IMG/VR virus record: IMGVR_UViG_3300020733_000013
Location: 1 to 64,000 of that record
From: a virus
Strand: one strand, 5' to 3'
Length of the DNA: 64,000 bases
Shown: in pieces, positions 1 through 64,000 of the stretch
Numbering within the stretch: position 1 is the first letter of the stretch
How the letters are laid out: the number at the start of each line of letters is the position of its first letter
Notes under the pieces: model-generated
What the model saw: the letters and a program-made list of their open reading frames with translations, nothing else
What the model was told of the DNA's origin: nothing
Database searches by the model: none
Made by a program: the position numbers and the translations under genes

Positions 1-234
1 ACCTATTGGACTGAACATTACTACGGAAGCAAACGCAACATTACCACTATCAGTTGGAAGGGTAAGGGTGAAGTTGACACTAATGAAATTCGTAAATGGT
101 GTAAGAAGACATTTGGTAAGAGTGGCTACCGTGAAGATATTGAAGATAGTTACTGGGTAGATAATACAGAAGTTGGCGAAATCATGTTGTGCAAAGATGA
201 GTTTCTTACTATGTTTCTATTGAGGTGGACATGA
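1..234 (+). CDS. Partial small phage protein, 'WC...F.L.W' family
   Basis: Frame 1 is open from the window edge: ...EIRKWCKKTFG...EFLTMFLLRWT*. Its TGA overlaps the next ATG (ATGA). Confidence 0.75.
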   Translation, partial: TYWTEHYYGSKRNITTISWKGKGEVDTNEIRKWCKKTFGKSGYREDIEDSYWVDNTEVGEIMLCKDEFLTMFLLRWT

Positions 235-617
235 CAACATTACATGATCCTAATATAGCCAGTAATGTGACGGCTACGGCGCAGAAGATTCTCATGCCCA
301 TGATTAAACACCTTACACCTACATTACTGGCACATGGTATATTGGGTGTACAACCTATGACAGGGTCGGTGGGGCAAATCTTTACTATGCGGCACAGCTA
401 TACACCACAGTCCAAATACAAGTTCAGCCGTGCTAAGTGGTACGAAGCAGACCATCGCTACGAAGACTACGAGGAAGTTATAGCATGGTGTACTGAACAT
501 TTTGGCCCACGTCCTCGATATCCTGATGCTTGGACACGATGGGCTGATATTCACATTGATAAAATTCGATTCCGTGACGAAAAAGATTATGCTTGGTTTG
601 TATTACGCTGGTCATGA
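231..617 (+). CDS. Fusion of a major-capsid (gp23)-like peptide and a 'WC' family domain
   Basis: N-half ILMPMIKHLTPTLLAHGILGVQPMTGSVGQIFTMR resembles the conserved gp23 GVQPM segment. C-half has AWCTEHFG...FRDEKDYAWFVLRW. Confidence 0.7.
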   Translation: MTTLHDPNIASNVTATAQKILMPMIKHLTPTLLAHGILGVQPMTGSVGQIFTMRHSYTPQSKYKFSRAKWYEADHRYEDYEEVIAWCTEHFGPRPRYPDAWTRWADIHIDKIRFRDEKDYAWFVLRWS

Positions 618-889
618 AATATAATCTCAATAGAAGTATAGGCTGGAACTTAGATATGACCAACATGATAGTAACACAACGAATTTATAATGGCGCTGAT
701 TGTTATAATTGGACTGAATATTTTGCTATCATTCCTAGACGAACCGTATCAGGTAAACTAGTATTCTGGCAAAAAGCATATAAGCGTAGATACTGGGCGG
801 TGTGGGGTACTGGGTTTCATATGGAACCTGAAGTTGAATACGGGGATTTATTTGACGTATTGTTATATCCTTGTGTCAACGTTCTGTAA
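614..889 (+). CDS. Hypothetical phage protein
   Basis: ATGA coupling with the upstream gene; Trp-rich motif WTEYFAIIPRRTVSG. Confidence 0.65.
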   Translation: MKYNLNRSIGWNLDMTNMIVTQRIYNGADCYNWTEYFAIIPRRTVSGKLVFWQKAYKRRYWAVWGTGFHMEPEVEYGDLFDVLLYPCVNVL

Positions 890-921
890 GGTTTGTGCGT
901 TATTAGTATACAGGAGTAGAT

Positions 922-1116
922 ATGACTTATTCTGAATGCCACAATAACGCACACTGGACGACCAAAACAGTTGGTCCTTTTTTGAGAAAAATGCATGATA
1001 AAGTTGAAAAGTGGTGCGATATCTATTTGGGCAACAATAACTATTGTAGCGACGGATACCATTATTCTTTCAAACATAAAAAGCATGCGGAAATGTTTGC
1101 TTTAAGATGGCTATAA
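922..1116 (+). CDS. Small 'WC' family phage protein
   Basis: AGGAG RBS; KWCDIYLG...FKHKKHAEMFALRW. Confidence 0.75.
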   Translation: MTYSECHNNAHWTTKTVGPFLRKMHDKVEKWCDIYLGNNNYCSDGYHYSFKHKKHAEMFALRWL

Positions 1117-1334
1117 CAATTAAATTAGATGGTCCTTTATCTTCACAAGAAGAATTATGGCTCGCAAAAAACGTAGGACCTAGACTTCATTATATTCACA
1201 ACAGTGTTGGCGGAGAAGGTTGGATTGCCAAACGTCAACAATCTCAAAGTTACTCATATGAAAAACCTGAATGGGCATTGACATTGGAAGACGAACGTTT
1301 TGCAACTTTCTTTTTGTTGATGTTCCCGAAATGA
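1107..1334 (+). CDS. Small 'WC'-like family phage protein
   Basis: WLAKNVGP...LEDERFATFFLLMF. Confidence 0.7.
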   Translation: MAITIKLDGPLSSQEELWLAKNVGPRLHYIHNSVGGEGWIAKRQQSQSYSYEKPEWALTLEDERFATFFLLMFPK

Positions 1335-1549
1335 TAGAGGTTAAACTTATAGACAAGATGCCCAATGAAATTATGGACATCGTTAGAGAACTTAGACAAC
1401 AGGGGTATACTCAAGGTAATGATTTTGATTTTGCGTACAATAAACCCAGATATGATGACTTGAGCCATGATGCAGTGTATAATAGACATACTGTGTTCAC
1501 ATTTTATAAAGAAAAATTAGCAACATGGTTTAGTCTAAGGTATGAATAA
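1331..1549 (+). CDS. Small phage protein with the family C-terminal motif
   Basis: ATGA coupling; ends FTFYKEKLATWFSLRY. Confidence 0.7.
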   Translation: MIEVKLIDKMPNEIMDIVRELRQQGYTQGNDFDFAYNKPRYDDLSHDAVYNRHTVFTFYKEKLATWFSLRYE

Positions 1550-1830
1550 TGGCAATACAAAGTTTAGGAAGTAGCACAGGTACATTTGTACCATTGCAAC
1601 ATGTAACTCAACCTGATCGCACCTCTTACGAAACAACTAGTCGTGGTCGTATTACACATAAGATTGATTTGAATCATCAAAAGATTGATCCAAATGATTA
1701 TATCAAATGGTGTCGTAGAAATTTAGGTGAGCGTGGTGTAGCTTGGGACTTTTGGCTAGCTGGCAATGTGTTGTATATTGAAATCTGGGACGACAAAGCA
1801 AAGTTTATTTACGAAATGTGGAAGAATTAA
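1549..1830 (+). CDS. Small 'WC' family phage protein
   Basis: TAATG coupling; KWCRRNLG...IWDDKAKFIYEMW. Confidence 0.7.
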   Translation: MAIQSLGSSTGTFVPLQHVTQPDRTSYETTSRGRITHKIDLNHQKIDPNDYIKWCRRNLGERGVAWDFWLAGNVLYIEIWDDKAKFIYEMWKN

Positions 1831-1841
1831 GAGGGATACAG

Positions 1842-2390
1842 ATGGCAGCGGATATTATGATTGACATTGAGAGTTTGTCAACAGACCCTTACTGTGTTAT
1901 ACTTACAATTGGCGCAGTGCGCTTTGATCCAAAGGGCTCTGGCATCGCTGAGAGATTGGAACTCAGACCAACAATCGAAGAACAGACAGACATATACAAT
2001 AGAAAGATAAACGATGACACATTACGCTGGTGGAGTGAGCAATCACCCGCAGCCCAAGAAGAAGCATTGGGTGACAGAGATAGAATCTCTTTTAAAGAAT
2101 GCATGGAAAAACTTTACAAGTTTTGCTGGAATCGCCGTGCTGTGTGGAGTAACGGTGCTGCTTTTGACTGCGTGGTTATGGAAACAGCATGGAAACAACT
2201 TGACATGCAAATCCCCTGGCCTTTCTGGAGTGTGCGAGATACCCGTACTCTTTATGAAGTGGCAGGAGTCAGACTCAGTGATGGCGGGCATGTTACTTCT
2301 CACAAAGCAGTAGAAGATGCCGAACGACAAGCACTTGTAGTTCAACAAGCATATATGAAAATGATTAAAGCAGGATTAATGACACGATGA
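1842..2390 (+). CDS. DEDDh 3'-5' exonuclease (DexA/RNase AS-like)
   Basis: MIDIESL (ExoI), WSNGAAFD (ExoII), RDTRT, HKAVEDA (ExoIII). Confidence 0.85.
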   Translation: MAADIMIDIESLSTDPYCVILTIGAVRFDPKGSGIAERLELRPTIEEQTDIYNRKINDDTLRWWSEQSPAAQEEALGDRDRISFKECMEKLYKFCWNRRAVWSNGAAFDCVVMETAWKQLDMQIPWPFWSVRDTRTLYEVAGVRLSDGGHVTSHKAVEDAERQALVVQQAYMKMIKAGLMTR

Positions 2391-3178
2391 TTACATTACT
2401 AGGACACGGATATATTGGCGAACACATTGCAAAAGAGTTTGATGCTAGCGGTATCAACTTTAACTGGTTGCATCACACTGATACAATTCCAGAAGAAACA
2501 ACATTCATTGTTAATGCAACAGGATACACAGGTGTACCAAACGTTGATGCCTGTGAAAAAGAAAAACAACAAACTATCAACGGTAATGTTATCTTCCCAT
2601 TACAGTTAGAACAAAATAACATCAACACGCCTATACTACATATCTCAAGTGGATGCGTATATACCGGATATGAGAAAGAGTTCACAGAAAATGATGCTCC
2701 AAACTTTGACTTTAACAACGGTAGTTTTTATAGCGGTAGTAAAGCACTAGAGCAAAAACTACTTGAGCCATATATGCACAAGAGTTATTTGTTTAGAATT
2801 CGTATGCCTTTTGGTAACGAAAGTCATCCAAAGAACTTGTTTACTAAACTTGAAAAGTATGAAAGACTCATTGACTACCGTAATAGCATCAGTTACGTAC
2901 CTGATGTTGCTAAAGCAGTTCTCCACTTTATCTTGACCAGACCCGAGTGTGGAGTATATAATGTTTGTAATCCGGGTAGCGTCACAACTAAAGATATCAG
3001 TGATGCACTAGGATTGACTAAAGAATGGTTCACAGTGGATGAATTCAAAAACGCAGTAGTTGCACCAAGAAGCAATTGTGTATTGAATTCAGACAAACTA
3101 GAAAAAGTATTCCAAATGATTCCTGCAAAGATGGCAATGTTAATTGCAGTTAAAAAATACTATGAAGTTTCAGAGTGA
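2387..3178 (+). CDS. NDP-sugar epimerase/reductase (RmlD / NRS-ER-like SDR)
   Basis: LGHGYIG Rossmann motif, GxPNVDACE, SSGC, catalytic YSGSK, PRSNCVL. Confidence 0.85.
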   Translation: MITLLGHGYIGEHIAKEFDASGINFNWLHHTDTIPEETTFIVNATGYTGVPNVDACEKEKQQTINGNVIFPLQLEQNNINTPILHISSGCVYTGYEKEFTENDAPNFDFNNGSFYSGSKALEQKLLEPYMHKSYLFRIRMPFGNESHPKNLFTKLEKYERLIDYRNSISYVPDVAKAVLHFILTRPECGVYNVCNPGSVTTKDISDALGLTKEWFTVDEFKNAVVAPRSNCVLNSDKLEKVFQMIPAKMAMLIAVKKYYEVSE

Positions 3179-3752
3179 CGTAGATATTGACTTTGGTAAT
3201 AGAGATAAAGTACTTGAGCACATCGAGTATACCTCTGCTGCCATGCGTAAAGTCAATCCTATTCGTAAACACGCTACTGGCATTTATGTTACTGACGTAC
3301 CATATGATAGTATAAATGACATGGCTAACTTAGATTATCAGGAAGCTGAAAAGCGCGGGTATGTTAAGTTAGACTTTTTGAATGTCCATGTTTACAACAA
3401 GGTACGTGACGAACAACATCTACGTGAACTAATGCGAGAACCTGATTGGGAGAAACTAAAGGATCAAGTATTCGTTGATAAACTTGTTCACTTGAGTAAT
3501 CATTATGCTAGTATGAAACGTATGCCTGAACCTATTGATAGCATACCTAGATTAGCAATGTTCCTTGCTGTGATTCGACCAGCTAAAAAACATTTGATTG
3601 GCTTACCCTGGCGTGAAGTAGCAAAAACTGTATGGGATAAAACTGATGGATACAGTTTCAAAAAGAGTCATAGTATTGCCTACGCACAGTTGGTAGTAGT
3701 ACACATGAACTTGTTAGAAGAATTAGGGGATGCGTTTTACGAGAGTGATTGA
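3162..3752 (+). CDS. Minimal DNA polymerase III alpha (DnaE)-like catalytic fragment
   Basis: SDVDIDF, KHATGIY, GYVKLDFL, YSFKKSHSIAY, all C-family polymerase motifs, in only ~196 aa. Confidence 0.8.
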   Translation: MKFQSDVDIDFGNRDKVLEHIEYTSAAMRKVNPIRKHATGIYVTDVPYDSINDMANLDYQEAEKRGYVKLDFLNVHVYNKVRDEQHLRELMREPDWEKLKDQVFVDKLVHLSNHYASMKRMPEPIDSIPRLAMFLAVIRPAKKHLIGLPWREVAKTVWDKTDGYSFKKSHSIAYAQLVVVHMNLLEELGDAFYESD

Positions 3753-4100
3753 TTTACGTTTGCTTTTGCGTTTTCCTAGCTCTAACATACTACAAATAGG
3801 ACCGTGTACAATTGTTAGGCTTTTGTTATTGAACGTTCGTAAATAGGGTTTGAAGTCATTCCAATCATGCTTCAAGAACATATTAATGGGGATCAATCTA
3901 TTTGATTCCCACCACCATATCTCACCTAGTTCTAAAAACTTTTCACGCATGATCTGGTCAATAATCGAACCATAATCATATATAGTGGTAACAACATCAT
4001 CACGGTTTTGTACGATTCCTACATAGTCTTGACCTGCATAGGAGCAAACAGTGATGAATGGGTGATTTTCTGACAGTTTCTTAAAAAATTCGTTGTGCAT
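3723..4100 (-). CDS. Hypothetical phage protein
   Basis: 125-aa ORF preceded by a late-type GATAAATA on the minus strand (4121-4128). Confidence 0.7.
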   Translation of the reverse strand: MHNEFFKKLSENHPFITVCSYAGQDYVGIVQNRDDVVTTIYDYGSIIDQIMREKFLELGEIWWWESNRLIPINMFLKHDWNDFKPYLRTFNNKSLTIVHGPICSMLELGKRKSKRKSITLVKRIP

Positions 4101-4185
4101 CAAAATAATAGCTCTTGGTTTATTTATCTGGGCAATTTTACCATTATATTTAATTTCTTACTAAATACATTAAAGGAGCCAATCT

Positions 4186-4956
4186 GTGTACTCAACGAGT
4201 GTTTATTATTATATACCAAGACAGGAAGTTGTCTTGTACACCGGCACTTCACCTAGGAGCTATCAGACCGTGTATTCAAAGAACCTAAAACTACATAAGG
4301 GTGTAGACAACAGAATCCAATTTAGATTCATCAACCAAGAACAGAAGCCCGTAGACGTATCTAGTGCAGTCTCAGGTTCTAATCAGATTACATTCCGTCT
4401 TATGGACTATCAAGCAAATACTATCTTATTGGAAACTGCACTTACCTCAATAGGTTTGGACCTTACTGGTATATTAGAATTGCAACTGATGGAAGGGCAA
4501 TTAGCTGGGTTTGATTCACAAAAATGCTATTACTCACTAGAGATTCCTGTAGGCAGTTTCAACCAACCTGTATTCACCGACAGTAATTCAGGAGCACGTG
4601 GTATAATGGAAATATGTGATAGTGTCTTACCTGCACATATGCCAAGTACCACAATAACTATTCCTAGCTTACCTGTTCCAGTTAACGGTGTCACTACTTT
4701 CCAATCTAGCGTATACGACAACACATACAACCCATCACTAACACTACAAACATATTTCACTAACTTTGTTGGTAACGTAACTGTACAAGGTTCAACCAGT
4801 CAAGATGTTGATTTCTATGATATCAACACAGTACAGTATGGTTCTAGTACACCATTTACTGACACTGACTATTATGTGATTGATGGGTTTCATCCTTTCA
4901 TTCGTTTGAATGTAGTATCTACACAGGGCACATTGGATAACATAATTGCCAGATAA
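4186..4956 (+). CDS. Putative virion structural protein
   Basis: AAGGAG RBS, GTG start, upstream CTAAATA; beta-rich S/T/N composition. Confidence 0.55.
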   Translation: MYSTSVYYYIPRQEVVLYTGTSPRSYQTVYSKNLKLHKGVDNRIQFRFINQEQKPVDVSSAVSGSNQITFRLMDYQANTILLETALTSIGLDLTGILELQLMEGQLAGFDSQKCYYSLEIPVGSFNQPVFTDSNSGARGIMEICDSVLPAHMPSTTITIPSLPVPVNGVTTFQSSVYDNTYNPSLTLQTYFTNFVGNVTVQGSTSQDVDFYDINTVQYGSSTPFTDTDYYVIDGFHPFIRLNVVSTQGTLDNIIAR

Positions 4957-4957
4957 C

Positions 4958-4986
4958 TTGCTTTCTGATACATACTGTAATATAAT
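4958..4986 (+). promoter_or_regulatory. Sigma70-type promoter for primase-helicase
   Basis: TTGCTT-17 bp-TATAAT, 6 nt before the ATG (possibly leaderless). Confidence 0.7.
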
Positions 4987-4992
4987 TGTAGT

Positions 4993-5982
4993 ATGTTTGA
5001 TATCCTAAGCATCATACCCGGAAAAAAGAAAAAGACTTCAAGTGGTTGGACAAGTTTCAATGCCATCTGTTGTGGTCATCGCGGGCACAGAGCAGACCGT
5101 AGAAGTCGCGGTGGCTTAAAGTTTGATGGACAATATAAATGGGTCATGCATTGCTTCAATTGCGGCTTCAGTTGTAGTTTTCAATTAGGTAGACAAATAA
5201 ACTCAAAGACAAAAAACTTTTTGATTTGGTGTGGTATTGACGAGACACAAATACAAAAGTGGAGTTTAGAAAGTCTACAACACAAAGATTTATTAGATTT
5301 TACACAGCCCAAGAAACGTGAGAACATCAAGTTCAAAACTGATGAACTACCTGAAGGTAGCGAAAAGTTAGATAGCACAAAACTAACTCACAAAATCTAT
5401 TTGGATTATATTAGTAAGCGTGGGGTGGATATAAATAGTTACTCTTTTTACATAACGCCCAACGATACTACGATGAATGGGCGTAACAAGTATCGCATTA
5501 TAGTCCCATACACTTACAAAGGTAAGAACGTAGGACACACTAGCCGATACTTAGATAATAGAACTCCCAAATACATTAACCATCAACAACCGGGATATGT
5601 ATTCAACATAGACAAACAATCAGAAGATTGGCAAGTGTGTATAGTTACCGAAGGTATCTTTGATGCTCTTGCAATTGATGGTGTTGCAGTAATGCACGAT
5701 GATATCAGTTCAGAACAAGCTACATTATTGGCACAATTAAATAAACGAATCATTGTAGTTCCAGACCAAGATAAGACAGGACTAACAATGTGTGACCGTG
5801 CTTTAGAACTAGGATATAGCGTCAGCTTACCAAATTGGGAAGCAGGAGTTAAAGACGTAAACGATGCTGTAATCAAGTACGGCAAACTCCCCACTTTACT
5901 AAGTATCATTCAAAATGCTACAATGAGCAAAATAAAAGTAGAATTACAAAGGAAGAAAATTGGCAAAACAAACGGATTCTAA
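4993..5982 (+). CDS. DNA primase (gp61/DnaG-like, Zn finger + TOPRIM)
   Basis: HCFNCG Zn finger; TOPRIM motifs VTEGIFDAL, PDQDKTG, KDVND. Confidence 0.9.
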   Translation: MFDILSIIPGKKKKTSSGWTSFNAICCGHRGHRADRRSRGGLKFDGQYKWVMHCFNCGFSCSFQLGRQINSKTKNFLIWCGIDETQIQKWSLESLQHKDLLDFTQPKKRENIKFKTDELPEGSEKLDSTKLTHKIYLDYISKRGVDINSYSFYITPNDTTMNGRNKYRIIVPYTYKGKNVGHTSRYLDNRTPKYINHQQPGYVFNIDKQSEDWQVCIVTEGIFDALAIDGVAVMHDDISSEQATLLAQLNKRIIVVPDQDKTGLTMCDRALELGYSVSLPNWEAGVKDVNDAVIKYGKLPTLLSIIQNATMSKIKVELQRKKIGKTNGF

Positions 5983-7441
5983 GCATATTGATTATACACC
6001 AGAAGTACAGAAATTTTTTCTATCATTGATGTTGACCAACGCGGAATTATATACTCGTGTTATGAACATTATGAACAGTGAGAACTTTGACAAAAGTTTA
6101 AGACCTGTTGCAGAATTTTTCAAAGAACATACAGACAAATATAAGGTACTGCCTGAACCTGAACAGGTTAAAGCAATGACTGGTGTTGAAATTAAACCAA
6201 TTGAAAATGTCAATGAAGGCATACAAGAATGGTTTATGGATGCATTTGAGGCATTTACTAAGCGACAAGAATTAGAACGAGCAATTCTTAAAGCAGCCGA
6301 TTTGTTAGAGAAAGGTGACTTTGGTCCCGTTGAAAAACTAATCAAAGATGCAGTTCAAATCAGTTTACAAAAAGACATGGGTACAGATTATTTTCTTGAC
6401 CCTAAAGGTCGTATCAACAAATATTTTAATGCAGGTGGTCAGGTATCTACGGGCTGGCCTCAACTTGATAGATTGTTGTATGGTGGGTTCAGTCGTGGTG
6501 AACTAAACATATTTGCAGGTGGTAGTGGTTCAGGTAAATCATTGGTAATGATGAACTTGGCATTGAACTGGTTGTCAAAGGGTTTGAGTGGTGTTTATGT
6601 CTCACTTGAATTGAGTGAAGAATTAACCAGCTTGCGTACAGATGCTATGGCAACTAGCATGAGCACACGAGACATTCGCAAAGATATTGATACAACTGAA
6701 CTTAGAGTTAAGATGCTGGCTAAAAAGTCAGGCAACTATCAAGTCAAAGGATTACCTGCACAAAGTAACGTCAACGATATTCGTAGTTATTTAAAAGAAT
6801 ATCAGATACAGACAGGCAAGCGTGTTGACTTTGTTATGATTGACTATCTTGACTTGGTTATGCCGGTCAGTGTGAAAGTTAATCCTAACGATCAGTTTAT
6901 CAAAGACAAGTATGTTAGTGAGGAATTGCGTAACTTAGCAAAAGAGTTAGGGATTCTTATGGTAACTGCTAGTCAGTTGAATCGTACAGCGGTCGATGAG
7001 ATTGAGTTTGACCACAGTCACATTGCAGGTGGTATCAGTAAGATTAACACAGCAGATAATGTATTTGGTATCTTTACAAGTCGTAGTATGCGTGAGCGTG
7101 GTAAGTATCAGATTCAGTGTATGAAGTCACGTAGTAGTACAGGGGTTGGTCAAAAGATTGACTTGGAATACAATATCGAAACCATGCGAATTACTGATGA
7201 AGGCGGGGAAGATGGGGAAGGGGAAACTAGCTATAGACCTAATAATCCACAACCTAGTCCACACAATATTATGAGTCAATTAAAACCGCAAAGCACAGTT
7301 GTTCAGGAAAATGTAACAACTAACGATATTGTCCATCAGCAAATAGAACCAGCAGAAACATCTAGTGTTAAGAAATTAATGTCTAGTAGCGGAAACGCAA
7401 AATTAATGAGTCTACTTAATAAGCAGAAAAGCCAATTCTGA
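5960..7441 (+). CDS. DnaB-like replicative helicase (gp41-like)
   Basis: Walker A GGSGSGKS, SLELSEE, IDYLDL, TASQLNR, KSR. Confidence 0.92.
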   Translation: MAKQTDSKHIDYTPEVQKFFLSLMLTNAELYTRVMNIMNSENFDKSLRPVAEFFKEHTDKYKVLPEPEQVKAMTGVEIKPIENVNEGIQEWFMDAFEAFTKRQELERAILKAADLLEKGDFGPVEKLIKDAVQISLQKDMGTDYFLDPKGRINKYFNAGGQVSTGWPQLDRLLYGGFSRGELNIFAGGSGSGKSLVMMNLALNWLSKGLSGVYVSLELSEELTSLRTDAMATSMSTRDIRKDIDTTELRVKMLAKKSGNYQVKGLPAQSNVNDIRSYLKEYQIQTGKRVDFVMIDYLDLVMPVSVKVNPNDQFIKDKYVSEELRNLAKELGILMVTASQLNRTAVDEIEFDHSHIAGGISKINTADNVFGIFTSRSMRERGKYQIQCMKSRSSTGVGQKIDLEYNIETMRITDEGGEDGEGETSYRPNNPQPSPHNIMSQLKPQSTVVQENVTTNDIVHQQIEPAETSSVKKLMSSSGNAKLMSLLNKQKSQF

Positions 7442-7447
7442 TAAATA
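7439..7447 (+). promoter_or_regulatory. T4-late-like promoter (representative of a family)
   Basis: TGATAAATA. The same nATAAATA core lies upstream of genes at 8285, 8839, 9773, 11614, 12988, 21354, 28078, 30770, 31285, 34627, 42518, 43868, 47149, 52942, 58700 (+) and 4121, 24372 (-). The T4 late consensus is TATAAATA. Confidence 0.8.
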
Positions 7448-7466
7448 ATAATAGGAAATCTATTTT

Positions 7467-7712
7467 ATGCAAAAGAAAACTCGCAGCCTCTTAGAGGAAT
7501 TAGAAGCGATTGGACAAAATCGTGACACTAAGCACATTATTGAGAGCCGTGCAAATAACATCATTACCAGCGCTATTAATTTGTTGGAAATGATTAACAA
7601 GCATTATGACTCAGAGAAAGCTGCCATCCTAGAACGCAAATTATTAAATGCTATCAAAGCACGAGATACTAGTAGATTTTCAAACAGTGTGAGGAAAACT
7701 GATGAAAATTAA
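7467..7712 (+). CDS. Hypothetical late protein
   Basis: AGGA RBS, late promoter, 81 aa. Confidence 0.75.
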   Translation: MQKKTRSLLEELEAIGQNRDTKHIIESRANNIITSAINLLEMINKHYDSEKAAILERKLLNAIKARDTSRFSNSVRKTDEN

Positions 7713-8268
7713 AGAAGTTATTATTGCTGAGGGCATATTGAGTAGTCTTGCTCAAGCTGCTTTTAAAAACAAGGGCTCAGGTGGCTATGGATATCAAAGC
7801 ATGGGCCCTAGCGGCGACTATGCCTACAAACATTTTATGCAGGGTTTTACTAAAGAACTTACTAATTTAATTCAAAGTTCAGAAACATCAGGAATGCCAG
7901 TTAATTTTCCTGCATATATCAATGCATACTTGACAAAATATCATTGGCATGCATCACAACAACAGCAACAAATATTGTTTAATATTGGATCACAATTACA
8001 AGCCTCTAGCAATCCTGGTATTTCCAAACAGTTAATCAATAAATTAGGTGCAGCATTGTGGCAAGTTGGGCATGAACAAATGCGTGACCCAAGAACTGGC
8101 AAAGTAATCAACATAAATCAAACCGACAATAGCCAAAGTAATGTGAGTTCTAACGTAATGGGGAACATGGCAAATCAGTTGACTGCTACTCCCGCAGCTC
8201 CTGTGCCACCTACTACACCTCGTCAAAGTCTAGCACAAAAAATGGCTGCAAGACGTGGCCAGGCCTAA
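7702..8268 (+). CDS. Putative internal head protein
   Basis: N-terminus MKIKEVIIAE resembles a capsid-targeting/protease-site leader. Confidence 0.5.
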   Translation: MKIKEVIIAEGILSSLAQAAFKNKGSGGYGYQSMGPSGDYAYKHFMQGFTKELTNLIQSSETSGMPVNFPAYINAYLTKYHWHASQQQQQILFNIGSQLQASSNPGISKQLINKLGAALWQVGHEQMRDPRTGKVININQTDNSQSNVSSNVMGNMANQLTATPAAPVPPTTPRQSLAQKMAARRGQA

Positions 8269-8335
8269 CTTTTTTTGAGTTTGGCATAAATAAATGTATG
8301 AATCTATATGATTCAAACATTTAAAGGAAAACAAA

Positions 8336-8785
8336 ATGGCATATTTTACACGTACCCATGGTGATTCAAAACCAGTATTTCAATCAGATACACTAGATCC
8401 AACATACACAAGCCCAGCAGCTTCTGGTACTCCAGTTAACATCGCTGGTCCACACTTAGAGTTCTTCACTATTGACTTAGGCGCATCAGCAACAGGTCAA
8501 TTGGGAACAGGTGGTGCAGTTGAAGCAGCTATCAAAACTATCCAACAATTGGCAACAGTTTACATGTACCAACTAGACTCAGATAAACTATCTGTAGCTA
8601 TGTATCCAGTTGGTGCTTGGGGCACAGCAGCAGACGGTACAGCAGGTTACAACTTGACAGCAGCTATCACTGCTTTAGGTACAGTTAACGGCTACGACTT
8701 GTCTGGCGCAGCAGTTCTAGGTAAAGCATCATCAGCTACAGCTGGTGACGGTTCAAACAATGGTTTCAAATTGATCCAATCTTAA
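8336..8785 (+). CDS. Putative abundant virion protein (possible decoration protein)
   Basis: Has its own late promoter, RBS and terminator; strongly biased codons; A/G/T-rich. Confidence 0.55.
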   Translation: MAYFTRTHGDSKPVFQSDTLDPTYTSPAASGTPVNIAGPHLEFFTIDLGASATGQLGTGGAVEAAIKTIQQLATVYMYQLDSDKLSVAMYPVGAWGTAADGTAGYNLTAAITALGTVNGYDLSGAAVLGKASSATAGDGSNNGFKLIQS

Positions 8786-8807
8786 TCTAATCTTTAGATT
8801 AAAAACT

Positions 8808-8833
8808 AGCCCGAGATTTTCTCGGGCTTTTTT
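8808..8833 (+). terminator. Intrinsic terminator
   Basis: AGCCCGAG-atttt-CTCGGGCT followed by a T run. Confidence 0.85.
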
Positions 8834-8850
8834 ACCGCTATAAATACGTA

Positions 8851-9297
8851 ATGAGATTAAGATGCTACACCCTATTTGACATTACCCCAACTGGTGTAAC
8901 ACTAAGACGTAAACCATCATTGATTGATAATGAAAATGACTGGGAAAGACAACGTAGAACGCAATGTAACTATGATACATTGATTCAAGTTATATCACTA
9001 CGTAGTCTTCCTGAAGATATCAGTACAGTCAAGAAAACTGACACATTATTCAAAGATAGTAAATTTGGATTCTTGTTTGAAGACGAAGAAAATCAACAAT
9101 GTTGGACGTTTGATTTTACTGTAGCACAAAAAAGTGTATTCAATGATGGATACACTGAATTAGGAGCATTGTACTATGATTGTAGCGGTGTACCCATGTT
9201 GAAAACAGACTCAGCTTGGGACAAACTTCCGTTATTCTTAGACATTACACCTGAATTAAGGAATATATATTTTGAAATACTCAAAGAAGATGAGTGA
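8851..9297 (+). CDS. Hypothetical protein
   Basis: 148-aa ORF after TATAAATA. Confidence 0.7.
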   Translation: MRLRCYTLFDITPTGVTLRRKPSLIDNENDWERQRRTQCNYDTLIQVISLRSLPEDISTVKKTDTLFKDSKFGFLFEDEENQQCWTFDFTVAQKSVFNDGYTELGALYYDCSGVPMLKTDSAWDKLPLFLDITPELRNIYFEILKEDE

Positions 9298-9763
9298 AAA
9301 GGAAGTTTTCAAACGGTTTCAAAAACTGTTTGATAAAGCTGACCTATTAGAAATGAGCAAAGACATTATCTACGAAGATAATGGTAAATACATTTTGCTT
9401 GAAACATATGAGATTAGTAAATCAGACAAGGGATTTACATTACATAAAAATGGAGTACACATGGAACGTGTATTCTGTAACGCTAGAAATGCTATTGTGT
9501 ACGCTACACTAGACAAACGAAACAAAATCATGGATGCTAAAAAAGTGGTTGAGTTAGACCGTGTCTTAGAAGATAGCAACAACAGCATGGAATTGCACAA
9601 AAAATTAGCTGACCGAGCAAAAGACTTAGATACCAAAACCATCTATCTTGCTAAATTGCAGGAAGCTAAACTTAAAAAAGACCATATCAACGAACAGTTG
9701 GATGACTATATCATAGAAGTAAAAAAGTGGCAGAATGCTAGATTTGCTCAGGCCGCAAAATAA
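9290..9763 (+). CDS. Hypothetical coiled-coil protein
   Basis: ORF track; ATG at 9290 overlaps the end of the upstream gene. Confidence 0.7.
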   Translation: MSEKEVFKRFQKLFDKADLLEMSKDIIYEDNGKYILLETYEISKSDKGFTLHKNGVHMERVFCNARNAIVYATLDKRNKIMDAKKVVELDRVLEDSNNSMELHKKLADRAKDLDTKTIYLAKLQEAKLKKDHINEQLDDYIIEVKKWQNARFAQAAK

Positions 9764-9807
9764 AATAAACTGTGATAAATACAATATTAGTACTCTAGGA
9801 AAACACT

Positions 9808-10530
9808 ATGAAACTTAACGAATTTAACATGAAACCAACTCAAGTTGCTAAAAAAGCACTTAAAGAACATTTCAACACAAACCTAAATGTAGACAGTTTA
9901 AGTCTATACGACACTAAACGTATGCTTACAAAAGTCCGTGGTTTGATTAGCGAAATGCGTACTGGCCAAAAAGCTGTCACACGTGAATCTGATTCTTCTT
10001 ACATGAAAGCAGTATTCATGGAACAAGCATTGACACATCGCTATGGTGAGTTGAAGGCACTTCCAATGTACAATCAACGTATTGTGCTTGAGAACGAAGA
10101 AGTTGAAAAATCACAAGTTGTTTTAGCAGCACAAGAAATGGTCGACAGCCTACAAAAGATGGTTGAAGAAGTTTCTGATATGCTAGTTAAAGAACTACCA
10201 GCAGTTGTTGACGGTGTTAACAGTGAGTTTGGTACAAACGAAGGTGAAACATATAACCAACAAGTTTCCGAAGCATTGAGTTCATTACAAGCAGCATTGA
10301 CTCAAGCCCAAGGTTCAGTCAAATCAGCATTAGGATCAGTAACTGGTCAAGGTGGTGATATGGGTGCTGGCATGGATGACGGTATGGGAATGGATGACGA
10401 CATGAGCATGGATGACGGTGACATGGAAATGGACAGTGACGTTTCTGTTGAAGAACCTGAAATGGATGCTGAGCCAGAAGAAGAACCAGAAGAAGGTCCT
10501 ACTGGTAACGTCGGTAGAGCAACACGCTAA
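9808..10530 (+). CDS. Putative prohead core/scaffold-like protein
   Basis: MKLNEF leader, helical body, acidic D/E/M tail, late promoter. Confidence 0.5.
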   Translation: MKLNEFNMKPTQVAKKALKEHFNTNLNVDSLSLYDTKRMLTKVRGLISEMRTGQKAVTRESDSSYMKAVFMEQALTHRYGELKALPMYNQRIVLENEEVEKSQVVLAAQEMVDSLQKMVEEVSDMLVKELPAVVDGVNSEFGTNEGETYNQQVSEALSSLQAALTQAQGSVKSALGSVTGQGGDMGAGMDDGMGMDDDMSMDDGDMEMDSDVSVEEPEMDAEPEEEPEEGPTGNVGRATR

Positions 10531-10536
10531 TCACTT

Positions 10537-10878
10537 ATGAGACTCTACGAATTCGCAAACGATGATCCACTACGTGTAAAATTGACCGCTGTTGTTGGTC
10601 AAATTCAATCACGTATGGAACACACAGAAGAACCCATGTCTACTGACGAATTCCTAGATATATTAAAAAACAATGATATCTTTATTGACAAGAATGATTT
10701 GTTTGATATGGTAAAAGCAGAGCCATTGAAAAATATTGTTGCTAATGTCAGTAGTCATCAAATCACTTTTAAGGGTCAGCCGGGTGCTGACAATGATATA
10801 GGTGGCGAAGAAAGTCCTGATGAACTAGAAAAAACTCGACAGCAAATGGCGAGTAAGCAAGCAAAGAAACTAGCTTAA
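10537..10878 (+). CDS. Hypothetical (possible head) protein
   Basis: MRLYEF leader, 113 aa. Confidence 0.6.
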   Translation: MRLYEFANDDPLRVKLTAVVGQIQSRMEHTEEPMSTDEFLDILKNNDIFIDKNDLFDMVKAEPLKNIVANVSSHQITFKGQPGADNDIGGEESPDELEKTRQQMASKQAKKLA

Positions 10879-10887
10879 CCAATATGA

Positions 10888-10916
10888 TTGTACCACAGAG
10901 TAATTTGTAGTACAAT
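10888..10916 (+). promoter_or_regulatory. Sigma70-type promoter
   Basis: TTGTAC-17 bp-TACAAT before the nuclease gene. Confidence 0.6.
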
Positions 10917-10922
10917 TTCCAT

Positions 10923-11609
10923 ATGTACATACCAAATAAATATATTTACCAAGAAATACAAAGAGTTGAAACACCACAAGGACGAAGATACGCTACACCT
11001 GATGGTGAGAAACTTCCATCAGTAACTACGATTCTTTCAGCAACTACACCTAAAGAAAAACAAGAAGCATTACAGAATTGGCGCAATAGAGTTGGTCATC
11101 AAAAAGCGCAAGCAATTGTTACAGAAGCTGCAGGTCGAGGCACAAGAATGCACAAATTCTTGGAAGACTATATCAAAACAGGTATATTAAATGAATCAGG
11201 ATCAAACCCATATAGTATCCAAAGTCACAAAATGGCTGACTCAATTATCAGGCAGGGTCTATGTAATTGCACTGAGTTCTGGGGTACAGAAGTCCCACTT
11301 TACTTCCCTGCGGTCTATGCAGGAACAACTGATTTGGTCGGTGTCCATGATGGTAGTGAATCTATCATGGATCATAAGCAGACTAATAAACCCAAAAAAC
11401 GTGAGTGGATCGATGACTACTTCATCCAACTTGCGGCTTATGCAACTGCACATAATGAACTTCACGGAACAAAGATCCGCAAAGGAGTCATTTTTATGTG
11501 CGATCCAAATGCTATGTACCAAGAGTTTATAATTGAAGGTACTGAGTTTGACCAGTATCAACAAGAGTGGTATAAACGCCTAGAACAATACTACAGTCAG
11601 TTCGTTTGA
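10923..11609 (+). CDS. PD-(D/E)XK exonuclease
   Basis: LPSVTTIL, RGTRMH, YAGTTD, IMDHKQ, QLAAY. Confidence 0.88.
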   Translation: MYIPNKYIYQEIQRVETPQGRRYATPDGEKLPSVTTILSATTPKEKQEALQNWRNRVGHQKAQAIVTEAAGRGTRMHKFLEDYIKTGILNESGSNPYSIQSHKMADSIIRQGLCNCTEFWGTEVPLYFPAVYAGTTDLVGVHDGSESIMDHKQTNKPKKREWIDDYFIQLAAYATAHNELHGTKIRKGVIFMCDPNAMYQEFIIEGTEFDQYQQEWYKRLEQYYSQFV

Positions 11610-11643
11610 TACGTGATAAATAGTATAATTAACGGATTATACT

Positions 11644-12990
11644 ATGGCAATCGTACAAATATCAAAGATTCAACACAGAACAGGCGCAAACGTTGACTTA
11701 CCTCAACTTGACGTAGGTGAGATCGGGTTCGCAAGTGATGAACGTAAAATTTATATAGGAAATGATCCTGTATTATATCCACCAGTAGGTGACGGAACAA
11801 CACAAACTGAAATCTTAACAGATTCAAGTACACTAAGTTTTAATCAGATTAACGGTACAAACAATACTGCTATCAGTCTTAATTCAACTGCCCCCGGTGA
11901 GTTGCTAGTTGCACAAGAAATCAATGGTGTGCTTACTTGGGTCAATGGTGGTAGCACGACAGGTGTTCCAATTGATTTAGGCAATGCATCTAACGTTAAA
12001 CTTGAAGGTGGGTTCAACGGTGCAGTACTACAATCAGACGGCATGGGTAATCTATCATGGGTTACTAATGGTGCTGTGCAATATGCAATCGCAGGTATCA
12101 CAAGTGCTGATACAGGCGTATTAACAACTACAACAACAAACTATATTCCAACTGGTGCTGCTGTAACAATTACAGGAATTACTGATTCAGGTGGCGCATC
12201 GTTCCAAACAGGTGGTGCCGGTGGTACTAACATGTATTATGTTAAACGTAATAATGATGGTTCATTGAGTTTGTATGAGGATAGCGGCTTGTCCTCACCA
12301 GTTGCAACTAACGGCTTCTTGTCTTATGTTGCTACTACTGGTACAATCACTGCAATGGTACAAGCATCAGGTGCAGCAAGTGCAGGCGGCTCAAATACAC
12401 AGATTCAATTTAATGATGGTGGTAGTACATTAAACGGAACAGGTAACTTAACATATAACAAAACAACAAACGTACTTACAATGTCAGGTAATATTGTTGT
12501 TGGAAATGTTGTTGGTAACAGTTATGGTTACTTCAATGGTCCAATAGGAAACACAACTCCTAATACAGGTAAGTTCACTAGCACTTTTGTTGGTAACACA
12601 ACTGCCAACGTTTTAGTAACAGGTGGCAATGTTTCTGCAACTGCTAATATCACAGCAGATATTATTCATGCCACACACAATGGTTCAGGAACTAACTTCC
12701 AAGTTGGTGATGATGCTTGGATTGGTGATATCAATACTACAAATACACTAGTCATCAAGGGTCAGCAAGACCCTACAACGGGCTATGTTGTATTTGGTAA
12801 CGCAGATACAACTAGCACATTAGGTCGTAGTGGTTCAGGTGCATTGACATACAACGGTGATTTTACTGCTAACGGTAACGTAACTGCCGGCAACATCCAC
12901 TTAGGTACTTGGTCAATCTTTGCAAATACTAACGGTATCTATGCAAACAACGGAACACATACGTTCAGCATTGGTTTGACCCAAATCTGA
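11644..12990 (+). CDS. Tail fibre/structural protein
   Basis: N-term IQHRTG..LPQLDVGEIGF..IYIG fibre anchor; GGSNTQIQFN repeat; G/T/N-rich. Confidence 0.7.
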   Translation: MAIVQISKIQHRTGANVDLPQLDVGEIGFASDERKIYIGNDPVLYPPVGDGTTQTEILTDSSTLSFNQINGTNNTAISLNSTAPGELLVAQEINGVLTWVNGGSTTGVPIDLGNASNVKLEGGFNGAVLQSDGMGNLSWVTNGAVQYAIAGITSADTGVLTTTTTNYIPTGAAVTITGITDSGGASFQTGGAGGTNMYYVKRNNDGSLSLYEDSGLSSPVATNGFLSYVATTGTITAMVQASGAASAGGSNTQIQFNDGGSTLNGTGNLTYNKTTNVLTMSGNIVVGNVVGNSYGYFNGPIGNTTPNTGKFTSTFVGNTTANVLVTGGNVSATANITADIIHATHNGSGTNFQVGDDAWIGDINTTNTLVIKGQQDPTTGYVVFGNADTTSTLGRSGSGALTYNGDFTANGNVTAGNIHLGTWSIFANTNGIYANNGTHTFSIGLTQI

Positions 12991-13004
12991 TAAATACTTA
13001 ATAC

Positions 13005-13066
13005 GCTCTTAATTCTGAGAGTTTATGCAGTACCCACTGCGTAGCGGCTAGAACCCGCTATTTTTT
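13005..13066 (+). promoter_or_regulatory. Structured 5' leader with three hairpins, the last terminator-like
   Basis: GCTCTT/GAGAGT, TATGCAGT/ACTGCGTA and TAGCGG/CCGCTA+T6, between the late promoter and the RBS. Confidence 0.55.
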
Positions 13067-13080
13067 ATAAGGAAAAACAA

Positions 13081-14307
13081 ATGGGACGTCCTCTAAACAA
13101 AAAGTGGTTCGGTAACGAAAACGTTAACGACTCAGGTGAAACACAAAGTAATTTAACTCCTGCATCTGGTGTACAGATTGAAGGTGAAGGTGTTGCTAGT
13201 GTTACAATTAATACTGCTGGTTCATATTCTGCAGGTTTGCCATCAGTAACATTCAGCGCACCTAACTTAGCTGGTGCCGGTGGTGTTACCGCTACTGGTG
13301 TAACACATGGTAAGGCATTATCAGCAGCTACTACTGCTAATGGTTCAGGATACAACTTTGGTGATGTATTGACTGTAGTAGGTGGAACTTCTACTACAGC
13401 AGCTACATTTACAGTTGCTTCAACATTGGTAGTATCAGCAGTTAAAAGTGCTGGCGGTACAGGTTATGCTGACGGTGACTTGTTAACATTCAGTACAGGT
13501 TTCTCACCATCATTAATCTTGCGTGTCAATCGTCCAGGTGGCGGTACAGGTTCACCGGACAATTTTACAATTACTCAAGCTGGTCGCCGTACTAGTGCTA
13601 ACCCAACTAACCCTGTGACTTATGATAGTCGCACAGGTTCAGGGTCAGGATGTACAGTTACTTTAGGTTTTGGTGTTTATAGTTTCAGTACTGTAGTACA
13701 AGAAGGTGATTATACTGCAATGCCAAGTAACCCTGTTAGCTTTACAGGTGGTAGTGGTACAGGAGCAGCAGCAACAGTACCGTTTGGTGTAAAAAGTGTT
13801 TATGTTACTGATCCAGGTTCTGGATACACAACAGTTGCAGATGCAGCAATTACATTCAGTGCAGGCGCCGCAGCAGCTACACCAGTATTGACAGTTGCAA
13901 GTGACACACCTTACAGTGCAGAAGCATTCCCAAGCATTATTGCTTATGGTGTTGCTACACTAGGTGGTACAAATCAGTATGCTGATATTATCAAACAAGA
14001 AAACACAACTCGTTACAAAATCAGAACAGGTGATGGCGTAGGTTATTGCAACTTGAAAACAACTGGCGTTGCAAGCGCAGTTGGTGAAATGACTATCAAA
14101 GCAACTGACAGTGCAGGTAAAACATACTATGTCAAGAAATTGACAGCACGTAGAGTAACATTAGTTCCATACGGTTCAAGTGGTTGGTTATTCCCATCTA
14201 CTACAGAATCAGATGGAACAGTTGTTTATCAATCTGCTCACTGGACAATGACAACTAGTGATCCTACATATAACAGTTCAACAACTGTTATTATCGAAAA
14301 CGCTTAA
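13081..14307 (+). CDS. Virion structural protein with GSGY repeats
   Basis: MGRPLNKK start; repeated V.V.NxGSGY beta motifs. Confidence 0.65.
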   Translation: MGRPLNKKWFGNENVNDSGETQSNLTPASGVQIEGEGVASVTINTAGSYSAGLPSVTFSAPNLAGAGGVTATGVTHGKALSAATTANGSGYNFGDVLTVVGGTSTTAATFTVASTLVVSAVKSAGGTGYADGDLLTFSTGFSPSLILRVNRPGGGTGSPDNFTITQAGRRTSANPTNPVTYDSRTGSGSGCTVTLGFGVYSFSTVVQEGDYTAMPSNPVSFTGGSGTGAAATVPFGVKSVYVTDPGSGYTTVADAAITFSAGAAAATPVLTVASDTPYSAEAFPSIIAYGVATLGGTNQYADIIKQENTTRYKIRTGDGVGYCNLKTTGVASAVGEMTIKATDSAGKTYYVKKLTARRVTLVPYGSSGWLFPSTTESDGTVVYQSAHWTMTTSDPTYNSSTTVIIENA

Positions 14308-14322
14308 TCTTTTAAGCACAAC

Positions 14323-14350
14323 AAAAAAGCCGCTTTATGCGGCTTTTTTT
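14323..14350. terminator. Bidirectional intrinsic terminator
   Basis: AAAAAAGCCGC-tttat-GCGGCTTTTTT between convergent genes. Confidence 0.85.
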
Positions 14351-14754
14351 ACCAACTCATTTAATTTATCTTGTACAATGTCAAAGTTGATTGTATTGAA
14401 TAGTCCAGGATGCATTGGCTTAGGATAATGTTTAATATCTATCCAGCAGTATCCACAGTGTTCGTCATTGAGTGAGGGTAAAAATTCATCCTCTACTTTA
14501 CAAAAGAATGTATGATATACAAAACTATGATTGACGAATTTTTGAATAGGGATTAATTTAGGATTATTAGGGAAATAACTAAGTTCTTCACGGCATTCAC
14601 GTTCAATGCCTTCAAATAGTGATTCACCCTTTTCTACTTTGCCACCAGGAATTCCCCAGTTTCCTGGGTTCTTGTCATCGTTGCGTAGTAGATATAAGAA
14701 TCTGTTAGTAGAACTAGAGTAAAAGAATACTCCAGCTGCGGTATTTTCATTCAT
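14335..14754 (-). CDS. NUDIX hydrolase
   Basis: Nudix box WGIPGGKVEKGESLFEGIERECREEL; LNDEH. Confidence 0.9.
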   Translation of the reverse strand: MNENTAAGVFFYSSSTNRFLYLLRNDDKNPGNWGIPGGKVEKGESLFEGIERECREELSYFPNNPKLIPIQKFVNHSFVYHTFFCKVEDEFLPSLNDEHCGYCWIDIKHYPKPMHPGLFNTINFDIVQDKLNELVKKAA

Positions 14755-14771
14755 ACTATGATTTATCACAG

Positions 14772-16145
14772 TTAGATGACGATAGAATAATCTCCCTGAT
14801 CGTAATAACCTTCGTATGCTTTCATCCATTCACCTTCAGCAAAACGATATTGAACACCTGATGTTAAGTTAGTAACATATTCAACAGGTCCATATGCAGT
14901 GCTATCAAATGCAACATGCCAATTTGTTCCGTCAAATTGAATAATGTCGTTTGCATTTGCGTATAAGTTACCCCATGCTGTACTAACTGATGAATGAGTT
15001 GGATCGCCAATCGCTTCAACTATCAAATAACGTTGACCATTTGCTGCGTTGGGTAATCCTATGCCCGGACCTTTGACCATTGGATTAATGATACTATCAA
15101 CTGCTGGTAGTGTATTCTGTGGTAGTGTATCGCCATCAATATTGAATATCAATAATCTATCATCATTTGGATTAAATGCAATAGTGCCTACAATTTCAGT
15201 ATCCATGTAAGGATTCTGTAACCAAATCTGACTGATACCAGGCTTGACCGTTCCATATACATTTAACACACTAGTCCAATATGGTCCGGTCGTATCTGGA
15301 TTAGGTGGTAAATCTAATGACGCAGCACCACTACTTAAATTCTCATTAGCTGGTAATATTTGTAAACTGTTACCTATCAACAACAGTTTGTATCCGTATG
15401 GTGTGATCTTCTGTCTTGTTCCGATCAATAAATGGTCGTCTTTCATGTCACTAATTGCATTACCTTGGAAGATACTTGCAATGATTTTGTGAATAACACC
15501 TAACTTCTTAACTTTAATACTAGAACTTAGCCAGATAGGCATTTGAAACTTCCAACTCATAATATCAATAGGATTACCTGAACCCATTGGAACTGTCCTA
15601 CTACTGAATGTTAGTCCATCTTGGTAAACAACACTTAAACTTGTCCAATCAATGAAGTTATCAGTACTTTGTATTTCCATTGCAGGATTAAACAATACAC
15701 CCAATTGTTCAATCAGTTCAAGTTTTTGATTGTAGTTTGTTGTCCAAAAATCTACATTGATTCTTAATGTGTAGGGCACTGGCATGATACGTTCTACTGT
15801 AAATGCCTGACCCTGTGTTGTTTCATAACTTTGTGTATCAACATTAAATGTACGTTGACGCACAGCTACCTTATCTAAGAAGTATGGATCTTGTGTACGT
15901 TTTTGATCGTATTCTAATCCGGTGATATAGTATGTAATTAATGGTGCGCTTGGCAAACTGCTTGCACTATTGTCAGCAATTACTGAACTTGCCATCCTGC
16001 TTGAGTCACCATATTGAATAGGTACACGAACAATGATATCGTTTCCCGCAGGATCTTTTCCTTTAGTAACATTCCAATCACTGAAAATACGTGCGAACTG
16101 TACTAAGAATCTGCGTATCTGCTGGTCGTAAAAATATTTTGCCAT
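14772..16145 (-). CDS. Tail terminator/sheath stabiliser (gp15-like) with C-terminal extension
   Basis: YFYDQQIRRFLVQF, VPIQYG, PVPYTL, ELIEQL..FNP. Confidence 0.75.
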   Translation of the reverse strand: MAKYFYDQQIRRFLVQFARIFSDWNVTKGKDPAGNDIIVRVPIQYGDSSRMASSVIADNSASSLPSAPLITYYITGLEYDQKRTQDPYFLDKVAVRQRTFNVDTQSYETTQGQAFTVERIMPVPYTLRINVDFWTTNYNQKLELIEQLGVLFNPAMEIQSTDNFIDWTSLSVVYQDGLTFSSRTVPMGSGNPIDIMSWKFQMPIWLSSSIKVKKLGVIHKIIASIFQGNAISDMKDDHLLIGTRQKITPYGYKLLLIGNSLQILPANENLSSGAASLDLPPNPDTTGPYWTSVLNVYGTVKPGISQIWLQNPYMDTEIVGTIAFNPNDDRLLIFNIDGDTLPQNTLPAVDSIINPMVKGPGIGLPNAANGQRYLIVEAIGDPTHSSVSTAWGNLYANANDIIQFDGTNWHVAFDSTAYGPVEYVTNLTSGVQYRFAEGEWMKAYEGYYDQGDYSIVI

Positions 16146-16146
16146 G

Positions 16147-18033
16147 TTAATCCGTTACTATTTTGAATACTTCTGAGAGTGACTGTTGTTCTGGTACACT
16201 TGTACCATTTGTCAATACAGTCACGTTGCTGTTGTTAATGAATGAACCCAATTGAGATTGTGATTGGTTCGTTCCTGGTGTTGCTCTGATGTTTTCACTA
16301 ATTCTTACCCATAGTGTTCCATCATAACGATATAGTAAATTAGGTAGATAATCAGTGCGTAAGAAATAATCACCTATGTTTGCACTACTTGGGAATGCAA
16401 TACCTGATTTAACTGGTAATCCGTTTGGTGAAGTACCATCACCTGACAAGTATGCACCTAAATAACCAAATCCTTGTGGAGTTACACGTAAGATAAAGTT
16501 AAATCGTGGGTCACAGTCTGCTCTAAAGTCCATTACACTTGATACAGTACCGGTAAACTCGCCACTGATTGTGATAGTTGTACCTTGCGGGATAGCAACA
16601 GTGATAGGAGTGTCAACTGCAATATGATTGTTTACTAAGTCAACGTCAATAACTCTAGTAGGACTTACGAAAGGATTAACAGTTGCTCCTGCACTACTTA
16701 CAACATTTGCACTAACTTCACAACCAACCATGATTTGGTCACTGATATCGCTTAAACCAATAATCACTGAACCTAAATCAGATCCACTTGCATGGAATTC
16801 TTGTGTAGGCATTTGATCGGCTGTACTGAATGTGTTATCACTAGTACCATATGGTCCAGTAATATCACCCACTGCTTTTGCTGTTAATACTAAATTGCCA
16901 TCAACTTGACCCGAAGTACCACTACGTTCTGGTGCAAGTTTTGCTGTCTCTAAGTTTAGACTAATAAACTTACGTAATGCGTCAAAATCATCACCACCTA
17001 GTGTTTCTAAATCTTTTAATGCAGCAGCACCAATGCGTAATACTGGACTAGGATTTCTATATCCAGGTGTACTAATCATTTGCAAAGTAGGTCTAGTTGG
17101 GATAGGTACACCCGAGTTCGCTATAATGTTGACAGGTAATGCAGGTTGGCTATTTGCTGTAGGTACAACATATAATTGACTACGGTCATATCCTGTCTTA
17201 GGTAATAGTCTTGCTGCTTCTGCAATAGCTGCATCATTGATTGCAATGTTTTTATTATAGCGACCTAGTACATCACGTAGATTATCACTTGTACTTACAT
17301 CCCAATATGTTGTGTCAGTTGGTGCAACACCTGCAGGAACTGGTCCTGGTTGTTTTGGTGTATAAGTTTTGTCTCCGTAAGTCACTGTATATCCTGGTAC
17401 ATAAACTGCTGTGTTTTTCCAATCACCTAAGTAATTGTCTTGATTCATTGGCTGACTTAATATATTGCTAAATTCTTGACTGTCAACTAATGGTTCACAT
17501 TTAATACGCCATAAGTGCGGGAACCATGTTTGACTGAATCCTTCACTTGCAAAATTAGCATCAGTGATTTGATAATATCTACGCAATCCAATTGGAATTT
17601 GATCGTTCAATGGATGATAGTCAGTTAAGTGTGGTAATTCAAATACATCACCAACCATTAATTTACGTCCTATCACATCAATCATGTCGTTGTAATGTAC
17701 TGTGACAAAAATAATATCGTTTGTTAAAAATAATCCAAACTGACTTAAATCAAAATCTAAATTTTGTACGTTGTAATGTCCACGCAATCTATAAATTGAT
17801 GTGTCATATTTACGGTCACGATTTTCCAAGAACAATAAATCCTGAATTTTTGTAGGATCAGGTGTTGTTTGTTGGGGCTGTGTCAAATCTGCACTAGCAC
17901 CCTGATCTGTGATGCCCAGATATTTGTGAACATACATATCCGTTGCACCCACAGTAAACATTTCCTTGATACTTCTATCTAGGAATCTATAATCGTTTGA
18001 TTTATCTGAGCGATAAAGGCTGAGTCTGGGCAT
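16147..18033 (-). CDS. Neck protein (gp14-like) with extensions
   Basis: LSQFGLFL, GDVFELPHL; adjacent to the gp15-like gene. Confidence 0.6.
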   Translation of the reverse strand: MPRLSLYRSDKSNDYRFLDRSIKEMFTVGATDMYVHKYLGITDQGASADLTQPQQTTPDPTKIQDLLFLENRDRKYDTSIYRLRGHYNVQNLDFDLSQFGLFLTNDIIFVTVHYNDMIDVIGRKLMVGDVFELPHLTDYHPLNDQIPIGLRRYYQITDANFASEGFSQTWFPHLWRIKCEPLVDSQEFSNILSQPMNQDNYLGDWKNTAVYVPGYTVTYGDKTYTPKQPGPVPAGVAPTDTTYWDVSTSDNLRDVLGRYNKNIAINDAAIAEAARLLPKTGYDRSQLYVVPTANSQPALPVNIIANSGVPIPTRPTLQMISTPGYRNPSPVLRIGAAALKDLETLGGDDFDALRKFISLNLETAKLAPERSGTSGQVDGNLVLTAKAVGDITGPYGTSDNTFSTADQMPTQEFHASGSDLGSVIIGLSDISDQIMVGCEVSANVVSSAGATVNPFVSPTRVIDVDLVNNHIAVDTPITVAIPQGTTITISGEFTGTVSSVMDFRADCDPRFNFILRVTPQGFGYLGAYLSGDGTSPNGLPVKSGIAFPSSANIGDYFLRTDYLPNLLYRYDGTLWVRISENIRATPGTNQSQSQLGSFINNSNVTVLTNGTSVPEQQSLSEVFKIVTD

Positions 18034-18074
18034 ATCGTTATCCGTTTATCTACTATTTAGTGCAAAAGTATTAC

Positions 18075-18103
18075 TTGACAGTAAATGGATTCTCATATAT
18101 AAT
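18075..18103 (+). promoter_or_regulatory. Perfect sigma70 consensus promoter
   Basis: TTGACA-17 bp-TATAAT. Confidence 0.9.
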
Positions 18104-18128
18104 TGATACATTGTTAACAGGAGCACAC

Positions 18129-19292
18129 ATGGCAACTCGCAAGCCGAAACTTACAGGCGATCACTTTGTTAAAGCACTGAATCCAAAACATGCTGATACA
18201 AAATATACAGGGGACGAACCTTTCTTCCCCATCCAACCACAGAGTGAAGACCGTACTATTGCACTTACCCGTGCTTTCACATGGTATCATCACTTCTATG
18301 CTAAAAAAGACGCAAAAGAACTGTTGTGTCAGTATTTAGAACTACATGACCGAACTGTTGGAGCAAAACAAATACGTAAGGTTCACGAAAGTGAATTTAT
18401 TATGACATTGTGCTGGCTTGCACGTATGAGTTTGCGTGGGCTTGAGTTGAGTGAGCATGAAGAATTAACACTTGAAAACGAAATTTCACGATTGACTAAG
18501 TTGGTCAACAAGCCTGAGGTCATTGAAAAAGAGGACATGGTTGTAGTGTCCAATCGCCCTAATGTGCAAGAAATTATGCGAGAAAAAGCACGAGAGGCAG
18601 CAGGTGAACTTGAAGGCATGTTTGACGAGTTTTACATTGACGGCAAGACCTCAATGAAAACAGTTGATGTTGTTGCAAAATACAATGTCATGTCACAGCA
18701 TATTCCAATTATCTTAGAAATCTGGAAAGCAAAAAAGGAAGAGTTTGAAATGTTGTCTGAAACTGACGACCGTGAACTCAAAGAATCCTATGGTAATCTA
18801 GGTAAAATTCAGTTGCGTAACATTCTTAAATTCATTGAGAATGTCATTGGTGATTTGAACAGTTATATCTCAATTAAGAAAGCAAGCAAGGCTCCGCGCA
18901 AACGCAAAGCAGTTCCTGTTGAGAAGATTGTTGCTAAACTCAAATACTTAAAGGAATTCAAAGATGCAGTCAATAAACTTGACCTCGTATCAGTACACCC
19001 TACTAAATTACACGGAGCTAGTGAAGCATGGGTTTACGACACAGCAAAGCGTAAACTTCACCACTATATCGCCGATGAATATTCAAAGAGTTTCACGGTC
19101 AAAGGCAACGCTTTACTTGGTTTTGACACAAATATTTCCGAAATCAAAACTCTTAGAAAGCCCGGTGAGCAAATTAAAGAAATCATGGGTTCTAAACCTG
19201 CCGCAAGAAAGTATTTCAAAGACATTAAAGCAGTCAGTGCGACTCCTAATGGCCGATTCAACGAGAATATGCTAATCCTGCGATGCTTTTGA
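18129..19292 (+). CDS. Hypothetical early protein
   Basis: AGGAG RBS before ATG 18129; 387 aa; basic C-terminal domain. Confidence 0.75.
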   Translation: MATRKPKLTGDHFVKALNPKHADTKYTGDEPFFPIQPQSEDRTIALTRAFTWYHHFYAKKDAKELLCQYLELHDRTVGAKQIRKVHESEFIMTLCWLARMSLRGLELSEHEELTLENEISRLTKLVNKPEVIEKEDMVVVSNRPNVQEIMREKAREAAGELEGMFDEFYIDGKTSMKTVDVVAKYNVMSQHIPIILEIWKAKKEEFEMLSETDDRELKESYGNLGKIQLRNILKFIENVIGDLNSYISIKKASKAPRKRKAVPVEKIVAKLKYLKEFKDAVNKLDLVSVHPTKLHGASEAWVYDTAKRKLHHYIADEYSKSFTVKGNALLGFDTNISEIKTLRKPGEQIKEIMGSKPAARKYFKDIKAVSATPNGRFNENMLILRCF

Positions 19293-19308
19293 TTGACAAG
19301 GTGTAATA

Positions 19309-19518
19309 ATGAACGAAGCTGAAAACACTTTTAGGACACTAAAGGAAGAACCACTACTTATTAAAAGTGTGTGGTGCTACTTAGGTTTACATAGGTGGAC
19401 TCAGTGGAGTAAGCCCATGAATCGTATTGAGGGCGCATACAATGTTGACTTGCAAACTAGGACCTGTAGTTGTTGCAATCAGTATAGTGTTAAAGTTTTG
19501 AGAAAGACATATAGATGA
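19309..19518 (+). CDS. Small Cys/His protein
   Basis: CYLGLHRW...CSCC. Confidence 0.65.
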   Translation: MNEAENTFRTLKEEPLLIKSVWCYLGLHRWTQWSKPMNRIEGAYNVDLQTRTCSCCNQYSVKVLRKTYR

Positions 19519-19751
19519 ACGAACGAATTAAACAACTTGCTGAAAAGGCTAGAGAACAGGCTGAACTATTCAATAGTGTGAGAAATAAACTCACTGCCGA
19601 AGAGTGGGAAGAAATTTACAACGAAAAGTTCGCCGAGTTGATTGTGAAAGAATGTGCCGAACTTACTTTGGATTATAAGAACGACCAGTATTATCAAGGT
19701 TGGTTGGATTATAGGGACGAGATTAAACAACATTTCGGAGTTGAAGAATGA
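19515..19751 (+). CDS. Small 'HFGVEE' family protein
   Basis: MNERIKQLA...EKFAELIVKEC...IKQHFGVEE. Confidence 0.8.
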   Translation: MNERIKQLAEKAREQAELFNSVRNKLTAEEWEEIYNEKFAELIVKECAELTLDYKNDQYYQGWLDYRDEIKQHFGVEE

Positions 19752-20014
19752 ACGATGTTAACAAATTTCGACAACTTGCTGAACAGGACAAACCTTACCT
19801 GGACAAAGAGTTCAAAGAACTTGTTGAAAAAGTAGGTTTAATAGCTCCAGCTGATTTTGCAGGTGACGGTCATTATTATACAGGTGACGGTACACGAATT
19901 TATCTTGACCGTCGTTTGCAAATGTTTGCTAAAGAGTTGGTAGAACAAACTCGCCAGCAAACTGCTAAAGAATCTGTTAAACAGATTAAACAACATTTCG
20001 GAGTTGAAGAATGA
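19748..20014 (+). CDS. Small 'HFGVEE' family protein
   Basis: Ends IKQHFGVEE; ATGA coupling. Confidence 0.75.
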   Translation: MNDVNKFRQLAEQDKPYLDKEFKELVEKVGLIAPADFAGDGHYYTGDGTRIYLDRRLQMFAKELVEQTRQQTAKESVKQIKQHFGVEE

Positions 20015-20214
20015 ACAACCGAATTCGAGAATTGCTGACTGAGACCAAACCTTACGGTGTTGGCATTGGGTTGATTTGTATGAATGAAATTGAAAAGTTC
20101 GCTGAGTTATTGATTCGTGAATGTGCTGAGGTTGCCGATAATGCTGATGCCACTAGAGAAAAATGGCAAAGTATTGGCAAATTTGTAAAAGAACATTTTG
20201 GAGTTGAAGAATGA
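20011..20214 (+). CDS. Small 'HFGVEE' family protein
   Basis: EKFAELLIREC...VKEHFGVEE. Confidence 0.8.
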   Translation: MNNRIRELLTETKPYGVGIGLICMNEIEKFAELLIRECAEVADNADATREKWQSIGKFVKEHFGVEE

Positions 20215-20426
20215 TTGATCCTAGATCACAGGAAGAAAAATTAGCAAGAATGGATGAGTTGATGAAGCCAATTGAGCAACAACTTATGATGTGTGATGAC
20301 TATAAAGACCAGTTAATGATGGCTAGTTCTATGATGGTCACTGCTTGCGATTTATTTACTCAACATATGGGTACAGAAGGTGCGAAAGAAATGTTTACAA
20401 TTTTTATGGAGAGAAATTTCAAATGA
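20211..20426 (+). CDS. Hypothetical Met-rich protein
   Basis: ATGA coupling on both sides. Confidence 0.7.
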   Translation: MIDPRSQEEKLARMDELMKPIEQQLMMCDDYKDQLMMASSMMVTACDLFTQHMGTEGAKEMFTIFMERNFK

Positions 20427-20860
20427 CAAATCAAGTTGATTTAACAAAATATCAGGGGTTCGTTGAGGCAGTTACTAGTCAGGCTAGTAATGACTTAACA
20501 ACATTTATGAATCGCTTAGATTACCTAGATGGTAACTATGTTGAAAACGAGGGTCATGGACCTGATATCAATGTCCCGTTGCTTATCACTGCATGTATGG
20601 GTCTTGCCGCAGAAAGTGGCGAGTTCATTGAAGTGCCCAAGAAAATCATTTTTCAGGGTAAACCACTGACTGAGGCCGAAGTCTTCCATATGATTAGGGA
20701 GTTAGGAGATGTGATGTGGTATTGGATTAATGCTTGTCGGGCTCTTAACGTAGATCCAAATGATGTTATTCAAGAAAATATCAAAAAACTTGAAGCTAGA
20801 TATCCAGGCGGTTCATTTGACGCTACTTACTCGGAAAATCGCAAAGAGGGTGATATTTAA
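20423..20860 (+). CDS. mazG: MazG-like NTP pyrophosphohydrolase
   Basis: GLAAESGEF, RELGDVMWY, NIKKLEARYP. Confidence 0.88.
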   Translation: MTNQVDLTKYQGFVEAVTSQASNDLTTFMNRLDYLDGNYVENEGHGPDINVPLLITACMGLAAESGEFIEVPKKIIFQGKPLTEAEVFHMIRELGDVMWYWINACRALNVDPNDVIQENIKKLEARYPGGSFDATYSENRKEGDI

Positions 20861-20863
20861 TTA

Positions 20864-20885
20864 AAACGGGCCACAGTGCCCGTTT
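20864..20885. terminator. Hairpin/terminator after mazG
   Basis: AAACGGGC-cacagt-GCCCGTTT. Confidence 0.65.
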
Positions 20886-21300
20886 ATTATTAGTTTATAG
20901 GTGTCCCAGTACCTTGAAATATGGCTATAACCCGTCCTAACCACAGTGACGGTAGAGTGATGACGACTAACATCTAATTTATAGGACTACCCATTTGGAT
21001 GCCTAAACGCCTTGCCACTGCAAGTAACGTTTCCTATATCTTAACGGTTGTGATGTAGTAATACACTTTAAGAATGCCAAAAGATAGTAATTGCGATAGA
21101 TACTTTTGGGCTGGATAACACTTCCCGATGAATCATGTGTTATCATAACAGCGAATGCAGCAAATTCCCTTTATGGGTTAGTGAGACATAGACAATCCTC
21201 CACTGTAATATTTGAATTCATCGTCGCCTAAGTTCCTCAAGAATGTTTTGGTGTGGTAGGTTTATATCTACTCGCCATTGCCTAAGAATATTATTCTAAG
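20886..21300. ncRNA. Candidate large structured non-coding RNA (unclassified)
   Basis: The only long ORF-free gap in the window. Contains multiple stems (TATAGGA/TCCTATA, CTTGC/GCAAG, CCAAAAG/CTTTTGG, GATAACAC/GTGTTATC, TGTA-GTAA-TACA). Confidence 0.45.
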
Positions 21301-21379
21301 TCCTAAACAAATATCCCATAGAAATTTTAGATATATAACCCACTTGGATTTCAGATAAATAATGTATCCGGAGAATACA

Positions 21380-22141
21380 ATGGCAGATTATACCTTAGAC
21401 GAATTAAAAGAACAATTATTTCAGAATATTCGTTATCGTATGGGTGAGGGTATCATTGATTTAGAAATTGATCCTCAACATTGCGAAGCAGCATATCAAT
21501 ATGCAATTAAAATTTACCGTCAACGAGCACAAAATTCCACAAAGGAATCTTATACATTGTTGACAATGACCACCCACACAAATACATATACACTACCCAA
21601 GGACTTTCAAAATGTCCGTCAAGTATTCCGTAGAACCGTTGGGTTAGAAACAGGCCCAGCAGCTAGTAGTTTTGATCCGTTCAGTAGTGCTATCTTAAAC
21701 ACCTACTTGTTAAACTATAACTATGCCGGTGGTTTAGCAACGTATGACTTTTATGCAGGATACATTGAAATGGCTGCACGTATGTTTGGTGGCTATGTTA
21801 TCTTTACATTCAACAAAGTAACCAAAGAACTTAAAGTTGTACGTGACATTAAAGCTGACGGTGAGCAGATACTTATTTGGGGTGACTTAGCTAGACCCGA
21901 AGAAGAATTGTTACTTGATCCAGGATCAGGTATTTGGATTGGTGACTTTACATTAGCTACATTAAAACTAGTTATTGGTGAAGCACGTGAGAAGTTTTTA
22001 ACAATTGCAGGCCCAGGTGGAGGAACCACACTAAATGGTACCGCATTAAAAGCAGAAGGTCTTGCACAACAAAATCAATTGATTGATGAGTTGAAACGTT
22101 ATGTTGACGGTTCAGAACCACTAACTTGGATAATCGGATAA
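21380..22141 (+). CDS. Neck protein (gp13-like)
   Basis: YRMGEGIIDLEID, GEAREKF..IAGPGGGTTLNG; GGAG RBS. Confidence 0.82.
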   Translation: MADYTLDELKEQLFQNIRYRMGEGIIDLEIDPQHCEAAYQYAIKIYRQRAQNSTKESYTLLTMTTHTNTYTLPKDFQNVRQVFRRTVGLETGPAASSFDPFSSAILNTYLLNYNYAGGLATYDFYAGYIEMAARMFGGYVIFTFNKVTKELKVVRDIKADGEQILIWGDLARPEEELLLDPGSGIWIGDFTLATLKLVIGEAREKFLTIAGPGGGTTLNGTALKAEGLAQQNQLIDELKRYVDGSEPLTWIIG

Positions 22142-22142
22142 T

Positions 22143-23330
22143 ATGAGAGCAAGTGAGTTCATTGTTGAGTATAAGCAATATCCTCTGGAAGAGTTTGAGG
22201 GTATCAATATGAAACTTAAAGTAGACAACCATGAGTTGATTCTGCAGGCTCTTGACGACTGGGGTAACAAAGTACTAGGTCATGTTAGAATGAACATAGG
22301 CGATGGTAGTGAACTAGACCCTCAAGATTTACAAGTTGACGAACGTTATAGAGGTCAGGGCATAGCAAAGGTAATGTATGATTACCTTAAGTCTAAAGGT
22401 TATGAAATACATCGTAGTCCTGACCAAACAGATGACGGTAAACATTTTTGGGACAAGAACCGCGGTGAAGAAGGTAATGTTTGGGAAGATGTTTTCGGTT
22501 CAAAAGCACCAAAGAAATTTGAACCTCTGGAAGAGTTTGAGGAAAATAATCTAAAACTAGAACCCGAACCGTATGAAGGTTGGACTGGCGAAGGTATTAT
22601 TATTCGTGCGTATTTGAGTGACAAAGAAGTAGGGCATGTAATCTTTGAACCTACAGAAGATGATGAAACACAATGGTATGCAGTTGATGTTGAAGTAGAT
22701 GACAACTATCAGCGTAAAGGTATTGCTACATCTATGTATAACTTGGCTAAGAATATTGCTAAAAAGCGTGGTATAATTATTGTTCGTAGTCATGCACAAA
22801 GTCAAGCCGGTCAAGGTCTTTGGCAAGATAAAAAAGTTTGGGAAGATGTACCTAAACCTGGACCAAGTTCAGGAGCGCCAAAGCAATTTGGACCTGACGC
22901 AAAGATAGAAACTCGCCAAATGACTGTAAAGCAATTAATCTCGTCAGTACCAGGCTTGCCCTACTACAACAATGTAGTTGATGATTGGGATGCTAAGGAC
23001 TATAGTTGGGGAGTTACTAAGAAGGTAATAGAATACGCAACTTATCTAAAAGAACATCCAGAGAGTTTGTCAAAGTTGCCACCCATAATAGTATTGAACG
23101 GCAAGTTTGAAGATGGCGCACATAGAGTGTCTGCTATATGGTTGCTACAACAAAGAATGGATCCTAAAAATCCACTGTGGTCAAATGCCAAACTAAATGT
23201 TCAATTCGTTACTCAAAATATCAACGAATCATTTCTAATATTGGTGAGAAAAATGGTTTCTTTGGTAAGAAACACACAGATGAACAACGACAAAGAAAAA
23301 GAACCGAAAAACTTTTATCCCCTAAAATAA
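22143..23330 (+). CDS. Putative internal head polyprotein: GNAT + GNAT + ParB-like
   Basis: MRASEFIVE leader; acetyl-CoA motifs VDERYRGQGIA and VDDNYQRKGIA; ParB-like PPIIVLNG..EDGAHR. Confidence 0.7.
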   Translation: MRASEFIVEYKQYPLEEFEGINMKLKVDNHELILQALDDWGNKVLGHVRMNIGDGSELDPQDLQVDERYRGQGIAKVMYDYLKSKGYEIHRSPDQTDDGKHFWDKNRGEEGNVWEDVFGSKAPKKFEPLEEFEENNLKLEPEPYEGWTGEGIIIRAYLSDKEVGHVIFEPTEDDETQWYAVDVEVDDNYQRKGIATSMYNLAKNIAKKRGIIIVRSHAQSQAGQGLWQDKKVWEDVPKPGPSSGAPKQFGPDAKIETRQMTVKQLISSVPGLPYYNNVVDDWDAKDYSWGVTKKVIEYATYLKEHPESLSKLPPIIVLNGKFEDGAHRVSAIWLLQQRMDPKNPLWSNAKLNVQFVTQNINESFLILVRKMVSLVRNTQMNNDKEKEPKNFYPLK

Positions 23331-23419
23331 AATGTTATCATTGTAGCAAAGAAATTGACAGCATGAACTATGCTAGATGGCATGGGGATAAATGTAAAAA
23401 TAAAAAGGAAAATATATGA
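23236..23419 (+). pseudogene. Homing endonuclease C-terminal remnant (NUMOD3 + Zn finger)
   Basis: GEKNGFFGKKHTDEQR...CYHC...RWHGDKCK; no nuclease domain upstream in frame. Confidence 0.65.
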
Positions 23420-24060
23420 TTGTCGGTGTGTGTGGTTTCATCGGTAGTGGTAAAGATACGATTGCAGACTATCTTTGCACACATCATAAGTTTAAGCGAA
23501 TTAGTTTTGCAGCCAGTCTTAAAGATGCAGTAGCAGCAATCTTTGGTTGGGACAGAGAATTACTAGAGGGAACGACAAAAAGCAGTCGTCAATGGCGTGA
23601 ACAAGTAGATCCTTGGTGGAGTGAACGATTAGGTAAAGATATCACACCCCGTTGGATACTACAATATTGGGGCACAGAAGTCTGTCGTCAAGGCTTTCAC
23701 GATGATATTTGGGTAGCAAGCGTAGAGAATAAACTACGCCAAGCAAAGGATGATATTGTCATCACCGACTGTCGTTTTGCTAACGAGATTAAAGCTATCA
23801 AAGATGCAGGTGGCATCACAGTACGAGTATCTAGGGGAGACGAACCTGAATGGTACAGTGCAGCAGTTGAATACAACAAGGGACCAAACGGTAATCCCAT
23901 GTGGGCACTGAGCAAAGCTAAACTAGACAAACTAAAAGTACATGCTAGTGAGTATTCTAGTGTTGGATTAAAGTATGATTATTACCTAGACAACAATGGA
24001 ACAATTGATGAACTACACAATCATATTAGTCAACTGTTAGATCACCACGACGCCACGTAA
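23416..24060 (+). CDS. Deoxynucleoside monophosphate kinase (gp1-like)
   Basis: GFIGSGKDT, SFAASLK, LQYWGTE, TDCRFANE, HASE. Confidence 0.92.
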   Translation: MIVGVCGFIGSGKDTIADYLCTHHKFKRISFAASLKDAVAAIFGWDRELLEGTTKSSRQWREQVDPWWSERLGKDITPRWILQYWGTEVCRQGFHDDIWVASVENKLRQAKDDIVITDCRFANEIKAIKDAGGITVRVSRGDEPEWYSAAVEYNKGPNGNPMWALSKAKLDKLKVHASEYSSVGLKYDYYLDNNGTIDELHNHISQLLDHHDAT

Positions 24061-24367
24061 TTTCCTTACGTTTCACTACCTCTACACAGTTTAAACAAAC
24101 AGTTCTTAGATTACTAGCACTAATATTCTCTAAGTTCCCGTCAATATGAAATACTGTTAGTTGACTGGTGAACAAACTTTTAAAGCCACATACATCACAT
24201 GTGGTTTTTTTCTTGTATGTACCACTTTGCCAATTTGGCTTTCTTGGTTTAAGTTTCTTTTTCTTTCTACCACATTCATCACACGTGCTACGATAGTGTG
24301 TAATGTCATTGCGTTTATAGTTAACAGCGCAAAAGTTTTTGTTGCATTTAGAACAGATAGGTCTCAT
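24026..24367 (-). CDS. Zn-finger/HNH-like protein
   Basis: Four CxxC pairs; HIDGN...NLRTVCLNC. Confidence 0.7.
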   Translation of the reverse strand: MRPICSKCNKNFCAVNYKRNDITHYRSTCDECGRKKKKLKPRKPNWQSGTYKKKTTCDVCGFKSLFTSQLTVFHIDGNLENISASNLRTVCLNCVEVVKRKEITWRRGDLTVD

Positions 24368-24486
24368 GTGATATTTATGCAAGAAACCTTCGAAGGCACG
24401 CTTATTGAGTCTTTTTAGAAAATTTCGCTAAATATCTATACGAACTAGGGCGTTAACCCTCACAATCATAACTAAAGGAAAACAAA

Positions 24487-27400
24487 ATGGCATTAAATTC
24501 ACCAGGCGTACAAGTAACGATTATTGACCAAAGTCAATACTTACCTGCAGCCTCAAATTCAGTTCCTCTAATCTTATTGGCAACTGCACAGAACAAAGCA
24601 GACCCGACAGGAACAGCAGTAGCCGCAGCGACAACAGCCGCTAACGCAGGAAAATTATATCAATTAACAAGTCAACGTGACTTGGCAACACTATACGGAA
24701 ACCCATTCTTCTATAAAACTTCTACCGGTACACCAATTCATGGTTACGAGTTAAACGAATATGGATTGTTAGCAGCATGGTCATTGTTAGGTGTTACAAA
24801 CGCTTGCTATGTATTACGTGCTGATATCGACTTGTCAAGTCTAGTTGGTACATTAAGTCGTCCAGACGGTGCACCAGCAGACGGAACATATTGGTTAGAC
24901 ACAACAAACAGTTCATGGGGTATCTATGAATTTAATGCTACAACTGGTCAGTTTGTTCTAAAAACTCCTACTATCTTTGATAAAGGTATTTCAGAAGTTG
25001 GAACAAATGGTTACCCATATGACACATTAGGTAACATCGGTGATTACGCAGTTGTTCCAAATATGTTAACAAGTTTACCAATCGGTAAGAGCACATATTT
25101 CTATAAAAATAGATTTAATGCATGGGTAGAAATTGGTAGTGCAGCATGGCAAAGTTCATTGTTCACAGTATTGGGAACAAAATCAACTCCAACTCCAGCG
25201 ATCACTGCAAACAGTGATAGTTTCTCTATTACTTACAATTCATTTGTAGTTACTATTGCTCCAACACAAGCAACAGTTGATAACATTGTTACACAAATTA
25301 ATAATGCAGGTATCGCTGAATTGTCTGCTACAAATGTTAACGGTAAGTTAGGAATTAGTATATCTTCATACAGAACAAATGCATCAGTTGCACTAGCTGA
25401 TGTATCAGGTACATTGTTAGAAAAATTAGGTATCACACCTGGAACATATTATGCACCTGACATTGTTTACGGTGACAGTGCAAGTATGCCACTATGGTCA
25501 TCAAGTCAACAGTATCCACACCCAACAGGTTCTGTTTGGATTAAAACAAGCACAGCAGGTAATGGGTTAGATTTGATTGTAAACAAATATTCAGCAGCAA
25601 ATGCAGGATGGTCATCAGTCAATACTCCAGCATATACAAGTGCAGATGCAGCAAATGCAGACCTTGATAGTGTTGGTGGTAAAAATATCCCAGCAGGAAG
25701 CTTAATTGCCCTATACCAAACACGCAGAGGTTCATTAAGTCCTGTAGTTATCTATGAAAGACTAGCATCAGGTGCAACACTAATTACAGGTGGAACAAGT
25801 AATATTACTATCCCTTCAGGAAAAGTCATTACAGTTGCAGTAAGCCAACCCGGAACATTGACAGATGTTGTCTATTCATTTACAACTTCTGGTGGTGATT
25901 TATCATCATTCATCACAGATTGGACACACGCTAATATTGTTTACACTTCTATAACAGAAACGACTGATGGATCTGTACAATTGAGCCATGCATTAGGTGG
26001 TGAGATTTATGTTCACGATTATCAACCATCCGGTGGTAGTGGTGCAGGACAATCTGCAGGTGTATTGTCAGCATTAGGTTTAACTCCAGAAATGAGTATG
26101 AATGTTACTTATGACAAACCTTTCTTATACACAACAACTGTAACAAGCACATCAAATTCAAACAATGGCGGAAGTGCAACTGGTTCTGTTACATTGAATG
26201 TAACTTCATCAGGATTATACTATAGCATCATCAGTACTAACAGCACTGCAACTACTGGTTTTCAAGCAGGTGATACAGTTACATTCAGCGGTGCAGTATT
26301 AGGTGGCACAACACCAGCAAATGATTTAGTATTGAATGTGTTAACAGTTGATGGATCAGGTAAGATTCTTACTTTAGCATATGCTTCAGGTACACCAAGA
26401 GTTAACTATCTAACACACTTGTCAAACTGGGTAATGTTAGATTACACTGCTAACGAAGGTGCTCCAGCAGCATTACCACTCAACAGTACAAATTGGTACT
26501 ATAGCACTGCTACTGAAGTTGACATTATGGTTCAACAAGGTGGTGCTTGGAAAGGTTACGGAAACGTAGCATATGATAGTAATGGTCATCCAGCACATAC
26601 TGGTTCTAACATGACAGACCCAGCAGGTGTAATTATGAGTGCAACAGCTCCAACTACACAAAGTGATGGAACAACAGCAGTTGCATATGGTGACTTATGG
26701 TTAGACACGAGTGACCTAGAAAACTATCCACTAATCTATCGTTGGCAGTCAGTTAACGGTTACGACCAATGGGTCTTAATCAACAATGCAGATCACCATT
26801 CAAGTTCTGGTATTGTATTCGCTGACGCACGTTGGGGCAAAAATAGTAACGTTGACCCAGTCAACGATCCTATCCCAACAATTGCGGGTCTAATGACAAG
26901 TAACTATGTTGACTTAGACGCCCCTAATCCAGCACTATATCCACAAGGTATTTTGTTGTTTAACACACGCCGTTCAGGTTATAACGTTAAGAAGTTTACA
27001 ACAAATTACTTTACAGCTAAGAATTTCCAAACAGGTAGCTTACCACTAGTAAGTTACACATGGGTAACAGAAGGTGGGTTGAAAGAAGACGGTTCAGCAT
27101 ACATGGGTCGTAAAGCACAACGTAATCTAGTTGTACAAGCGATGAAAGCAGCACTTGATACTAACGTAACAATCCGTGAAGAAGATAACTTCTTTAACTT
27201 GATTAGTTGCCCAGGATATCCTGAATTGCAACCAGATATGGTTACATTGAACAATGACCGTAACAATACAGCTTACATCATTGGTGACACACCATTGCGC
27301 TTGAAAGACCAAGCAACTGACATTACTAACTGGGCTAATAACACAGTTGGTGCTACAGAGTCAGGTGAAGATGGTTGGGTAACACGTGATGAATATTTGG

Positions 27401-28047
27401 GTGTATTCTACCCAAGTGGCATCACAACAGATTTGTCAGGCGCCCCTGCAGTTGTCCCAGCAAGTCACATGATGTTGCGTACATTCTTACGTAATGACAC
27501 AATCGCTTATCCTTGGTTAGCAGCAGCCGGTACACGCCGTGGTACAATTGACAATGCTACAAACATTGGATACCTAGATGCAGCAACAGGTGAGTTTGTA
27601 ACTGTTAAGAACCGTATGGCAATACGTGATGTATTATATACAAATCAAATCAACCCAATGGCATACTTCACTGGAATTGGTTTGTTGAACTATGGTAATA
27701 AGAGTTCATTTGCTTCACAGTCAGCATTAGATAGAACAAACGTAGGTCGCTTAGTCGCTTACATTCGTCAACAACTACAAATTGCTGCTCGTCCATTCGT
27801 ATTTGAACCAAACGATGCATTAACACGTAGTCAATTGGCAGGTGTGATTCAATCATTATTTGTCGATTTAGTTGCGAAACGTGGTCTATATGATTACATT
27901 GTAGTTTGTGATGAATCAAACAACTATGCAGCACGTATTGATAGAAATGAATTATGGGTAGACGTTGCAATTGAGCCAGTAAAAGCGGCTGAGTTCATCT
28001 ACATCCCGGTTCGTATTGTTAATACAGGATCACTAGCAGCAGCATAA
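24487..28047 (+). CDS. Tail sheath protein (gp18-like), large
   Basis: SPGVQVTIID N-terminus; C-terminal WLAAAG.RRG, LY.NQINP, FEPND, IEPVKAAEFIYI. Confidence 0.93.
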   Translation: MALNSPGVQVTIIDQSQYLPAASNSVPLILLATAQNKADPTGTAVAAATTAANAGKLYQLTSQRDLATLYGNPFFYKTSTGTPIHGYELNEYGLLAAWSLLGVTNACYVLRADIDLSSLVGTLSRPDGAPADGTYWLDTTNSSWGIYEFNATTGQFVLKTPTIFDKGISEVGTNGYPYDTLGNIGDYAVVPNMLTSLPIGKSTYFYKNRFNAWVEIGSAAWQSSLFTVLGTKSTPTPAITANSDSFSITYNSFVVTIAPTQATVDNIVTQINNAGIAELSATNVNGKLGISISSYRTNASVALADVSGTLLEKLGITPGTYYAPDIVYGDSASMPLWSSSQQYPHPTGSVWIKTSTAGNGLDLIVNKYSAANAGWSSVNTPAYTSADAANADLDSVGGKNIPAGSLIALYQTRRGSLSPVVIYERLASGATLITGGTSNITIPSGKVITVAVSQPGTLTDVVYSFTTSGGDLSSFITDWTHANIVYTSITETTDGSVQLSHALGGEIYVHDYQPSGGSGAGQSAGVLSALGLTPEMSMNVTYDKPFLYTTTVTSTSNSNNGGSATGSVTLNVTSSGLYYSIISTNSTATTGFQAGDTVTFSGAVLGGTTPANDLVLNVLTVDGSGKILTLAYASGTPRVNYLTHLSNWVMLDYTANEGAPAALPLNSTNWYYSTATEVDIMVQQGGAWKGYGNVAYDSNGHPAHTGSNMTDPAGVIMSATAPTTQSDGTTAVAYGDLWLDTSDLENYPLIYRWQSVNGYDQWVLINNADHHSSSGIVFADARWGKNSNVDPVNDPIPTIAGLMTSNYVDLDAPNPALYPQGILLFNTRRSGYNVKKFTTNYFTAKNFQTGSLPLVSYTWVTEGGLKEDGSAYMGRKAQRNLVVQAMKAALDTNVTIREEDNFFNLISCPGYPELQPDMVTLNNDRNNTAYIIGDTPLRLKDQATDITNWANNTVGATESGEDGWVTRDEYLGVFYPSGITTDLSGAPAVVPASHMMLRTFLRNDTIAYPWLAAAGTRRGTIDNATNIGYLDAATGEFVTVKNRMAIRDVLYTNQINPMAYFTGIGLLNYGNKSSFASQSALDRTNVGRLVAYIRQQLQIAARPFVFEPNDALTRSQLAGVIQSLFVDLVAKRGLYDYIVVCDESNNYAARIDRNELWVDVAIEPVKAAEFIYIPVRIVNTGSLAAA

Positions 28048-28048
28048 T

Positions 28049-28073
28049 AAATGGCGCGGAGACGCGCCATTTT
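28049..28073 (+). terminator. Intrinsic terminator
   Basis: AAATGGCGCG-gaga-CGCGCCATTTT. Confidence 0.75.
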
Positions 28074-28104
28074 ATAAGATAAATAAAATATAGGAGAATA
28101 TTAT

Positions 28105-28740
28105 ATGGCAACAGCCTCACAATCACTGTTCAATATGACCGTAGGAGCTGACAATGCACCAGCTTCACAGGGCTTGTTGATGCCAAAATTGCAGTTCCGT
28201 TTCAGAGCATTGTTCTTAAACTTCGGCGTTGGTGGTTCTACACAAGAATTGACAAAACAAGTTATTGACATTGCACGTCCAAACGTAAGTTTTACGGAAA
28301 TTCCAATTGATGTGTACAACAGTAAAATGTATCTAGCAGGTAAGCATGAGTGGACAACTACTACTGTTAACTTGCGTGACGATGCATCTGGTAGCGTAAG
28401 CAAACTAGTAGGTCAACAACTACAGAAACAAATGGACTTTGTTGAACAAGCTAGTGCTGCAAGTGGACAAGACTATAAGTTCCAAATCAATTATGAAGTA
28501 TTAGACGGTGGTAACGGTGTGTTACAACCTAATGTCTTAGAAACATGGGAACTTTATGGTTGCTTCATTCAAGCTGCAAACTACAATAACATGAACTATT
28601 CAACAAACGAACCAGCAACAGTTAGTTTGACAATTCGTTATGATAACGCAATTCAAGCTCCACTTGGTTCAGGTATTGGTACAAGTGTTGGTCGTGCTTT
28701 TGGTGGCTCATCAGTTACTGGTATCGGCAGAAACGGATAA
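28105..28740 (+). CDS. Tail tube protein (gp19-like)
   Basis: Follows the sheath gene; YLAGKHEW, ETWELYGCF, LTIRYD. Confidence 0.88.
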   Translation: MATASQSLFNMTVGADNAPASQGLLMPKLQFRFRALFLNFGVGGSTQELTKQVIDIARPNVSFTEIPIDVYNSKMYLAGKHEWTTTTVNLRDDASGSVSKLVGQQLQKQMDFVEQASAASGQDYKFQINYEVLDGGNGVLQPNVLETWELYGCFIQAANYNNMNYSTNEPATVSLTIRYDNAIQAPLGSGIGTSVGRAFGGSSVTGIGRNG

Positions 28741-28743
28741 TAA

Positions 28744-29904
28744 ATGTCTGGATTCTTTCAGAATCTTTTATCTGATGCCGCAAAAGGCTTCTTTGGGACA
28801 ACTTACTTGCGTGATTATCAACATGCAAGTAAGACCTTTAGAACCAATGGTTACGCATACTCACCAAAACTCAAGTTCTTATTTCATGTCTATTTTGAAA
28901 TCAACGAACAATATATTTCATCAACCAAAGATTGGCCAGCAGACCATAACTTTGGTTTGTTAGTAAAGTCAATTCAATTACCTAAATATTCATTTGATCT
29001 ATCAGTATTAAATCAATACAACCGTAAACGTATCGTTCAGACCAAGATCAAATATGACCCTGTACAGATCACATTCCATGATGATAACGCAAGTTTGATT
29101 CGTAAATTGTGGTATACATACTACACTTACCATTATAAAGATGGTACATACACAGACCAATCTGAACAAAAGGCTGCTGCACAATCAGGCGGCGCATCAT
29201 CTCCTAACATAAATCTAAATGATCGTACTATCTATAAAAACAACTTAGAAGGTCAGTTAGATTGGGGCTATATAGGTGAAGGTCAATTGCCACCTTCAAT
29301 TACAGCCGGTGTCGAAAGCGGCACAAATAAGATTCCATTCTTTAAAGCTATTAACATTTATGGCTTTAATCAACACAATTTTGCTTTGTATAGATTGATT
29401 AACCCTGTTATTGAAAGTTTTGGTCATGATACTTATGACTATAGTAACAACAATAGCGGTATGGAAAATCAAATGACCATTCAATACGAAACGGTAAAGT
29501 ATTATGAAGGTGCATTAGATGGCAAGACTCCTGGTAGCACGGTGAAGAACTTTGGAGATCCTGCACATTATGACACTACTCCTAGCCCAATCGCACAACC
29601 AGGTAGTAATAGTACTATTATGGGTCAAGGCGGCTTAGTTGATGCTGCCGGTGGTATTATGAATGACTTAGCACAAGGTCACTGGGCTGACGCTATTCAA
29701 AAAGCAGGTGTTGCGGCTAACACATTTAAGAATCCTGCAAATATATTAAATATTGCTAAGGGTGAAGTATTAAGCGGAGTCACTAGTGATATTAACGGAA
29801 CTGCAACTAGAAATAATTTGTTTAGTTTCCCAATAGATCAGGCTAGTGGTGCAATCAACAAGGTAAAATCTGCGCTTAATAGTGGTCCTAAAGTAGGAAA
29901 CTAA
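28744..29904 (+). CDS. Tube-fold baseplate/tube-initiator protein
   Basis: VKSIQLP, YDPVQITFHDD, LINPVI..F.HD, IQYE tube-like motifs. Confidence 0.65.
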   Translation: MSGFFQNLLSDAAKGFFGTTYLRDYQHASKTFRTNGYAYSPKLKFLFHVYFEINEQYISSTKDWPADHNFGLLVKSIQLPKYSFDLSVLNQYNRKRIVQTKIKYDPVQITFHDDNASLIRKLWYTYYTYHYKDGTYTDQSEQKAAAQSGGASSPNINLNDRTIYKNNLEGQLDWGYIGEGQLPPSITAGVESGTNKIPFFKAINIYGFNQHNFALYRLINPVIESFGHDTYDYSNNNSGMENQMTIQYETVKYYEGALDGKTPGSTVKNFGDPAHYDTTPSPIAQPGSNSTIMGQGGLVDAAGGIMNDLAQGHWADAIQKAGVAANTFKNPANILNIAKGEVLSGVTSDINGTATRNNLFSFPIDQASGAINKVKSALNSGPKVGN

Positions 29905-29908
29905 TACC

Positions 29909-30271
29909 ATGGCACAAATTATTGACGCACCACAATCTAATTTAGATAAAACAGTTAGAGTATTTGATTCATTCTATAATATTGATATCAATATTCCAAT
30001 GGATCAATATGATATTGTTCGTTCATACTTTGTTAAAACATGTTCAAGTCTTGATGTTGCAGATAACTTTACCGAATTATTGTTTAGGATATCAGCACTA
30101 ACAAACCAAGATGTTATGCTATTGTTAGATAGTTTGCAAGGCACAACAAAGATTCAAATGAATGGATTACTTGCTTATTATCTAAACAGTATTAGAAGTA
30201 AAACAACACTATATGGGATTAGCAACACACCACAACCTAATCCAAGTGTACAACGAAACGTGGTAATCTAA
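29909..30271 (+). CDS. Hypothetical protein
   Basis: 120-aa ORF in the tail operon. Confidence 0.7.
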   Translation: MAQIIDAPQSNLDKTVRVFDSFYNIDINIPMDQYDIVRSYFVKTCSSLDVADNFTELLFRISALTNQDVMLLLDSLQGTTKIQMNGLLAYYLNSIRSKTTLYGISNTPQPNPSVQRNVVI

Positions 30272-30723
30272 TGGCTAAGTGGGCACAAGGAATTTATGTA
30301 GTTCAAAACCCTGAAAAGTATATTGGTAAGGGTAGACCTAAGTATCGTAGTGGTTGGGAATTTACGTTTATGCAATTTTGTGACAACAACAAAAATGTAT
30401 TGAAATGGGCAAGTGAACCACTATTCATTCCTTATCGTAGCCCATTAGATGGTAAGATGCACAATTATGTTCCTGACTTTTTGGTAGTCTATCAAAATCG
30501 TCATGGTAATCAAATTGCTGAAATGGTTGAGATTAAACCAAAGAAACAAAGTCTAATTGAAAGTCGTGTTGCTAATGCTAGAGATAGAGCAGTAGTGGCA
30601 GTCAATCATGCTAAGTGGGGTGCTGCAATGGCATACTGTAAACAAGCTGGACTTACTTTTAGAGTCATCACGGAATCCGATTTATTTTACAGCGGCAAAG
30701 CGGATTATAAGAAAAAACACTAA
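30271..30723 (+). CDS. Head completion nuclease (gp4-like, TnsA fold)
   Basis: NPEKY, YRSGWE, WASE, YVPDF, EIKP, AKW, FRVITE. Confidence 0.9.
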   Translation: MAKWAQGIYVVQNPEKYIGKGRPKYRSGWEFTFMQFCDNNKNVLKWASEPLFIPYRSPLDGKMHNYVPDFLVVYQNRHGNQIAEMVEIKPKKQSLIESRVANARDRAVVAVNHAKWGAAMAYCKQAGLTFRVITESDLFYSGKADYKKKH

Positions 30724-30798
30724 GTATCTCTTGGGACAGAGTAAATTACATTTTGGAAAATAGAAACCGAATAAATACTACTATTATAGGATAGTAGA

Positions 30799-31287
30799 AT
30801 GACCAAGAAATTAAGTGAACTTTTTGACCTACCCCCTTCTGATGATAATGTCAATGAAGAATTGATAGAAGCGGAACAGGTTCAAGAAGTTACACAAGAA
30901 GCATATTCAAATTTAGAAAAAATTGAGAATGCACTACCACAAGTTCGTGGATTAGAGGCCAGTGACACTGAGATGGATACACTTGCACAATTAGCAACGG
31001 AAAGCTACAAAGACTTAATGGACTTGGGAATGCAAGTTGATAGCCGTTTTGCTAGTGAAATATTCAACAGTGCTGGAACTATGTTAGGTCATGCTATCAC
31101 GGCAAAGACCGCAAAGATTAACAAGAAACTTAAGATGCTAGATTTGCAACTTAAGAAAGCAGCACTTGACCAAAAAGTTGCAGCAAAAACTGAAGAAATT
31201 GAGAATGTACCTGTTGGAGAAGGTAGCTTAGTAGACCGTAATGAACTACTGAAAACTATTCTGGCAAGTAAAAAACAAGACAAGTGA
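30799..31287 (+). CDS. Putative terminase small subunit (gp16-like)
   Basis: Helical pattern YKDLMDLG...EIF...AK..KL...DRNELLK; position after the gp4-like gene. Confidence 0.5.
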   Translation: MTKKLSELFDLPPSDDNVNEELIEAEQVQEVTQEAYSNLEKIENALPQVRGLEASDTEMDTLAQLATESYKDLMDLGMQVDSRFASEIFNSAGTMLGHAITAKTAKINKKLKMLDLQLKKAALDQKVAAKTEEIENVPVGEGSLVDRNELLKTILASKKQDK

Positions 31288-31313
31288 TAAATAATTAATA
31301 CAGGAATTAAACA

Positions 31314-31931
31314 ATGAAAAGCCTACGTCATTATCTAATGGAAAGTGTCAGAACATATCGTTACACGATTAAAATCGCTGGCGATGTCGATAAGAATTTT
31401 ATCGACTTGTTCACACACAATCTTACAAAATTCGATCCAGTAAAGATTGAAGACTCAAAAACTACTCCAGTTCAAAAAGATCCATATGGATTTCCTGACC
31501 TACAGAATGAATCTATTACGATTATTAAAGCAGAGTTCAAGTACCCTGCAACTGAACCAATGATTCAGCAAATTGCACAATTGTTAGGTAAGAACATCAA
31601 TACTGTACGTGTATTAACTACAGATTATGATGACAGTATCAACAGTGAAGCAGACAAATATGCTAATCAAATGGATGCAGAAGAAAAACAAGCATTACTA
31701 AACACTGAAACATTAGAAGATAATGGTAAAGAAGCAAGCAAAGAATATGCAAATCAATACTTAGATAAGGTTGTTCCTAAGAAGCCAAGTATTGATATTC
31801 CTTATGCAGGCAAACAAACTCCTACTCAACCTAACAAGAGTAAAGAAGGAATCAACACAACTAGTGCTATGGGCAACGGTCGTGTTACAATGCCAGCAAA
31901 ACCACAAACAGGCTCTAGAAAGGCAGGATGA
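31314..31931 (+). CDS. Hypothetical late (possible head) protein
   Basis: MKSLRHYLMES leader; late promoter. Confidence 0.65.
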   Translation: MKSLRHYLMESVRTYRYTIKIAGDVDKNFIDLFTHNLTKFDPVKIEDSKTTPVQKDPYGFPDLQNESITIIKAEFKYPATEPMIQQIAQLLGKNINTVRVLTTDYDDSINSEADKYANQMDAEEKQALLNTETLEDNGKEASKEYANQYLDKVVPKKPSIDIPYAGKQTPTQPNKSKEGINTTSAMGNGRVTMPAKPQTGSRKAG

Positions 31932-32170
31932 TGGTGGATTTTACTACTAGTCAATTGTCATGGATAGTAGTTGGTGCATGTGGCATTGGTGGTACTGGTT
32001 ACCTCTCAATGAATGCCAATATCAACGATCTAAATACTAAGACAACAGTTATTCAAGTTAAAGCAGAAAATGCAGAATCAAAAATGAATGACATGGGTAA
32101 ACAATTAGATAGAATTGAACAAGCGTTAGCAGTATTGCAAGAAACGCAAAATAGAAAAGGATCAAAATAA
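31928..32170 (+). CDS. Small membrane-anchored coiled-coil protein
   Basis: N-terminal hydrophobic stretch followed by a coiled coil. Confidence 0.6.
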   Translation: MMVDFTTSQLSWIVVGACGIGGTGYLSMNANINDLNTKTTVIQVKAENAESKMNDMGKQLDRIEQALAVLQETQNRKGSK

Positions 32171-34554
32171 TGGATTTTAAAAGCCTATTACAGTCATTCG
32201 ACACATTGAGCGAAGCTGAAACAAAAGATACAAAGACTGGTAGAGTCCATAAAGGTGACTATGGTAATAGTTACGATGCAGGCGAAGACCATGAAGTTAA
32301 AAGTGCTACTGCTCCTAAAAAGGGACGTGGTCGTCCTAAGAAAGGCAGTGGCGATTCTGGCGAAGTCAAATCATACGATACTAAATCAATTGGTAATGTG
32401 TTTGGTGCTGGTTCAAAGCCAAACAAGTCAGTTGGAACAGTTTCTAAAAAGCATTCATTAAAAGAATATATTGAAAGTGTTGAATCTAGTAAACAACTAG
32501 ATGAAGCAGTTATTGCTCCTACTCAACCAACAAATGGTATGGGTGGAAAACAAACTAGTTCTGGTAACCCACAACAAGATGCACAAAAAAATGCAGCAAT
32601 TAGCAACAATGCTAGAACAGCAATTAGTAAGTTAAGCAATGCTGGAATTAGTATTCCTAACAAATCACAAGCTGCAAATACAGCAATGAAGGCAGCGATA
32701 CAACCAAATGCTCAACCAACTCCGCAAGACAAAGATGCTGAAATGAATTTAGCAGCACAAGTAAATAATTTACTTTCAAAAGCTCCTGAAAGTCAAGTTG
32801 ACCAATTTACAAACGTTATTAAACAAATGACAAAATCTGCGGCTCCATCAGGATTATCAGAAGAAGCAGTTGAAGAGGGCAAAGACGAAGGCAAGCCAGG
32901 TAAGAACTTTGCTAAGATTGCCAAGTCAGCAGGTGCACATTATGGTTCAAAAGCTGCTGGCGAACGTGTAGCAGGTGCAGTTCGTGCTAAGTTAATGAAA
33001 CAAGGTAAACTTGAAGAATCTGCCGAAGAAAAATCATACACATGTGTACATGCTAAAAAAGGTAAATGTGAAGTAACTGCTACCACGAGCTATGATGCGG
33101 CTAAAAAGGCAGCAGCTAAATGGAAACTCAACAGCACATCTGGAATTGATGCACACTTAAACACAACAAAAGTTGCAGTAGATGAAGCAGCTAAGCCAGA
33201 CTTCTTAGACATGGACAAAGACGGTAACAAGAAAGAAAGTTTCAAGAAAGCCGTAAATGATAAAAAGTCTAAAAAGAAAGTAGCTGAAAGCCGCATTCAC
33301 GAAGATTCAGATTATACATATGAAACGGTTGCTAAAGTATTGGCACGTGAGAAGCCAGGATTGAATACTAGTTCAGATGATTTTTCAAGTGCAGTTTACC
33401 ATGAACTAATTGCTATTGGTATGACTCCAAAATCAGCACATAACTTAATGAGTTTCAATGAAGACTTTTTGAGTGATGTAGCAACATCATATGAGCACTA
33501 TCAAACAAACCCATCATTAGATGAAGGTGCAACTGAAGATTTTGCACAAAAAGCTCCTGGAATCAAGCCAAGCAAAGTTGTTCAAGTTCCAGCAAAACAA
33601 GAACCTACTCCATGGAAAGTAGATCCAATTAACGCGGCTACAGATAGAGCATACAATTTTATCTCTAACTTACGCAAAGACAAAACATTTGAAAGTGACG
33701 ATATGAAAGACGTACAATTTGAAAGCTGGGAAAAACAGCTAAACGGTTTATTGAATGAAGGTATCACAGTATCAACAAGTACTGGTCAGCAAGGTGCTCC
33801 TGATTCAGTAAGCATCAATGCAACTGATGCAGACGCAGAACAACTATTGTCAGTACTACGTACTGCTGGTGTTGGCGTATTTGGTGGCAACGAAAAACCA
33901 GAAATTGGTTACGGTGTAGCGCAAGGTGGTGAAGAAGAACCAACAGGTACAGGTACAGAACCAGAAGCAGCTCCGGAAGTAGTTGGTGACGAAGGCGACA
34001 TGTTAGCATTGATTAAGAAAATGGCTGGTATGGGTGATGAAGGTTCATCACACGGTGGTGACTATGAAGATGAAGAAAGTTCAGAAGAATCACAAGATGG
34101 TACATTAGAACCAGCTAGTGCAGATGACGAAGAATCTGATGACGAGGAAGAAGAACAAACTGATGAAGGTAATGCTTTCACTGGTAAATTGAAAGACACA
34201 CCAAAAGGTGGAGAATTCAAAATGGGTGATAAAGAGTACAAAGACACAAGTTCTATTGAAGAAAACGAAGAAATGTGTGATGAATGCGGTTACACTATGA
34301 ACGAGTGTGAATGTGAACATGAACACGGTGACGAAGACCAAGTTGAAGAATGCTGGGCTAACGATGCAGGTGGTGACGCTGAAGGTGGTACAGAATTGAT
34401 GAAACTAAAAGCATTGTTGAGCATGGGCAATGACTTGCACAAAATGAAACGTAGTCAGTCTGTTGGTAATCCAACAAAAGTCACAATGGAAGATACATTG
34501 ATGAAAAACTCAACAGAAATGTTGACTGACTGGAAAAAGTTAAGCGGAATCTAA
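32170..34554 (+). CDS. Large modular internal head protein
   Basis: Many L/V/I-x-E sites, AT-hook KKGRGRPKK, acidic tracts, ends WKKLSGI. Confidence 0.6.
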   Translation: MDFKSLLQSFDTLSEAETKDTKTGRVHKGDYGNSYDAGEDHEVKSATAPKKGRGRPKKGSGDSGEVKSYDTKSIGNVFGAGSKPNKSVGTVSKKHSLKEYIESVESSKQLDEAVIAPTQPTNGMGGKQTSSGNPQQDAQKNAAISNNARTAISKLSNAGISIPNKSQAANTAMKAAIQPNAQPTPQDKDAEMNLAAQVNNLLSKAPESQVDQFTNVIKQMTKSAAPSGLSEEAVEEGKDEGKPGKNFAKIAKSAGAHYGSKAAGERVAGAVRAKLMKQGKLEESAEEKSYTCVHAKKGKCEVTATTSYDAAKKAAAKWKLNSTSGIDAHLNTTKVAVDEAAKPDFLDMDKDGNKKESFKKAVNDKKSKKKVAESRIHEDSDYTYETVAKVLAREKPGLNTSSDDFSSAVYHELIAIGMTPKSAHNLMSFNEDFLSDVATSYEHYQTNPSLDEGATEDFAQKAPGIKPSKVVQVPAKQEPTPWKVDPINAATDRAYNFISNLRKDKTFESDDMKDVQFESWEKQLNGLLNEGITVSTSTGQQGAPDSVSINATDADAEQLLSVLRTAGVGVFGGNEKPEIGYGVAQGGEEEPTGTGTEPEAAPEVVGDEGDMLALIKKMAGMGDEGSSHGGDYEDEESSEESQDGTLEPASADDEESDDEEEEQTDEGNAFTGKLKDTPKGGEFKMGDKEYKDTSSIEENEEMCDECGYTMNECECEHEHGDEDQVEECWANDAGGDAEGGTELMKLKALLSMGNDLHKMKRSQSVGNPTKVTMEDTLMKNSTEMLTDWKKLSGI

Positions 34555-34575
34555 AAACAAAAAATCCGCATTTTG

Positions 34576-34603
34576 AATAGCCCGCTAGTCGGGCTATTTT
34601 TTT
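34576..34603 (+). terminator. Intrinsic terminator
   Basis: AATAGCCCG-ctagt-CGGGCTATT followed by a T run. Confidence 0.85.
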
Positions 34604-34654
34604 GGGTTGCATAGACCTTTGTAAACGATAAATACGTAATAAGGTGAACTAAAT

Positions 34655-37600
34655 ATGGCACAACAGATTATTGACTTTGGAGCATTTCCAAACGATCCAA
34701 CAGCAGATCCAATTAGAGATGCATTCGCAAAGGTACAAAACAATTTTACAGACTTATACTCAACTGTTTTAAGTACGGGTGTTACCGCAGTTGATGTAGG
34801 TGAAGGTCTATCACAAAACAGAAATACTGGTAACATCATTATCAATACTAATTTTCCTAGTATTACTATTCGCACAGGCCCTGGATTATTAGTTGGTATT
34901 ACAAACCCAACAAGCAATAGCACAACTATTTCATCATACAATACACCTTTTACAATTGCATTAGACCAAACAATTAACACAAGTAATGCACAGTTTTCAA
35001 ACACCACTACAGGTAATCTATTAGTCACTAACTTTGTTCAAGGTGACTTTGTGCCATCTGGTAACATGGTCCACAGTTTAGGAACACCTACCAATCGTTG
35101 GAAAGACTTATGGATTAGTGGTAATACCATTAATGCCGGAGACGCTCAAATTAAGAGTAATGGAGCTAATGTTCTTCTACCAAATACTACTATTAGCGGA
35201 ACATTGGATGTAGGTACTGTTACTGCCACATACATGAGTGGTACATTAACATCAAGTAGTCAACCAAATATTACTAGTGTCGGTGTTCTTGATAATTTAT
35301 CAGTATCAGGTGATATTAGTTCAGGTAATTTGTCAGTATCAGGTGACCTACAAGCAGCAGCATTAACTGTTACTGGACAATTCAGTGCAGGTACTATTAC
35401 AGGTAATATTGTATTACCACCCGGTGCTACAATTCAAGCTCCTGGTTCAGACACACAATTATTGTTTAACAGTGGTGGCAACACTGCTGCCGCAACAGGT
35501 GTCACGTTTAATCAGTCATCTGGTTTATTAAGTATTGCTGGTAACGTTGCTGGTGGTAATTTAGTAACAGGCGGTCTATTAAGTGTAAGTGGACAGGCAA
35601 ACTTACAAGGTGGAGTGATTGCACCAAGTGCTAACGTAACTGGAACAATGAACGTTGGTATTATGATTACACCAAACATTACAGGTTTGAACGGTTTATT
35701 AACTGTTACTGGTAATGCAAGTATTGGAAACATCACTGCTGTGAGTAGTATCACCGGTGGTGTCATTTCTATGAGTGGTGATATTAGTGGTGCAAACTTA
35801 GTAGGTAGCGGAGCATTACAAATTACAGGTGTTGCAAACGCAGGCGCACTAACAACACCAGGAACATTAAATGTTACCGGAACAAGTAACTTAGGCAACA
35901 CAGTTATCAATGGTACATTAACTGGTCCATCAAATATTATTACAGTTAACGGAAACTTAACTGGTGCAACATTAATTTCTTCTAACATCATTAACATTAC
36001 TGCTAATGCAAACTTAGGTAATGTTATCACACCGGGTATTGTTCGTGCAAGTAGTTCAATCACTGGTTTGTCATTTGTATCAAATACAACAATCACTGCA
36101 AGCAACACTATTACTGGTGGTAACTTGTTTACTGCTGGAACATTGACAGCAGGTGATACTACTGTTAATAACCATACAGTAAACGGTACATTGACTGCTA
36201 ACAGTACAATGATTGTTAATGGCACATTGACCGCTTACAATATATTGACGGCAAACTCAGGACTAAACACATTTGGTACATTAACAGCTAATGGTCCTGC
36301 ATACTTCAATAACTCATTCACTACAAACGGAACATTCAACGCTAACGGTGCTTTTGTTGCATACAGTACGTTAACAGCTAATGGTGCATTCACTGCTAAT
36401 AGTACTATCCAAGCTAATGGACAGATTTCTAGTAATGCAAACATATCTGGTGCAAACTTAACTACTGGTGGTATATTATTTGCCAATGGACAAATCACAA
36501 GTAATGCAAACATTAACGGTGTTAACTTAATTACAAACGGTGTTGTTCGTGCATCAAGCCATGTTATCACTAGCGGAAACGTATACACTAACGGATTGAC
36601 TGCTAACTCAGATATTAACGTAAATAATGGTTCAAACTTAACAGCACAGGGTGCTATTAGAGCTATTGCAGCATTGCGTGGTGGTACTGTTTATTCAGAT
36701 GGTATATTGAATGCAACAGGTGGTATCACTGGTGCTACAATGACATCCAATGGTGCAATATCAGCACTTGGATTAGTAACAGCAAACGCTGGTATGAATA
36801 TTCCAAATGGTATATTAAGTGTTGCTAACGATGCAAACGTATTAGGTAACCATAGTGTTTATGGAACATTACTTGCTAATGCCGTATTCAATAGTGTAGG
36901 TCCATTGAATTCATACGGTGGATTAACTGCTAACAGTACAGTATTGATTACTGCAAATGGAACATTCACTGCGAATGGACCAGCATACTTCAATAACGCA
37001 TTTACAACAAATGGTTCATTCACTGCAAATAATGCATTAACTGCTAATGGTACACTAACAGCTAATGGAACAGCTACATTCAATAATACGTTTCAAGCAT
37101 ACGGTGCAATGCAAGCAAATAGCACATTCACTGCTAATGGACAAATCACTAGTAACGCAAACGTTCAAGGCGCTAACTTGTATACAGGTGGTAGACTAAC
37201 TGTATTGCAAAATGCAAACATTGGTAACATTGGTACAACAAACATTGTTGCAACTGGTAATGCAAACGTTAATGGTGCGTTGTTTGCAAATGGTAACATC
37301 CAAGGTGCTAACTTATCCGCAAATGGCAACATATTTGTTTCAGGCAACAGTAATATTACAGGTAATAGTGTAATGTATGGTTACCATACAGTAACTGGTA
37401 ACATCACTGGTGGTAATTTAATAACATTAGGTACTGCCAACGTAGGTAGTTTACAAACAACAGGTAACATTACAAGTGGTAACATAACTGTTGGTGGAAA
37501 TATTGGTGTAACTAATATTCTTGGATCGGGAAATATCCAAGGTGCTAACATTATTACTGGTGGTTTAGTAAATGCCGTTGGTACCATAACCGGTGCAAGT

Positions 37601-38848
37601 TTTATCACTGCGGGTACATTGAATGCAAACGGAGCAGTTGTATCTAATGCAAACGTGAGTGGTGCAAACTTAACAACCAATGGTTTGGTAAGTTCAAATA
37701 CACTAGTAACAAGTAATAATGCAACTATTGGTGGAAATTTAAGTGGAGCAAACTTAACAACAAGTGGTTTGGTAAGTTCAAATACATTAACTACTACAAA
37801 CAATGCAACAATTGGTGGAAATCACTTAGTATTAGTCAATAGTAGAACAGTTGGAAATCAAAACGTAGGTGTTGCTATCACTACTACTGCCGCAGCAAAC
37901 GTGGGTGGGGTAAGAACTATTAGTTTCGCAGATCAAGGATATATTCCTTTTGCTAGTGGAACAACAATTTATGTTTCTGGAGTTGTGCCAAGTGGATACA
38001 ACGGAACTTACACAGTTCAAACAGGAACAAGTTCAAGTGTAAGTTATACCGGTGGCACTGGTACTGGTTCTCAAACTGGTGCAGGTCAAGTTACAAATAA
38101 TAGTTCACTGACAGTCGTTGGGAACATTTCATCAGGTAACATTACAGTAGGTGGAAATATTGTTGCAGGTAATGTTAATGGTAATATTTTCAAAGCAACG
38201 AACTTGTTGGGCGAGGGTGGTAATTTAAGCAACATCAATGCATCAAACGTTGTTGGTGTAGTTAGTACTGCAAATTTTGCAAGTTTTTCAACCAACGCAA
38301 CTTTTGCAAGTAATGCAACTTTTGCAACTAATGCAAGTAATGCAGCTTTTGCAACTAATGCAGGTAATGCAACAACAGTTCTTGGATCAACACAAACTAA
38401 TATTACAACAGTTGGTACACTAACTGGATTGTCAGTTAGTGGTGCATTTAACGGTAGCAACATCACTGCAACAGGTAATATTGGTGGTACAAATATTACT
38501 GCTAGTGGATTTGTTGTCAGAAGTTCAACATCAGGATTGACTGCAACAGGAACAACACAAGGTACAGCACTTGTATTAACAACGCAGATTAATGTGATTA
38601 CAACATCAGTTTATGGTACTAATGATTCAGTAAGATTACCAACAATCACACCTGGTATTACTGCATTGATTATCAATGCATCTAGTGCAAACATTAGAGT
38701 ATGGCCTACACCAAGTACAGTTATTGATAGTTTAGGTACTACTGGTTCACCGCAAGCGTTTATAGTTGGACCCGGAGTAAAAATTGAATTCGTTGCAACA
38801 TCATTGTCACAATGGTATTCATTAGTTGGATATGCAGTATACAGTTAA
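34655..38848 (+). CDS. Long tail fibre/spike with beta-solenoid repeats
   Basis: N-term IDFGAFPNDPTADPIRDAF.K.Q.NF.DLY fibre anchor; dozens of TANG/GNI repeats. Confidence 0.8.
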   Translation: MAQQIIDFGAFPNDPTADPIRDAFAKVQNNFTDLYSTVLSTGVTAVDVGEGLSQNRNTGNIIINTNFPSITIRTGPGLLVGITNPTSNSTTISSYNTPFTIALDQTINTSNAQFSNTTTGNLLVTNFVQGDFVPSGNMVHSLGTPTNRWKDLWISGNTINAGDAQIKSNGANVLLPNTTISGTLDVGTVTATYMSGTLTSSSQPNITSVGVLDNLSVSGDISSGNLSVSGDLQAAALTVTGQFSAGTITGNIVLPPGATIQAPGSDTQLLFNSGGNTAAATGVTFNQSSGLLSIAGNVAGGNLVTGGLLSVSGQANLQGGVIAPSANVTGTMNVGIMITPNITGLNGLLTVTGNASIGNITAVSSITGGVISMSGDISGANLVGSGALQITGVANAGALTTPGTLNVTGTSNLGNTVINGTLTGPSNIITVNGNLTGATLISSNIINITANANLGNVITPGIVRASSSITGLSFVSNTTITASNTITGGNLFTAGTLTAGDTTVNNHTVNGTLTANSTMIVNGTLTAYNILTANSGLNTFGTLTANGPAYFNNSFTTNGTFNANGAFVAYSTLTANGAFTANSTIQANGQISSNANISGANLTTGGILFANGQITSNANINGVNLITNGVVRASSHVITSGNVYTNGLTANSDINVNNGSNLTAQGAIRAIAALRGGTVYSDGILNATGGITGATMTSNGAISALGLVTANAGMNIPNGILSVANDANVLGNHSVYGTLLANAVFNSVGPLNSYGGLTANSTVLITANGTFTANGPAYFNNAFTTNGSFTANNALTANGTLTANGTATFNNTFQAYGAMQANSTFTANGQITSNANVQGANLYTGGRLTVLQNANIGNIGTTNIVATGNANVNGALFANGNIQGANLSANGNIFVSGNSNITGNSVMYGYHTVTGNITGGNLITLGTANVGSLQTTGNITSGNITVGGNIGVTNILGSGNIQGANIITGGLVNAVGTITGASFITAGTLNANGAVVSNANVSGANLTTNGLVSSNTLVTSNNATIGGNLSGANLTTSGLVSSNTLTTTNNATIGGNHLVLVNSRTVGNQNVGVAITTTAAANVGGVRTISFADQGYIPFASGTTIYVSGVVPSGYNGTYTVQTGTSSSVSYTGGTGTGSQTGAGQVTNNSSLTVVGNISSGNITVGGNIVAGNVNGNIFKATNLLGEGGNLSNINASNVVGVVSTANFASFSTNATFASNATFATNASNAAFATNAGNATTVLGSTQTNITTVGTLTGLSVSGAFNGSNITATGNIGGTNITASGFVVRSSTSGLTATGTTQGTALVLTTQINVITTSVYGTNDSVRLPTITPGITALIINASSANIRVWPTPSTVIDSLGTTGSPQAFIVGPGVKIEFVATSLSQWYSLVGYAVYS

Positions 38849-38857
38849 GGAGAAAAC

Positions 38858-39478
38858 ATGATTACTTTAGAGATATTACAAAAACTTTGTCCAAAGACAA
38901 AAGTACAGACGTTGCAATTATATGCGACACCCATGCATGAAGTAGCTCAATACTACAACATGTATGACAACATGAAACGTGCAGCAGCGTTTGCAGCGCA
39001 AACAGCACACGAATCAGGTGGTTTTAATTTTGTGAAAGAGAACTTAAACTATTCAGCAGATGGCCTGCAAAAAATATTTCACAAATACTTCTCAGATGCA
39101 GGAGTAGCACAAGAATATGCAAAAAAACCTGAAAAGATTGCTAACCGTGTTTATGCTAATCGTATGGGCAATGGCCCTGAAGAATCAGGTGACGGATATC
39201 GTTTCTGTGGTCGTGGGCTTATTCAATTGACAGGTCGCACAAACTACACTAAGTTTGCACAAGATTTGGGTATCAGCGTTGACGATTGTGTAGCATATAT
39301 GGAAACACCAGAAGGTGCCGTATCTAGTGCAGGTTGGTTTTGGGACAATAACAACTTGAATCAATATTGTGATGGTGATGATTTTGTTACATTGACAAAA
39401 CGTATCAATGGTGGAACTATTGGAATCGAAGATAGACAACAACACTACACATTAGCATTGCAATTGTTACAAGGATAA
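38858..39478 (+). CDS. GH19 (chitinase-like) endolysin
   Basis: AQTAHESG, ENLNYS, GRGLIQLTG, TKRINGG. Confidence 0.92.
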   Translation: MITLEILQKLCPKTKVQTLQLYATPMHEVAQYYNMYDNMKRAAAFAAQTAHESGGFNFVKENLNYSADGLQKIFHKYFSDAGVAQEYAKKPEKIANRVYANRMGNGPEESGDGYRFCGRGLIQLTGRTNYTKFAQDLGISVDDCVAYMETPEGAVSSAGWFWDNNNLNQYCDGDDFVTLTKRINGGTIGIEDRQQHYTLALQLLQG

Positions 39479-39479
39479 T

Positions 39480-41642
39480 ATGAGTCTACCAGTTTGGCAA
39501 ACACCCGCAGGTGCCTTAGGAACACATCCAACACAAGATGTAGTTAATATTCAACTATACGCTACTCCTGTATTTCCTGGCACACTTATAACCTACGCTT
39601 TCTTAAGTGGTGAATTGCCTATTGGTATAAGTTTAAGTACTATTGGAACAATTTCAGGAACTATTGGTAATGTAACATCTGAAACAGTTTATAACTTCAC
39701 AGTAAGAGCAACGGATGAATATGGAAGTTTCAGAGACAGAAGTTTTTCACTAACCGTTGTTCAAGCAAACAGTCCAAAATTTACTACACCGAGCGGAGTG
39801 ATACTGGTATCATACGATAGCACATACATTGACTATACCATTCAGTATTATAATCCTGATCCAACTAATGTCGTTACAGTAACTCAATCAAGTGGATTAT
39901 TACCTGATGGTTTGTACCTAACAAGTGATGGGCATATCAAAGGGTATGCATTACCACCATTTACAGTTGACCGTAGCCCAGCAGAAACTACATTCACTTT
40001 TACTTTGCAAATTCATAGTGCATTAGGATCAGATGTTTCTTCCTACTCAATTACTATCATTAACCAGATATTAGTAAACTCATATAACTCACGCAGCCCT
40101 GTTATATTGAATAGTCAACCAATGGTTGAGCCAGTATCATCTGACCCATACTATGCTTATTATACTTCAAATAATGTAATTCCATTCACTAGAGGTAATG
40201 AACAATTTTCATTCAAAATTTTAGGACATGACTTTGATGGTTCAGGTGTATCTTATTTGTTTGGAGCACTTCCTCAAGGGTTAACAGGTGATAGTGTTAC
40301 TGGTTGGATTACTGGTTCTCCTGTAATGTTAGCTGAGAGTATCAATCAATTTACGTTTGATGTAACTGTTGTAAAATTATCAAACTCATCTATTACAAGC
40401 GGAAAAGAATCTTTTAGCGTAGTGATATCAAACAATATTCCTGAAGATATCATTTGGAATACTGATAGTAACTTGGGAACTATTTTGAATGGACAACAAA
40501 GTCTGTTAACGTTAAGTGCAACGTCAGCTAAATTTTTAGAATACTACCTAGTTGAAGGTTCATTGCCGCCTAATTTGGGTTTATTGCCAACTGGCGAAAT
40601 TATTGGAAGAGTCTCGTATCAACCAGAGTCAACATATGTTTTAGATGGAACACAAACTACGTTTAGTTTTACCGTTCGTGCATTTAGTCCTGAATTTACC
40701 TTATTACAATCATATAAAAATTTTACTATAACAGTAGATCATTACTTTGATAAACCTACAGAAAATATTTATTTGAAAGCAGCACCTGCATTTTCAGGAA
40801 GACAAATCATTCAATCATTATTGACAAACGAATCATTGATACCTTCACAATACTTGTTTAGACCTAATGATCCTAACTTTGGTAAAGCAAAAGATGTTAG
40901 ATATGTTCATGCTTATGGGATGACTCCTAGTAAAGCAGAAGCATATATTAATGCAATTTCTCAAAATCACTATAATAGAAAACTAATATTAGGCCCATTA
41001 CAAACTGCGGTGGCAAGTGATACAAATGGAAACATCATTTACGAAGTAGTTTATAGTCCAATCATTGATGACCTAATTAAGAGTGACAATACAACACTAC
41101 CACAAACTGTTGTAGTAGAGCAAACAATTTCGTTGCAAGAAGGTCCTTGGACCGTATCAAATAATGACATTTATACCAGCTATACATACAATGCTGATGG
41201 TTATTACTATACTAGTTTAACTCCGGGATATGTAGATAAACTATATCCGGGTAGTTTAATTAATATGCGTAATCAGGTTACAAGTGTGATAAGTCAGAAT
41301 ACGGATAAAAAACTGTTACCATTATGGATGACAACACAGCAAACAGGCATCAGTACTTTGGGGTTTGTTCAAGCATGGGTAGTTTGTTATACGTTACCAG
41401 GATACTCAACACCAATCAAAAATAATATTGAAGCTAATTGGGGACATACATTAAACGAAATAGACTTTAGTGTAGATAGATACTTGATTGATAAGAGTGC
41501 CACTTACAACTATAACGTCAATCTAGCCAAACCACAATGGGTAGAGATTCCAGGAGATCAACCTCCACCTAACCCAAGTGATGAATATGATTTAACAATA
41601 TTGTTCCCTAGAAAAACAATATTGCCAAAAAACATTGATTAA
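39480..41642 (+). CDS. Structural protein with Ig/cadherin-like repeats
   Basis: Repeated SGxLPxGLxL...G.I.G and FTVRA. Confidence 0.72.
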   Translation: MSLPVWQTPAGALGTHPTQDVVNIQLYATPVFPGTLITYAFLSGELPIGISLSTIGTISGTIGNVTSETVYNFTVRATDEYGSFRDRSFSLTVVQANSPKFTTPSGVILVSYDSTYIDYTIQYYNPDPTNVVTVTQSSGLLPDGLYLTSDGHIKGYALPPFTVDRSPAETTFTFTLQIHSALGSDVSSYSITIINQILVNSYNSRSPVILNSQPMVEPVSSDPYYAYYTSNNVIPFTRGNEQFSFKILGHDFDGSGVSYLFGALPQGLTGDSVTGWITGSPVMLAESINQFTFDVTVVKLSNSSITSGKESFSVVISNNIPEDIIWNTDSNLGTILNGQQSLLTLSATSAKFLEYYLVEGSLPPNLGLLPTGEIIGRVSYQPESTYVLDGTQTTFSFTVRAFSPEFTLLQSYKNFTITVDHYFDKPTENIYLKAAPAFSGRQIIQSLLTNESLIPSQYLFRPNDPNFGKAKDVRYVHAYGMTPSKAEAYINAISQNHYNRKLILGPLQTAVASDTNGNIIYEVVYSPIIDDLIKSDNTTLPQTVVVEQTISLQEGPWTVSNNDIYTSYTYNADGYYYTSLTPGYVDKLYPGSLINMRNQVTSVISQNTDKKLLPLWMTTQQTGISTLGFVQAWVVCYTLPGYSTPIKNNIEANWGHTLNEIDFSVDRYLIDKSATYNYNVNLAKPQWVEIPGDQPPPNPSDEYDLTILFPRKTILPKNID

Positions 41643-41662
41643 ATAATGTATGGAAACAAAAC

Positions 41663-42493
41663 ATGAGTAATATTAACACAAACGCAATCAACACCGCTTA
41701 CCCTGTAGCCGGAGCTAACAATAGCAGCCAAGGTTTCAGAGACAACTTTACCAGCATTAAAAACAATTTGGATACTGCTGGTACTGAAATATCAGACTTA
41801 CAATCAAAAGTTGTTGTTAAAGCAGCACTAAACGGTACTTCATTGAACAATGATATGGGTAATACTCTTATCAGTAATGCAGCAGTTCAAGGTTTTCGCT
41901 CACCTACATTCCCATTAGGTACTAGCATTCCTAGCACAATCATTATTGATGTAACAAAGGGTGATGTGCAATATGGTACAATCGTTCAAAACACAACGAT
42001 TCAGTTTGCAGGATGGGCACCAACTGGTACACAAAGTAATGTCCAAGTTAAGTTTACCATTGCAAACAGTCAAGCAGTTATCACTTTCCCAAATACAACG
42101 TTTGACAGTAGTGCCAATATTTCAAGTGGCATGACGACAACTGCAAGATTGTTAGAAAACTACGGTAGTAATGGTGCACCCGGAACTAATGCAGTTTACA
42201 CAAATTATGTTTCTGTACCTTACGGTGCAACTGAATTGTCTTATAATTTCAGTACAGTCAATTGCGGTAATACAGTAGATGTTGCCCCCATTAGCAGAAG
42301 TAGAGCAGCGTCATATATTGATACCATCAATAACACACAAGCATCTGCTAGATTTGGTACAGGTGGTTACGGTCAACCCGGAGATGGTCCTGGTAAAATT
42401 TATGTTGACAATACGGGCATTCTTTATGTTTGTGTTGGCGCATATACAGGTAGCTCTGAAATCTGGGGTAAAGTAACACTAAGCGGATTCTAA
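41663..42493 (+). CDS. Virion structural protein
   Basis: YPVAGANNSSQGFRDNF N-terminus; fibre-like C-terminus. Confidence 0.6.
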   Translation: MSNINTNAINTAYPVAGANNSSQGFRDNFTSIKNNLDTAGTEISDLQSKVVVKAALNGTSLNNDMGNTLISNAAVQGFRSPTFPLGTSIPSTIIIDVTKGDVQYGTIVQNTTIQFAGWAPTGTQSNVQVKFTIANSQAVITFPNTTFDSSANISSGMTTTARLLENYGSNGAPGTNAVYTNYVSVPYGATELSYNFSTVNCGNTVDVAPISRSRAASYIDTINNTQASARFGTGGYGQPGDGPGKIYVDNTGILYVCVGAYTGSSEIWGKVTLSGF

Positions 42494-42530
42494 AATAAAT
42501 CTGTAGCCAGTCTACGATATAAATATTTTC

Positions 42531-42767
42531 ATGCAACATCCATTCATTAGTGACCTGTCCGACAAAAGTTTAGAAGATTTAGAAAAAACTATTTCTGACC
42601 TTACTAAAAAATTAACCTTTGTATACCGTATGCAGAATCAACCCATGATTCAACAGATGCATATGGTACTTGAAAGCTACAAGACAGAGTATGCTAAAAG
42701 AATGGATGATATGTACAAGAAACAAAATCTTGGCAGCAAAATTCAAGTATCAAAAGACAACGAATGA
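42531..42767 (+). CDS. Hypothetical protein
   Basis: 78-aa ORF after TATAAATA. Confidence 0.7.
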   Translation: MQHPFISDLSDKSLEDLEKTISDLTKKLTFVYRMQNQPMIQQMHMVLESYKTEYAKRMDDMYKKQNLGSKIQVSKDNE

Positions 42768-43372
42768 CAGCACGAATCCAAACTGGCTTCACATTTACAA
42801 CTGGCGTACATTTCAATAATAAGTTCTACATGAACAACTATGATTTGGATGTTACCTTCATGGTTGAAAGTGAAATCATCCACGAACAAAACATAGCATT
42901 AGAACGTATCAGATACTTTTTGGAGTATGTAATCTCTAACGCAATATTCATTAACCAAGTTGAAGAAGTTGCAATTAACAAATACATTGACGCTGGTATT
43001 CGTTTATGTACATTGCCCGAAGAACCCTATGACCAAATCATTGGTATCATGTTGTTAACCAAAATGAATGCGTTGACTGAGGGTAGATTGGTTGTTTCCG
43101 ACATTGCAATTAGTTCAACTATGAGCGAAGGTGTAAGTTGCTTGTACAGCATGGAAGAAAACTTAGGACCATTTGCCGATAAGGGCTGGTGGAACAGTAG
43201 CCAGATAGATATCAATGATATCAAACCAAAAAACAAGAAAATTGTCAAACTCAATACTACCAAAAACGTTTGGGAAGAACTTAGTTTGGGTTATCTAAAA
43301 CTAGACGAAGATATCCCATCTGATGTTCAAAACATTGTGTTTGCCACTTTTGATACTAAAACGGACAAATAA
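42764..43372 (+). CDS. Hypothetical protein
   Basis: 202-aa ORF with ATGA coupling. Confidence 0.7.
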   Translation: MTARIQTGFTFTTGVHFNNKFYMNNYDLDVTFMVESEIIHEQNIALERIRYFLEYVISNAIFINQVEEVAINKYIDAGIRLCTLPEEPYDQIIGIMLLTKMNALTEGRLVVSDIAISSTMSEGVSCLYSMEENLGPFADKGWWNSSQIDINDIKPKNKKIVKLNTTKNVWEELSLGYLKLDEDIPSDVQNIVFATFDTKTDK

Positions 43373-43375
43373 CTA

Positions 43376-43404
43376 TTGCTTTCTGTCAATACATAAGTTA
43401 TAAT
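43376..43404 (+). promoter_or_regulatory. Sigma70-type promoter
   Basis: TTGCTT-17 bp-TATAAT, the same hexamers as the primase promoter. Confidence 0.7.
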
Positions 43405-43409
43405 AGTTT

Positions 43410-43916
43410 ATGCATTCTGACAAATATGGCTTACAAGTTTTAAACGAATCTGATCTATGTGATTACTACTTACGTAATCCAGATCAGGTATTGAAACATG
43501 CCATTGTTGAAAAACAAATCACATTCCCTAGCGATTTAGATTTAGAAAATATCCCAGAATTATTAGAGTACGCACCACTTGATATTACTATTGACGAGTT
43601 TGACAGTATCTATCAAAACACATGGTACATGCCAGATGAATACAAGAATTTTGATATTGTCAAATATGTACTAGACTTGTGCAAAACAGACCAAGAACTG
43701 CAAAGAGTGGGTGACGAGTTATTGAAGTTTCAGGAACGAGACTTGTTTGTATTACTGTGCTACTGTAAATATTTGGTAGACACAATGCGTAAACATAATA
43801 TCGTTTGGGGAGTGGGTAGAGGATCAAGCGTGTCTAGTTATGTATTGTACCTGATAGGGGTACACCGCATAAATAGCATATTCTATGATTTAGACATAGA
43901 TGAATTTTTAAAATAG
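43410..43916 (+). CDS. DnaE-like N-terminal fragment (GRGS region)
   Basis: RVGDEL...YLVDTMRKHNIVWGVGRGSSVSSYVLYLIGV..I..I.YDL...FL. Confidence 0.82.
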   Translation: MHSDKYGLQVLNESDLCDYYLRNPDQVLKHAIVEKQITFPSDLDLENIPELLEYAPLDITIDEFDSIYQNTWYMPDEYKNFDIVKYVLDLCKTDQELQRVGDELLKFQERDLFVLLCYCKYLVDTMRKHNIVWGVGRGSSVSSYVLYLIGVHRINSIFYDLDIDEFLK

Positions 43917-43926
43917 GAGTAAGTAT

Positions 43927-44259
43927 ATGCCAGCATATCGTTCAGCGATGGGTAAAATGATTGACATGAATTCAATGGTCACACAAAATGAAAAAACACG
44001 TGCAGTTGGAAACATGAATGTAAACGCACGTGGTGATGTTTTGGATAGTAACAATAATGTTACCCAAGATAACAACAAGCGTATCAGAGCAGGTTATCAA
44101 CGTACAGTTAACCCACAAGCAAAAGCAGCAGCACAATATCACAGCGATAACCAATCTTCTTCATTAGTACCAGACGAAGTTGAAGAATTATCACCCGAAG
44201 AACAGCAATTTGAGCAAGAAGATGCCCAAGAAGTTATCGTAAAGAAATCAAAAAAGTAA
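43927..44259 (+). CDS. Hypothetical protein
   Basis: AGGAG RBS; AVGNMNVNARGD. Confidence 0.7.
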   Translation: MPAYRSAMGKMIDMNSMVTQNEKTRAVGNMNVNARGDVLDSNNNVTQDNNKRIRAGYQRTVNPQAKAAAQYHSDNQSSSLVPDEVEELSPEEQQFEQEDAQEVIVKKSKK

Positions 44260-44260
44260 C

Positions 44261-44635
44261 ATGACAAAACTAGCATTTGAACCACATAAGATTGAAAAAG
44301 ACAAGTTCCATCCTGTTAAAGATTGGATCGTTGTTACTGATATGAAGTTTGAAGAACGCAGGACTCGTGGTGGGATTATCTTACCCGGTGATGATGCTAA
44401 GAGTTCTGGAATCAGACCACGTTGGTGTAAAATTTACAAATTTGGCTCTGATTATAATGGTGATTTACAAGAAGGTGACTGGATTTTGGTAAGTCATGGT
44501 CGTTGGACTCGTGGTATCGACATTGAAGACGAAGAGGGTAAAAAGACATTGCGTAGAGTGGATCCTAATGATATACTACTTGCATCGGATGAGCCGATGG
44601 ATGACGAAACAATATCAGATAAGGTATCAGGATGA
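44261..44635 (+). CDS. groES: GroES-like co-chaperonin
   Basis: PVKDWIVV, mobile loop TRGGIILP, GDWILV, DILL. Confidence 0.8.
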   Translation: MTKLAFEPHKIEKDKFHPVKDWIVVTDMKFEERRTRGGIILPGDDAKSSGIRPRWCKIYKFGSDYNGDLQEGDWILVSHGRWTRGIDIEDEEGKKTLRRVDPNDILLASDEPMDDETISDKVSG

Positions 44636-45006
44636 AATGGTTTTTTAATTGGATGTTTAATGGCTTACACCAAGCTCAACAACAAAAACGGGAAGAAGAA
44701 GATTCGGTTGATAGAGAACAACGCAAAGCAGCAAGCGGTATAAGTATTGGTCTAGTAAGTCCAAAACCCTCAAGACGTTTTACTACTGCAGGTCAAAAGG
44801 TTAACCCCGATGACACTAGTGTAAATTTAAATGCAAACCCAATGCATTTTAAAATCTACCCAGCAACAGGTGGACACATTGTGGAATACATGTACTACAA
44901 TGAAAAGAAAGATACACACGATCAGGCACTACATCTTATCCCGAGTGATCTTGACTTAGGTACAGAACTTGCTAAAATTATGACTTTGGAAGCATTGAAA
45001 CGATGA
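44632..45006 (+). CDS. Hypothetical protein
   Basis: 124-aa translationally coupled ORF. Confidence 0.7.
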   Translation: MKWFFNWMFNGLHQAQQQKREEEDSVDREQRKAASGISIGLVSPKPSRRFTTAGQKVNPDDTSVNLNANPMHFKIYPATGGHIVEYMYYNEKKDTHDQALHLIPSDLDLGTELAKIMTLEALKR

Positions 45007-45929
45007 AAAACGAATTATGGGTCGAGAAGTATCGTCCTAAAACAGTAGAAGACTATGTGTTTGTGGATCAACGTCAAAAAGATCAGGTACAAGGTTGGAT
45101 CAATGATGGAATGATTCCGCACTTGTTAATGAGCGGTGACCCCGGTACTGGTAAAACAACACTAGCCAAAGTTCTAATCAACGAACTTAAAATTGAACAA
45201 TGGGATATACTAGAGATTAACGCAAGTCGTGATAACAGTGTTAACATGGTTCGCAATAAGATTCTAGGATTCGCACAAACAATGCCCTTTGGCAAGTTTA
45301 AGATTGTGTTACTAGACGAAGCAGACTATTTGACAGCAGAAGGTCAAGCAGCATTGCGTAGTGATATGGAAGCGTATGCACAAACTGTACGTTTCATTCT
45401 AACTTGTAACTACCCATATAAAATCATTCCAGCATTGAAAAGTCGATGCCATGAGTTTCACATTACTAAAACAGACCGTGACGAGTTTACAGCACGTGCA
45501 GCAACTGTATTGGTTACTGAAAATATTGAACTTGATTTAGATGTGTTAGACAGCTATGTTGCAGCAACATATCCTGACTTACGTAAATGTTTGAATCAAT
45601 TACAAGTCAATAGCAGTAGCGGTAAACTATTGCCACCATCAACACAAGGTGGTGACGAAGATGGGTTATTGGTTGAGATTACTGGATTGTTTAAGAGTGG
45701 TAAAACACTTGAAGGCAGACAACAACTAATGCAATATCTAAGTTTGTATCCTACCCGATTGGAAGATATCTATCGTTGGATGTATAACAATTTAGAATTG
45801 TGGGGAACTACGCAAGACACACGTGATGCGAGTATTTTGATTATTCGTAACGGTCTTGCAAACTTAAGTCTAGTGGGAATCCCAGAGATTAACCTAGCAG
45901 CAACATTAATTGAATTGACAAATATATGA
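45003..45929 (+). CDS. Clamp loader AAA+ subunit (gp44/RFC-like)
   Basis: LWVEKYRP, GDPGTGKTT, INAS, LDEAD, SRC, DLR. Confidence 0.93.
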   Translation: MKNELWVEKYRPKTVEDYVFVDQRQKDQVQGWINDGMIPHLLMSGDPGTGKTTLAKVLINELKIEQWDILEINASRDNSVNMVRNKILGFAQTMPFGKFKIVLLDEADYLTAEGQAALRSDMEAYAQTVRFILTCNYPYKIIPALKSRCHEFHITKTDRDEFTARAATVLVTENIELDLDVLDSYVAATYPDLRKCLNQLQVNSSSGKLLPPSTQGGDEDGLLVEITGLFKSGKTLEGRQQLMQYLSLYPTRLEDIYRWMYNNLELWGTTQDTRDASILIIRNGLANLSLVGIPEINLAATLIELTNI

Positions 45930-46186
45930 TGAGATATCTTTTAATCACTTACGTCAGAAAAGCAAATGGTCAGATTGACGAACAAGTAGGTGTATCACGT
46001 AACTTAAAAACAAGAGACATTCAAACTTGCAATGTCATTTTGGATTATGCAAACAGGAAAGTTGATAAGTGTTTTATTGAGGGTAAGGTATTAGACCGTG
46101 ACTGGGAAAAACTTCACGGATACTATCAACAAATTTATCCTGCTATTATTGAACGATTAGAGCACGAAGCTAGTCAACAAAAGTAA
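45926..46186 (+). CDS. Hypothetical protein
   Basis: 86-aa translationally coupled ORF. Confidence 0.7.
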   Translation: MMRYLLITYVRKANGQIDEQVGVSRNLKTRDIQTCNVILDYANRKVDKCFIEGKVLDRDWEKLHGYYQQIYPAIIERLEHEASQQK

Positions 46187-46209
46187 AAAGGGGCTGAAAA
46201 GCCCCTTTT
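46185..46209. terminator. Bidirectional terminator
   Basis: AAAAGGGGC-tgaaaa-GCCCCTTTT between convergent genes. Confidence 0.85.
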
Positions 46210-46211
46210 GT

Positions 46212-46994
46212 TTAACTGTACAATTTAAGTACGTGTTCGATGATCCTGTGTCTCTGTACATCTTTGATATCAAAGTGGCACATTTGTAGACCAGGAATCA
46301 CCCCCTTTCCCAACCTATTTTGTAAGTCTAGTAGCCCGTTGTCGGCTGATTTTCTATCGGCTTGTTCAATGTCGCCAGTAATTACAATCTTACTGCCAAC
46401 GCCAATTCTAGTCATAATCATTTTCAGTTGACTAGGAGTTGCATTTTGTGCTTCATCAAGTACAATGTAGCTGTGCTTAAAGTTTCGACCTCGACAGAAT
46501 GCTAGGGGTGCGATTTCCACTATCTGTTCTTCTAGCATGTGGGCGATTTCACTTGCCGCATAATACTCTCTTAAAACATCTAATAATGGTCTAGTCCAAG
46601 GTTCCATCTTTTGATTTAAGTCGCCCGGTAAGAAACCATGTTTCTCATCATCAACTCCCACTGCTGGACGTGTCAAAATAATACGGTCAACTTCACCTGC
46701 TTTCAATGCTTTGATAGCGGCTTGCATAGCTAAGTAAGTTTTACCTGTTCCTGCTGGTCCACCTACAACGACAATATCTACGTTTTCGTTAAGTAGTGCG
46801 AGGATGTATTTTTCTTGATTGACGGACTTGGGCACTAACGTGATAGGCTTTCTATCTAGTTTGATTCGTGCTTGGTCGAAATTGATTGTTTTAGATTCCT
46901 TTGTATAATATGTCTGTGTGTCATGCTTTTTGCTATGTGAATAGCGTGTGTCTTGCTCTTGTTGACGCAATGCGCCAGTTTTTCTCTTGCTCAA
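46212..46994 (-). CDS. phoH: PhoH-like ATPase
   Basis: GPAGTGKT, TRPAV, GFLPG, RGR, DEAQN, TRIG, GD..Q.D, VQRH; TTG start with AGGAG. Confidence 0.95.
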   Translation of the reverse strand: MSKRKTGALRQQEQDTRYSHSKKHDTQTYYTKESKTINFDQARIKLDRKPITLVPKSVNQEKYILALLNENVDIVVVGGPAGTGKTYLAMQAAIKALKAGEVDRIILTRPAVGVDDEKHGFLPGDLNQKMEPWTRPLLDVLREYYAASEIAHMLEEQIVEIAPLAFCRGRNFKHSYIVLDEAQNATPSQLKMIMTRIGVGSKIVITGDIEQADRKSADNGLLDLQNRLGKGVIPGLQMCHFDIKDVQRHRIIEHVLKLYS

Positions 46995-47162
46995 ATTGCA
47001 TTCTCCTGTTGAGGTTGAGTTCTCATAAAACTCAAAGATATTTAAAGGTATAATGCTGCGTGATAGTAGTGTACTTTAAAAAGAGATTTTTTTGATAAAT
47101 ATTAGGCTAACCCCTAAATTTCTTTTAGGCTCATTATCATTGCAACGATGATAAATAATACT

Positions 47163-47804
47163 ATGAGCAATCCAACAGACGAATTTTTTGATAGCGTAGA
47201 CTATCCTAGTATCATTGATAACATCAAGGGAATTTACACCAGTGATGGTATGATGAGCACCCTAATGGACTTTGAACGTGTATTAGATGAAGCAGATTTG
47301 TATGCTTTCCGTAACTGGGACTTAGGTGAATTAGTATCCGGTCCTAGAGTACGTAGATATGACGTTGCATGTATGTTTATGTATCCATTAAAACGTATGC
47401 CAGACCCAACTGGGGCTAAACGTCTATTAAAATTGGGTTGTGACGTTAAGTTTAAAAAGACAAAAATCAAAGTACCTATCAAAATTGAAGGTCCGGGCGA
47501 CTATAAACCAGGAACTCACTATCCAAAAATGACTGAACGTGATATTTGGTTAGTGTTAATTGAAATGCCAAAAGAACTAATGAACGATATTCGTGAAGGT
47601 TCTATCGACTTGGCTGAACAAACAATTGATTTAGAGGACTTGGATAAAGCCTACGAACAAGACCTAGATAAAGAAAGTACTGAGGATCAAGATGATAATG
47701 CATCATCGGGTCAAATGCCAGGAATGGATCAAGGTCTAGGTGGTGGTATGAGTCCAGGTGGTTTAGGTGGTCCTGCTCCAATGCAAGGTCCAGGGGGCAT
47801 GTAA
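47163..47804 (+). CDS. Hypothetical late protein
   Basis: DFERVLDE.DLYAF.NW..GE, MPDP.G; Gly/Met/Pro tail. Confidence 0.7.
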   Translation: MSNPTDEFFDSVDYPSIIDNIKGIYTSDGMMSTLMDFERVLDEADLYAFRNWDLGELVSGPRVRRYDVACMFMYPLKRMPDPTGAKRLLKLGCDVKFKKTKIKVPIKIEGPGDYKPGTHYPKMTERDIWLVLIEMPKELMNDIREGSIDLAEQTIDLEDLDKAYEQDLDKESTEDQDDNASSGQMPGMDQGLGGGMSPGGLGGPAPMQGPGGM

Positions 47805-48343
47805 TGAATAAAGTTCTTAATGAAGGTTTTGACTATCACGACTTAGTGGATCAAGTTATCCCAGAAATCTCAATTGACGAGTACGCAGCTAAAATGGGTA
47901 CCAACGATGAGATTGTTACACTTACATTTACAACAAAAGGCAAGCAACAAGCTAGTGATTTGGTTGACTGGCTAGAACGCGGATACGACTTTGTATTAGA
48001 TGCTGAAGTCAGTGAAGGTGAAGTTTCACCAGGTAAGTATTTAGTATTTGTAGAAATGAATCGTAGAACAAGTGTGCCAGAACGTATTTGTGAAATGGTT
48101 GAAGACATGAAAACATTAACAGATTTAGACAGTGACAAATGGTCTGTTAAGATTGAAGATAAAGAATACAAAGCTGACAAAGAAATTCTAAAGCAACATA
48201 TTATTTTAAGCCCGCAAAAATATCGTGAACTCAAAGAAACAGACTTAAATGAAATGCGTCAACGTGCTGGATTAGAAACACATAAGATATACTCTAACCC
48301 AGACAAAATTTTAAAAGATTACTTAGCAAAGGCAGGATTATAA
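47804..48343 (+). CDS. Hypothetical late protein
   Basis: VLNEG leader; ends LAKAGL. Confidence 0.7.
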   Translation: MNKVLNEGFDYHDLVDQVIPEISIDEYAAKMGTNDEIVTLTFTTKGKQQASDLVDWLERGYDFVLDAEVSEGEVSPGKYLVFVEMNRRTSVPERICEMVEDMKTLTDLDSDKWSVKIEDKEYKADKEILKQHIILSPQKYRELKETDLNEMRQRAGLETHKIYSNPDKILKDYLAKAGL

Positions 48344-48344
48344 A

Positions 48345-49082
48345 ATGGCAACATTACTAGCACAGAAGTCAGGTACAACTGACAATGCGATAGCAAAGAG
48401 TGACGACCACCATGATGCATTAGCAAGTGATCCTACAGTTAGTGCATTCCCATCAGGAAGTGCATTCGGCTCAACAACACCAGCTGCATCTACAGCAGCA
48501 AGCACAAGTTCATTCGGAGGGTCTTCAAGTGGATTCGGATCAACAACAAGTACAAGTTCAGCAGGAGGCTTTGGCAGCTCCTCAGGTTTCGGTTCAACAA
48601 CGTCCAACTCTTTCGGAGCATCAACGTCAGCAACAGCAGGCGGTTTCGGAGCTTCAACTGGATTTGGAGCAGCTTCAACTGGATCAACAGGTTTCGGCGC
48701 GTCAGGCGGGATGAGTGGTGGAATGCAACAAAGTTCTTTCCAATCAGTTCAAAATCAAGGAGAATCATTGAAGTCAGGCGGCGGCGCAATGAGTGAAGGT
48801 GGAGAATCTACAGTCAAGCTAGACAAAGATGCCACTGACTGGATTAACAAAAAGATGCGCCCAATGATGGGTTGGATCTACATGTTGACATGCACTTGCG
48901 ACTTTGTATTGTTCCCAATCTTATGGTCAGTATTACAAGCAATGACACATGGTAATGTAACTAGTCAATGGCAACCATTGACACTACAAGGTGCTGGATT
49001 GTATCACATCGCAATGGGTGCAGTTCTAGGTATCGCAGCTTACGGTCGTACAAAAGAAAAGGTAGCCGGCGTAGCTTCATAA
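48345..49082 (+). CDS. 3TM holin-like membrane protein with an FG-repeat N-terminus
   Basis: WINKKMRPMMGW...TM...MGAVLGIAAYGRTKEK, preceded by an S/T/G/F low-complexity region. Confidence 0.65.
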   Translation: MATLLAQKSGTTDNAIAKSDDHHDALASDPTVSAFPSGSAFGSTTPAASTAASTSSFGGSSSGFGSTTSTSSAGGFGSSSGFGSTTSNSFGASTSATAGGFGASTGFGAASTGSTGFGASGGMSGGMQQSSFQSVQNQGESLKSGGGAMSEGGESTVKLDKDATDWINKKMRPMMGWIYMLTCTCDFVLFPILWSVLQAMTHGNVTSQWQPLTLQGAGLYHIAMGAVLGIAAYGRTKEKVAGVAS

Positions 49083-49085
49083 ATA

Positions 49086-49114
49086 TTGACGAATAGCACC
49101 TAACGTGCTATACT
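49086..49114 (+). promoter_or_regulatory. Sigma70-type promoter (extended -10)
   Basis: TTGACG-17 bp-TATACT with TG two bases upstream of the -10 box. Confidence 0.7.
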
Positions 49115-49123
49115 AATAATATT

Positions 49124-49951
49124 ATGAGTGACTATTATCAAACCCTCGGGGTAGCAAAAAACGCTACCCCTGAAGACATTAAAAAAGCATATCGCAGAAT
49201 GGCTGGCATTCACCATCCAGACAAGGGTGGTGATACTGCACAGTTTCAAAAGATTCAAGAGGCATACGAAACCCTCTCTGATCCACAAAAACGTCAACAA
49301 TACGATAATCCAAATCCATTTGGTCATGGTCAAATGCCTGGTGGATTCCCCGGTGGAATGCATGGCTTTCCCGGTGGATTCAGTTTCCAAATGGGTGGAT
49401 TTGGTATGGACGACATTTTTGGACAAATGTTTGGTCATCCAGGACAACGCGGTAGACCACAACAACCTAGCTATCGTACTATAGTTTGGTTAACACTTGA
49501 ACAAGCATACAATGGCGAAGAGCAAATGTTAAACTTCCAAACACCTGGATTAGGTCAACAAACGGTTAAACTGTCAGTGCCCAAAGGCATAGATGATGGA
49601 GCAACACTGCGTTATGATAACCTAATCAAAGACAGTATCTTAATCGCTGAATTTAGAATTCAACCACATGCTAAGTTCCAACGTGATGGTATGAATCTAC
49701 ATTCGGTACATGATATCAGTGTACTAGATTTGATTGTGGGTACAACCATTAAGTTTAAAACTATTTCGGGTAAAGAACTTGATGTTACAGTAAAACCAGT
49801 AACACAACCCGGTAGTTCACTACGCATTGCCGGCGAAGGTATGATAAATGACAGGGGAGCAGGTGACCAATTTATATTGTTGAAACCATTTATTCCTGAT
49901 AGAATTGACTCTCGTATAACTGATAGCATTTTGCAATCAAAACAAAAGTAA
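49124..49951 (+). CDS. dnaJ: DnaJ/CbpA-like co-chaperone (class B, no Zn finger)
   Basis: DYYQTLGV, HPD, G/F-rich linker, C-terminal domain. Confidence 0.93.
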   Translation: MSDYYQTLGVAKNATPEDIKKAYRRMAGIHHPDKGGDTAQFQKIQEAYETLSDPQKRQQYDNPNPFGHGQMPGGFPGGMHGFPGGFSFQMGGFGMDDIFGQMFGHPGQRGRPQQPSYRTIVWLTLEQAYNGEEQMLNFQTPGLGQQTVKLSVPKGIDDGATLRYDNLIKDSILIAEFRIQPHAKFQRDGMNLHSVHDISVLDLIVGTTIKFKTISGKELDVTVKPVTQPGSSLRIAGEGMINDRGAGDQFILLKPFIPDRIDSRITDSILQSKQK

Positions 49952-49973
49952 ATACCATTTTAAGGAAGCACTA

Positions 49974-52244
49974 ATGCACCCAGAAATCGAAGCCATCATT
50001 GAACATGCAATTGAATTGGCTAAGTCAAAAAGCCATCAATATTGTACAGTAGAGCACTTGTTACTAAGCCTAGTATCACATGCTCCCTTTAAGAAAGTGT
50101 TAGACTCTTATGGAGTTGACACTGAAATGATGACTAAGGAAATTGACGTATACTTAAATGGGTTACAAGCAATTACAGTAACACTAGGTCCCGGACAAGA
50201 GATTCAACCACGTAAAACAAATAGTTTGGAACGTGTTACAAACCGTGCAGTAGCACAAACATTGTTCTTGGGTCGTAAACAAGTTACAACTATTGACCTT
50301 TACTTGAGCATTTCAAGCGAAGCAAATAGTCATGCACATTATTTCTTGTTGAAATATGGCATTGAGAAAAGTCAATTTGTACCTTACTGGCAAAAGAATT
50401 ACAAGAACGAAGGTGCTCTTGTACGATTAAGCAACGAACAAGCAGACGAAATCTTAGAAGAATACACAACAAACTTGACTGATTTGGCTCGTCAGCATAA
50501 ACTAGAACCAATGATCGGTCGTAGCCAAGAAGTTGATGACATTGTAAACGTATTGGCTAAACGTTTCAAAAGCAACGTGTTACTAGTTGGTGATCCAGGT
50601 GTAGGTAAAACTGCTATTGTCGAAGGTATGGCTCAAATGATTGCAGAAGGTAACGTGCCTGAGTTCTTAGTTGGTCACGAAGTTTACAGCTTGGAAATCG
50701 GTAGCTTACTTGCTGGTAGTAAATATCGCGGTGACTTTGAAGAAAAGGTCAAAGCAGTCATTGAAGCACTTAACACCAAGAAACAAACTATCTTGTTTAT
50801 TGACGAAGCACATACAATGCAAGGTGCAGGTTCAAGTTCTCAAAGTGGTCCAGACTTTGCAAACATGATTAAGCCTGCAATTACAAAAGGTACATTGAAA
50901 GTTATTGCAAGTACTACTTGGGAAGAGTACTATGAGAGTTTTGAGAAGGATCGTGCATTAATGCGTAGATTCTATCGTGTCTCAGTAGATGAACCAAATC
51001 GTGATTCAACAGTTCGCATTTTAAGTGGCTTAAGTGGTCGTTTGGATGACTTCCATAGTGTTAAGATCACACCCGAAGCGGTTGAAGCAGCAGTTGACAG
51101 TGCTACACGTTACATGCATGACCGTAAAAATCCTGATAAATCTATTGACTTATTAGATGCAGCTTGTGCTAAACAACGTGTATTAGGTAACAAAGACGCA
51201 CAAATCACTAAAGAATTGATTTACGAGCAAGTTGAACGTATCTCTGGAGTACCAGCAGATAAACTCAGTAACGACAACAACGAACGTATCACAAACCTTG
51301 AGTCTAATATCAAAGACAAATTGTACGGTCAAGAGGAATCAGTTAGTAAAGTACTTGACCGTATATATGTCTCGTTTGCAGGTATCGGTAGTCAAACTAA
51401 ACCACTTGCAAGTTTCTTATTCTTGGGCCCAACTGGTACAGGTAAGACTGAACTGGCTAAGCAATTGAGCAAGAACTTAGATATGCCATTACTCAAATAT
51501 GATATGAGCGAGTATTCAGAGAAGTTCAATGTTAGTTCATTGCTTGGTGCGCCTCCTGGATATGTTGGTTATGGTGAAAGTAGCTTAGGTGGTGGTAAAC
51601 TTATCAATGACTTGAGTAAGAATCCACATGCTATTCTATTGTTTGATGAAGTTGAAAAAGCTCACCCAGATATCTTTAACATTTTCTTGCAATTACTTGA
51701 CGAAGGTCGTGTAACAGGAACTAATGGTAAAGAAGTCAATGCTAAAAACTGTATAATTATCATGACCAGTAACTTGGGTAGTAGTGACAGCGAACGTGCA
51801 GTAATTGGTTTTGGTAGTACTGAACGTACGGGTGATGATGAAAAAGCATTGAAGGACTTCTTCAAGCCTGAATTCAGAAACCGTATTGACTTGATTACTA
51901 AGTTCAACAAACTTGACAATCTTGCAATTAAGAAAGTGGTTATCAAGTTTACTGACGAGTTAAAGAAAGCATTGAAGGATACACAAGATATCGTGTTGAC
52001 TTTAACAGAACCAGTAGTTGATTACTTAGCAGAACAGGGCTACGATAGTAAGATGGGCGCACGTCCTCTTGCACGTAAAATTGATGAACTAATTCGTGTT
52101 CCATTGAGTAAGAAGATTCTTTTTGAACGTATTAGAAGTGCAAATATTACTGTAGTGATGAATGACGGTAAAGTTGATTTTGAAGTACATCAAAAAATGA
52201 TTGCAGAAGTAGGCGAAGATGGCATTATTAAAATCAGCAACTAA
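49974..52244 (+). CDS. clpA: ClpA-like AAA+ unfoldase
   Basis: Clp N domain, two Walker A motifs (GVGKT, GTGKT), PPGYVG, IGF ClpP-docking loop, no ClpB middle domain. Confidence 0.9.
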   Translation: MHPEIEAIIEHAIELAKSKSHQYCTVEHLLLSLVSHAPFKKVLDSYGVDTEMMTKEIDVYLNGLQAITVTLGPGQEIQPRKTNSLERVTNRAVAQTLFLGRKQVTTIDLYLSISSEANSHAHYFLLKYGIEKSQFVPYWQKNYKNEGALVRLSNEQADEILEEYTTNLTDLARQHKLEPMIGRSQEVDDIVNVLAKRFKSNVLLVGDPGVGKTAIVEGMAQMIAEGNVPEFLVGHEVYSLEIGSLLAGSKYRGDFEEKVKAVIEALNTKKQTILFIDEAHTMQGAGSSSQSGPDFANMIKPAITKGTLKVIASTTWEEYYESFEKDRALMRRFYRVSVDEPNRDSTVRILSGLSGRLDDFHSVKITPEAVEAAVDSATRYMHDRKNPDKSIDLLDAACAKQRVLGNKDAQITKELIYEQVERISGVPADKLSNDNNERITNLESNIKDKLYGQEESVSKVLDRIYVSFAGIGSQTKPLASFLFLGPTGTGKTELAKQLSKNLDMPLLKYDMSEYSEKFNVSSLLGAPPGYVGYGESSLGGGKLINDLSKNPHAILLFDEVEKAHPDIFNIFLQLLDEGRVTGTNGKEVNAKNCIIIMTSNLGSSDSERAVIGFGSTERTGDDEKALKDFFKPEFRNRIDLITKFNKLDNLAIKKVVIKFTDELKKALKDTQDIVLTLTEPVVDYLAEQGYDSKMGARPLARKIDELIRVPLSKKILFERIRSANITVVMNDGKVDFEVHQKMIAEVGEDGIIKISN

Positions 52245-52938
52245 TTCACCGGGTGTTGACCTGCAAGAGTATCGTGACGAGTTGTACTATAGTCAATATC
52301 AGTACCGTTGCAGGATCACAATACCTCACTTTCGTAGAGCACAATACTATTCACCAGATGAATTTGAACAAATGGTATTAGGCAATAGTAAAAAATTCAT
52401 TAGGTTAAAACAGGATGAAAGAGATACTCTTGCTCAACACTTACCTAGCATCAAAAAAGTATTGCAGTATAGAATTGACAGTAAAAAGAACAAGTCTAGC
52501 AAAGTTCGCGGTGAATATGATACTATCTCTGTATTCAGCAATGACCTACAATCACTACATGATAATTTTGATAACCTAACAGATGCGTGTGTTGACTTCA
52601 CTGAGGTTATCACTACCGGGTATTCGGGGGTCAAAACTTTTGCAAATGAACCTAAACACAAGTATAGAATTTATTTCAAAAGCAAACGAATCCCAGAAGA
52701 CTTCAAAGATGGATTGAAGAAAATCTTAACTACTAACACACAATTGAGACCAAGTCCTGCTCTTAAAATGTGGTTAGATCAGAAAGAAGATAGTCAATGG
52801 TACTGGAATTTCCGTTACATGTCTAGCAGTTACTTTATTGACTATAATGACGAGAGTTATCTTAGCTATTTGGCACTAATGTATGACGGTATGCTGGGTA
52901 GAAAGTACAAATTGGAAAAGCGAGCCGATATCGTCTGA
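52219..52938 (+). CDS. Hypothetical protein
   Basis: 239-aa ORF. Confidence 0.7.
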   Translation: MALLKSATNSPGVDLQEYRDELYYSQYQYRCRITIPHFRRAQYYSPDEFEQMVLGNSKKFIRLKQDERDTLAQHLPSIKKVLQYRIDSKKNKSSKVRGEYDTISVFSNDLQSLHDNFDNLTDACVDFTEVITTGYSGVKTFANEPKHKYRIYFKSKRIPEDFKDGLKKILTTNTQLRPSPALKMWLDQKEDSQWYWNFRYMSSSYFIDYNDESYLSYLALMYDGMLGRKYKLEKRADIV

Positions 52939-52972
52939 GCATGATAAATACTCTATTAATGGAGTATTTACC

Positions 52973-53134
52973 ATGGCAAAGATTATTGAGAACGTACTAG
53001 TTGTTAAAGTCAGCAAACTAGTAAAAGAGGGAGCGGATGAGAATCTGATTCCACAAGACACCCAACAAGCATTAGAACAAGTCGCCCAAGAATTATTGGG
53101 TGATTCCGTCATTGTAGAAGTGGAACGAGCATAA
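52973..53134 (+). CDS. Small late protein
   Basis: Late promoter and GGAG RBS. Confidence 0.7.
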   Translation: MAKIIENVLVVKVSKLVKEGADENLIPQDTQQALEQVAQELLGDSVIVEVERA

Positions 53135-53472
53135 TGGCACAAAGTTCAGCATATCAATTGTTGCCACAAACAGCATACAAACAAGTTTCACAAGTGATTG
53201 GTGATAAAGTTCCTGCCGCCGCATATTATATCAAGCAAAACAATATGCAGACATTCACATGGAATCTTACAACATTTACCGGTCTATTACAAATTCAAGC
53301 AACACTAGCAGATAATCCAGGCAATGGTGACTGGTTCACTATCTATAACCTATCAGGTAATCAATTAACTCAAACTAGCTTTACTAATATATCTGGTAAC
53401 TTTGTTTGGGTTCGTGCTGTAATCAATAACTTTGGTTTTGGTGTTGTTCAAAGTGTTAAGGTTAGCTATTAA
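53134..53472 (+). CDS. Small beta-rich structural protein
   Basis: FTGLLQIQATL..DWF..GNFVWVRA; resembles the C-terminal domain of 4186-4956. Confidence 0.6.
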   Translation: MAQSSAYQLLPQTAYKQVSQVIGDKVPAAAYYIKQNNMQTFTWNLTTFTGLLQIQATLADNPGNGDWFTIYNLSGNQLTQTSFTNISGNFVWVRAVINNFGFGVVQSVKVSY

Positions 53473-56400
53473 TGAAAATTGCCGCACTATTAGAAAGTAA
53501 ACAACCATTGATGGAAGGTGGTAATTTAAGTGTGGGCAAACATGAAGCAGAACACTTAGATTTGAAAGTTACAAAACGTAGCTACATGGTTCCCAAACTC
53601 AATGAACTATTAAACGCAATCAATAAAGCATTCAATGTAAAACACAAGGCTCCATTATGGAGTAGTGAATTATTGTCAAGCGGTAAGTTTTTGAGTGGTA
53701 GTAGTTTACATTTCTTTGATGTTGCGGGTATCAGTGATGATACATTCTTTGCTAAGAAGCCAACTGTAGGTGATATTGATACCATGGTTGACAAACGTTT
53801 GGAATTCATTTTACAAGAATTCTTAACAAGTGCAACAAATAAACAAATTGGTCCTGCAAAATTGCTAGGATTTCAAAAAGGTAACGAACAATATTCTGCA
53901 TTGTTTGAGTTACAAGACCCACCCGTAAAAGTACAAATTGACTTTGAATTTGTTTCTTTTGAGAATGGAATGCCTAGCGACTGGGCAAGATTTAGTCATA
54001 GCAGTTCATGGGATGATATCCAACAAGGTGTTAAGGGTGTATTTCATAAGTGGTTGATTCAATCATTGACTACACTAACCAACAAGCAATTCCTGTTACG
54101 TAAAATGATCGGTCGTGGTGCAATGCGTAAAGAAGAGGACATCCCTACAACAGACAACATGTATAGTTTTGCCGTGTCTAGTAAAGAAGGTGGCGGATTA
54201 CGTGCTAAGTACGAACCAGTATTAAATCCTAACACAAACAAACCATTAGTGATTAAGGGTTTGCCTGTAATGAAAGCAGCACCTGCAGCTGGATACGAAC
54301 AAAACATTGGTAAGATTTTTTCAACTATACTAGGCAAACGTCTTGACCCTAAACAAATGCAAGCTATCTCTAATAACTTCTGGTCATTCACTGGGTTAGT
54401 ACAGTTGATGGGTAAGATATTATCACCAGAAGATAAACAAACAGTATTGCTCGGTTTCTTAAACAAAACAATCGGTAAAGGTAGTCAAGGTCTTTACAAG
54501 AACAATCCAGAAAAAGATATCAGTGAAAAAACAACAGCAATCAATTATCTAGTTAAAACATTAGGACTACAATTGCCACCTGAGTTCAATCAAATGATGG
54601 CTGACTATAGAAAAAACTATAAGATGACTGAACTATCAGAAGCAGGTCCTAACTATAAGCGTCAAGGTATCCCACACATTTACAAGCCTGGCTCAACAGT
54701 TGAATTGAAAGATAATGAGTTCATTGAGTTATGTAAAGAAATCATGGCTGATGGTGGTAAACTTGAAGGTGTACCAATCAACTTGAAAGTTGATGGTGCA
54801 GGCATCAGATTTGGTAAAGACCAAAATGGTCGTCCATTCTTTATGACAAGTAAAGTTACAGAACCTAAATACATTGAGAATTTTGGTGACTTTGAAAAGT
54901 ATGGTCGTAGTGTTGGACAAGACGAAGAACGATTGAACTTTACTAAGCAATATGACAATGCATTAAAGACAATATTGACTGCTCCATTTATGAAAGTTAT
55001 CCCTAGTGATACTATCGTACAAGCAGAAATGATGTATACTCCAATGGCTCAACAAGAGAATGGCGGCTTGAAGTTTGTTAACATCCCTTATGATCCTAAA
55101 AAGTTGGGTAAAGAGATGACTCTTGTACCATTCATGTTCAAACAGTTTAGCACTGGACAAGTTCGTCCTGACAGTCAAAAGATTAAAGAAGCACTATTAA
55201 AAACAAGCAATAGTAAAATTAAAATGGTTAACAACAACTTGCAACATAAAGGTATTGATGTTGCTAAGATTGTTAGTCCTATTGTTAAAAACGCAGATAC
55301 ATTAAGTGCTGCGGTTGCTACTCGTGGAACAAATCCTACAAAAGAAAAAGCAAAAGCTATCTTGTCTCAAGCTAGACAACAACTAAGCAATGCTATTATC
55401 AATGGACCTATTCCAGGTAAAGATCAATTGGGTGACATGATTGAAGGTCTTGTTATCAATATGCCTAGTGGTTTACTAGCTAAAGTAACAAGCACAGACA
55501 TGGCAAACAAGATGGCTACTAAAATGGCTGCTCGTCAACCAGTCAAAGGTAATCAACGCCCTGCTGTAGTTGCTGTGGGCAGTGCGATTGGGCATGTAGG
55601 ACATCAACAATTATTCAACCATGCAATCGCTCTAGCAAAACAAGTTGGTGGTCAACCTTACATGTTTATAGGACCTGCAGAAGGTAAAGATGATCCTATT
55701 CCACCAAGTGTTAAAGTTGAAACATGGCATAAGTTATACCCACAACTAGCGAGTAACATATCAACTGTTAGTCATGAGGGCGGTACATTACTACAGAAAA
55801 TCAAACATGAGTTGATTAATCCTCAACCAGGTAAACCACCAAGATATGATACAATTTATATTGTTGTTGGTAGTGATAGACATGACATGGCTGAAAGTTG
55901 GAGCAAATCTCTAATGAAAGCAGTTAACAAGTTCCCTGGATATGAAGGTGTTAAAGTTGTTCCACATGTAACGTCACGTGATAAGAATGAAGGTGGTACA
56001 GGTATAAGCGGAACATTACTACGTAGTGTTTTATCAGACAAAACAAAAACTCCAGAACAGCAATTTGAAGTTTGGAATCATGCTTACAATAGTGGTAACT
56101 ATGGTGCTCAGAAACTACCGGCAGAGTGGATTCAGCACTTAATGAATATTGCTCGTAAGGGTATGGGAATGCAAACTATGAATGAGTCAAGAATCTTTAA
56201 TCCAAAGTCATTAGTTAATGTATATTATGTTTCCCCTAATGGCAATCGTCATAAGTTAGCAAAAAGCATTCCGTATGATTTAGTTGAGAAACTATTACAT
56301 GCATTGAAAGTTAAAAAGAACATTGACATTCACATGGATGATGTTGAAGTTCGTCCTGCTGATCCCTCACAATATACAGTGAGCACCAGTCAGTTTGATG

Positions 56401-57623
56401 AAGGTTCAGAAGAAGCATTACAATATGCAACTAAAGCACATGCTGGGCAAACTCGTTCAGGTGGTGATCCATATATCAGTCACCCAGTTCGTGTAGCTAA
56501 TCATATCAAGCAATTTAAAAAATCACATAACCTAGATGCATTAATTAGTGCAGCATACTTACATGATACAATTGAAGATACTGACACAACACAAGAAATC
56601 TTACACGATTTGTTTGGCGGATTAGTTGCTAGTCTTGTAATGGAACTTACAAGCGATCCAGAACAAATTAAAAAGATAGGTAAGGCTCAATATCTAGCAC
56701 ACAAAATGGCTGCAATGAGTAGCTATGCACTAGTTATCAAACTTGCTGATAGATTAGATAATGTCAAAGATATCACTACTGCTAAGACTCCTGAATGGAG
56801 ACACAAATATGCAACTGAAACTAATCACATCTTAGATTACATTGAAAAGCATCGTGCTTTGTCAGGTACCCATACTAAATTGATTGATATGATTCGTGCT
56901 AAGTTGGCTGAGATTGACCAACCACAGCAAGATGTGGCGGAAGGCAAGAACATGCCAGACTTAGAACATGTTGGCGAAAGAGTAGTATCTGTTATGGATG
57001 CTGAACGCAGACTTGCCCATGGAGATAGAATATTTGCGTTCCACGAAATGGATGAAGAGCCGTTTGAGATTCACAATGTCGGTGAGTTGGCAGGATATGA
57101 TACTGAACAGTTATTGGCAGTACCACAAAGTGTAGCGGAAGAAGCAGACGAACAAAAAAGCTCAAATGTCTTTCAATCTATGGGTAGTCAATTAATTGCT
57201 ATGGGTAATGATGCTGATAAAATTAAAAGGCATGACCCATCAGTTATTGAAAAAGCAATTGATGCTAAATTAGAAAAAATCAATGATCCAAAACTTACAC
57301 ATGTTACGAAATCCTTTTTGAGTAAAGTTGTTAAGTTCAATAGAAGTAATCCAAAAACAATGGCAGCAATATTTGGATTTACCTTCTCTATTATTGCTAG
57401 AGTATCAATGCAATTTAGTCATAATATGGGACTTAGTCCAACACAAGCAACATTACTAATAGAAGCATTATTGCCTACATTGGGTAATTTCTTGGGTTAC
57501 ATTGTCAATGGGTTTAGTGTAAAAGACAGTGTACAAGCTGGATTGATTGCTGGAACAATTGGCGTCGGCGGCACCTTGGCTGCAAGCGGTGCATTGTCTG
57601 AAGATTATTTAGACGAAAAATAA
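53472..57623 (+). CDS. Multidomain polyprotein: Pol-beta NTase + ligase-like + HIGH nucleotidyltransferase + RelA/SpoT-type HD hydrolase + membrane domain
   Basis: GSS..GDID..QIDF; KVDG..EG; HVGH..VGSDR..ISGT.LR; AH.GQ.R..PYISHP..LHDTIEDT..KLADRLDN. Confidence 0.78.
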   Translation: MKIAALLESKQPLMEGGNLSVGKHEAEHLDLKVTKRSYMVPKLNELLNAINKAFNVKHKAPLWSSELLSSGKFLSGSSLHFFDVAGISDDTFFAKKPTVGDIDTMVDKRLEFILQEFLTSATNKQIGPAKLLGFQKGNEQYSALFELQDPPVKVQIDFEFVSFENGMPSDWARFSHSSSWDDIQQGVKGVFHKWLIQSLTTLTNKQFLLRKMIGRGAMRKEEDIPTTDNMYSFAVSSKEGGGLRAKYEPVLNPNTNKPLVIKGLPVMKAAPAAGYEQNIGKIFSTILGKRLDPKQMQAISNNFWSFTGLVQLMGKILSPEDKQTVLLGFLNKTIGKGSQGLYKNNPEKDISEKTTAINYLVKTLGLQLPPEFNQMMADYRKNYKMTELSEAGPNYKRQGIPHIYKPGSTVELKDNEFIELCKEIMADGGKLEGVPINLKVDGAGIRFGKDQNGRPFFMTSKVTEPKYIENFGDFEKYGRSVGQDEERLNFTKQYDNALKTILTAPFMKVIPSDTIVQAEMMYTPMAQQENGGLKFVNIPYDPKKLGKEMTLVPFMFKQFSTGQVRPDSQKIKEALLKTSNSKIKMVNNNLQHKGIDVAKIVSPIVKNADTLSAAVATRGTNPTKEKAKAILSQARQQLSNAIINGPIPGKDQLGDMIEGLVINMPSGLLAKVTSTDMANKMATKMAARQPVKGNQRPAVVAVGSAIGHVGHQQLFNHAIALAKQVGGQPYMFIGPAEGKDDPIPPSVKVETWHKLYPQLASNISTVSHEGGTLLQKIKHELINPQPGKPPRYDTIYIVVGSDRHDMAESWSKSLMKAVNKFPGYEGVKVVPHVTSRDKNEGGTGISGTLLRSVLSDKTKTPEQQFEVWNHAYNSGNYGAQKLPAEWIQHLMNIARKGMGMQTMNESRIFNPKSLVNVYYVSPNGNRHKLAKSIPYDLVEKLLHALKVKKNIDIHMDDVEVRPADPSQYTVSTSQFDEGSEEALQYATKAHAGQTRSGGDPYISHPVRVANHIKQFKKSHNLDALISAAYLHDTIEDTDTTQEILHDLFGGLVASLVMELTSDPEQIKKIGKAQYLAHKMAAMSSYALVIKLADRLDNVKDITTAKTPEWRHKYATETNHILDYIEKHRALSGTHTKLIDMIRAKLAEIDQPQQDVAEGKNMPDLEHVGERVVSVMDAERRLAHGDRIFAFHEMDEEPFEIHNVGELAGYDTEQLLAVPQSVAEEADEQKSSNVFQSMGSQLIAMGNDADKIKRHDPSVIEKAIDAKLEKINDPKLTHVTKSFLSKVVKFNRSNPKTMAAIFGFTFSIIARVSMQFSHNMGLSPTQATLLIEALLPTLGNFLGYIVNGFSVKDSVQAGLIAGTIGVGGTLAASGALSEDYLDEK

Positions 57624-57673
57624 TTTGACCCCCTCTTTATTGTGTAAATATCTTTATCTTTAAAGAGGACCTT

Positions 57674-58651
57674 ATGGCAACAAAGAAAACAACTACAACT
57701 GCTACACCAGCAGTTAAGACAACTAAAGCTCCTGCAAAAGCTAAAGCAGAAGCAAAAACAGTACCAGTCGAAAAGGTACAAGAAATTGCTGAACAAGCAC
57801 AACAAGAACAAAAACCCGCAGATGGTCAAGTTCAAGTTAACGTAGATTTTCTACGCACAACTAAAGTACATATTGCTATGCCATGTTATGGTGGTATGTT
57901 GACTGAATCTACATTCATGTCATTCATCAAGTGGGCAAATACTGCTCGTCAATTGGGTATTGATTGGACATTAGAAACAATGGTCAATGAGTCACTTATC
58001 AGTCGTGCTCGTAACACACTAACAGCAAAGTTCTTAGAACAAGAAGGTGCAACACACTTGTTCTTTGTTGATGCAGATATTGGTTGGGAACCATGGCATT
58101 TGTTAGTTCTATTGAACCGTGATGTTGATGTTATCGGTGGATTGTACCCAATGAAAACAATGCCAATCAAATGGGTTGTTAATGGATTTGAAGGTGCAGA
58201 AGAAGGTACAGATGGCTTACAAGAAGTAAGTAAAGCAGGTACAGGTTTCTTGTTGATGAAACGTCATGTATTTGAGAAAATGAACAGTCACCCAGCTGTT
58301 AAACCATACAAAAATGATATCGGTTTAGATCCAAAATATGACCAACACTTGAAAACATACTTTGACACAGCAGTTCGTCAAGGTCGTTACTACAGTGAAG
58401 ACTGGACATTCTGTGAAAACTGGCGTGATATTGGTGGTAAAGTTTGGGTTGACAAACGTGTATTATTGCGTCATAGTGGTTCATATGTATTCTGCATGGA
58501 AAATCAGAACTATTTGATGGATACAATTGGTCCTATGTATGTTCAACAACAGCAACAAGTAGCACAACAGCAACAAGCACCAGCAGTTGCTACCCCTGTG
58601 GCTACACAAAACAAAGCTCCTGTAAAGAAAGCAGCAACACGTAAGAAGTAA
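57674..58651 (+). CDS. GT-A fold glycosyltransferase with K/A/T-rich tails
   Basis: IAMPCYGG, SLISRARN, FVDAD, GTGFLL, SEDWTFC. Confidence 0.82.
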   Translation: MATKKTTTTATPAVKTTKAPAKAKAEAKTVPVEKVQEIAEQAQQEQKPADGQVQVNVDFLRTTKVHIAMPCYGGMLTESTFMSFIKWANTARQLGIDWTLETMVNESLISRARNTLTAKFLEQEGATHLFFVDADIGWEPWHLLVLLNRDVDVIGGLYPMKTMPIKWVVNGFEGAEEGTDGLQEVSKAGTGFLLMKRHVFEKMNSHPAVKPYKNDIGLDPKYDQHLKTYFDTAVRQGRYYSEDWTFCENWRDIGGKVWVDKRVLLRHSGSYVFCMENQNYLMDTIGPMYVQQQQQVAQQQQAPAVATPVATQNKAPVKKAATRKK

Positions 58652-58672
58652 AATCTTACAACTCCCCACTAC

Positions 58673-58699
58673 AAGGCTATCTATATGGTAGCCTTTTTT
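58673..58699 (+). terminator. Intrinsic terminator
   Basis: AAGGCTA...TAGCCTT followed by a T run. Confidence 0.75.
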
Positions 58700-58731
58700 C
58701 ATAAATACTCTATACAACCCGTAAACCAAAG

Positions 58732-59610
58732 ATGAACCTAAAAGAATTTGACGAATTTAAACTTGGGGATGCTGTACATTTCCATGACGAACTTAACCCT
58801 GCAATCTTCAACGGGGAACATATGAAGCCACAGGTTCGTGAACAATTATTAACTATTGCAGACGATTTTCTGTCACATTTGGGTATTGATAACCTAGACA
58901 TTGACGATATTACTATCAGCGGTAGTTCAGCAGCATATAGCTATACAAAGCATTCAGACATTGACCTACATATTCTTGTAGATATGAACAAGTTCAGTGA
59001 TGACGACATTTACCGTGAGTTATTTGACGCTAAAAAAGTCATATATAATGACCAACATGACATTAAAATCAATGGATTTGAAGTTGAATTGTATGTACAA
59101 GATACAAATCAGCCCGTAATTAGTTTGGGTGAATATAGTGTATTAAACGACAAATGGATCAAATTGCCACGTAAACGCAGGGCGCATTTTGACCAAGCAG
59201 CTACACAATTAAAATATAGAAAACTTTATAAATTAGCAGAGTTTGCTTACAAGTCTAACAACGTTCACAAAATTGAAAACGTGTTAAGAACCATTAAAAA
59301 ATATCGTCAAGCTGGATTAGATAAAGCCGGTGAGTTCAGCCCAGAAAACTTAGCATATAAAGCACTACGTACAAACAAAGTGATTGACAAGTTGTATAAA
59401 AAGGTTGATGAACTACACAGCAAAGAATTAAGTATCCCTGAAGATATGTATGAATGTTCAGGATATATACCAAGCGAAAAAGAAAAGAATGATCCTCGTT
59501 TTAGTCGTGCGTTAAGTGTAGATGTAGGACCTAATGCGATTAAGAAAAATGCAAAAGCGTTTGGGTTTAAGGTTAGTAGAGCGGGTATTCCCCCGTTGTT
59601 AAGGAAATAA
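58732..59610 (+). CDS. Pol-beta superfamily nucleotidyltransferase
   Basis: ISGS...SDIDLH...VELYVQ; GEFSPENLAYK.LR. Confidence 0.8.
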   Translation: MNLKEFDEFKLGDAVHFHDELNPAIFNGEHMKPQVREQLLTIADDFLSHLGIDNLDIDDITISGSSAAYSYTKHSDIDLHILVDMNKFSDDDIYRELFDAKKVIYNDQHDIKINGFEVELYVQDTNQPVISLGEYSVLNDKWIKLPRKRRAHFDQAATQLKYRKLYKLAEFAYKSNNVHKIENVLRTIKKYRQAGLDKAGEFSPENLAYKALRTNKVIDKLYKKVDELHSKELSIPEDMYECSGYIPSEKEKNDPRFSRALSVDVGPNAIKKNAKAFGFKVSRAGIPPLLRK

Positions 59611-59613
59611 AGA

Positions 59614-62600
59614 ATGGCAATATATAATAAGAATCCGCCAGCAGTTGATGCATCAGCAGCCCCAGAATTGAGTGGTGTAGTTCATCACGTTAATCCTCCT
59701 ACCGAGCTAGTTAGCAATCGTATTGACACAACATACCTAGATAGAACAACAGAAATTATCAATAATCCGGGTGGGAATAATAATCAAATACAATATGCTT
59801 ATGGTGGACAGTTCAAGGGTGATAATGGTTTTGTATTTGATCCAAACACCAAGTCAGTATATCTACGTGGTAACTTAAACTTAGGTGGATACTTAAAGGG
59901 TAAAATCTATACTAACCCATTTAACTTTCATTTGACAGGTGGTGTTGCTGATTCTGTATTGACAACCGATGGCACTGGAAACTTGTCATGGGGTAACGTA
60001 CAGACTATTCTAAATTATGGCAACGCAAACGTTGCATCATACTTAGCAAGTTATAGTGGTAACTCAACTGCCAATAATTCTCAGATAAACAATTTATCAA
60101 TAACAAATAGTTTATCAATCAATGGTGGCGGCACACTATCATTAGATGTTAGCCAACTACAATTAGCAGGTGGAACAAACGGACAATATCTAAAAACATA
60201 TGGTAATGGTACCGTTGCTTGGTCAACCGATATTGATTTAGAACAAACTAATGTAACATTAACTGGATCAACTATCTCATTAGATAGTGCAGGTAATAGT
60301 GGTGTTTGGGGTGGAAGTATCCCTAATGCAAATGTAATAGGTGGATTTGTAAACAATGATGGTTCCAATAACGCATTAATGACATTTAGCACCAATGGTT
60401 CAAATGTAATGTCTATTAACGTAGATGGTAGTATTTTTGCGGGAGGGGCATTTGATACATTAGATAATTTAGACTCGGCAAGTAGTGGTTGGGTCGTTGC
60501 AGGTAATGGTCTTGCACTAACTAATAATGGAAGCAGAATCAAGTTCCATGACGGTACTACACAATATACAGCATATCCAGGTGTTGATGCAGTTATCAGT
60601 GAGAGTGATCCTGGCTTAGGCGATGGGCGTGTTTGGTTTAACAGTGTTGAAGGTCGTGCTTTTATAAAGTATAGTGGACAGTGGGTAGATATGAACCCAC
60701 AAATTGCACCTAATCCTGATTTAAATGCAAACTCAATTACATTTGAAGACGGTAGTGTATTAACTACGGGTAATATTCAGGGTAGTTCTTATAGTAATAG
60801 CAACGTAGCAAGTTATTTACCAACGTACACTGGTAATATTTCTGCAAACAATGTATTGTTATCAAGTACATTAGTTACTAGTTCAATTCAAGGTAATACG
60901 GGTCTTGTTATCAATTCAACTGATACAATGAACATGTTGGTTAATAATGTGAGTGGTATCGAAGTGACCGGTGGCTCAGTTGGTATATATGCTCAAAATA
61001 TATTGTCGTTACAATTCGATGGAGCCAACGCAGATTTTAGAAATCAACATGTTAATAATGTCAACTCACTTAATGTAAATGGAAACATTACAGGAAACTA
61101 CATTATTGGTAATGGTAGTCAACTAACAGATATAATTACATCTAATTTAACAAACACTACTCAAACGTTTGTACTTAACAATGATGGGTCGTTTGGTGTA
61201 AAAGATAGTGGTAGTGCGACTAACTTCAACCTTGACCAAACAACACCTAATATTGATTTAAGAACAAGTCATGGTACTGGTTTCTTTACATCAGCTTCTA
61301 CTATTACATTTAGAACCAATGGAGTTAAAAATTGGATTTTTGACGGTAGTGGTAACTTAAGTACTCAAGGTAGTATTAATCTTGGCGCAACACATGGTAA
61401 CATTGTTGTAGGTGATGCAACTCCTACAGGTTCGCCCGGCTTAAGTGCGTCTAGCAGTCTAACACTTACTGCAAACAGAGAAGGAACATCTACATGGATG
61501 GTCTTTGGTGCTGACGGTAACTTATCTTTACCCGGCAATTTGTCTTATGTTGGATCTGATTCTGCAAATATCATTGGATTTAACTCAGCTAATTTTGCAG
61601 GTAATTTAAGTGCTTCTAATATATATACCAACAACTATTATCTAGCTAACGGTGATCCATTACCGTTAGTATCAGGATCAAGTAATGTTACAACGACTGG
61701 TAATGTTACTGCAGGTAATGTAATTGCAGGTAACTTCAGTGGTAATGGTAGTCAATTGACACATATCAGTGGTGCAAACGTTGTTGGCACAGTAGCTAAT
61801 GCAAACTATGCTGTTTATTCAGGTACTGCTTATAGTGTGTCAGGAAGTAATGTCTCTGGTACAGTCGCTTTAGCAAGTCATGCCACTGTTGCTGATTCAG
61901 CAAATAGTGTATCAGGAAGCAATGTATCTGGTCCAGTAGCATTCGCAACAGTTGCTAATAGTGTAGCCGCTGCTAACGTATCTGGATTAGGTAACGTATC
62001 ATTAATTAATAAAGACGGTAATGCGAGCAATGTATTATATGGAAATGGTGTATTTGCTGCACCTGCACCAAGCTCTAGTTATAGTAACAGCAATGTAACA
62101 ACACTATTATCAAGTTTTGGTAGCAACACACTAGTAACAACAGGTAACGTAACCGCAGGATATTTCATTGGTAACGGTAGTCAATTAACTGGATTACCTG
62201 CAAGTTACGCAAATAGCAATGTTGCAACATACTTACCAACTTATACAGGTACATTACCAAACGTAGGGTCTATAACTGCTAATGGTGCTATTACTTCAAA
62301 TAATACAATCACTGGCGCTAATATAATTGCTAACGGAAATGTTACTGTCAACACACTATTGTTATATGGATCAAATGCTACACTATCCACTACAAATGGT
62401 AGTTCTGTACAGTTTGCTGGCAGAGTCAACTTTAACAATACTGGAACAAGTTTTGTTGCTAGCGGAAACGCCAACGTAAACGGTAGTTTAATAGTTGGAT
62501 CTAGTGTATCACTAAGCGGTAATCTTACATTGACTAATTCAGGATATATTACAACTACTAGCGGAACAAATGGTAACGTAAACATTGATCCTGATGGTAC

Positions 62601-63174
62601 AGGTAACGTAAACGTAACCGGTAATGTAATTATTAGCGGCTCAGTGACTGGTGGTGGAATTAGACAAACTACTGCAACATCAGCACCAAGTAGTCCTACT
62701 GTCGGCGACCAATGGTACAATAGTTCAACTGATGTATTGTATCAATATGTTAATGATGGTGTAAGTAGTTATTGGTTAGACATTGCAGGTCCAGGATACA
62801 GTAATCCACAAACCATTACCAAAGTATCTAATTTTGTAAATGCAGGTACATTTGTCACACTAGACAATATCAAAGCTACAGTAACAACAAGTGGTAATCG
62901 TGGATTAAGTTTATCCGGAGTATCGAGTTCGTTTACTGCTACAATAGGTGCTACTTATGCTGTAAGCGGTGGCACAGGTGGCTCAAGCACCAATGGTACA
63001 ACATCTATCACTACCACTCCTTCAACTGCTGCCTTTGGTTGGAACTTTACAGGTAATGGTGATATATCAACATACATTGTCACTGACACAACAAATAATA
63101 GAGCCTATCGCATTACATTGCAAATAGGCGGTGGCTACAACAATAACATGATTACAATTGAGAGGTTAATCTAA
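59614..63174 (+). CDS. Tail fibre protein
   Basis: Repeats YSNSNVASYLPTY, GNGSQLT, LTTDGTGNLSW, APSSPTVGDQWY. Confidence 0.78.
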   Translation: MAIYNKNPPAVDASAAPELSGVVHHVNPPTELVSNRIDTTYLDRTTEIINNPGGNNNQIQYAYGGQFKGDNGFVFDPNTKSVYLRGNLNLGGYLKGKIYTNPFNFHLTGGVADSVLTTDGTGNLSWGNVQTILNYGNANVASYLASYSGNSTANNSQINNLSITNSLSINGGGTLSLDVSQLQLAGGTNGQYLKTYGNGTVAWSTDIDLEQTNVTLTGSTISLDSAGNSGVWGGSIPNANVIGGFVNNDGSNNALMTFSTNGSNVMSINVDGSIFAGGAFDTLDNLDSASSGWVVAGNGLALTNNGSRIKFHDGTTQYTAYPGVDAVISESDPGLGDGRVWFNSVEGRAFIKYSGQWVDMNPQIAPNPDLNANSITFEDGSVLTTGNIQGSSYSNSNVASYLPTYTGNISANNVLLSSTLVTSSIQGNTGLVINSTDTMNMLVNNVSGIEVTGGSVGIYAQNILSLQFDGANADFRNQHVNNVNSLNVNGNITGNYIIGNGSQLTDIITSNLTNTTQTFVLNNDGSFGVKDSGSATNFNLDQTTPNIDLRTSHGTGFFTSASTITFRTNGVKNWIFDGSGNLSTQGSINLGATHGNIVVGDATPTGSPGLSASSSLTLTANREGTSTWMVFGADGNLSLPGNLSYVGSDSANIIGFNSANFAGNLSASNIYTNNYYLANGDPLPLVSGSSNVTTTGNVTAGNVIAGNFSGNGSQLTHISGANVVGTVANANYAVYSGTAYSVSGSNVSGTVALASHATVADSANSVSGSNVSGPVAFATVANSVAAANVSGLGNVSLINKDGNASNVLYGNGVFAAPAPSSSYSNSNVTTLLSSFGSNTLVTTGNVTAGYFIGNGSQLTGLPASYANSNVATYLPTYTGTLPNVGSITANGAITSNNTITGANIIANGNVTVNTLLLYGSNATLSTTNGSSVQFAGRVNFNNTGTSFVASGNANVNGSLIVGSSVSLSGNLTLTNSGYITTTSGTNGNVNIDPDGTGNVNVTGNVIISGSVTGGGIRQTTATSAPSSPTVGDQWYNSSTDVLYQYVNDGVSSYWLDIAGPGYSNPQTITKVSNFVNAGTFVTLDNIKATVTTSGNRGLSLSGVSSSFTATIGATYAVSGGTGGSSTNGTTSITTTPSTAAFGWNFTGNGDISTYIVTDTTNNRAYRITLQIGGGYNNNMITIERLI

Positions 63175-64000
63175 TGAGTTTTCCAGCAAGTCCAACAAAT
63201 GGGCAATTAGTAACAATTAACAATATCACTTATCAGTGGAATAGTACTAGTAATACTTGGACTCGTTCAAGCCCCACAACCGGGTACTTATCAGATTATA
63301 TTCAAGTAGTTGATTCTACTGATAACAGTGGTATGACTACAAATAGTGTCATGGTCTTTGATACTGTATTAAGTGGTTCAGGCATACCATATAATACAAG
63401 CACAGGTGTGTTTACATTAACCGGTGGCAAAACTTATGAATTGTATGCAAGTCTTAACTGGTCAGGTTTTAGTGACGCATCAGGTGGATGGATGGCATAT
63501 CAATGGGTAGATGCAACTGCAGGTACTGGGCTAATACCTAACAACGGTGCTATTGCACTAGCAGAACCTATCAATCGCAACACTAACGAAACTATTCAAC
63601 CCGGTGTAAAGGTACTTTATACACCTACAACAAATCAAACAGTTAAACTTATGGTAACTGGGTCTAGTGGCACTGCTACTACTCGTGGTAACTTTGGTTG
63701 TTACGCAACCATAATGCAAATTGGCGGTAGCAGTTTAATGTCTAATGTTACTATCGGCGGTGGAGCTGCTAGTACAAGCACAACTACAGGTGCAGTGATT
63801 GTTAACGGTGGCGCAGGTATATCAGGCAATACAAACATTGGTGGTAATATTATCACAGTCGGTACAATCACATCTGTTGGTAATGTAAACAGTACTGCGT
63901 TTGCTGTAGGCAACGGAGCTGTTGGAAATGTTGCATTAGGATTTTTCCCAACAGCAGGAACAGCAGCAATGATGGCTATTCGTGATTATTCTACTGTTAA
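63174..64000 (+). CDS. Partial tail fibre-like protein running off the window
   Basis: TAATG coupling; MSFPASPTNGQ..TYQW..; STSTTTGAVIVNGGAGI repeat. Confidence 0.7.
   Translation, partial: MSFPASPTNGQLVTINNITYQWNSTSNTWTRSSPTTGYLSDYIQVVDSTDNSGMTTNSVMVFDTVLSGSGIPYNTSTGVFTLTGGKTYELYASLNWSGFSDASGGWMAYQWVDATAGTGLIPNNGAIALAEPINRNTNETIQPGVKVLYTPTTNQTVKLMVTGSSGTATTRGNFGCYATIMQIGGSSLMSNVTIGGGAASTSTTTGAVIVNGGAGISGNTNIGGNIITVGTITSVGNVNSTAFAVGNGAVGNVALGFFPTAGTAAMMAIRDYSTV

What the first reader, a model, noticed from the sequence alone, without database searches (positions are those of the whole stretch)
231..617. Stand-alone major-capsid 'Gol'-like segment fused to a small accessory domain
Seen: residues ~14-59 (NVTATAQKILMPMIKHLTPTLLAHGILGVQPMTGSVGQIFTMRHSY) follow the pattern of the most conserved gp23-type capsid segment (RR..P..IA..I.GVQPM..P.G..F..R..Y). 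Here it sits in a 128-aa ORF fused to the local WC-family domain. Established: in T4 this region of gp23 is the Gol peptide, which binds EF-Tu and activates the e14 Lit protease; capsid proteins also trigger other anti-phage sensors. Inference: it may be a capsid-mimic decoy against capsid-sensing defence, an EF-Tu-binding module, or an inhibitor of a competitor's capsid assembly.
Basis: partly seen in the sequence, partly recalled or inferred. Interest (0 to 1): 0.75.

Follow-up and report, generated by a model that had tools for sequence, protein, structure and literature searches.

The report
Capsid-segment copy on phage mini-protein
An uncultured freshwater giant phage keeps, under selection, a 128-residue gene that joins a floppy copy of the most conserved stretch of T4-type capsid protein (the stretch that in T4 binds the host factor EF-Tu) to a tiny undescribed folded domain. 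What the gene does is untested, and I found no paper that describes it.

Summary
ORF 231-617 (+) encodes 128 aa. Residues 15-77 match Pfam Gp23 (E 4e-12, above the curated cut-off), and residues 19-58 align to T4 gp23 93-132, the Gol region.

- **Not a capsid protein:** only 58 of 376 profile positions are present. Complete relatives of about 360 kb carry an intact capsid gene elsewhere.
- **Structure:** AlphaFold models the N-terminal piece with low confidence. Residues 68-128 form a confident small beta-alpha-beta-beta-alpha domain ("LRW" domain) with no clear known fold. The upstream gene is a paralogue of this domain.
- **Not a one-off scar:** there are over 100 clusters at 34-91% identity and 192 IMG/VR stretches. 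dN/dS is about 0.26 for the capsid piece and about 0.14 for the domain.
- **Absent from cultured phages:** I found no stand-alone copy or carrier domain in 50,697 deposited phage records.
- **Variants:** sister members have a decayed piece or a Walker-A piece. The capsid piece also sits on other carriers.

The function is open. My best guess (0.4) is peptide mimicry of the capsid N-arm towards a partner such as EF-Tu, GroEL or a sensor. This scan noted the same family earlier on other genomes (e1-5358976, e1-5958238, e1-5712486).

The parts
231..617 (+). CDS of the 128-aa mini-protein (P0001), stop codon included
   Evidence: ORF listing and translation. Orthologues at 34-91% identity share the start and end.
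258..401 (+). Copy of the capsid N-arm / Gol segment (aa 10-57). The T4 Gol-equivalent is aa 19-58, nt 285-404.
   Evidence: Pfam Gp23 E 4.4e-12. T4 gp23 93-132 aligned. 48-50% identity to the capsid proteins of complete relatives. AlphaFold pLDDT 55-61, so no stable fold of its own is predicted. dN/dS about 0.22-0.26.
414..443 (+). KYKFSRAKWY motif (aa 62-71), the most conserved junction between the capsid piece and the folded domain
   Evidence: Y63, F65, R67 and W70 are invariant, and K62, S66 and A68 nearly invariant, in 37 sequences. F65, R67 and W70 are invariant, and K62, Y63, S66 and Y71 nearly invariant, in 80 sequences.
432..614 (+). Small folded C-terminal 'LRW' domain (aa 68-128): strand, helix, two strands, helix, ending F.LRW
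   Evidence: AlphaFold pLDDT 86-93. No clear PDB fold, best Z 5.4. BFVD matches are only small uncharacterized proteins of uncultured phages. dN/dS about 0.14-0.18.
1..234 (+). Upstream paralogue of the LRW domain, cut at its 5' end by the start of the contig. Its last codons TTG AGG TGG (L R W) carry the ribosome-binding motif of the mini-protein gene.
   Evidence: Profile of the C-domain hits it at E 1.9e-6, 26 bits. Sequence read.
222..234 (+). GAGGTGG Shine-Dalgarno-like motif (222-228) and ATGA stop/start overlap (231-234): translational coupling to the upstream gene
   Evidence: Read directly from the sequence. This is inference, not an expression measurement.
614..889 (+). Downstream 91-aa gene whose ATG (614-616) overlaps the mini-protein's stop. 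In another phage a homologue of it is fused to a Gol-like segment (P0223).
   Evidence: BLASTP to P0223 aa 26-98: E 7e-8, 27% identity. P0223 aa 104-146 match the Gol profile.
922..1830 (+). Further small genes of the tandem array (922-1116, 1107-1334, 1271-1549, 1549-1830) with W-C...F.LRW-like ends
   Evidence: ORF list. C-terminal motif scan. Weak profile matches at E 0.003 to 3. Membership is firm only for 1-234 and marginal for 922-1116.

Best explanation
The gene encodes a two-part accessory protein of a lineage of uncultured freshwater jumbo T4-type myoviruses. The N-terminal part is a flexible copy, about 50 residues long, of the capsid protein's N-arm / Gol segment. It is displayed on a small stable carrier, the LRW domain.

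I think it most likely works by peptide mimicry. The displayed segment would bind whatever recognises the same segment of newly made, unassembled capsid protein, and so occupy or tune that partner. The documented partner in T4 is EF-Tu domains II-III. GroEL and a Lit-type sensor that reads the Gol-EF-Tu complex are the other candidates. The carrier would supply solubility and stability.

**Shown here:** the homology, the low-confidence model of the N-terminal piece (no stable fold predicted), the folded carrier, family conservation, and purifying selection on both parts.

**Inferred:** that the segment binds anything, which partner it binds, and the effect on infection.
For: - **Homology to the Gol / N-arm segment.**
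- **Same conserved positions as in the capsid protein.** The positions kept in 71 family members are P23, I25, R/K26, P30, A34, I37, G39-V-Q-P-M43, G48 and F51. They coincide with those shared by the T4 and relatives' capsid sequences aligned, although the rest of the capsid fold is absent. This suggests the shared constraint is something other than the capsid fold, for example a common binding surface.
- **Purifying selection on the piece.** Pooled dN/dS is 0.26 over five independent pairs (Fisher p 9e-14). The pairwise median is 0.22.
- **No predicted fold for the piece.** AlphaFold pLDDT is 55-61 for the piece and about 90 for the carrier. This fits a displayed peptide.
- **The piece recurs on different carriers.** A diverged second LRW subfamily is related at hhalign 99.2%. 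Other proteins carry it on unrelated tails, alone in 63-97 aa proteins, or twice in one protein.
- **Patchy among complete relatives.** The piece is present in G001, G002 and G004 and was not detected in G003. This fits an accessory gene rather than an essential assembly gene.
- **Literature.** Gol is the most conserved part of gp23 and binds EF-Tu (PMC3014915). The gp23 N-terminus targets fusion proteins to GroEL (PMC3012670).
Against: - No binding partner was shown by any test here.
- In T4 the free Gol peptide is an activator of Lit. A protective decoy therefore needs the extra assumption of binding without activation.
- EF-Tu is, from general knowledge, very abundant and hard to titrate.
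- The second Arg of the capsid 'RR' is not kept in this subfamily (Q, K or N at position 27).
- About half of the retrieved proteins with this carrier lack a recognisable capsid piece. They have a decayed 'NLCKEI.LPM' remnant or a Walker-A piece, so the carrier may be the functional constant.
- The piece evolves faster than the carrier and much faster than the true capsid segment, which is nearly invariant among G001-G003.
- A later check in this scan priced the mimicry reading of a different capsid-fragment family at only 13 in 100 (e1-4035658).
Confidence: 0.4

Rival explanations
1. Capsid or prohead docking. The N-arm copy lets the mini-protein dock where the capsid protein's own N-arm binds. 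That is the scaffolding core inside the prohead, or neighbouring subunits on the expanded shell. The LRW domain would then be packaged as an internal, possibly injected, protein or would decorate the head. This is analogous in logic to the capsid-targeting sequence of T4 internal proteins.
For: In T4 the gp23* region 66-105 is disordered inside the unexpanded head and is thought to contact the scaffold. It later forms the external N-arm with extensive contacts between subunits (PMC9546572). The mini-protein starts close to where the mature capsid N-terminus would lie in relatives; this is inferred from the alignment. The conserved positions match those of the capsid protein.
Against: The gene sits in a tightly coupled array of small genes upstream of exonuclease, polymerase-subunit, primase and helicase genes, not in the head module. 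Its distribution among complete relatives is patchy and its N-terminal modules are swapped. Sister proteins with Walker-A pieces have no obvious route to the capsid.
Confidence: 0.2
2. The capsid piece has no function of its own. The LRW domain would be the working part, and the N-terminal region a tolerated, recombining leader that happens to descend from an old capture of capsid-gene sequence.
For: The C-domain is the invariant part of the family. Among 250 retrieved proteins, 95 have another N-terminus and 30 have a Walker-A piece. A graded series runs from an intact to a decayed capsid piece (P0048 to P0090). The piece has a higher dN/dS than the domain.
Against: A dN/dS of 0.26 is far below neutrality. 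The positions kept coincide with the motif positions shared by the T4 and relatives' capsid sequences. The piece is kept in 105 retrieved clusters with this carrier and recurs on unrelated carriers and alone. The leader aa 1-13 is less conserved in pairwise comparisons (median dN/dS about 0.5).
Confidence: 0.15
3. Dominant-negative weapon against co-infecting T4-type phages. The free N-arm / first-strand segment would insert into folding or assembling capsid protein of a competitor and poison its capsomers. The Walker-A pieces of sister proteins would similarly poison oligomeric ATPases.
For: Capsid protein and DnaB-like helicase are known oligomers, and packaging terminases are generally described as oligomeric motors (general knowledge). 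The pieces are their most conserved segments. The genes are accessory, in tandem arrays, and variable.
Against: The phage's own capsid segment is as similar to the piece as foreign ones are: 48-50% identity against 50-52% for cultured jumbo phages. Self-poisoning would have to be avoided by timing or amount. There is no evidence of interference.
Confidence: 0.1

Closest known systems
Gol region of T4 gp23 (residues about 93-122), cofactor of the e14 Lit protease through EF-Tu
   Same: It is homologous: aa 19-58 align to gp23 93-132 with the GVQPM...G.(I/V)F core, and the segment matches Pfam Gp23. The review states that this is the most conserved part of gp23 and that a short peptide of it suffices to bind EF-Tu domains II-III (PMC3014915).
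   Different: In T4 the segment is part of the 521-aa capsid protein and no separate gene encodes it. Here it is a stand-alone gene product on a foreign carrier domain in a non-structural gene array. EF-Tu binding or Lit activation by this protein is untested.
N-terminus of T4 gp23 as a GroEL-targeting tag (Snyder and Tarkowski 2005, as cited in PMC3012670)
   Same: The mini-protein is in effect a natural fusion of a gp23-type N-terminal segment to another domain. That is the kind of construct reported to be strongly targeted to GroEL.
   Different: Which gp23 residues carry the targeting is not given in the text I could read. The propeptide part (gp23 1-65) is absent here, and nothing was tested.
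Capsid-targeting sequence of T4 internal proteins (IPI-III, Alt); from general knowledge, not checked here
   Same: A short N-terminal peptide gives a small non-structural protein an address related to the head.
   Different: The T4 sequence is about 10 residues, is unrelated to gp23 and is removed by the prohead protease. Here the peptide is a 45-50-residue copy of the capsid protein itself, and no L/I-x-E cleavage motif is seen in it.
phrog_12830 ('major head protein', 128-position profile)
   Same: It is a short protein family of deposited phages that contains the same capsid segment (E 1.1e-4, aa 19-52 against profile positions 94-127).
   Different: There the segment lies at the C-terminal end of the profile, as expected of an N-terminal capsid-gene fragment. 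There is no LRW domain. I did not follow this up further.

Membership tests
T4-type major capsid protein (Pfam PF07068 Gp23) | Sequence match to the family profile above the curated cut-off | tested here: met
   46.5 bits against a cut-off of 24.4, E 4.4e-12. The genome search gives 45.3 bits.
T4-type major capsid protein (Pfam PF07068 Gp23) | Complete HK97-type capsid fold (E-loop, P domain, A domain), i.e. coverage of most of the 376-position profile | tested here: not met
   Only profile positions 2-59 are matched, and the protein ends at 128 aa. Residues 68-128 fold as an unrelated small alpha/beta domain. True capsid genes of 391-398 aa lie elsewhere in complete relatives. It is therefore not a capsid protein.
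Functional Gol peptide (EF-Tu binder / Lit activator) | Binds EF-Tu domains II-III and promotes Lit cleavage of EF-Tu at Gly59-Ile60 | not testable with these tools
   The definition comes from PMC3014915 and needs biochemistry. The list of the 13 essential Gol residues (Copeland and Kleanthous 2005) was not in the held library.
Functional Gol peptide (EF-Tu binder / Lit activator) | Sequence equivalence to gp23 93-122 | tested here: met
   phmmer alignment of aa 19-58 to gp23 93-132, E about 1e-3 against PDB sequences.
Gol-LRW mini-protein family (undescribed; defined here) | Length 105-140 aa. N-terminal capsid N-arm piece, KYKFSRAKWY junction, and W-C..FGP...DAW.RW...FRDEKDY.(W/L)F.LRW C-domain | tested here: met
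   Invariant in 37 sequences: Y63 F65 R67 W70 W86 C87 F91 G92 A100 W101 R103 F114 D119 L125 W127. The 80-sequence alignment agrees. 108 clusters; 192 IMG/VR stretches.
KH / ACT / ferredoxin-like small alpha-beta folds | Clear structural match of the C-domain | tested here: inconclusive
   Best Z is 5.4 (3k57_A; 50 aligned residues, rmsd 1.9). KH domains score Z 4.0-4.7. All are below the level the tool calls meaningful.

The most novel reading that the evidence does not exclude
These jumbo phages run a protein-level 'excerpt display' system. A small carrier domain, multiplied in tandem arrays, presents short copies of the most conserved segments of essential phage proteins. The capsid N-arm / Gol segment is one; in sister genes a Walker-A segment resembling the large terminase and the DnaB-like helicase is another. 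The excerpts would pre-occupy host factors or immune sensors that read exactly those invariant segments. This would be a decoy strategy not so far described for phages.
Probability: 0.15. Interest if true: 0.9.

Novelty: categorically new. Interest (0 to 1): 0.65.

Why it matters
The Gol segment is the most conserved part of T4-type capsid proteins. Why it binds EF-Tu has been open since 2000; the review only speculates that it helps translation or folding (PMC3014915).

A natural, selected, stand-alone version of that segment on a soluble carrier is a ready-made reagent for asking what the segment binds in cells. If it acts as a mimic or decoy, it would be a new class of phage counter-measure or host-takeover device built from excerpts of the phage's own core proteins. 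It would also flag which invariant peptide segments hosts actually read.

If instead it docks to proheads, it would be a new kind of head-targeting tag for giant phages. In either case the family is large, confined so far to uncultured freshwater jumbo phages, and I found it in no paper and no deposited phage genome.

Tried and rejected
- **Complex prediction.** EF-Tu of E. coli (residues 200-394) with aa 8-62 of the family alignment gave no answer (score 0.00, controls not run). This is neither for nor against binding.
- **Expression.** No RNA holder was listed among the public runs, so expression is untested.
- **Promoters and terminators.** The sigma-70 and terminator consensus scan of 1-4500 was at chance level. 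TATAAATA occurs only 3 times in the window, fewer than in shuffles. The timing class therefore rests only on gene neighbourhood.
- **Reads from four other freshwater runs.** No differences were listed inside 231-617, while 637-832 and 1035-1076 vary. Cover is by low-depth contigs of near-identical strains, and X4 and X5 have holes, so I do not count it as a selection test.
- **Fold of the C-domain.** There is no clear PDB match (best Z 5.4). BFVD gives only uncharacterized small phage proteins. The ESM Atlas returned only the protein's own cluster.
- **Longer fused forms of the C-domain.** None was found in proteins of 225-2000 aa. By the tool's own statement this is weak evidence.
- **Lit-type peptidase (PF10463).** There were no matches in the window's record or in five relatives, but the control genomes did not ring either, so this is uninformative.
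- **Walker-A piece of sister proteins.** A profile of it found nothing among PDB sequences. Single-sequence Pfam and PHROG scans were insignificant. Profile-profile comparison could not decide between terminase (79%) and DnaB-like helicase (89%).
- **Co-variation with the phage's own capsid protein.** This was not testable, because the capsid segment is nearly invariant among G001-G003.
- **P0121.** The 1194-aa protein with 18 'matches' is a repetitive translation artefact, not a relative.
- **Split capsid gene or intron remnant.** Rejected, because intact capsid genes exist in complete relatives.
- **Primary Gol papers.** These were not held in the library.

Full report
**What is at the coordinates.** ORF 231-617 on the + strand encodes 128 aa (P0001). 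Its ATG overlaps the stop of the upstream gene (ATGA at 231-234). It is preceded by GAGGTGG at 222-228, which is at the same time part of the upstream gene's final codons TTG AGG TGG (L-R-W). Orthologues begin at the same methionine.

The window is the first 64 kb of a 75.9-kb IMG/VR record that CheckV rates 22% complete. The record is a fragment of a jumbo myovirus. It carries tail sheath, tail tube, DnaB-like helicase, primase, clamp loader and a large ATP-dependent protease. Near-identical DNA occurs in several runs labelled freshwater metagenome.

**The capsid match is real.**
- Pfam Gp23 matches aa 15-77 at E 4.4e-12 and 46.5 bits, against a curated cut-off of 24.4. Only profile positions 2-59 of 376 are covered.
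- PHROG 138 (major head protein) matches at E 9.5e-12.
- Against PDB sequences, aa 19-58 align to T4 gp23 93-132. This is the Gol region described in review PMC3014915.
- A translated search of 50,697 deposited phage records found 763 records, each with exactly one matching place. In the listed rows that place is the capsid gene (one row is unannotated). The best identity is about 52%, to jumbo phages of the GAP32, BF and CBB type.
- The record itself holds no capsid gene. Complete relatives do: G001 (364,247 bp, terminal repeats), G002 and G003 each carry an intact capsid gene of 391-398 aa far from the mini-gene.
- P0001 aa 10-57 are 48-50% identical to those capsid proteins, with 75% positives (E 1e-12 to 1e-13).

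The protein is therefore a diverged copy of one capsid segment. It is not a capsid protein and not a piece of a split capsid gene.

**Anatomy.** AlphaFold with an 80-sequence alignment gives two clearly different parts.
- Residues 1-65 have pLDDT 55-61, with a low-confidence helix at 7-38 and then coil.
- Residues 68-128 have pLDDT 86-93 and fold as strand, helix, two strands, helix.

The folded part has no clear counterpart among solved structures. The best Z is 5.4, and KH-like and ACT-like rows score Z 4-5, below the level the tool treats as meaningful. In the viral model library it matches only small uncharacterized proteins of uncultured phages.

The upstream gene (1-234) is a clear paralogue of this domain (E 1.9e-6). 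The genes at 922-1116 and 1549-1830 match marginally or weakly. The same tandem array, with overlapping stops and starts, is present in the complete relative G001 with at least eight members.

**It is a family, not a scar.**
- The word-indexed search found 108 clusters (at 90% identity) of 88-169 aa, at 34-91% identity, most over the full length. Some lie on contigs of 359-364 kb.
- The exhaustive search found 353 representatives at E below 0.001.
- IMG/VR holds 192 confirmed stretches.
- The C-domain alone has no match in the deposited phage collection and no longer fused form (weak evidence).

Twelve orthologues give a median dN/dS (Nei-Gojobori) of 0.22 for the capsid piece, 0.18 for the domain and about 0.5 for the first 13 residues. 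Synonymous sites are often saturated. Pooling five independent pairs gives 0.26 for the piece (pN 0.18 against pS 0.49, Fisher p 9e-14) and 0.14 for the domain.

The positions kept in the piece are P23, I25, R/K26, P30, A34, I37, G39-V-Q-P-M43, G48 and F51. They coincide with those shared by the T4 and relatives' capsid sequences. The second Arg of the capsid 'RR' is not kept.

**Variation inside the family.** I classified the 250 retrieved proteins with three profiles. This is not an unbiased sample.

| N-terminal content | Proteins |
|---|---|
| C-domain plus capsid piece | 105 |
| C-domain plus another N-terminus | 95 |
| C-domain plus a Walker-A piece | 30 |
| C-domain plus both pieces (P0031) | 1 |
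| Capsid piece on other tails or alone | 19 |

- **Decay of the piece.** A graded series runs from P0048 and P0118 (intact piece containing 'NLCQEI') to P0090 (same leader, 'NLCKEIMLPM'). The frequent 'NLCKEI.LPM' element is therefore a decayed capsid piece.
- **A second carrier subfamily.** Proteins ending 'EELLTWM.LRW' also bear the piece (G001 13.5 kb, G002 160.5 kb, P0237, P0242). They are related over both parts (hhalign 99.2%, E 1.4e-19, 96 columns). The fusion therefore seems old.
- **The Walker-A piece.** The motif is YQ ... GG(F/I)K.GE(M/L)..I..GRQTGKS. It resembles both the relatives' large terminase (hhalign 79%, E 1.6e-5) and the DnaB-like helicase (88.7%, E 2.6e-6). I could not decide between them.
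- **Distribution among complete relatives.** The capsid-piece version is present in G001, G002 (second subfamily only) and G004 (a variant). It was not detected in G003, whose copy has another N-terminus. That is the behaviour of an accessory gene.

**What the segment does in the real capsid protein (literature).**
- Gol is a 29-residue region that binds EF-Tu domains II-III and thereby lets the e14 Lit protease cut EF-Tu. The review calls it the most conserved region of gp23 and relays the suggestion that gp23 of all T4-type phages binds EF-Tu (PMC3014915).
- The gp23 N-terminus strongly targets fusion proteins to GroEL (PMC3012670).
- Structurally, gp23* residues 66-105 are disordered and inside the unexpanded head, probably on the scaffold. 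After expansion they form the external N-arm with many contacts between subunits. The first ordered residue is L106 (PMC9546572).

P0001 aa 19-31 thus correspond to the flexible arm and aa 32-58 to the first ordered stretch.

**Most likely mechanism.** A peptide that AlphaFold models with low confidence keeps the capsid motif residues without the capsid fold. It is under selection, and it recurs on several carriers and alone. The simplest account is that it binds something that also binds that segment of the capsid protein.

I commit to mimicry towards a cellular reader of nascent capsid protein. EF-Tu is the one documented reader; GroEL or a Lit-type sensor are alternatives. My confidence is 0.4. 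The steps from "conserved displayed peptide" to "binds X" and "benefits the phage" are inference.

Several points weigh against it.
- The free Gol peptide activates Lit rather than blocking it.
- EF-Tu is abundant.
- Half of the carriers lack the piece.
- The Walker-A sisters need a wider explanation.
- This scan's later check of a different capsid-fragment family priced mimicry at 13 in 100.

The rivals are docking to the prohead or capsid (0.2), a piece with no function of its own (0.15, disfavoured by dN/dS and recurrence) and a dominant-negative weapon against competing phages (0.1).

**Novelty.** I found no paper on stand-alone gp23-segment genes. No deposited phage record has a second Gol-like place or the carrier domain.

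The same Gol-LRW family was noted earlier in this scan on other genomes (e1-5358976, e1-5953646, e1-5958238, e1-5712486). Other carriers of capsid pieces were noted in some 40 genomes. Those are unchecked AI notes. I re-derived the observation, the selection test and the sister-module finding independently here.

Noticed in passing
window 220-234; also 1098-1116: The conserved C-terminal L-R-W codons of array members double as translation signals for the next gene. At 220-228, TTG AGG TGG supplies a GAGGTGG ribosome-binding motif 2 nt before ATG 231. At 1101-1109, AGA TGG contains the next gene's ATG (1107). Part of the 'LRW' conservation may therefore be dual coding.
   Followed up: partly
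L036:5866-6237, L041:2289-2705, L072:3388-3792, L056:5824-6252 and others; alignment A3: Sister members of the same C-domain family carry an N-terminal Walker-A piece (YQ...GGFK.GEM..I..GRQTGKS). It resembles both the relatives' large terminase (hhalign 79%) and the DnaB-like helicase (89%). P0031 carries this piece plus half of the capsid piece plus the domain.
   Followed up: partly
window 614-889 and protein P0223: The gene directly downstream of the mini-gene is related to the first 98 aa of P0223 (E 7e-8). P0223 is a 165-aa metagenomic protein whose C-terminal part (aa 104-146) is another Gol-like segment. The capsid piece and this neighbour are therefore joined in one protein elsewhere.
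   Followed up: partly
proteins P0231, P0233, P0241, P0246, P0247, P0250: There are other kinds of Gol-segment mini-proteins. Some are stand-alone at 63-67 aa. P0233 has two Gol-like segments in tandem. P0246 has an N-terminal leader that looks like a twin-arginine export signal (RRAFLAG...).
   Followed up: no
window 1 (contig start): A 3180-nt contig of another freshwater run (X2, record 1) covers 1-267 and runs on about 2.9 kb beyond the window's first base. The genome, and probably the small-gene array, therefore continues upstream of the IMG/VR record.
   Followed up: no
window 49974-52244: A 756-aa phage-encoded ATP-dependent protease (PHROG 4871, E 3e-235) with two AAA-type regions. A phage-borne protease of this size could be relevant to the turnover of small accessory proteins.
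   Followed up: no
protein P0121: This 1194-aa 'protein' with 18 weak matches to aa 7-56 is a perfect tandem repeat that looks like the translation of a tRNA-gene-like array. It is an artefact of the protein library, not a relative.
   Followed up: yes
window 3144-3752: A 202-aa ORF matches a short 'DNA polymerase' PHROG (11778, E 3e-55) and the 773-811 region of a long polymerase profile. The polymerase may be encoded in separate pieces in this phage.
   Followed up: no

Follow-up and report, generated by a model that had tools for sequence, protein, structure and literature searches.

A predicted capsid-targeted polyprotein with a three-enzyme core and exchangeable cargo in a jumbo phage related to T4

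The source of this DNA is a giant, uncultured phage related to T4 (a jumbo phage), and one of its genes raises two questions: what do several nucleotide-handling enzymes do within one polypeptide, and is that polypeptide delivered to the host inside the virion? The gene occupies positions 53472-57623 on the plus strand of the window (the whole 64,000-nucleotide stretch that was analysed) and is a single uninterrupted ORF of 1383 amino acids. The original prediction of one intact gene was borne out, with all listed motifs and junctions in their places, as were its four enzyme domains, each recognised from its fold prediction, its motifs or a profile match. The features are as follows, a slash marking a putative cleavage point.

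53472-53516, plus strand: N-terminal leader MKIAALLE/SKQPLME/, CTS-like, residues 1-15, with two L-x-E sites
53517-54641, plus strand: D1, Pol-beta-fold nucleotidyltransferase whose C-terminal part is helical, residues 16-390, ending at the conserved L-S-E/A junction
54642-55547, plus strand: D2, RNA-ligase-like covalent adenylyltransferase carrying a helical insert but lacking an OB domain, residues 391-692
55548-56171, plus strand: D3, HIGH-motif nucleotidyltransferase (HxGH and ISxTxxR-like motifs), residues 693-900
56172-56186, plus strand: core-cargo linker QTMNE/S, residues 901-905
56187-56402, plus strand: small cargo module, no family match, residues 906-977, ending FDE/G
56403-56942, plus strand: RSH-type HD hydrolase (Mesh1/SAH-like), residues 978-1157, ending QDVAE/G
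56943-57140, plus strand: small acidic cargo module, residues 1158-1223, between QDVAE/G and QSVAE/E
57141-57602, plus strand: hydrophobic module with about three membrane-span-like segments, residues 1224-1377, ending ALSE/D
57603-57623, plus strand: C-terminal tail DYLDEK and stop codon, residues 1378-1383

The first domain, D1, is confirmed at the level of its predicted structure as a Pol-beta-fold nucleotidyltransferase (NTase). The AF2 model (pLDDT 92.8) matches Pol-beta-fold NTases only, at Z 6.4-8.0 (TUT7, Z 8.0 over 103 residues; Pol beta, Z 7.5 over 179; ASFV PolX, Z 6.4 over 162), with MenT toxins among the weaker matches. Its motifs are GSS (76-78), DID (101-103) and QIDF (155-158), in which G76, S77, S78, D101, D103 and D157 are invariant across the family described below. 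A Pfam search placed D1 in no Pfam family, neither D1 nor D2 falls in any curated family, the RlaP model (PF10127) matches D1 in none of 41 members, and RlaP is absent from the genomes tested.

The AF2 model of D2 (pLDDT 94) likewise confirms a predicted ligase-like covalent adenylyltransferase: every top PDB match is an ATP-dependent RNA or DNA ligase, the best being Naegleria Rnl5 (NgrRnl; Z 11.5, 191 residues, rmsd 3.3), followed by T4 Rnl1 (Z 10.1) and T4 Rnl2 (Z 9.8). The motifs are KVDG (439-442), QAE (517-519) and IEGLV (657-661); the motif I lysine K439 is invariant, as are D441, G442, R446, E519, E658, G659 and K671, and ligase motifs III and IV. Counting against this reading, the second lysine of motif V is a threonine in every family member. 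No OB domain is present in the D2 model ahead of the start of D3.

These matches bear on what the core would act upon. The reading we favour, from the models and by analogy, is repair of RNA or tRNA ends combined with hydrolysis of alarmones or of tRNA pyrophosphate; RNA is preferred to DNA because D2 resembles RNA ligases and has no OB domain, and because there is an analogue in the RlaP NTases, which extend damaged RNA 3' ends by one or two NMP before ligation, in partnership with RNA ligases (PMC7824862; bioRxiv 10.64898/2025.12.29.696909). The main rival, which we judge rather unlikely, supposes the same packaging and processing but takes the core for a DNA repair kit, in which D1, a minimal family-X-like polymerase, would fill gaps and D2 would seal nicks in the injected genome (breaks left by nicking, restriction or packaging), on the model of PolX-ligase fusions in viruses. 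Such a fusion, PgVPolX, does work in base excision repair (PMC5537341). D1 does align over a longer span with the DNA polymerases of family X (Pol beta, lambda, mu, TdT and ASFV PolX; 162-179 residues, palm and thumb) than with RNA-specific NTases (about 100 residues for TUTases), family X polymerases fill the Foldseek list, and DNA ligases also match D2 (Z about 8.4). The PolX scores, however, reach only Z 6.4-7.5, inside the stated grey zone of the tool, and neither an 8-kDa nor an HhH DNA-binding domain is seen; the highest-scoring matches of D2 are to RNA ligases (Z 11.5-9.7), and it lacks the OB domain of DNA ligases, and the hydrolase cargo points towards conflicts over RNA or nucleotides.

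Motifs and sequence profiles assign D3 as a cytidylyltransferase-type, HIGH-motif enzyme (HVGH, 708-711; VGSDR, 799-803; ISGTLLR, 845-851). It matches the phrog_3041 cytidyltransferase (E 2e-14), Atlas CTP_transf_like clusters score 0.95, and there are weak matches to FAD_syn (41 of 43 members, best E 2.4e-5) and to the HxGH region of RibF (E 3e-4). The idea that this domain restores NAD found no specific support. Because no conserved Glu site divides D2 from D3, the two probably remain joined as one unit after processing.

The gene is no isolated case: it is one of many relatives, a large family in which the three-enzyme core is constant and the cargo can be swapped. The core (residues 16-900; the match covers 1 to about 900) is common to at least 615 metagenomic protein clusters at 50-64% identity, and conservation falls to background beyond residue ~900. 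C-terminal cargo differs between members and includes lysozyme, SLT, LysM, deaminase, kinase (some zeta-toxin-like), ParB and amidoligase domains; the HD hydrolase is a rare one. Relatives also encode D1 and D2 as separate genes, adjoining one another in Xanthomonas phage X1, L094 and L097. Comparison with a second protein, P0072, locates the edge of the cargo, where near-identity begins immediately past the Glu of QTMNE. The small module (906-977; no match in family searches) is 97% identical to P0072 and 41% to P0014, and the acidic module (1158-1223) is 98% identical to P0072, which carries an extra insert of ~190 amino acids between two VAEG linkers. In the hydrophobic module, hydropathy peaks at 1297, 1327 and 1357 (span-like segments near 1297-1375), and at least 13 members of the family have a homologue of it as their final unit of cargo. 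A tail of the form ..[VLM][TS]E[SN]xDYLEEK ends 84 of 171 distinct members irrespective of cargo (here DYLDEK) and was not found in other ORFs of the flanks. We propose that the linkers are the points at which whole cassettes of cargo are exchanged, and that the core stays fixed.

The fourth enzyme, residues 978-1157, is confirmed by sequence comparison as a Mesh1/SAH-type HD hydrolase. Its HD domain (982-1120) matches Pfam HD_4 (E 7e-17; 62 bits against a cut-off of 27.2) and MESH1 (3nr1; E 8e-17), with HP..VA, LHDTIEDT and KLADRLDN aligned and the catalytic HD, ED and DxxxN residues all aligned to MESH1. Neutralisation of toxSAS toxins by a SAH of phage origin has been described, as has the undoing of the pyrophosphorylation by hydrolase antitoxins (PMC9712102).

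Delivery of these enzymes turns on the leader and the junctions, which fall at LSE/A (390), MNE/S (905), FDE/G (977), VAE/G (1157), VAE/E (1223) and LSE/D (1377). The gp21 motif L/I-X-E and the 10-residue CTS have been described (PMC9026906, PMC3012670). The second leader site directly abuts the first core residue (GGN), and all 161 leader-bearing family members have E at P1 and L/I/V/M/F at P3 ahead of GGN. Leaderless stand-alone homologues begin exactly MGGN, the start Met replacing the Glu; among stand-alone D1 forms, 37 start in this way and 47 have leaders, 45 of which end in E and many of which resemble the T4 CTS. In L097 the split genes carry the tags MKSFKQFLNE/GGN (D1) and MKTFKQFLTE/S (D2), to be set beside the T4 leaders read from NC_000866 (ipII/III, MKTYQEFIAE/A; ipI, MKTFKEF), and in L094 the D2 N-terminus MGFEKYLQE/A lies at the position of the fused LSE/A junction, which falls in low-confidence linker residues of both AF2 models. 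The cargo regions show a 6.3-fold enrichment of VAE, with Q[GP]VAE[G] as its consensus. The protein contains 20 [LIV]xE sites in all, a number expected by chance (17.2 +/- 3.6 in shuffles), and their significance lies in placement and conservation, not in number.

With the T4-style head-loading tag preceding the enzymes, packing into the capsid is probable, and the polyprotein is probably cut into pieces there and injected with the DNA. Related contigs encode a Peptidase_S77 (gp21-type) protease and a Gp23-type capsid protein with LAE/S, plus LxE-rich scaffolds; the contig itself (a fragment, about 22% complete) has no protease or capsid gene. Gene 1-56 of Campylobacter phage IBB_35 is a stand-alone D1 homologue (E 1.9e-55; 44,446 Da, N-terminus MKLSELMFILE/GGN) whose product is among 38 virion proteins identified by MS (17% coverage), a list that includes probable contaminants such as an ExsB-like regulator (PMC3322345 and supplements). 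The comparative evidence thus strongly supports the packaged, protease-released kit that was originally predicted, through the [LIVMF]-x-E/GGN site, the CTS tags, the protease and capsid protein of the lineage, lysozyme and SLT cargo in relatives and the D1 homologue detected in IBB_35 virions; release at every boundary fared less well, MNE and FDE being non-canonical (M or F at P3) and D2/D3 having no conserved site.

An unpackaged cytoplasmic fusion made after infection, serving RNA repair or nucleotide metabolism, with leader and Glu sites structural or coincidental, seems to us improbable. Homologous enzymes are leaderless in phage X1 and in Vibrio phages, those of X1 near replication genes (primase/helicase and queuosine genes adjoin), so that the enzymes would need no capsid to function; the conserved neighbours of the gene encode DnaJ- and ClpA/B-like chaperones, not head proteins, the motif count is that of chance, and no enrichment of a T4-type late promoter motif was found. 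Coincidence would nevertheless have to account for complete conservation of the site before GGN, the exchange of Glu for a start Met in leaderless forms, a T4 CTS-like decapeptide on each of the split D1 and D2, and cargo and virion evidence of the kind just given.

In the reading that we prefer, and regard as somewhat better than even on sequence and analogy, the gene product is a polyprotein that a jumbo phage related to T4 targets to its capsid and that is packed, processed and injected, providing end repair and hydrolase activity. The leader would bring the precursor into the prohead scaffolding core, where a gp21-type (Peptidase S77) prohead protease would cleave past Glu at exposed L/I/V-x-E sites (LME/GGN, LSE/A, both Q-x-V-A-E and LSE/DYLDEK, perhaps also MNE/S and FDE/G), yielding D1, a D2-D3 unit, the small module, the alarmone-type HD hydrolase, the acidic module and the membrane module. 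The pieces would be ejected with the DNA and be active before phage gene expression: D1 would add missing nucleotides to damaged nucleic-acid 3' ends, D2 would seal the break, and the hydrolase would clear (p)ppGpp, (p)ppApp or a 3'-pyrophosphate placed on tRNA by toxSAS defence enzymes. If true, the phage carries a ready-made repair and counter-defence kit. It is still less probable than a cytoplasmic role that the injected core is a host-takeover effector, its NTases nucleotidylylating host RNA, protein or small molecules and shutting down host functions, in the manner proposed for MenT-type NTase toxins and for the NTases of polyvalent proteins. Pol-beta NTases of polyvalent proteins have been proposed as protein modifiers (PMC5512222), and MenT matches and zeta-toxin-like kinase and deaminase cargo point the same way; but the constant pairing of NTase with ligase, also in X1, L094 and L097, is a signature of end repair rather than of a toxin, and a hydrolase would lift a growth-arrest signal, not impose one.

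Several known systems share parts of this arrangement. Polyvalent proteins (Iyer et al. 2017, PMC5512222) are also large and multidomain, shuffle conflict-related enzymes that include lytic transglycosylases and Pol-beta NTases, and are thought to enter the host with DNA; that survey describes no NTase-RNA ligase-HIGH NTase core, no typical marker of that class (MuF, zincin peptidase, SNF2, methylases) turned up in this protein, and delivery here would instead use a T4-type CTS and the head protease. As in pairs of RlaP (PF10127) and ATP-dependent RNA ligase, a Pol-beta-fold NTase is constantly linked in phages with an RNA-ligase-type enzyme, but the core has no end-healing kinase/phosphatase, and its enzymes form a single, apparently packaged polypeptide. 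PgVPolX of Phaeocystis globosa virus (PMC5537341) also sets a Pol-beta-like core N-terminal to a ligase in one viral polypeptide; its ligase is of the NAD-dependent DNA-ligase type whereas D2 is ATP-type, RNA-ligase-like and without OB, and it has no third NTase or cargo and is not known as a processed virion protein. The hydrolase resembles small alarmone hydrolases, MESH1 and PaSpo of Salmonella phage SSU5 in its HD_4 domain and full catalytic set; unlike stand-alone phage copies (for example, in BcepSaruman), it is an internal cassette between putative protease sites, presumably delivered as protein. In phiKZ, 201phi2-1 and SPN3US, a gp21-related protease processes the ejection (E) proteins and those of the inner body. 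Many head proteins there are cleaved past Glu at a short motif, and propeptides have redundant sites (PMC9026906). The motif of those phages is S/A/G-x-E, however, whereas the polyprotein shares with T4 a hydrophobic P3, and their E proteins differ from this enzyme set.

T4 itself directs IPI, IPII, IPIII and Alt into the head by CTS, processes them with gp21 and injects them. The polyprotein has the same short N-terminal tag ending in hydrophobic-x-Glu (MK[ST]FKQFL.E in split relatives, MKTYQEFIAE in T4), a lineage with gp21-type protease and gp23-type capsid protein, a variable payload behind a conserved tag and a presumed role in counter-defence at injection. To our knowledge, its enzymes are not among the known proteins of the T4 head. 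The T4 internal proteins are single small proteins, whereas this is a precursor of ~155 kDa with six or seven units and internal cut sites, built on a fixed three-enzyme core and bearing a membrane module as well as the conserved DYLEEK tail at its C-terminus.

The window covers the initial 64 kb of one viral contig of 75,890 bp (about 22% of a genome according to CheckV), which encodes a myovirus tail whose sheath is nearest to those of Pseudomonas phage PA5oct and Agrobacterium phage Atu_ph07, both T4-related jumbo phages. Positions 53472-57623 (+) form one unbroken ORF of 1383 residues, and all of the motifs and junctions that the original prediction had listed for this polyprotein were found where it placed them. 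The protein comprises a leader (residues 1-15, MKIAALLE/SKQPLME/, with a slash marking a proposed cut after Glu), a core of three domains (D1, a Pol-beta-fold nucleotidyltransferase [NTase], 16-390; D2, RNA-ligase-like, 391-692; D3, a HIGH-motif NTase, 693-900), and a cargo region that holds a small module, an HD hydrolase (978-1157), an acidic module (1158-1223), a hydrophobic module (1224-1377) and the tail DYLDEK. A PHROG 'virion structural protein' lies upstream of the gene and fibre-like giant ORFs lie downstream; its closer surroundings are as follows.

49124-52244: DnaJ-type co-chaperone (J domain and DnaJ_C) and 756-aa ClpA/B-like double-AAA+ protein, just upstream
53134-53472: 112-aa ORF, phrog_13657, ATGA overlap with the polyprotein start
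53472-57623 (+): polyprotein
57674-58651: 325-aa protein, phrog_1574, with a Lys/Ala/Thr-rich N-terminus
58673-58695: terminator-like hairpin, 3' of the phrog_1574 ORF

The phrog_13657 ORF is conserved 5' of the polyprotein gene in 44 related loci, and the DnaJ-like/ClpA/B-like pair keeps its upstream position in 44-54 of 80 related loci; these chaperones may be handlers of the giant polyprotein. The phrog_1574 protein is unusually strongly conserved, at 87-94% identity among phages whose polyprotein cores are only about 60% identical. The T4 late promoter TATAAATA occurs three times (6.3 expected), scans for sigma-70 promoters and terminators stayed at background level, and the window contains no tRNA genes. 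Two window ORFs of 1186 aa each (24487-28047, tail sheath; 59614-63174, fibre-like) were considered as a related pair and show no kinship, so that their equal length is a coincidence. Among cultured phages we found no near-identical DNA and no carrier of the fused gene.

Sequence-profile searches with D1 and D2 against the PDB returned nothing meaningful, and Pfam scans (41 sequences of D1, 39 of D2) identified no family. Because both domains lack sequence relatives in PDB and Pfam, we built alignments from IMG/VR loci and predicted both structures, and the two domains were identified by fold searches only. In D1, residues G76, S77, S78, D101, D103 and D157 are invariant in alignments of 21 and 41 sequences, and the hG[GS] motif, the DxD pair and the third palm-sheet acid of the Pol-beta superfamily are all present. 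The leading fold matches of the D1 model (pLDDT 92.8) are all Pol-beta-fold NTases (Foldseek probability 1.00), with middling Z values: 8.0 for TUT7 (rmsd 3.3, 103 aa), 7.5 for Pol beta (rmsd 4.5, 179 aa) and 6.4 for ASFV PolX (162 residues). In D2, the invariant residues K439, D441, G442, E519, E658 and G659 correspond to the motif I KxDG Lys, the motif III Glu and the motif IV EG, and motif V reads K671-V-T673, an invariant Thr replacing the second Lys of KxK. All 50 fold matches listed for the D2 model (pLDDT 94) are ATP-dependent ligases, with RNA ligases on top (Naegleria Rnl5 [NgrRnl], Z 11.5, rmsd 3.3, 191 residues; T4 Rnl1, 10.1; T4 Rnl2, 9.8) and DNA ligases at Z of about 8.4. Across 39 D2 members, the Pfam RNA ligase profiles PF09414 and PF09511 gave a single sub-threshold match (PF09414, E 0.015, 1/39). 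D1 and D2 are two unnamed, uncharacterised enzyme families with invariant catalytic residues.

D3 shows the invariant residues G707, H708, G710 and H711 (GHxGH) and a second motif that reads ISGTLLR in the window protein and GGTGxSFTxLR in the family, with R851 invariant. It matches phrog_3041 ('cytidyltransferases') at E 2e-14; FAD_syn matches in 41 of 43 members are all below the cut-off, a RibF match is limited to 31 residues, and CTP_transf_like clusters of the Atlas give a feature score of 0.95. A role for this domain in restoring NAD had been proposed, and nothing specifically supports NAD synthesis. The HD hydrolase is the sole domain matched by curated profiles (HD_4, 62.1 bits, cut-off 27.2); it matches MESH1, Rel and SAH structures at E 1e-15, and its HP..VA, LHDTIEDT and KLADRLDN segments align on the catalytic residues of MESH1 and Rel (His, HD, ED, DxxxN). 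Each of the four enzymes of the original prediction is thus confirmed by its fold, its motifs or a profile, given the HD_4 profile, the D3 motifs and PHROG match, and the folds and invariant residues of D1 and D2.

No OB-fold domain follows D2: the model shows no OB-like strands after motif V and closes in a helix at about residue 300, with D3 directly next. Together with the proximity of D2 to RNA ligases, this favours RNA as the substrate of the core, most plausibly tRNA. A serious rival is that the core performs DNA gap repair, because family X DNA polymerases give the longer alignments with D1 (palm and thumb, 162-179 residues, Z 6.4-7.5) and DNA repair by a viral PolX-ligase fusion is on record (PMC5537341); D1 has no sequence match to any PolX, and no HhH module was recognised in it. 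In favour of RNA repair, the constant pairing of NTase and ligase mirrors the RlaP-RNA ligase repair pairs described in jumbo phages (PMC7824862), in which RlaP adds 1-2 NMP to damaged RNA ahead of ligation (bioRxiv 10.64898/2025.12.29.696909), although D1 is not itself an RlaP member. As a candidate identity for D1, RlaP (PF10127) was rejected, with no match at E <= 0.1 in 41 D1 sequences and none at E <= 1 in the window protein; nor was RlaP found in five related or comparison phage records.

The same enzyme types recur together whether packaged or not, as seen in Xanthomonas phage X1, where a leaderless row of four genes (5773-9122) encodes a D1-like NTase, a 334-aa ORF, a D2-like ligase and a cytidylyltransferase-family protein. 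The 334-aa ORF has sub-significant matches only and is possibly an NTase paralogue, and the cytidylyltransferase-family gene has no significant match to D3; the row adjoins primase/helicase, queuine tRNA-ribosyltransferase-like and QueE-like genes. In a split-gene relative (L094, 8887-9396), a 169-aa calcineurin-like metallophosphoesterase follows the stand-alone D2 in place of the HIGH NTase, and could be an end-healing partner.

We evaluated head targeting on the leaders of the family. Glu directly precedes GGN in all 161 distinct leader-bearing members (LME/GGN in the window protein), with P3 occupied by Leu in 127, Ile in 19, Val in 12, Met in 2 and Phe in 1; most leaders span 14-17 residues, with the opening pattern M-[K/L/R]-[I/L]-x-[E/A/Q]-[L/I/V/F]-[L/F]. 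In T4, the capsid targeting sequence (CTS) is residues 1-10 of IPIII and the motif of the gp21 protease is L/I-X-E (PMC9026906, PMC3012670); NC_000866 reads MKTYQEFIAE/A in ipII and ipIII and MKTFKEF.. in ipI. The window protein carries a tag of this type, of about 10-16 residues with L/I-x-Glu at the mature start. Stand-alone D1 proteins come in both forms: 47 representatives have a leader, with Glu as the last residue in 45 and Leu or Ile at P3 in 44, and many of these leaders are T4-CTS-like (MKKFKQFLKE/GGN, MKQFKNFLNE/GGN, MMISFKRFLAE/GGN), and 37 others start MGGN, as do homologues in phage X1 and Vibrio phage phiKT1024, indicating that the leader Glu is dispensable for the D1 enzyme. Where the core genes are split, each piece has its own tag (L097: D1 MKSFKQFLNE/GGN and adjacent D2 MKTFKQFLTE/S; L094: D1 MLISFGEFLNE/GGN and D2 MGFEKYLQE/AEI, the locus adjoining a gp23/scaffold/gp21/portal module). 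The D2 tags end at the exact place of the conserved L-x-E/A junction of the fused protein (LSE/A, residue 390), which sits in low-confidence linker residues of the D1 and D2 models.

An indirect experimental link to the virion comes from a D1 homologue of Campylobacter phage vB_CcoM-IBB_35. Gene 1-56 of that phage (HM246720.1, 39251-40417) encodes a protein of 388 aa and 44,446 Da with the N-terminus MKLSELMFILE/GGN; DID and QIDFE are retained, and the match to the D1 profile has E 1.9e-55. This product is among the 38 virion proteins detected by ESI-MS/MS, with 17% coverage (PMC3322345, supplementary tables). The window's own 75.9-kb contig fragment contains no S77 protease and no head genes; among five large related contigs (181-219 kb, 51-62% complete), three carry a gp21-type protease of the Peptidase_S77 family, next to a scaffold in which [LIVMF]xE[AGS] sites number at least ten and to a capsid protein of the Gp23 type with the N-terminus MSQLLES..EALLE/GLQG..KYLAE/S. 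This capsid N-terminus (MSQLLESRW..EALLE/G in L091-L093) resembles the polyprotein leader (MKIAALLESK..LME/G), a likeness that could reflect a shared docking mode on the scaffold.

Within the polyprotein, the number of [LIV]xE sites is that of chance (20 against 17.2 +/- 3.6), and their weight lies in position and conservation only; the MNE/S and FDE/G junctions are non-canonical. A conserved Glu site is absent between D2 and D3, which predicts a D2-D3 didomain product, and protein P0121, which begins MAKNALDE/NAPNYKR and runs on through D3, is consistent with such a product. Six other window ORFs have CTS-like, Glu-ending leaders (starts at 7702, MKIKEVIIAE/G; 22143, MRASEFIVE/Y; 31314, MKSLRHYLME/S; 32170, MDFKSLLQSFDTLSE/A; 47804, MNKVLNE/G; and 58732, MNLKEFDE/F), and these are candidates for more packaged proteins.

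A search of 5.8 billion proteins, clustered at 90% identity, revealed at least 615 clusters (760-2400 residues) with the fused core, which share 50-64% identity from residue 1 to about 900 and diverge completely thereafter; three core enzymes with variable cargo give the many conflict domains and variable architecture of polyvalent proteins. With the D1 profile, 1.84 billion representatives yielded 712 clusters at 50% identity, both fused and stand-alone (about 350-400 aa). In 14 members an extra domain of about 120 residues lies between leader and core. The cargo of relatives includes cytidine deaminase, zeta-toxin/AAA_33 kinase, ParB-like nuclease, phage lysozyme, amidoligase, LysM with tail lysozyme and SLT, GP88, DUF6934 and a second Pol-beta NTase, with HD_4 a rare cargo; the peptidoglycan hydrolases among them fit the expectation for ejected proteins. 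The toxSAS toxins are neutralised by SAH enzymes of phages, and pyrophosphorylation of tRNA or nucleotides is undone by hydrolase antitoxins (PMC9712102); by this analogy the HD hydrolase cargo fits a counter-defence role.

The cargo regions of 144 members are most enriched, among Glu-ending tripeptides, in VAE (85 distinct contexts against 13.4 expected, 6.3-fold), with the context consensus Q-[G/P]-V-A-E-[G]; in the window protein QDVAE/G and QSVAE/E flank the acidic module. A 906-aa protein from another contig (P0072) suggests how such linkers are used: its cargo block (small module, hydrolase, acidic module, membrane module and tail) is 97-100% identical to that of the window protein, its D3-like front is only about 35% identical, and identity jumps directly past the linker Glu at the core-cargo boundary. 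Between QDVAE/G and QGVAE/G, P0072 contains an inserted unit of about 190 residues, and both features indicate that cargo moves as cassettes at the linkers. Past the window, a partial ORF on the same contig (74235-75890, start MKINE/T) has three QGVAEG linkers of identical DNA separating unrelated modules of about 62-64 aa, and probably encodes another cassette polyprotein. At least 13 members have the hydrophobic module as their final unit, and an Atlas search with this module was uninformative (scores of 0.77 only). Independently of cargo, 84 of 171 distinct members share the C-terminus ..[VLM][TS]E[SN]xDYLEEK, a type of tail found on no other ORF of the window's contig or of 80 related loci.

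A single reading would join these observations, and we consider it unlikely to hold as a whole. On this reading the phage would inject the fixed core as a ready machine for mending tRNA or other RNA, in which an end-filling NTase acts first and a ligase-HIGH-NTase unit follows. Core and swappable cassettes (here an alarmone/tRNA-pyrophosphate hydrolase) would together neutralise abortive-infection nucleases and toxSAS enzymes at a time when no phage transcript yet exists. The Q-G-V-A-E-G linkers, near-identical in DNA, would have two uses, as cut sites for the head protease and as joints at which recombination exchanges cassettes, and the DYLEEK tail would act as a further signal for sorting or handling that the syntenic phage ClpA/B-DnaJ chaperones possibly read. 

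If the family does deliver its enzymes as protein, this would show that phages can forestall RNA-targeting and nucleotide-signalling immunity from time zero. Its cargo also offers a natural source of candidate anti-defence cassettes, with many modules that belong to no known family and all modules bracketed by recognisable linkers. The occurrence of these enzymes both with a CTS tag and without a leader offers a ready comparison for the choice that phages make between packaging and expression.

Within the literature searched, the core architecture appears neither in the survey of polyvalent proteins (Iyer et al. 2017) nor in that of jumbo phages. New here are the hydrolase cargo, the VAE-linker statistics, the cassette exchange seen in P0072, the DYLEEK tail count, the split between leaderless and tagged forms over 84 stand-alone representatives, and the link to the IBB_35 virion proteome. 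We class the family among the T4 CTS-directed internal proteins and the polyvalent proteins. The injected phage proteins known so far are mostly inhibitors (IPI*), ADP-ribosyltransferases (Alt) and RNA polymerases, and a widespread family whose apparent protein payload is a set for nucleic-acid repair plus exchangeable enzymes of counter-defence would lengthen that list.
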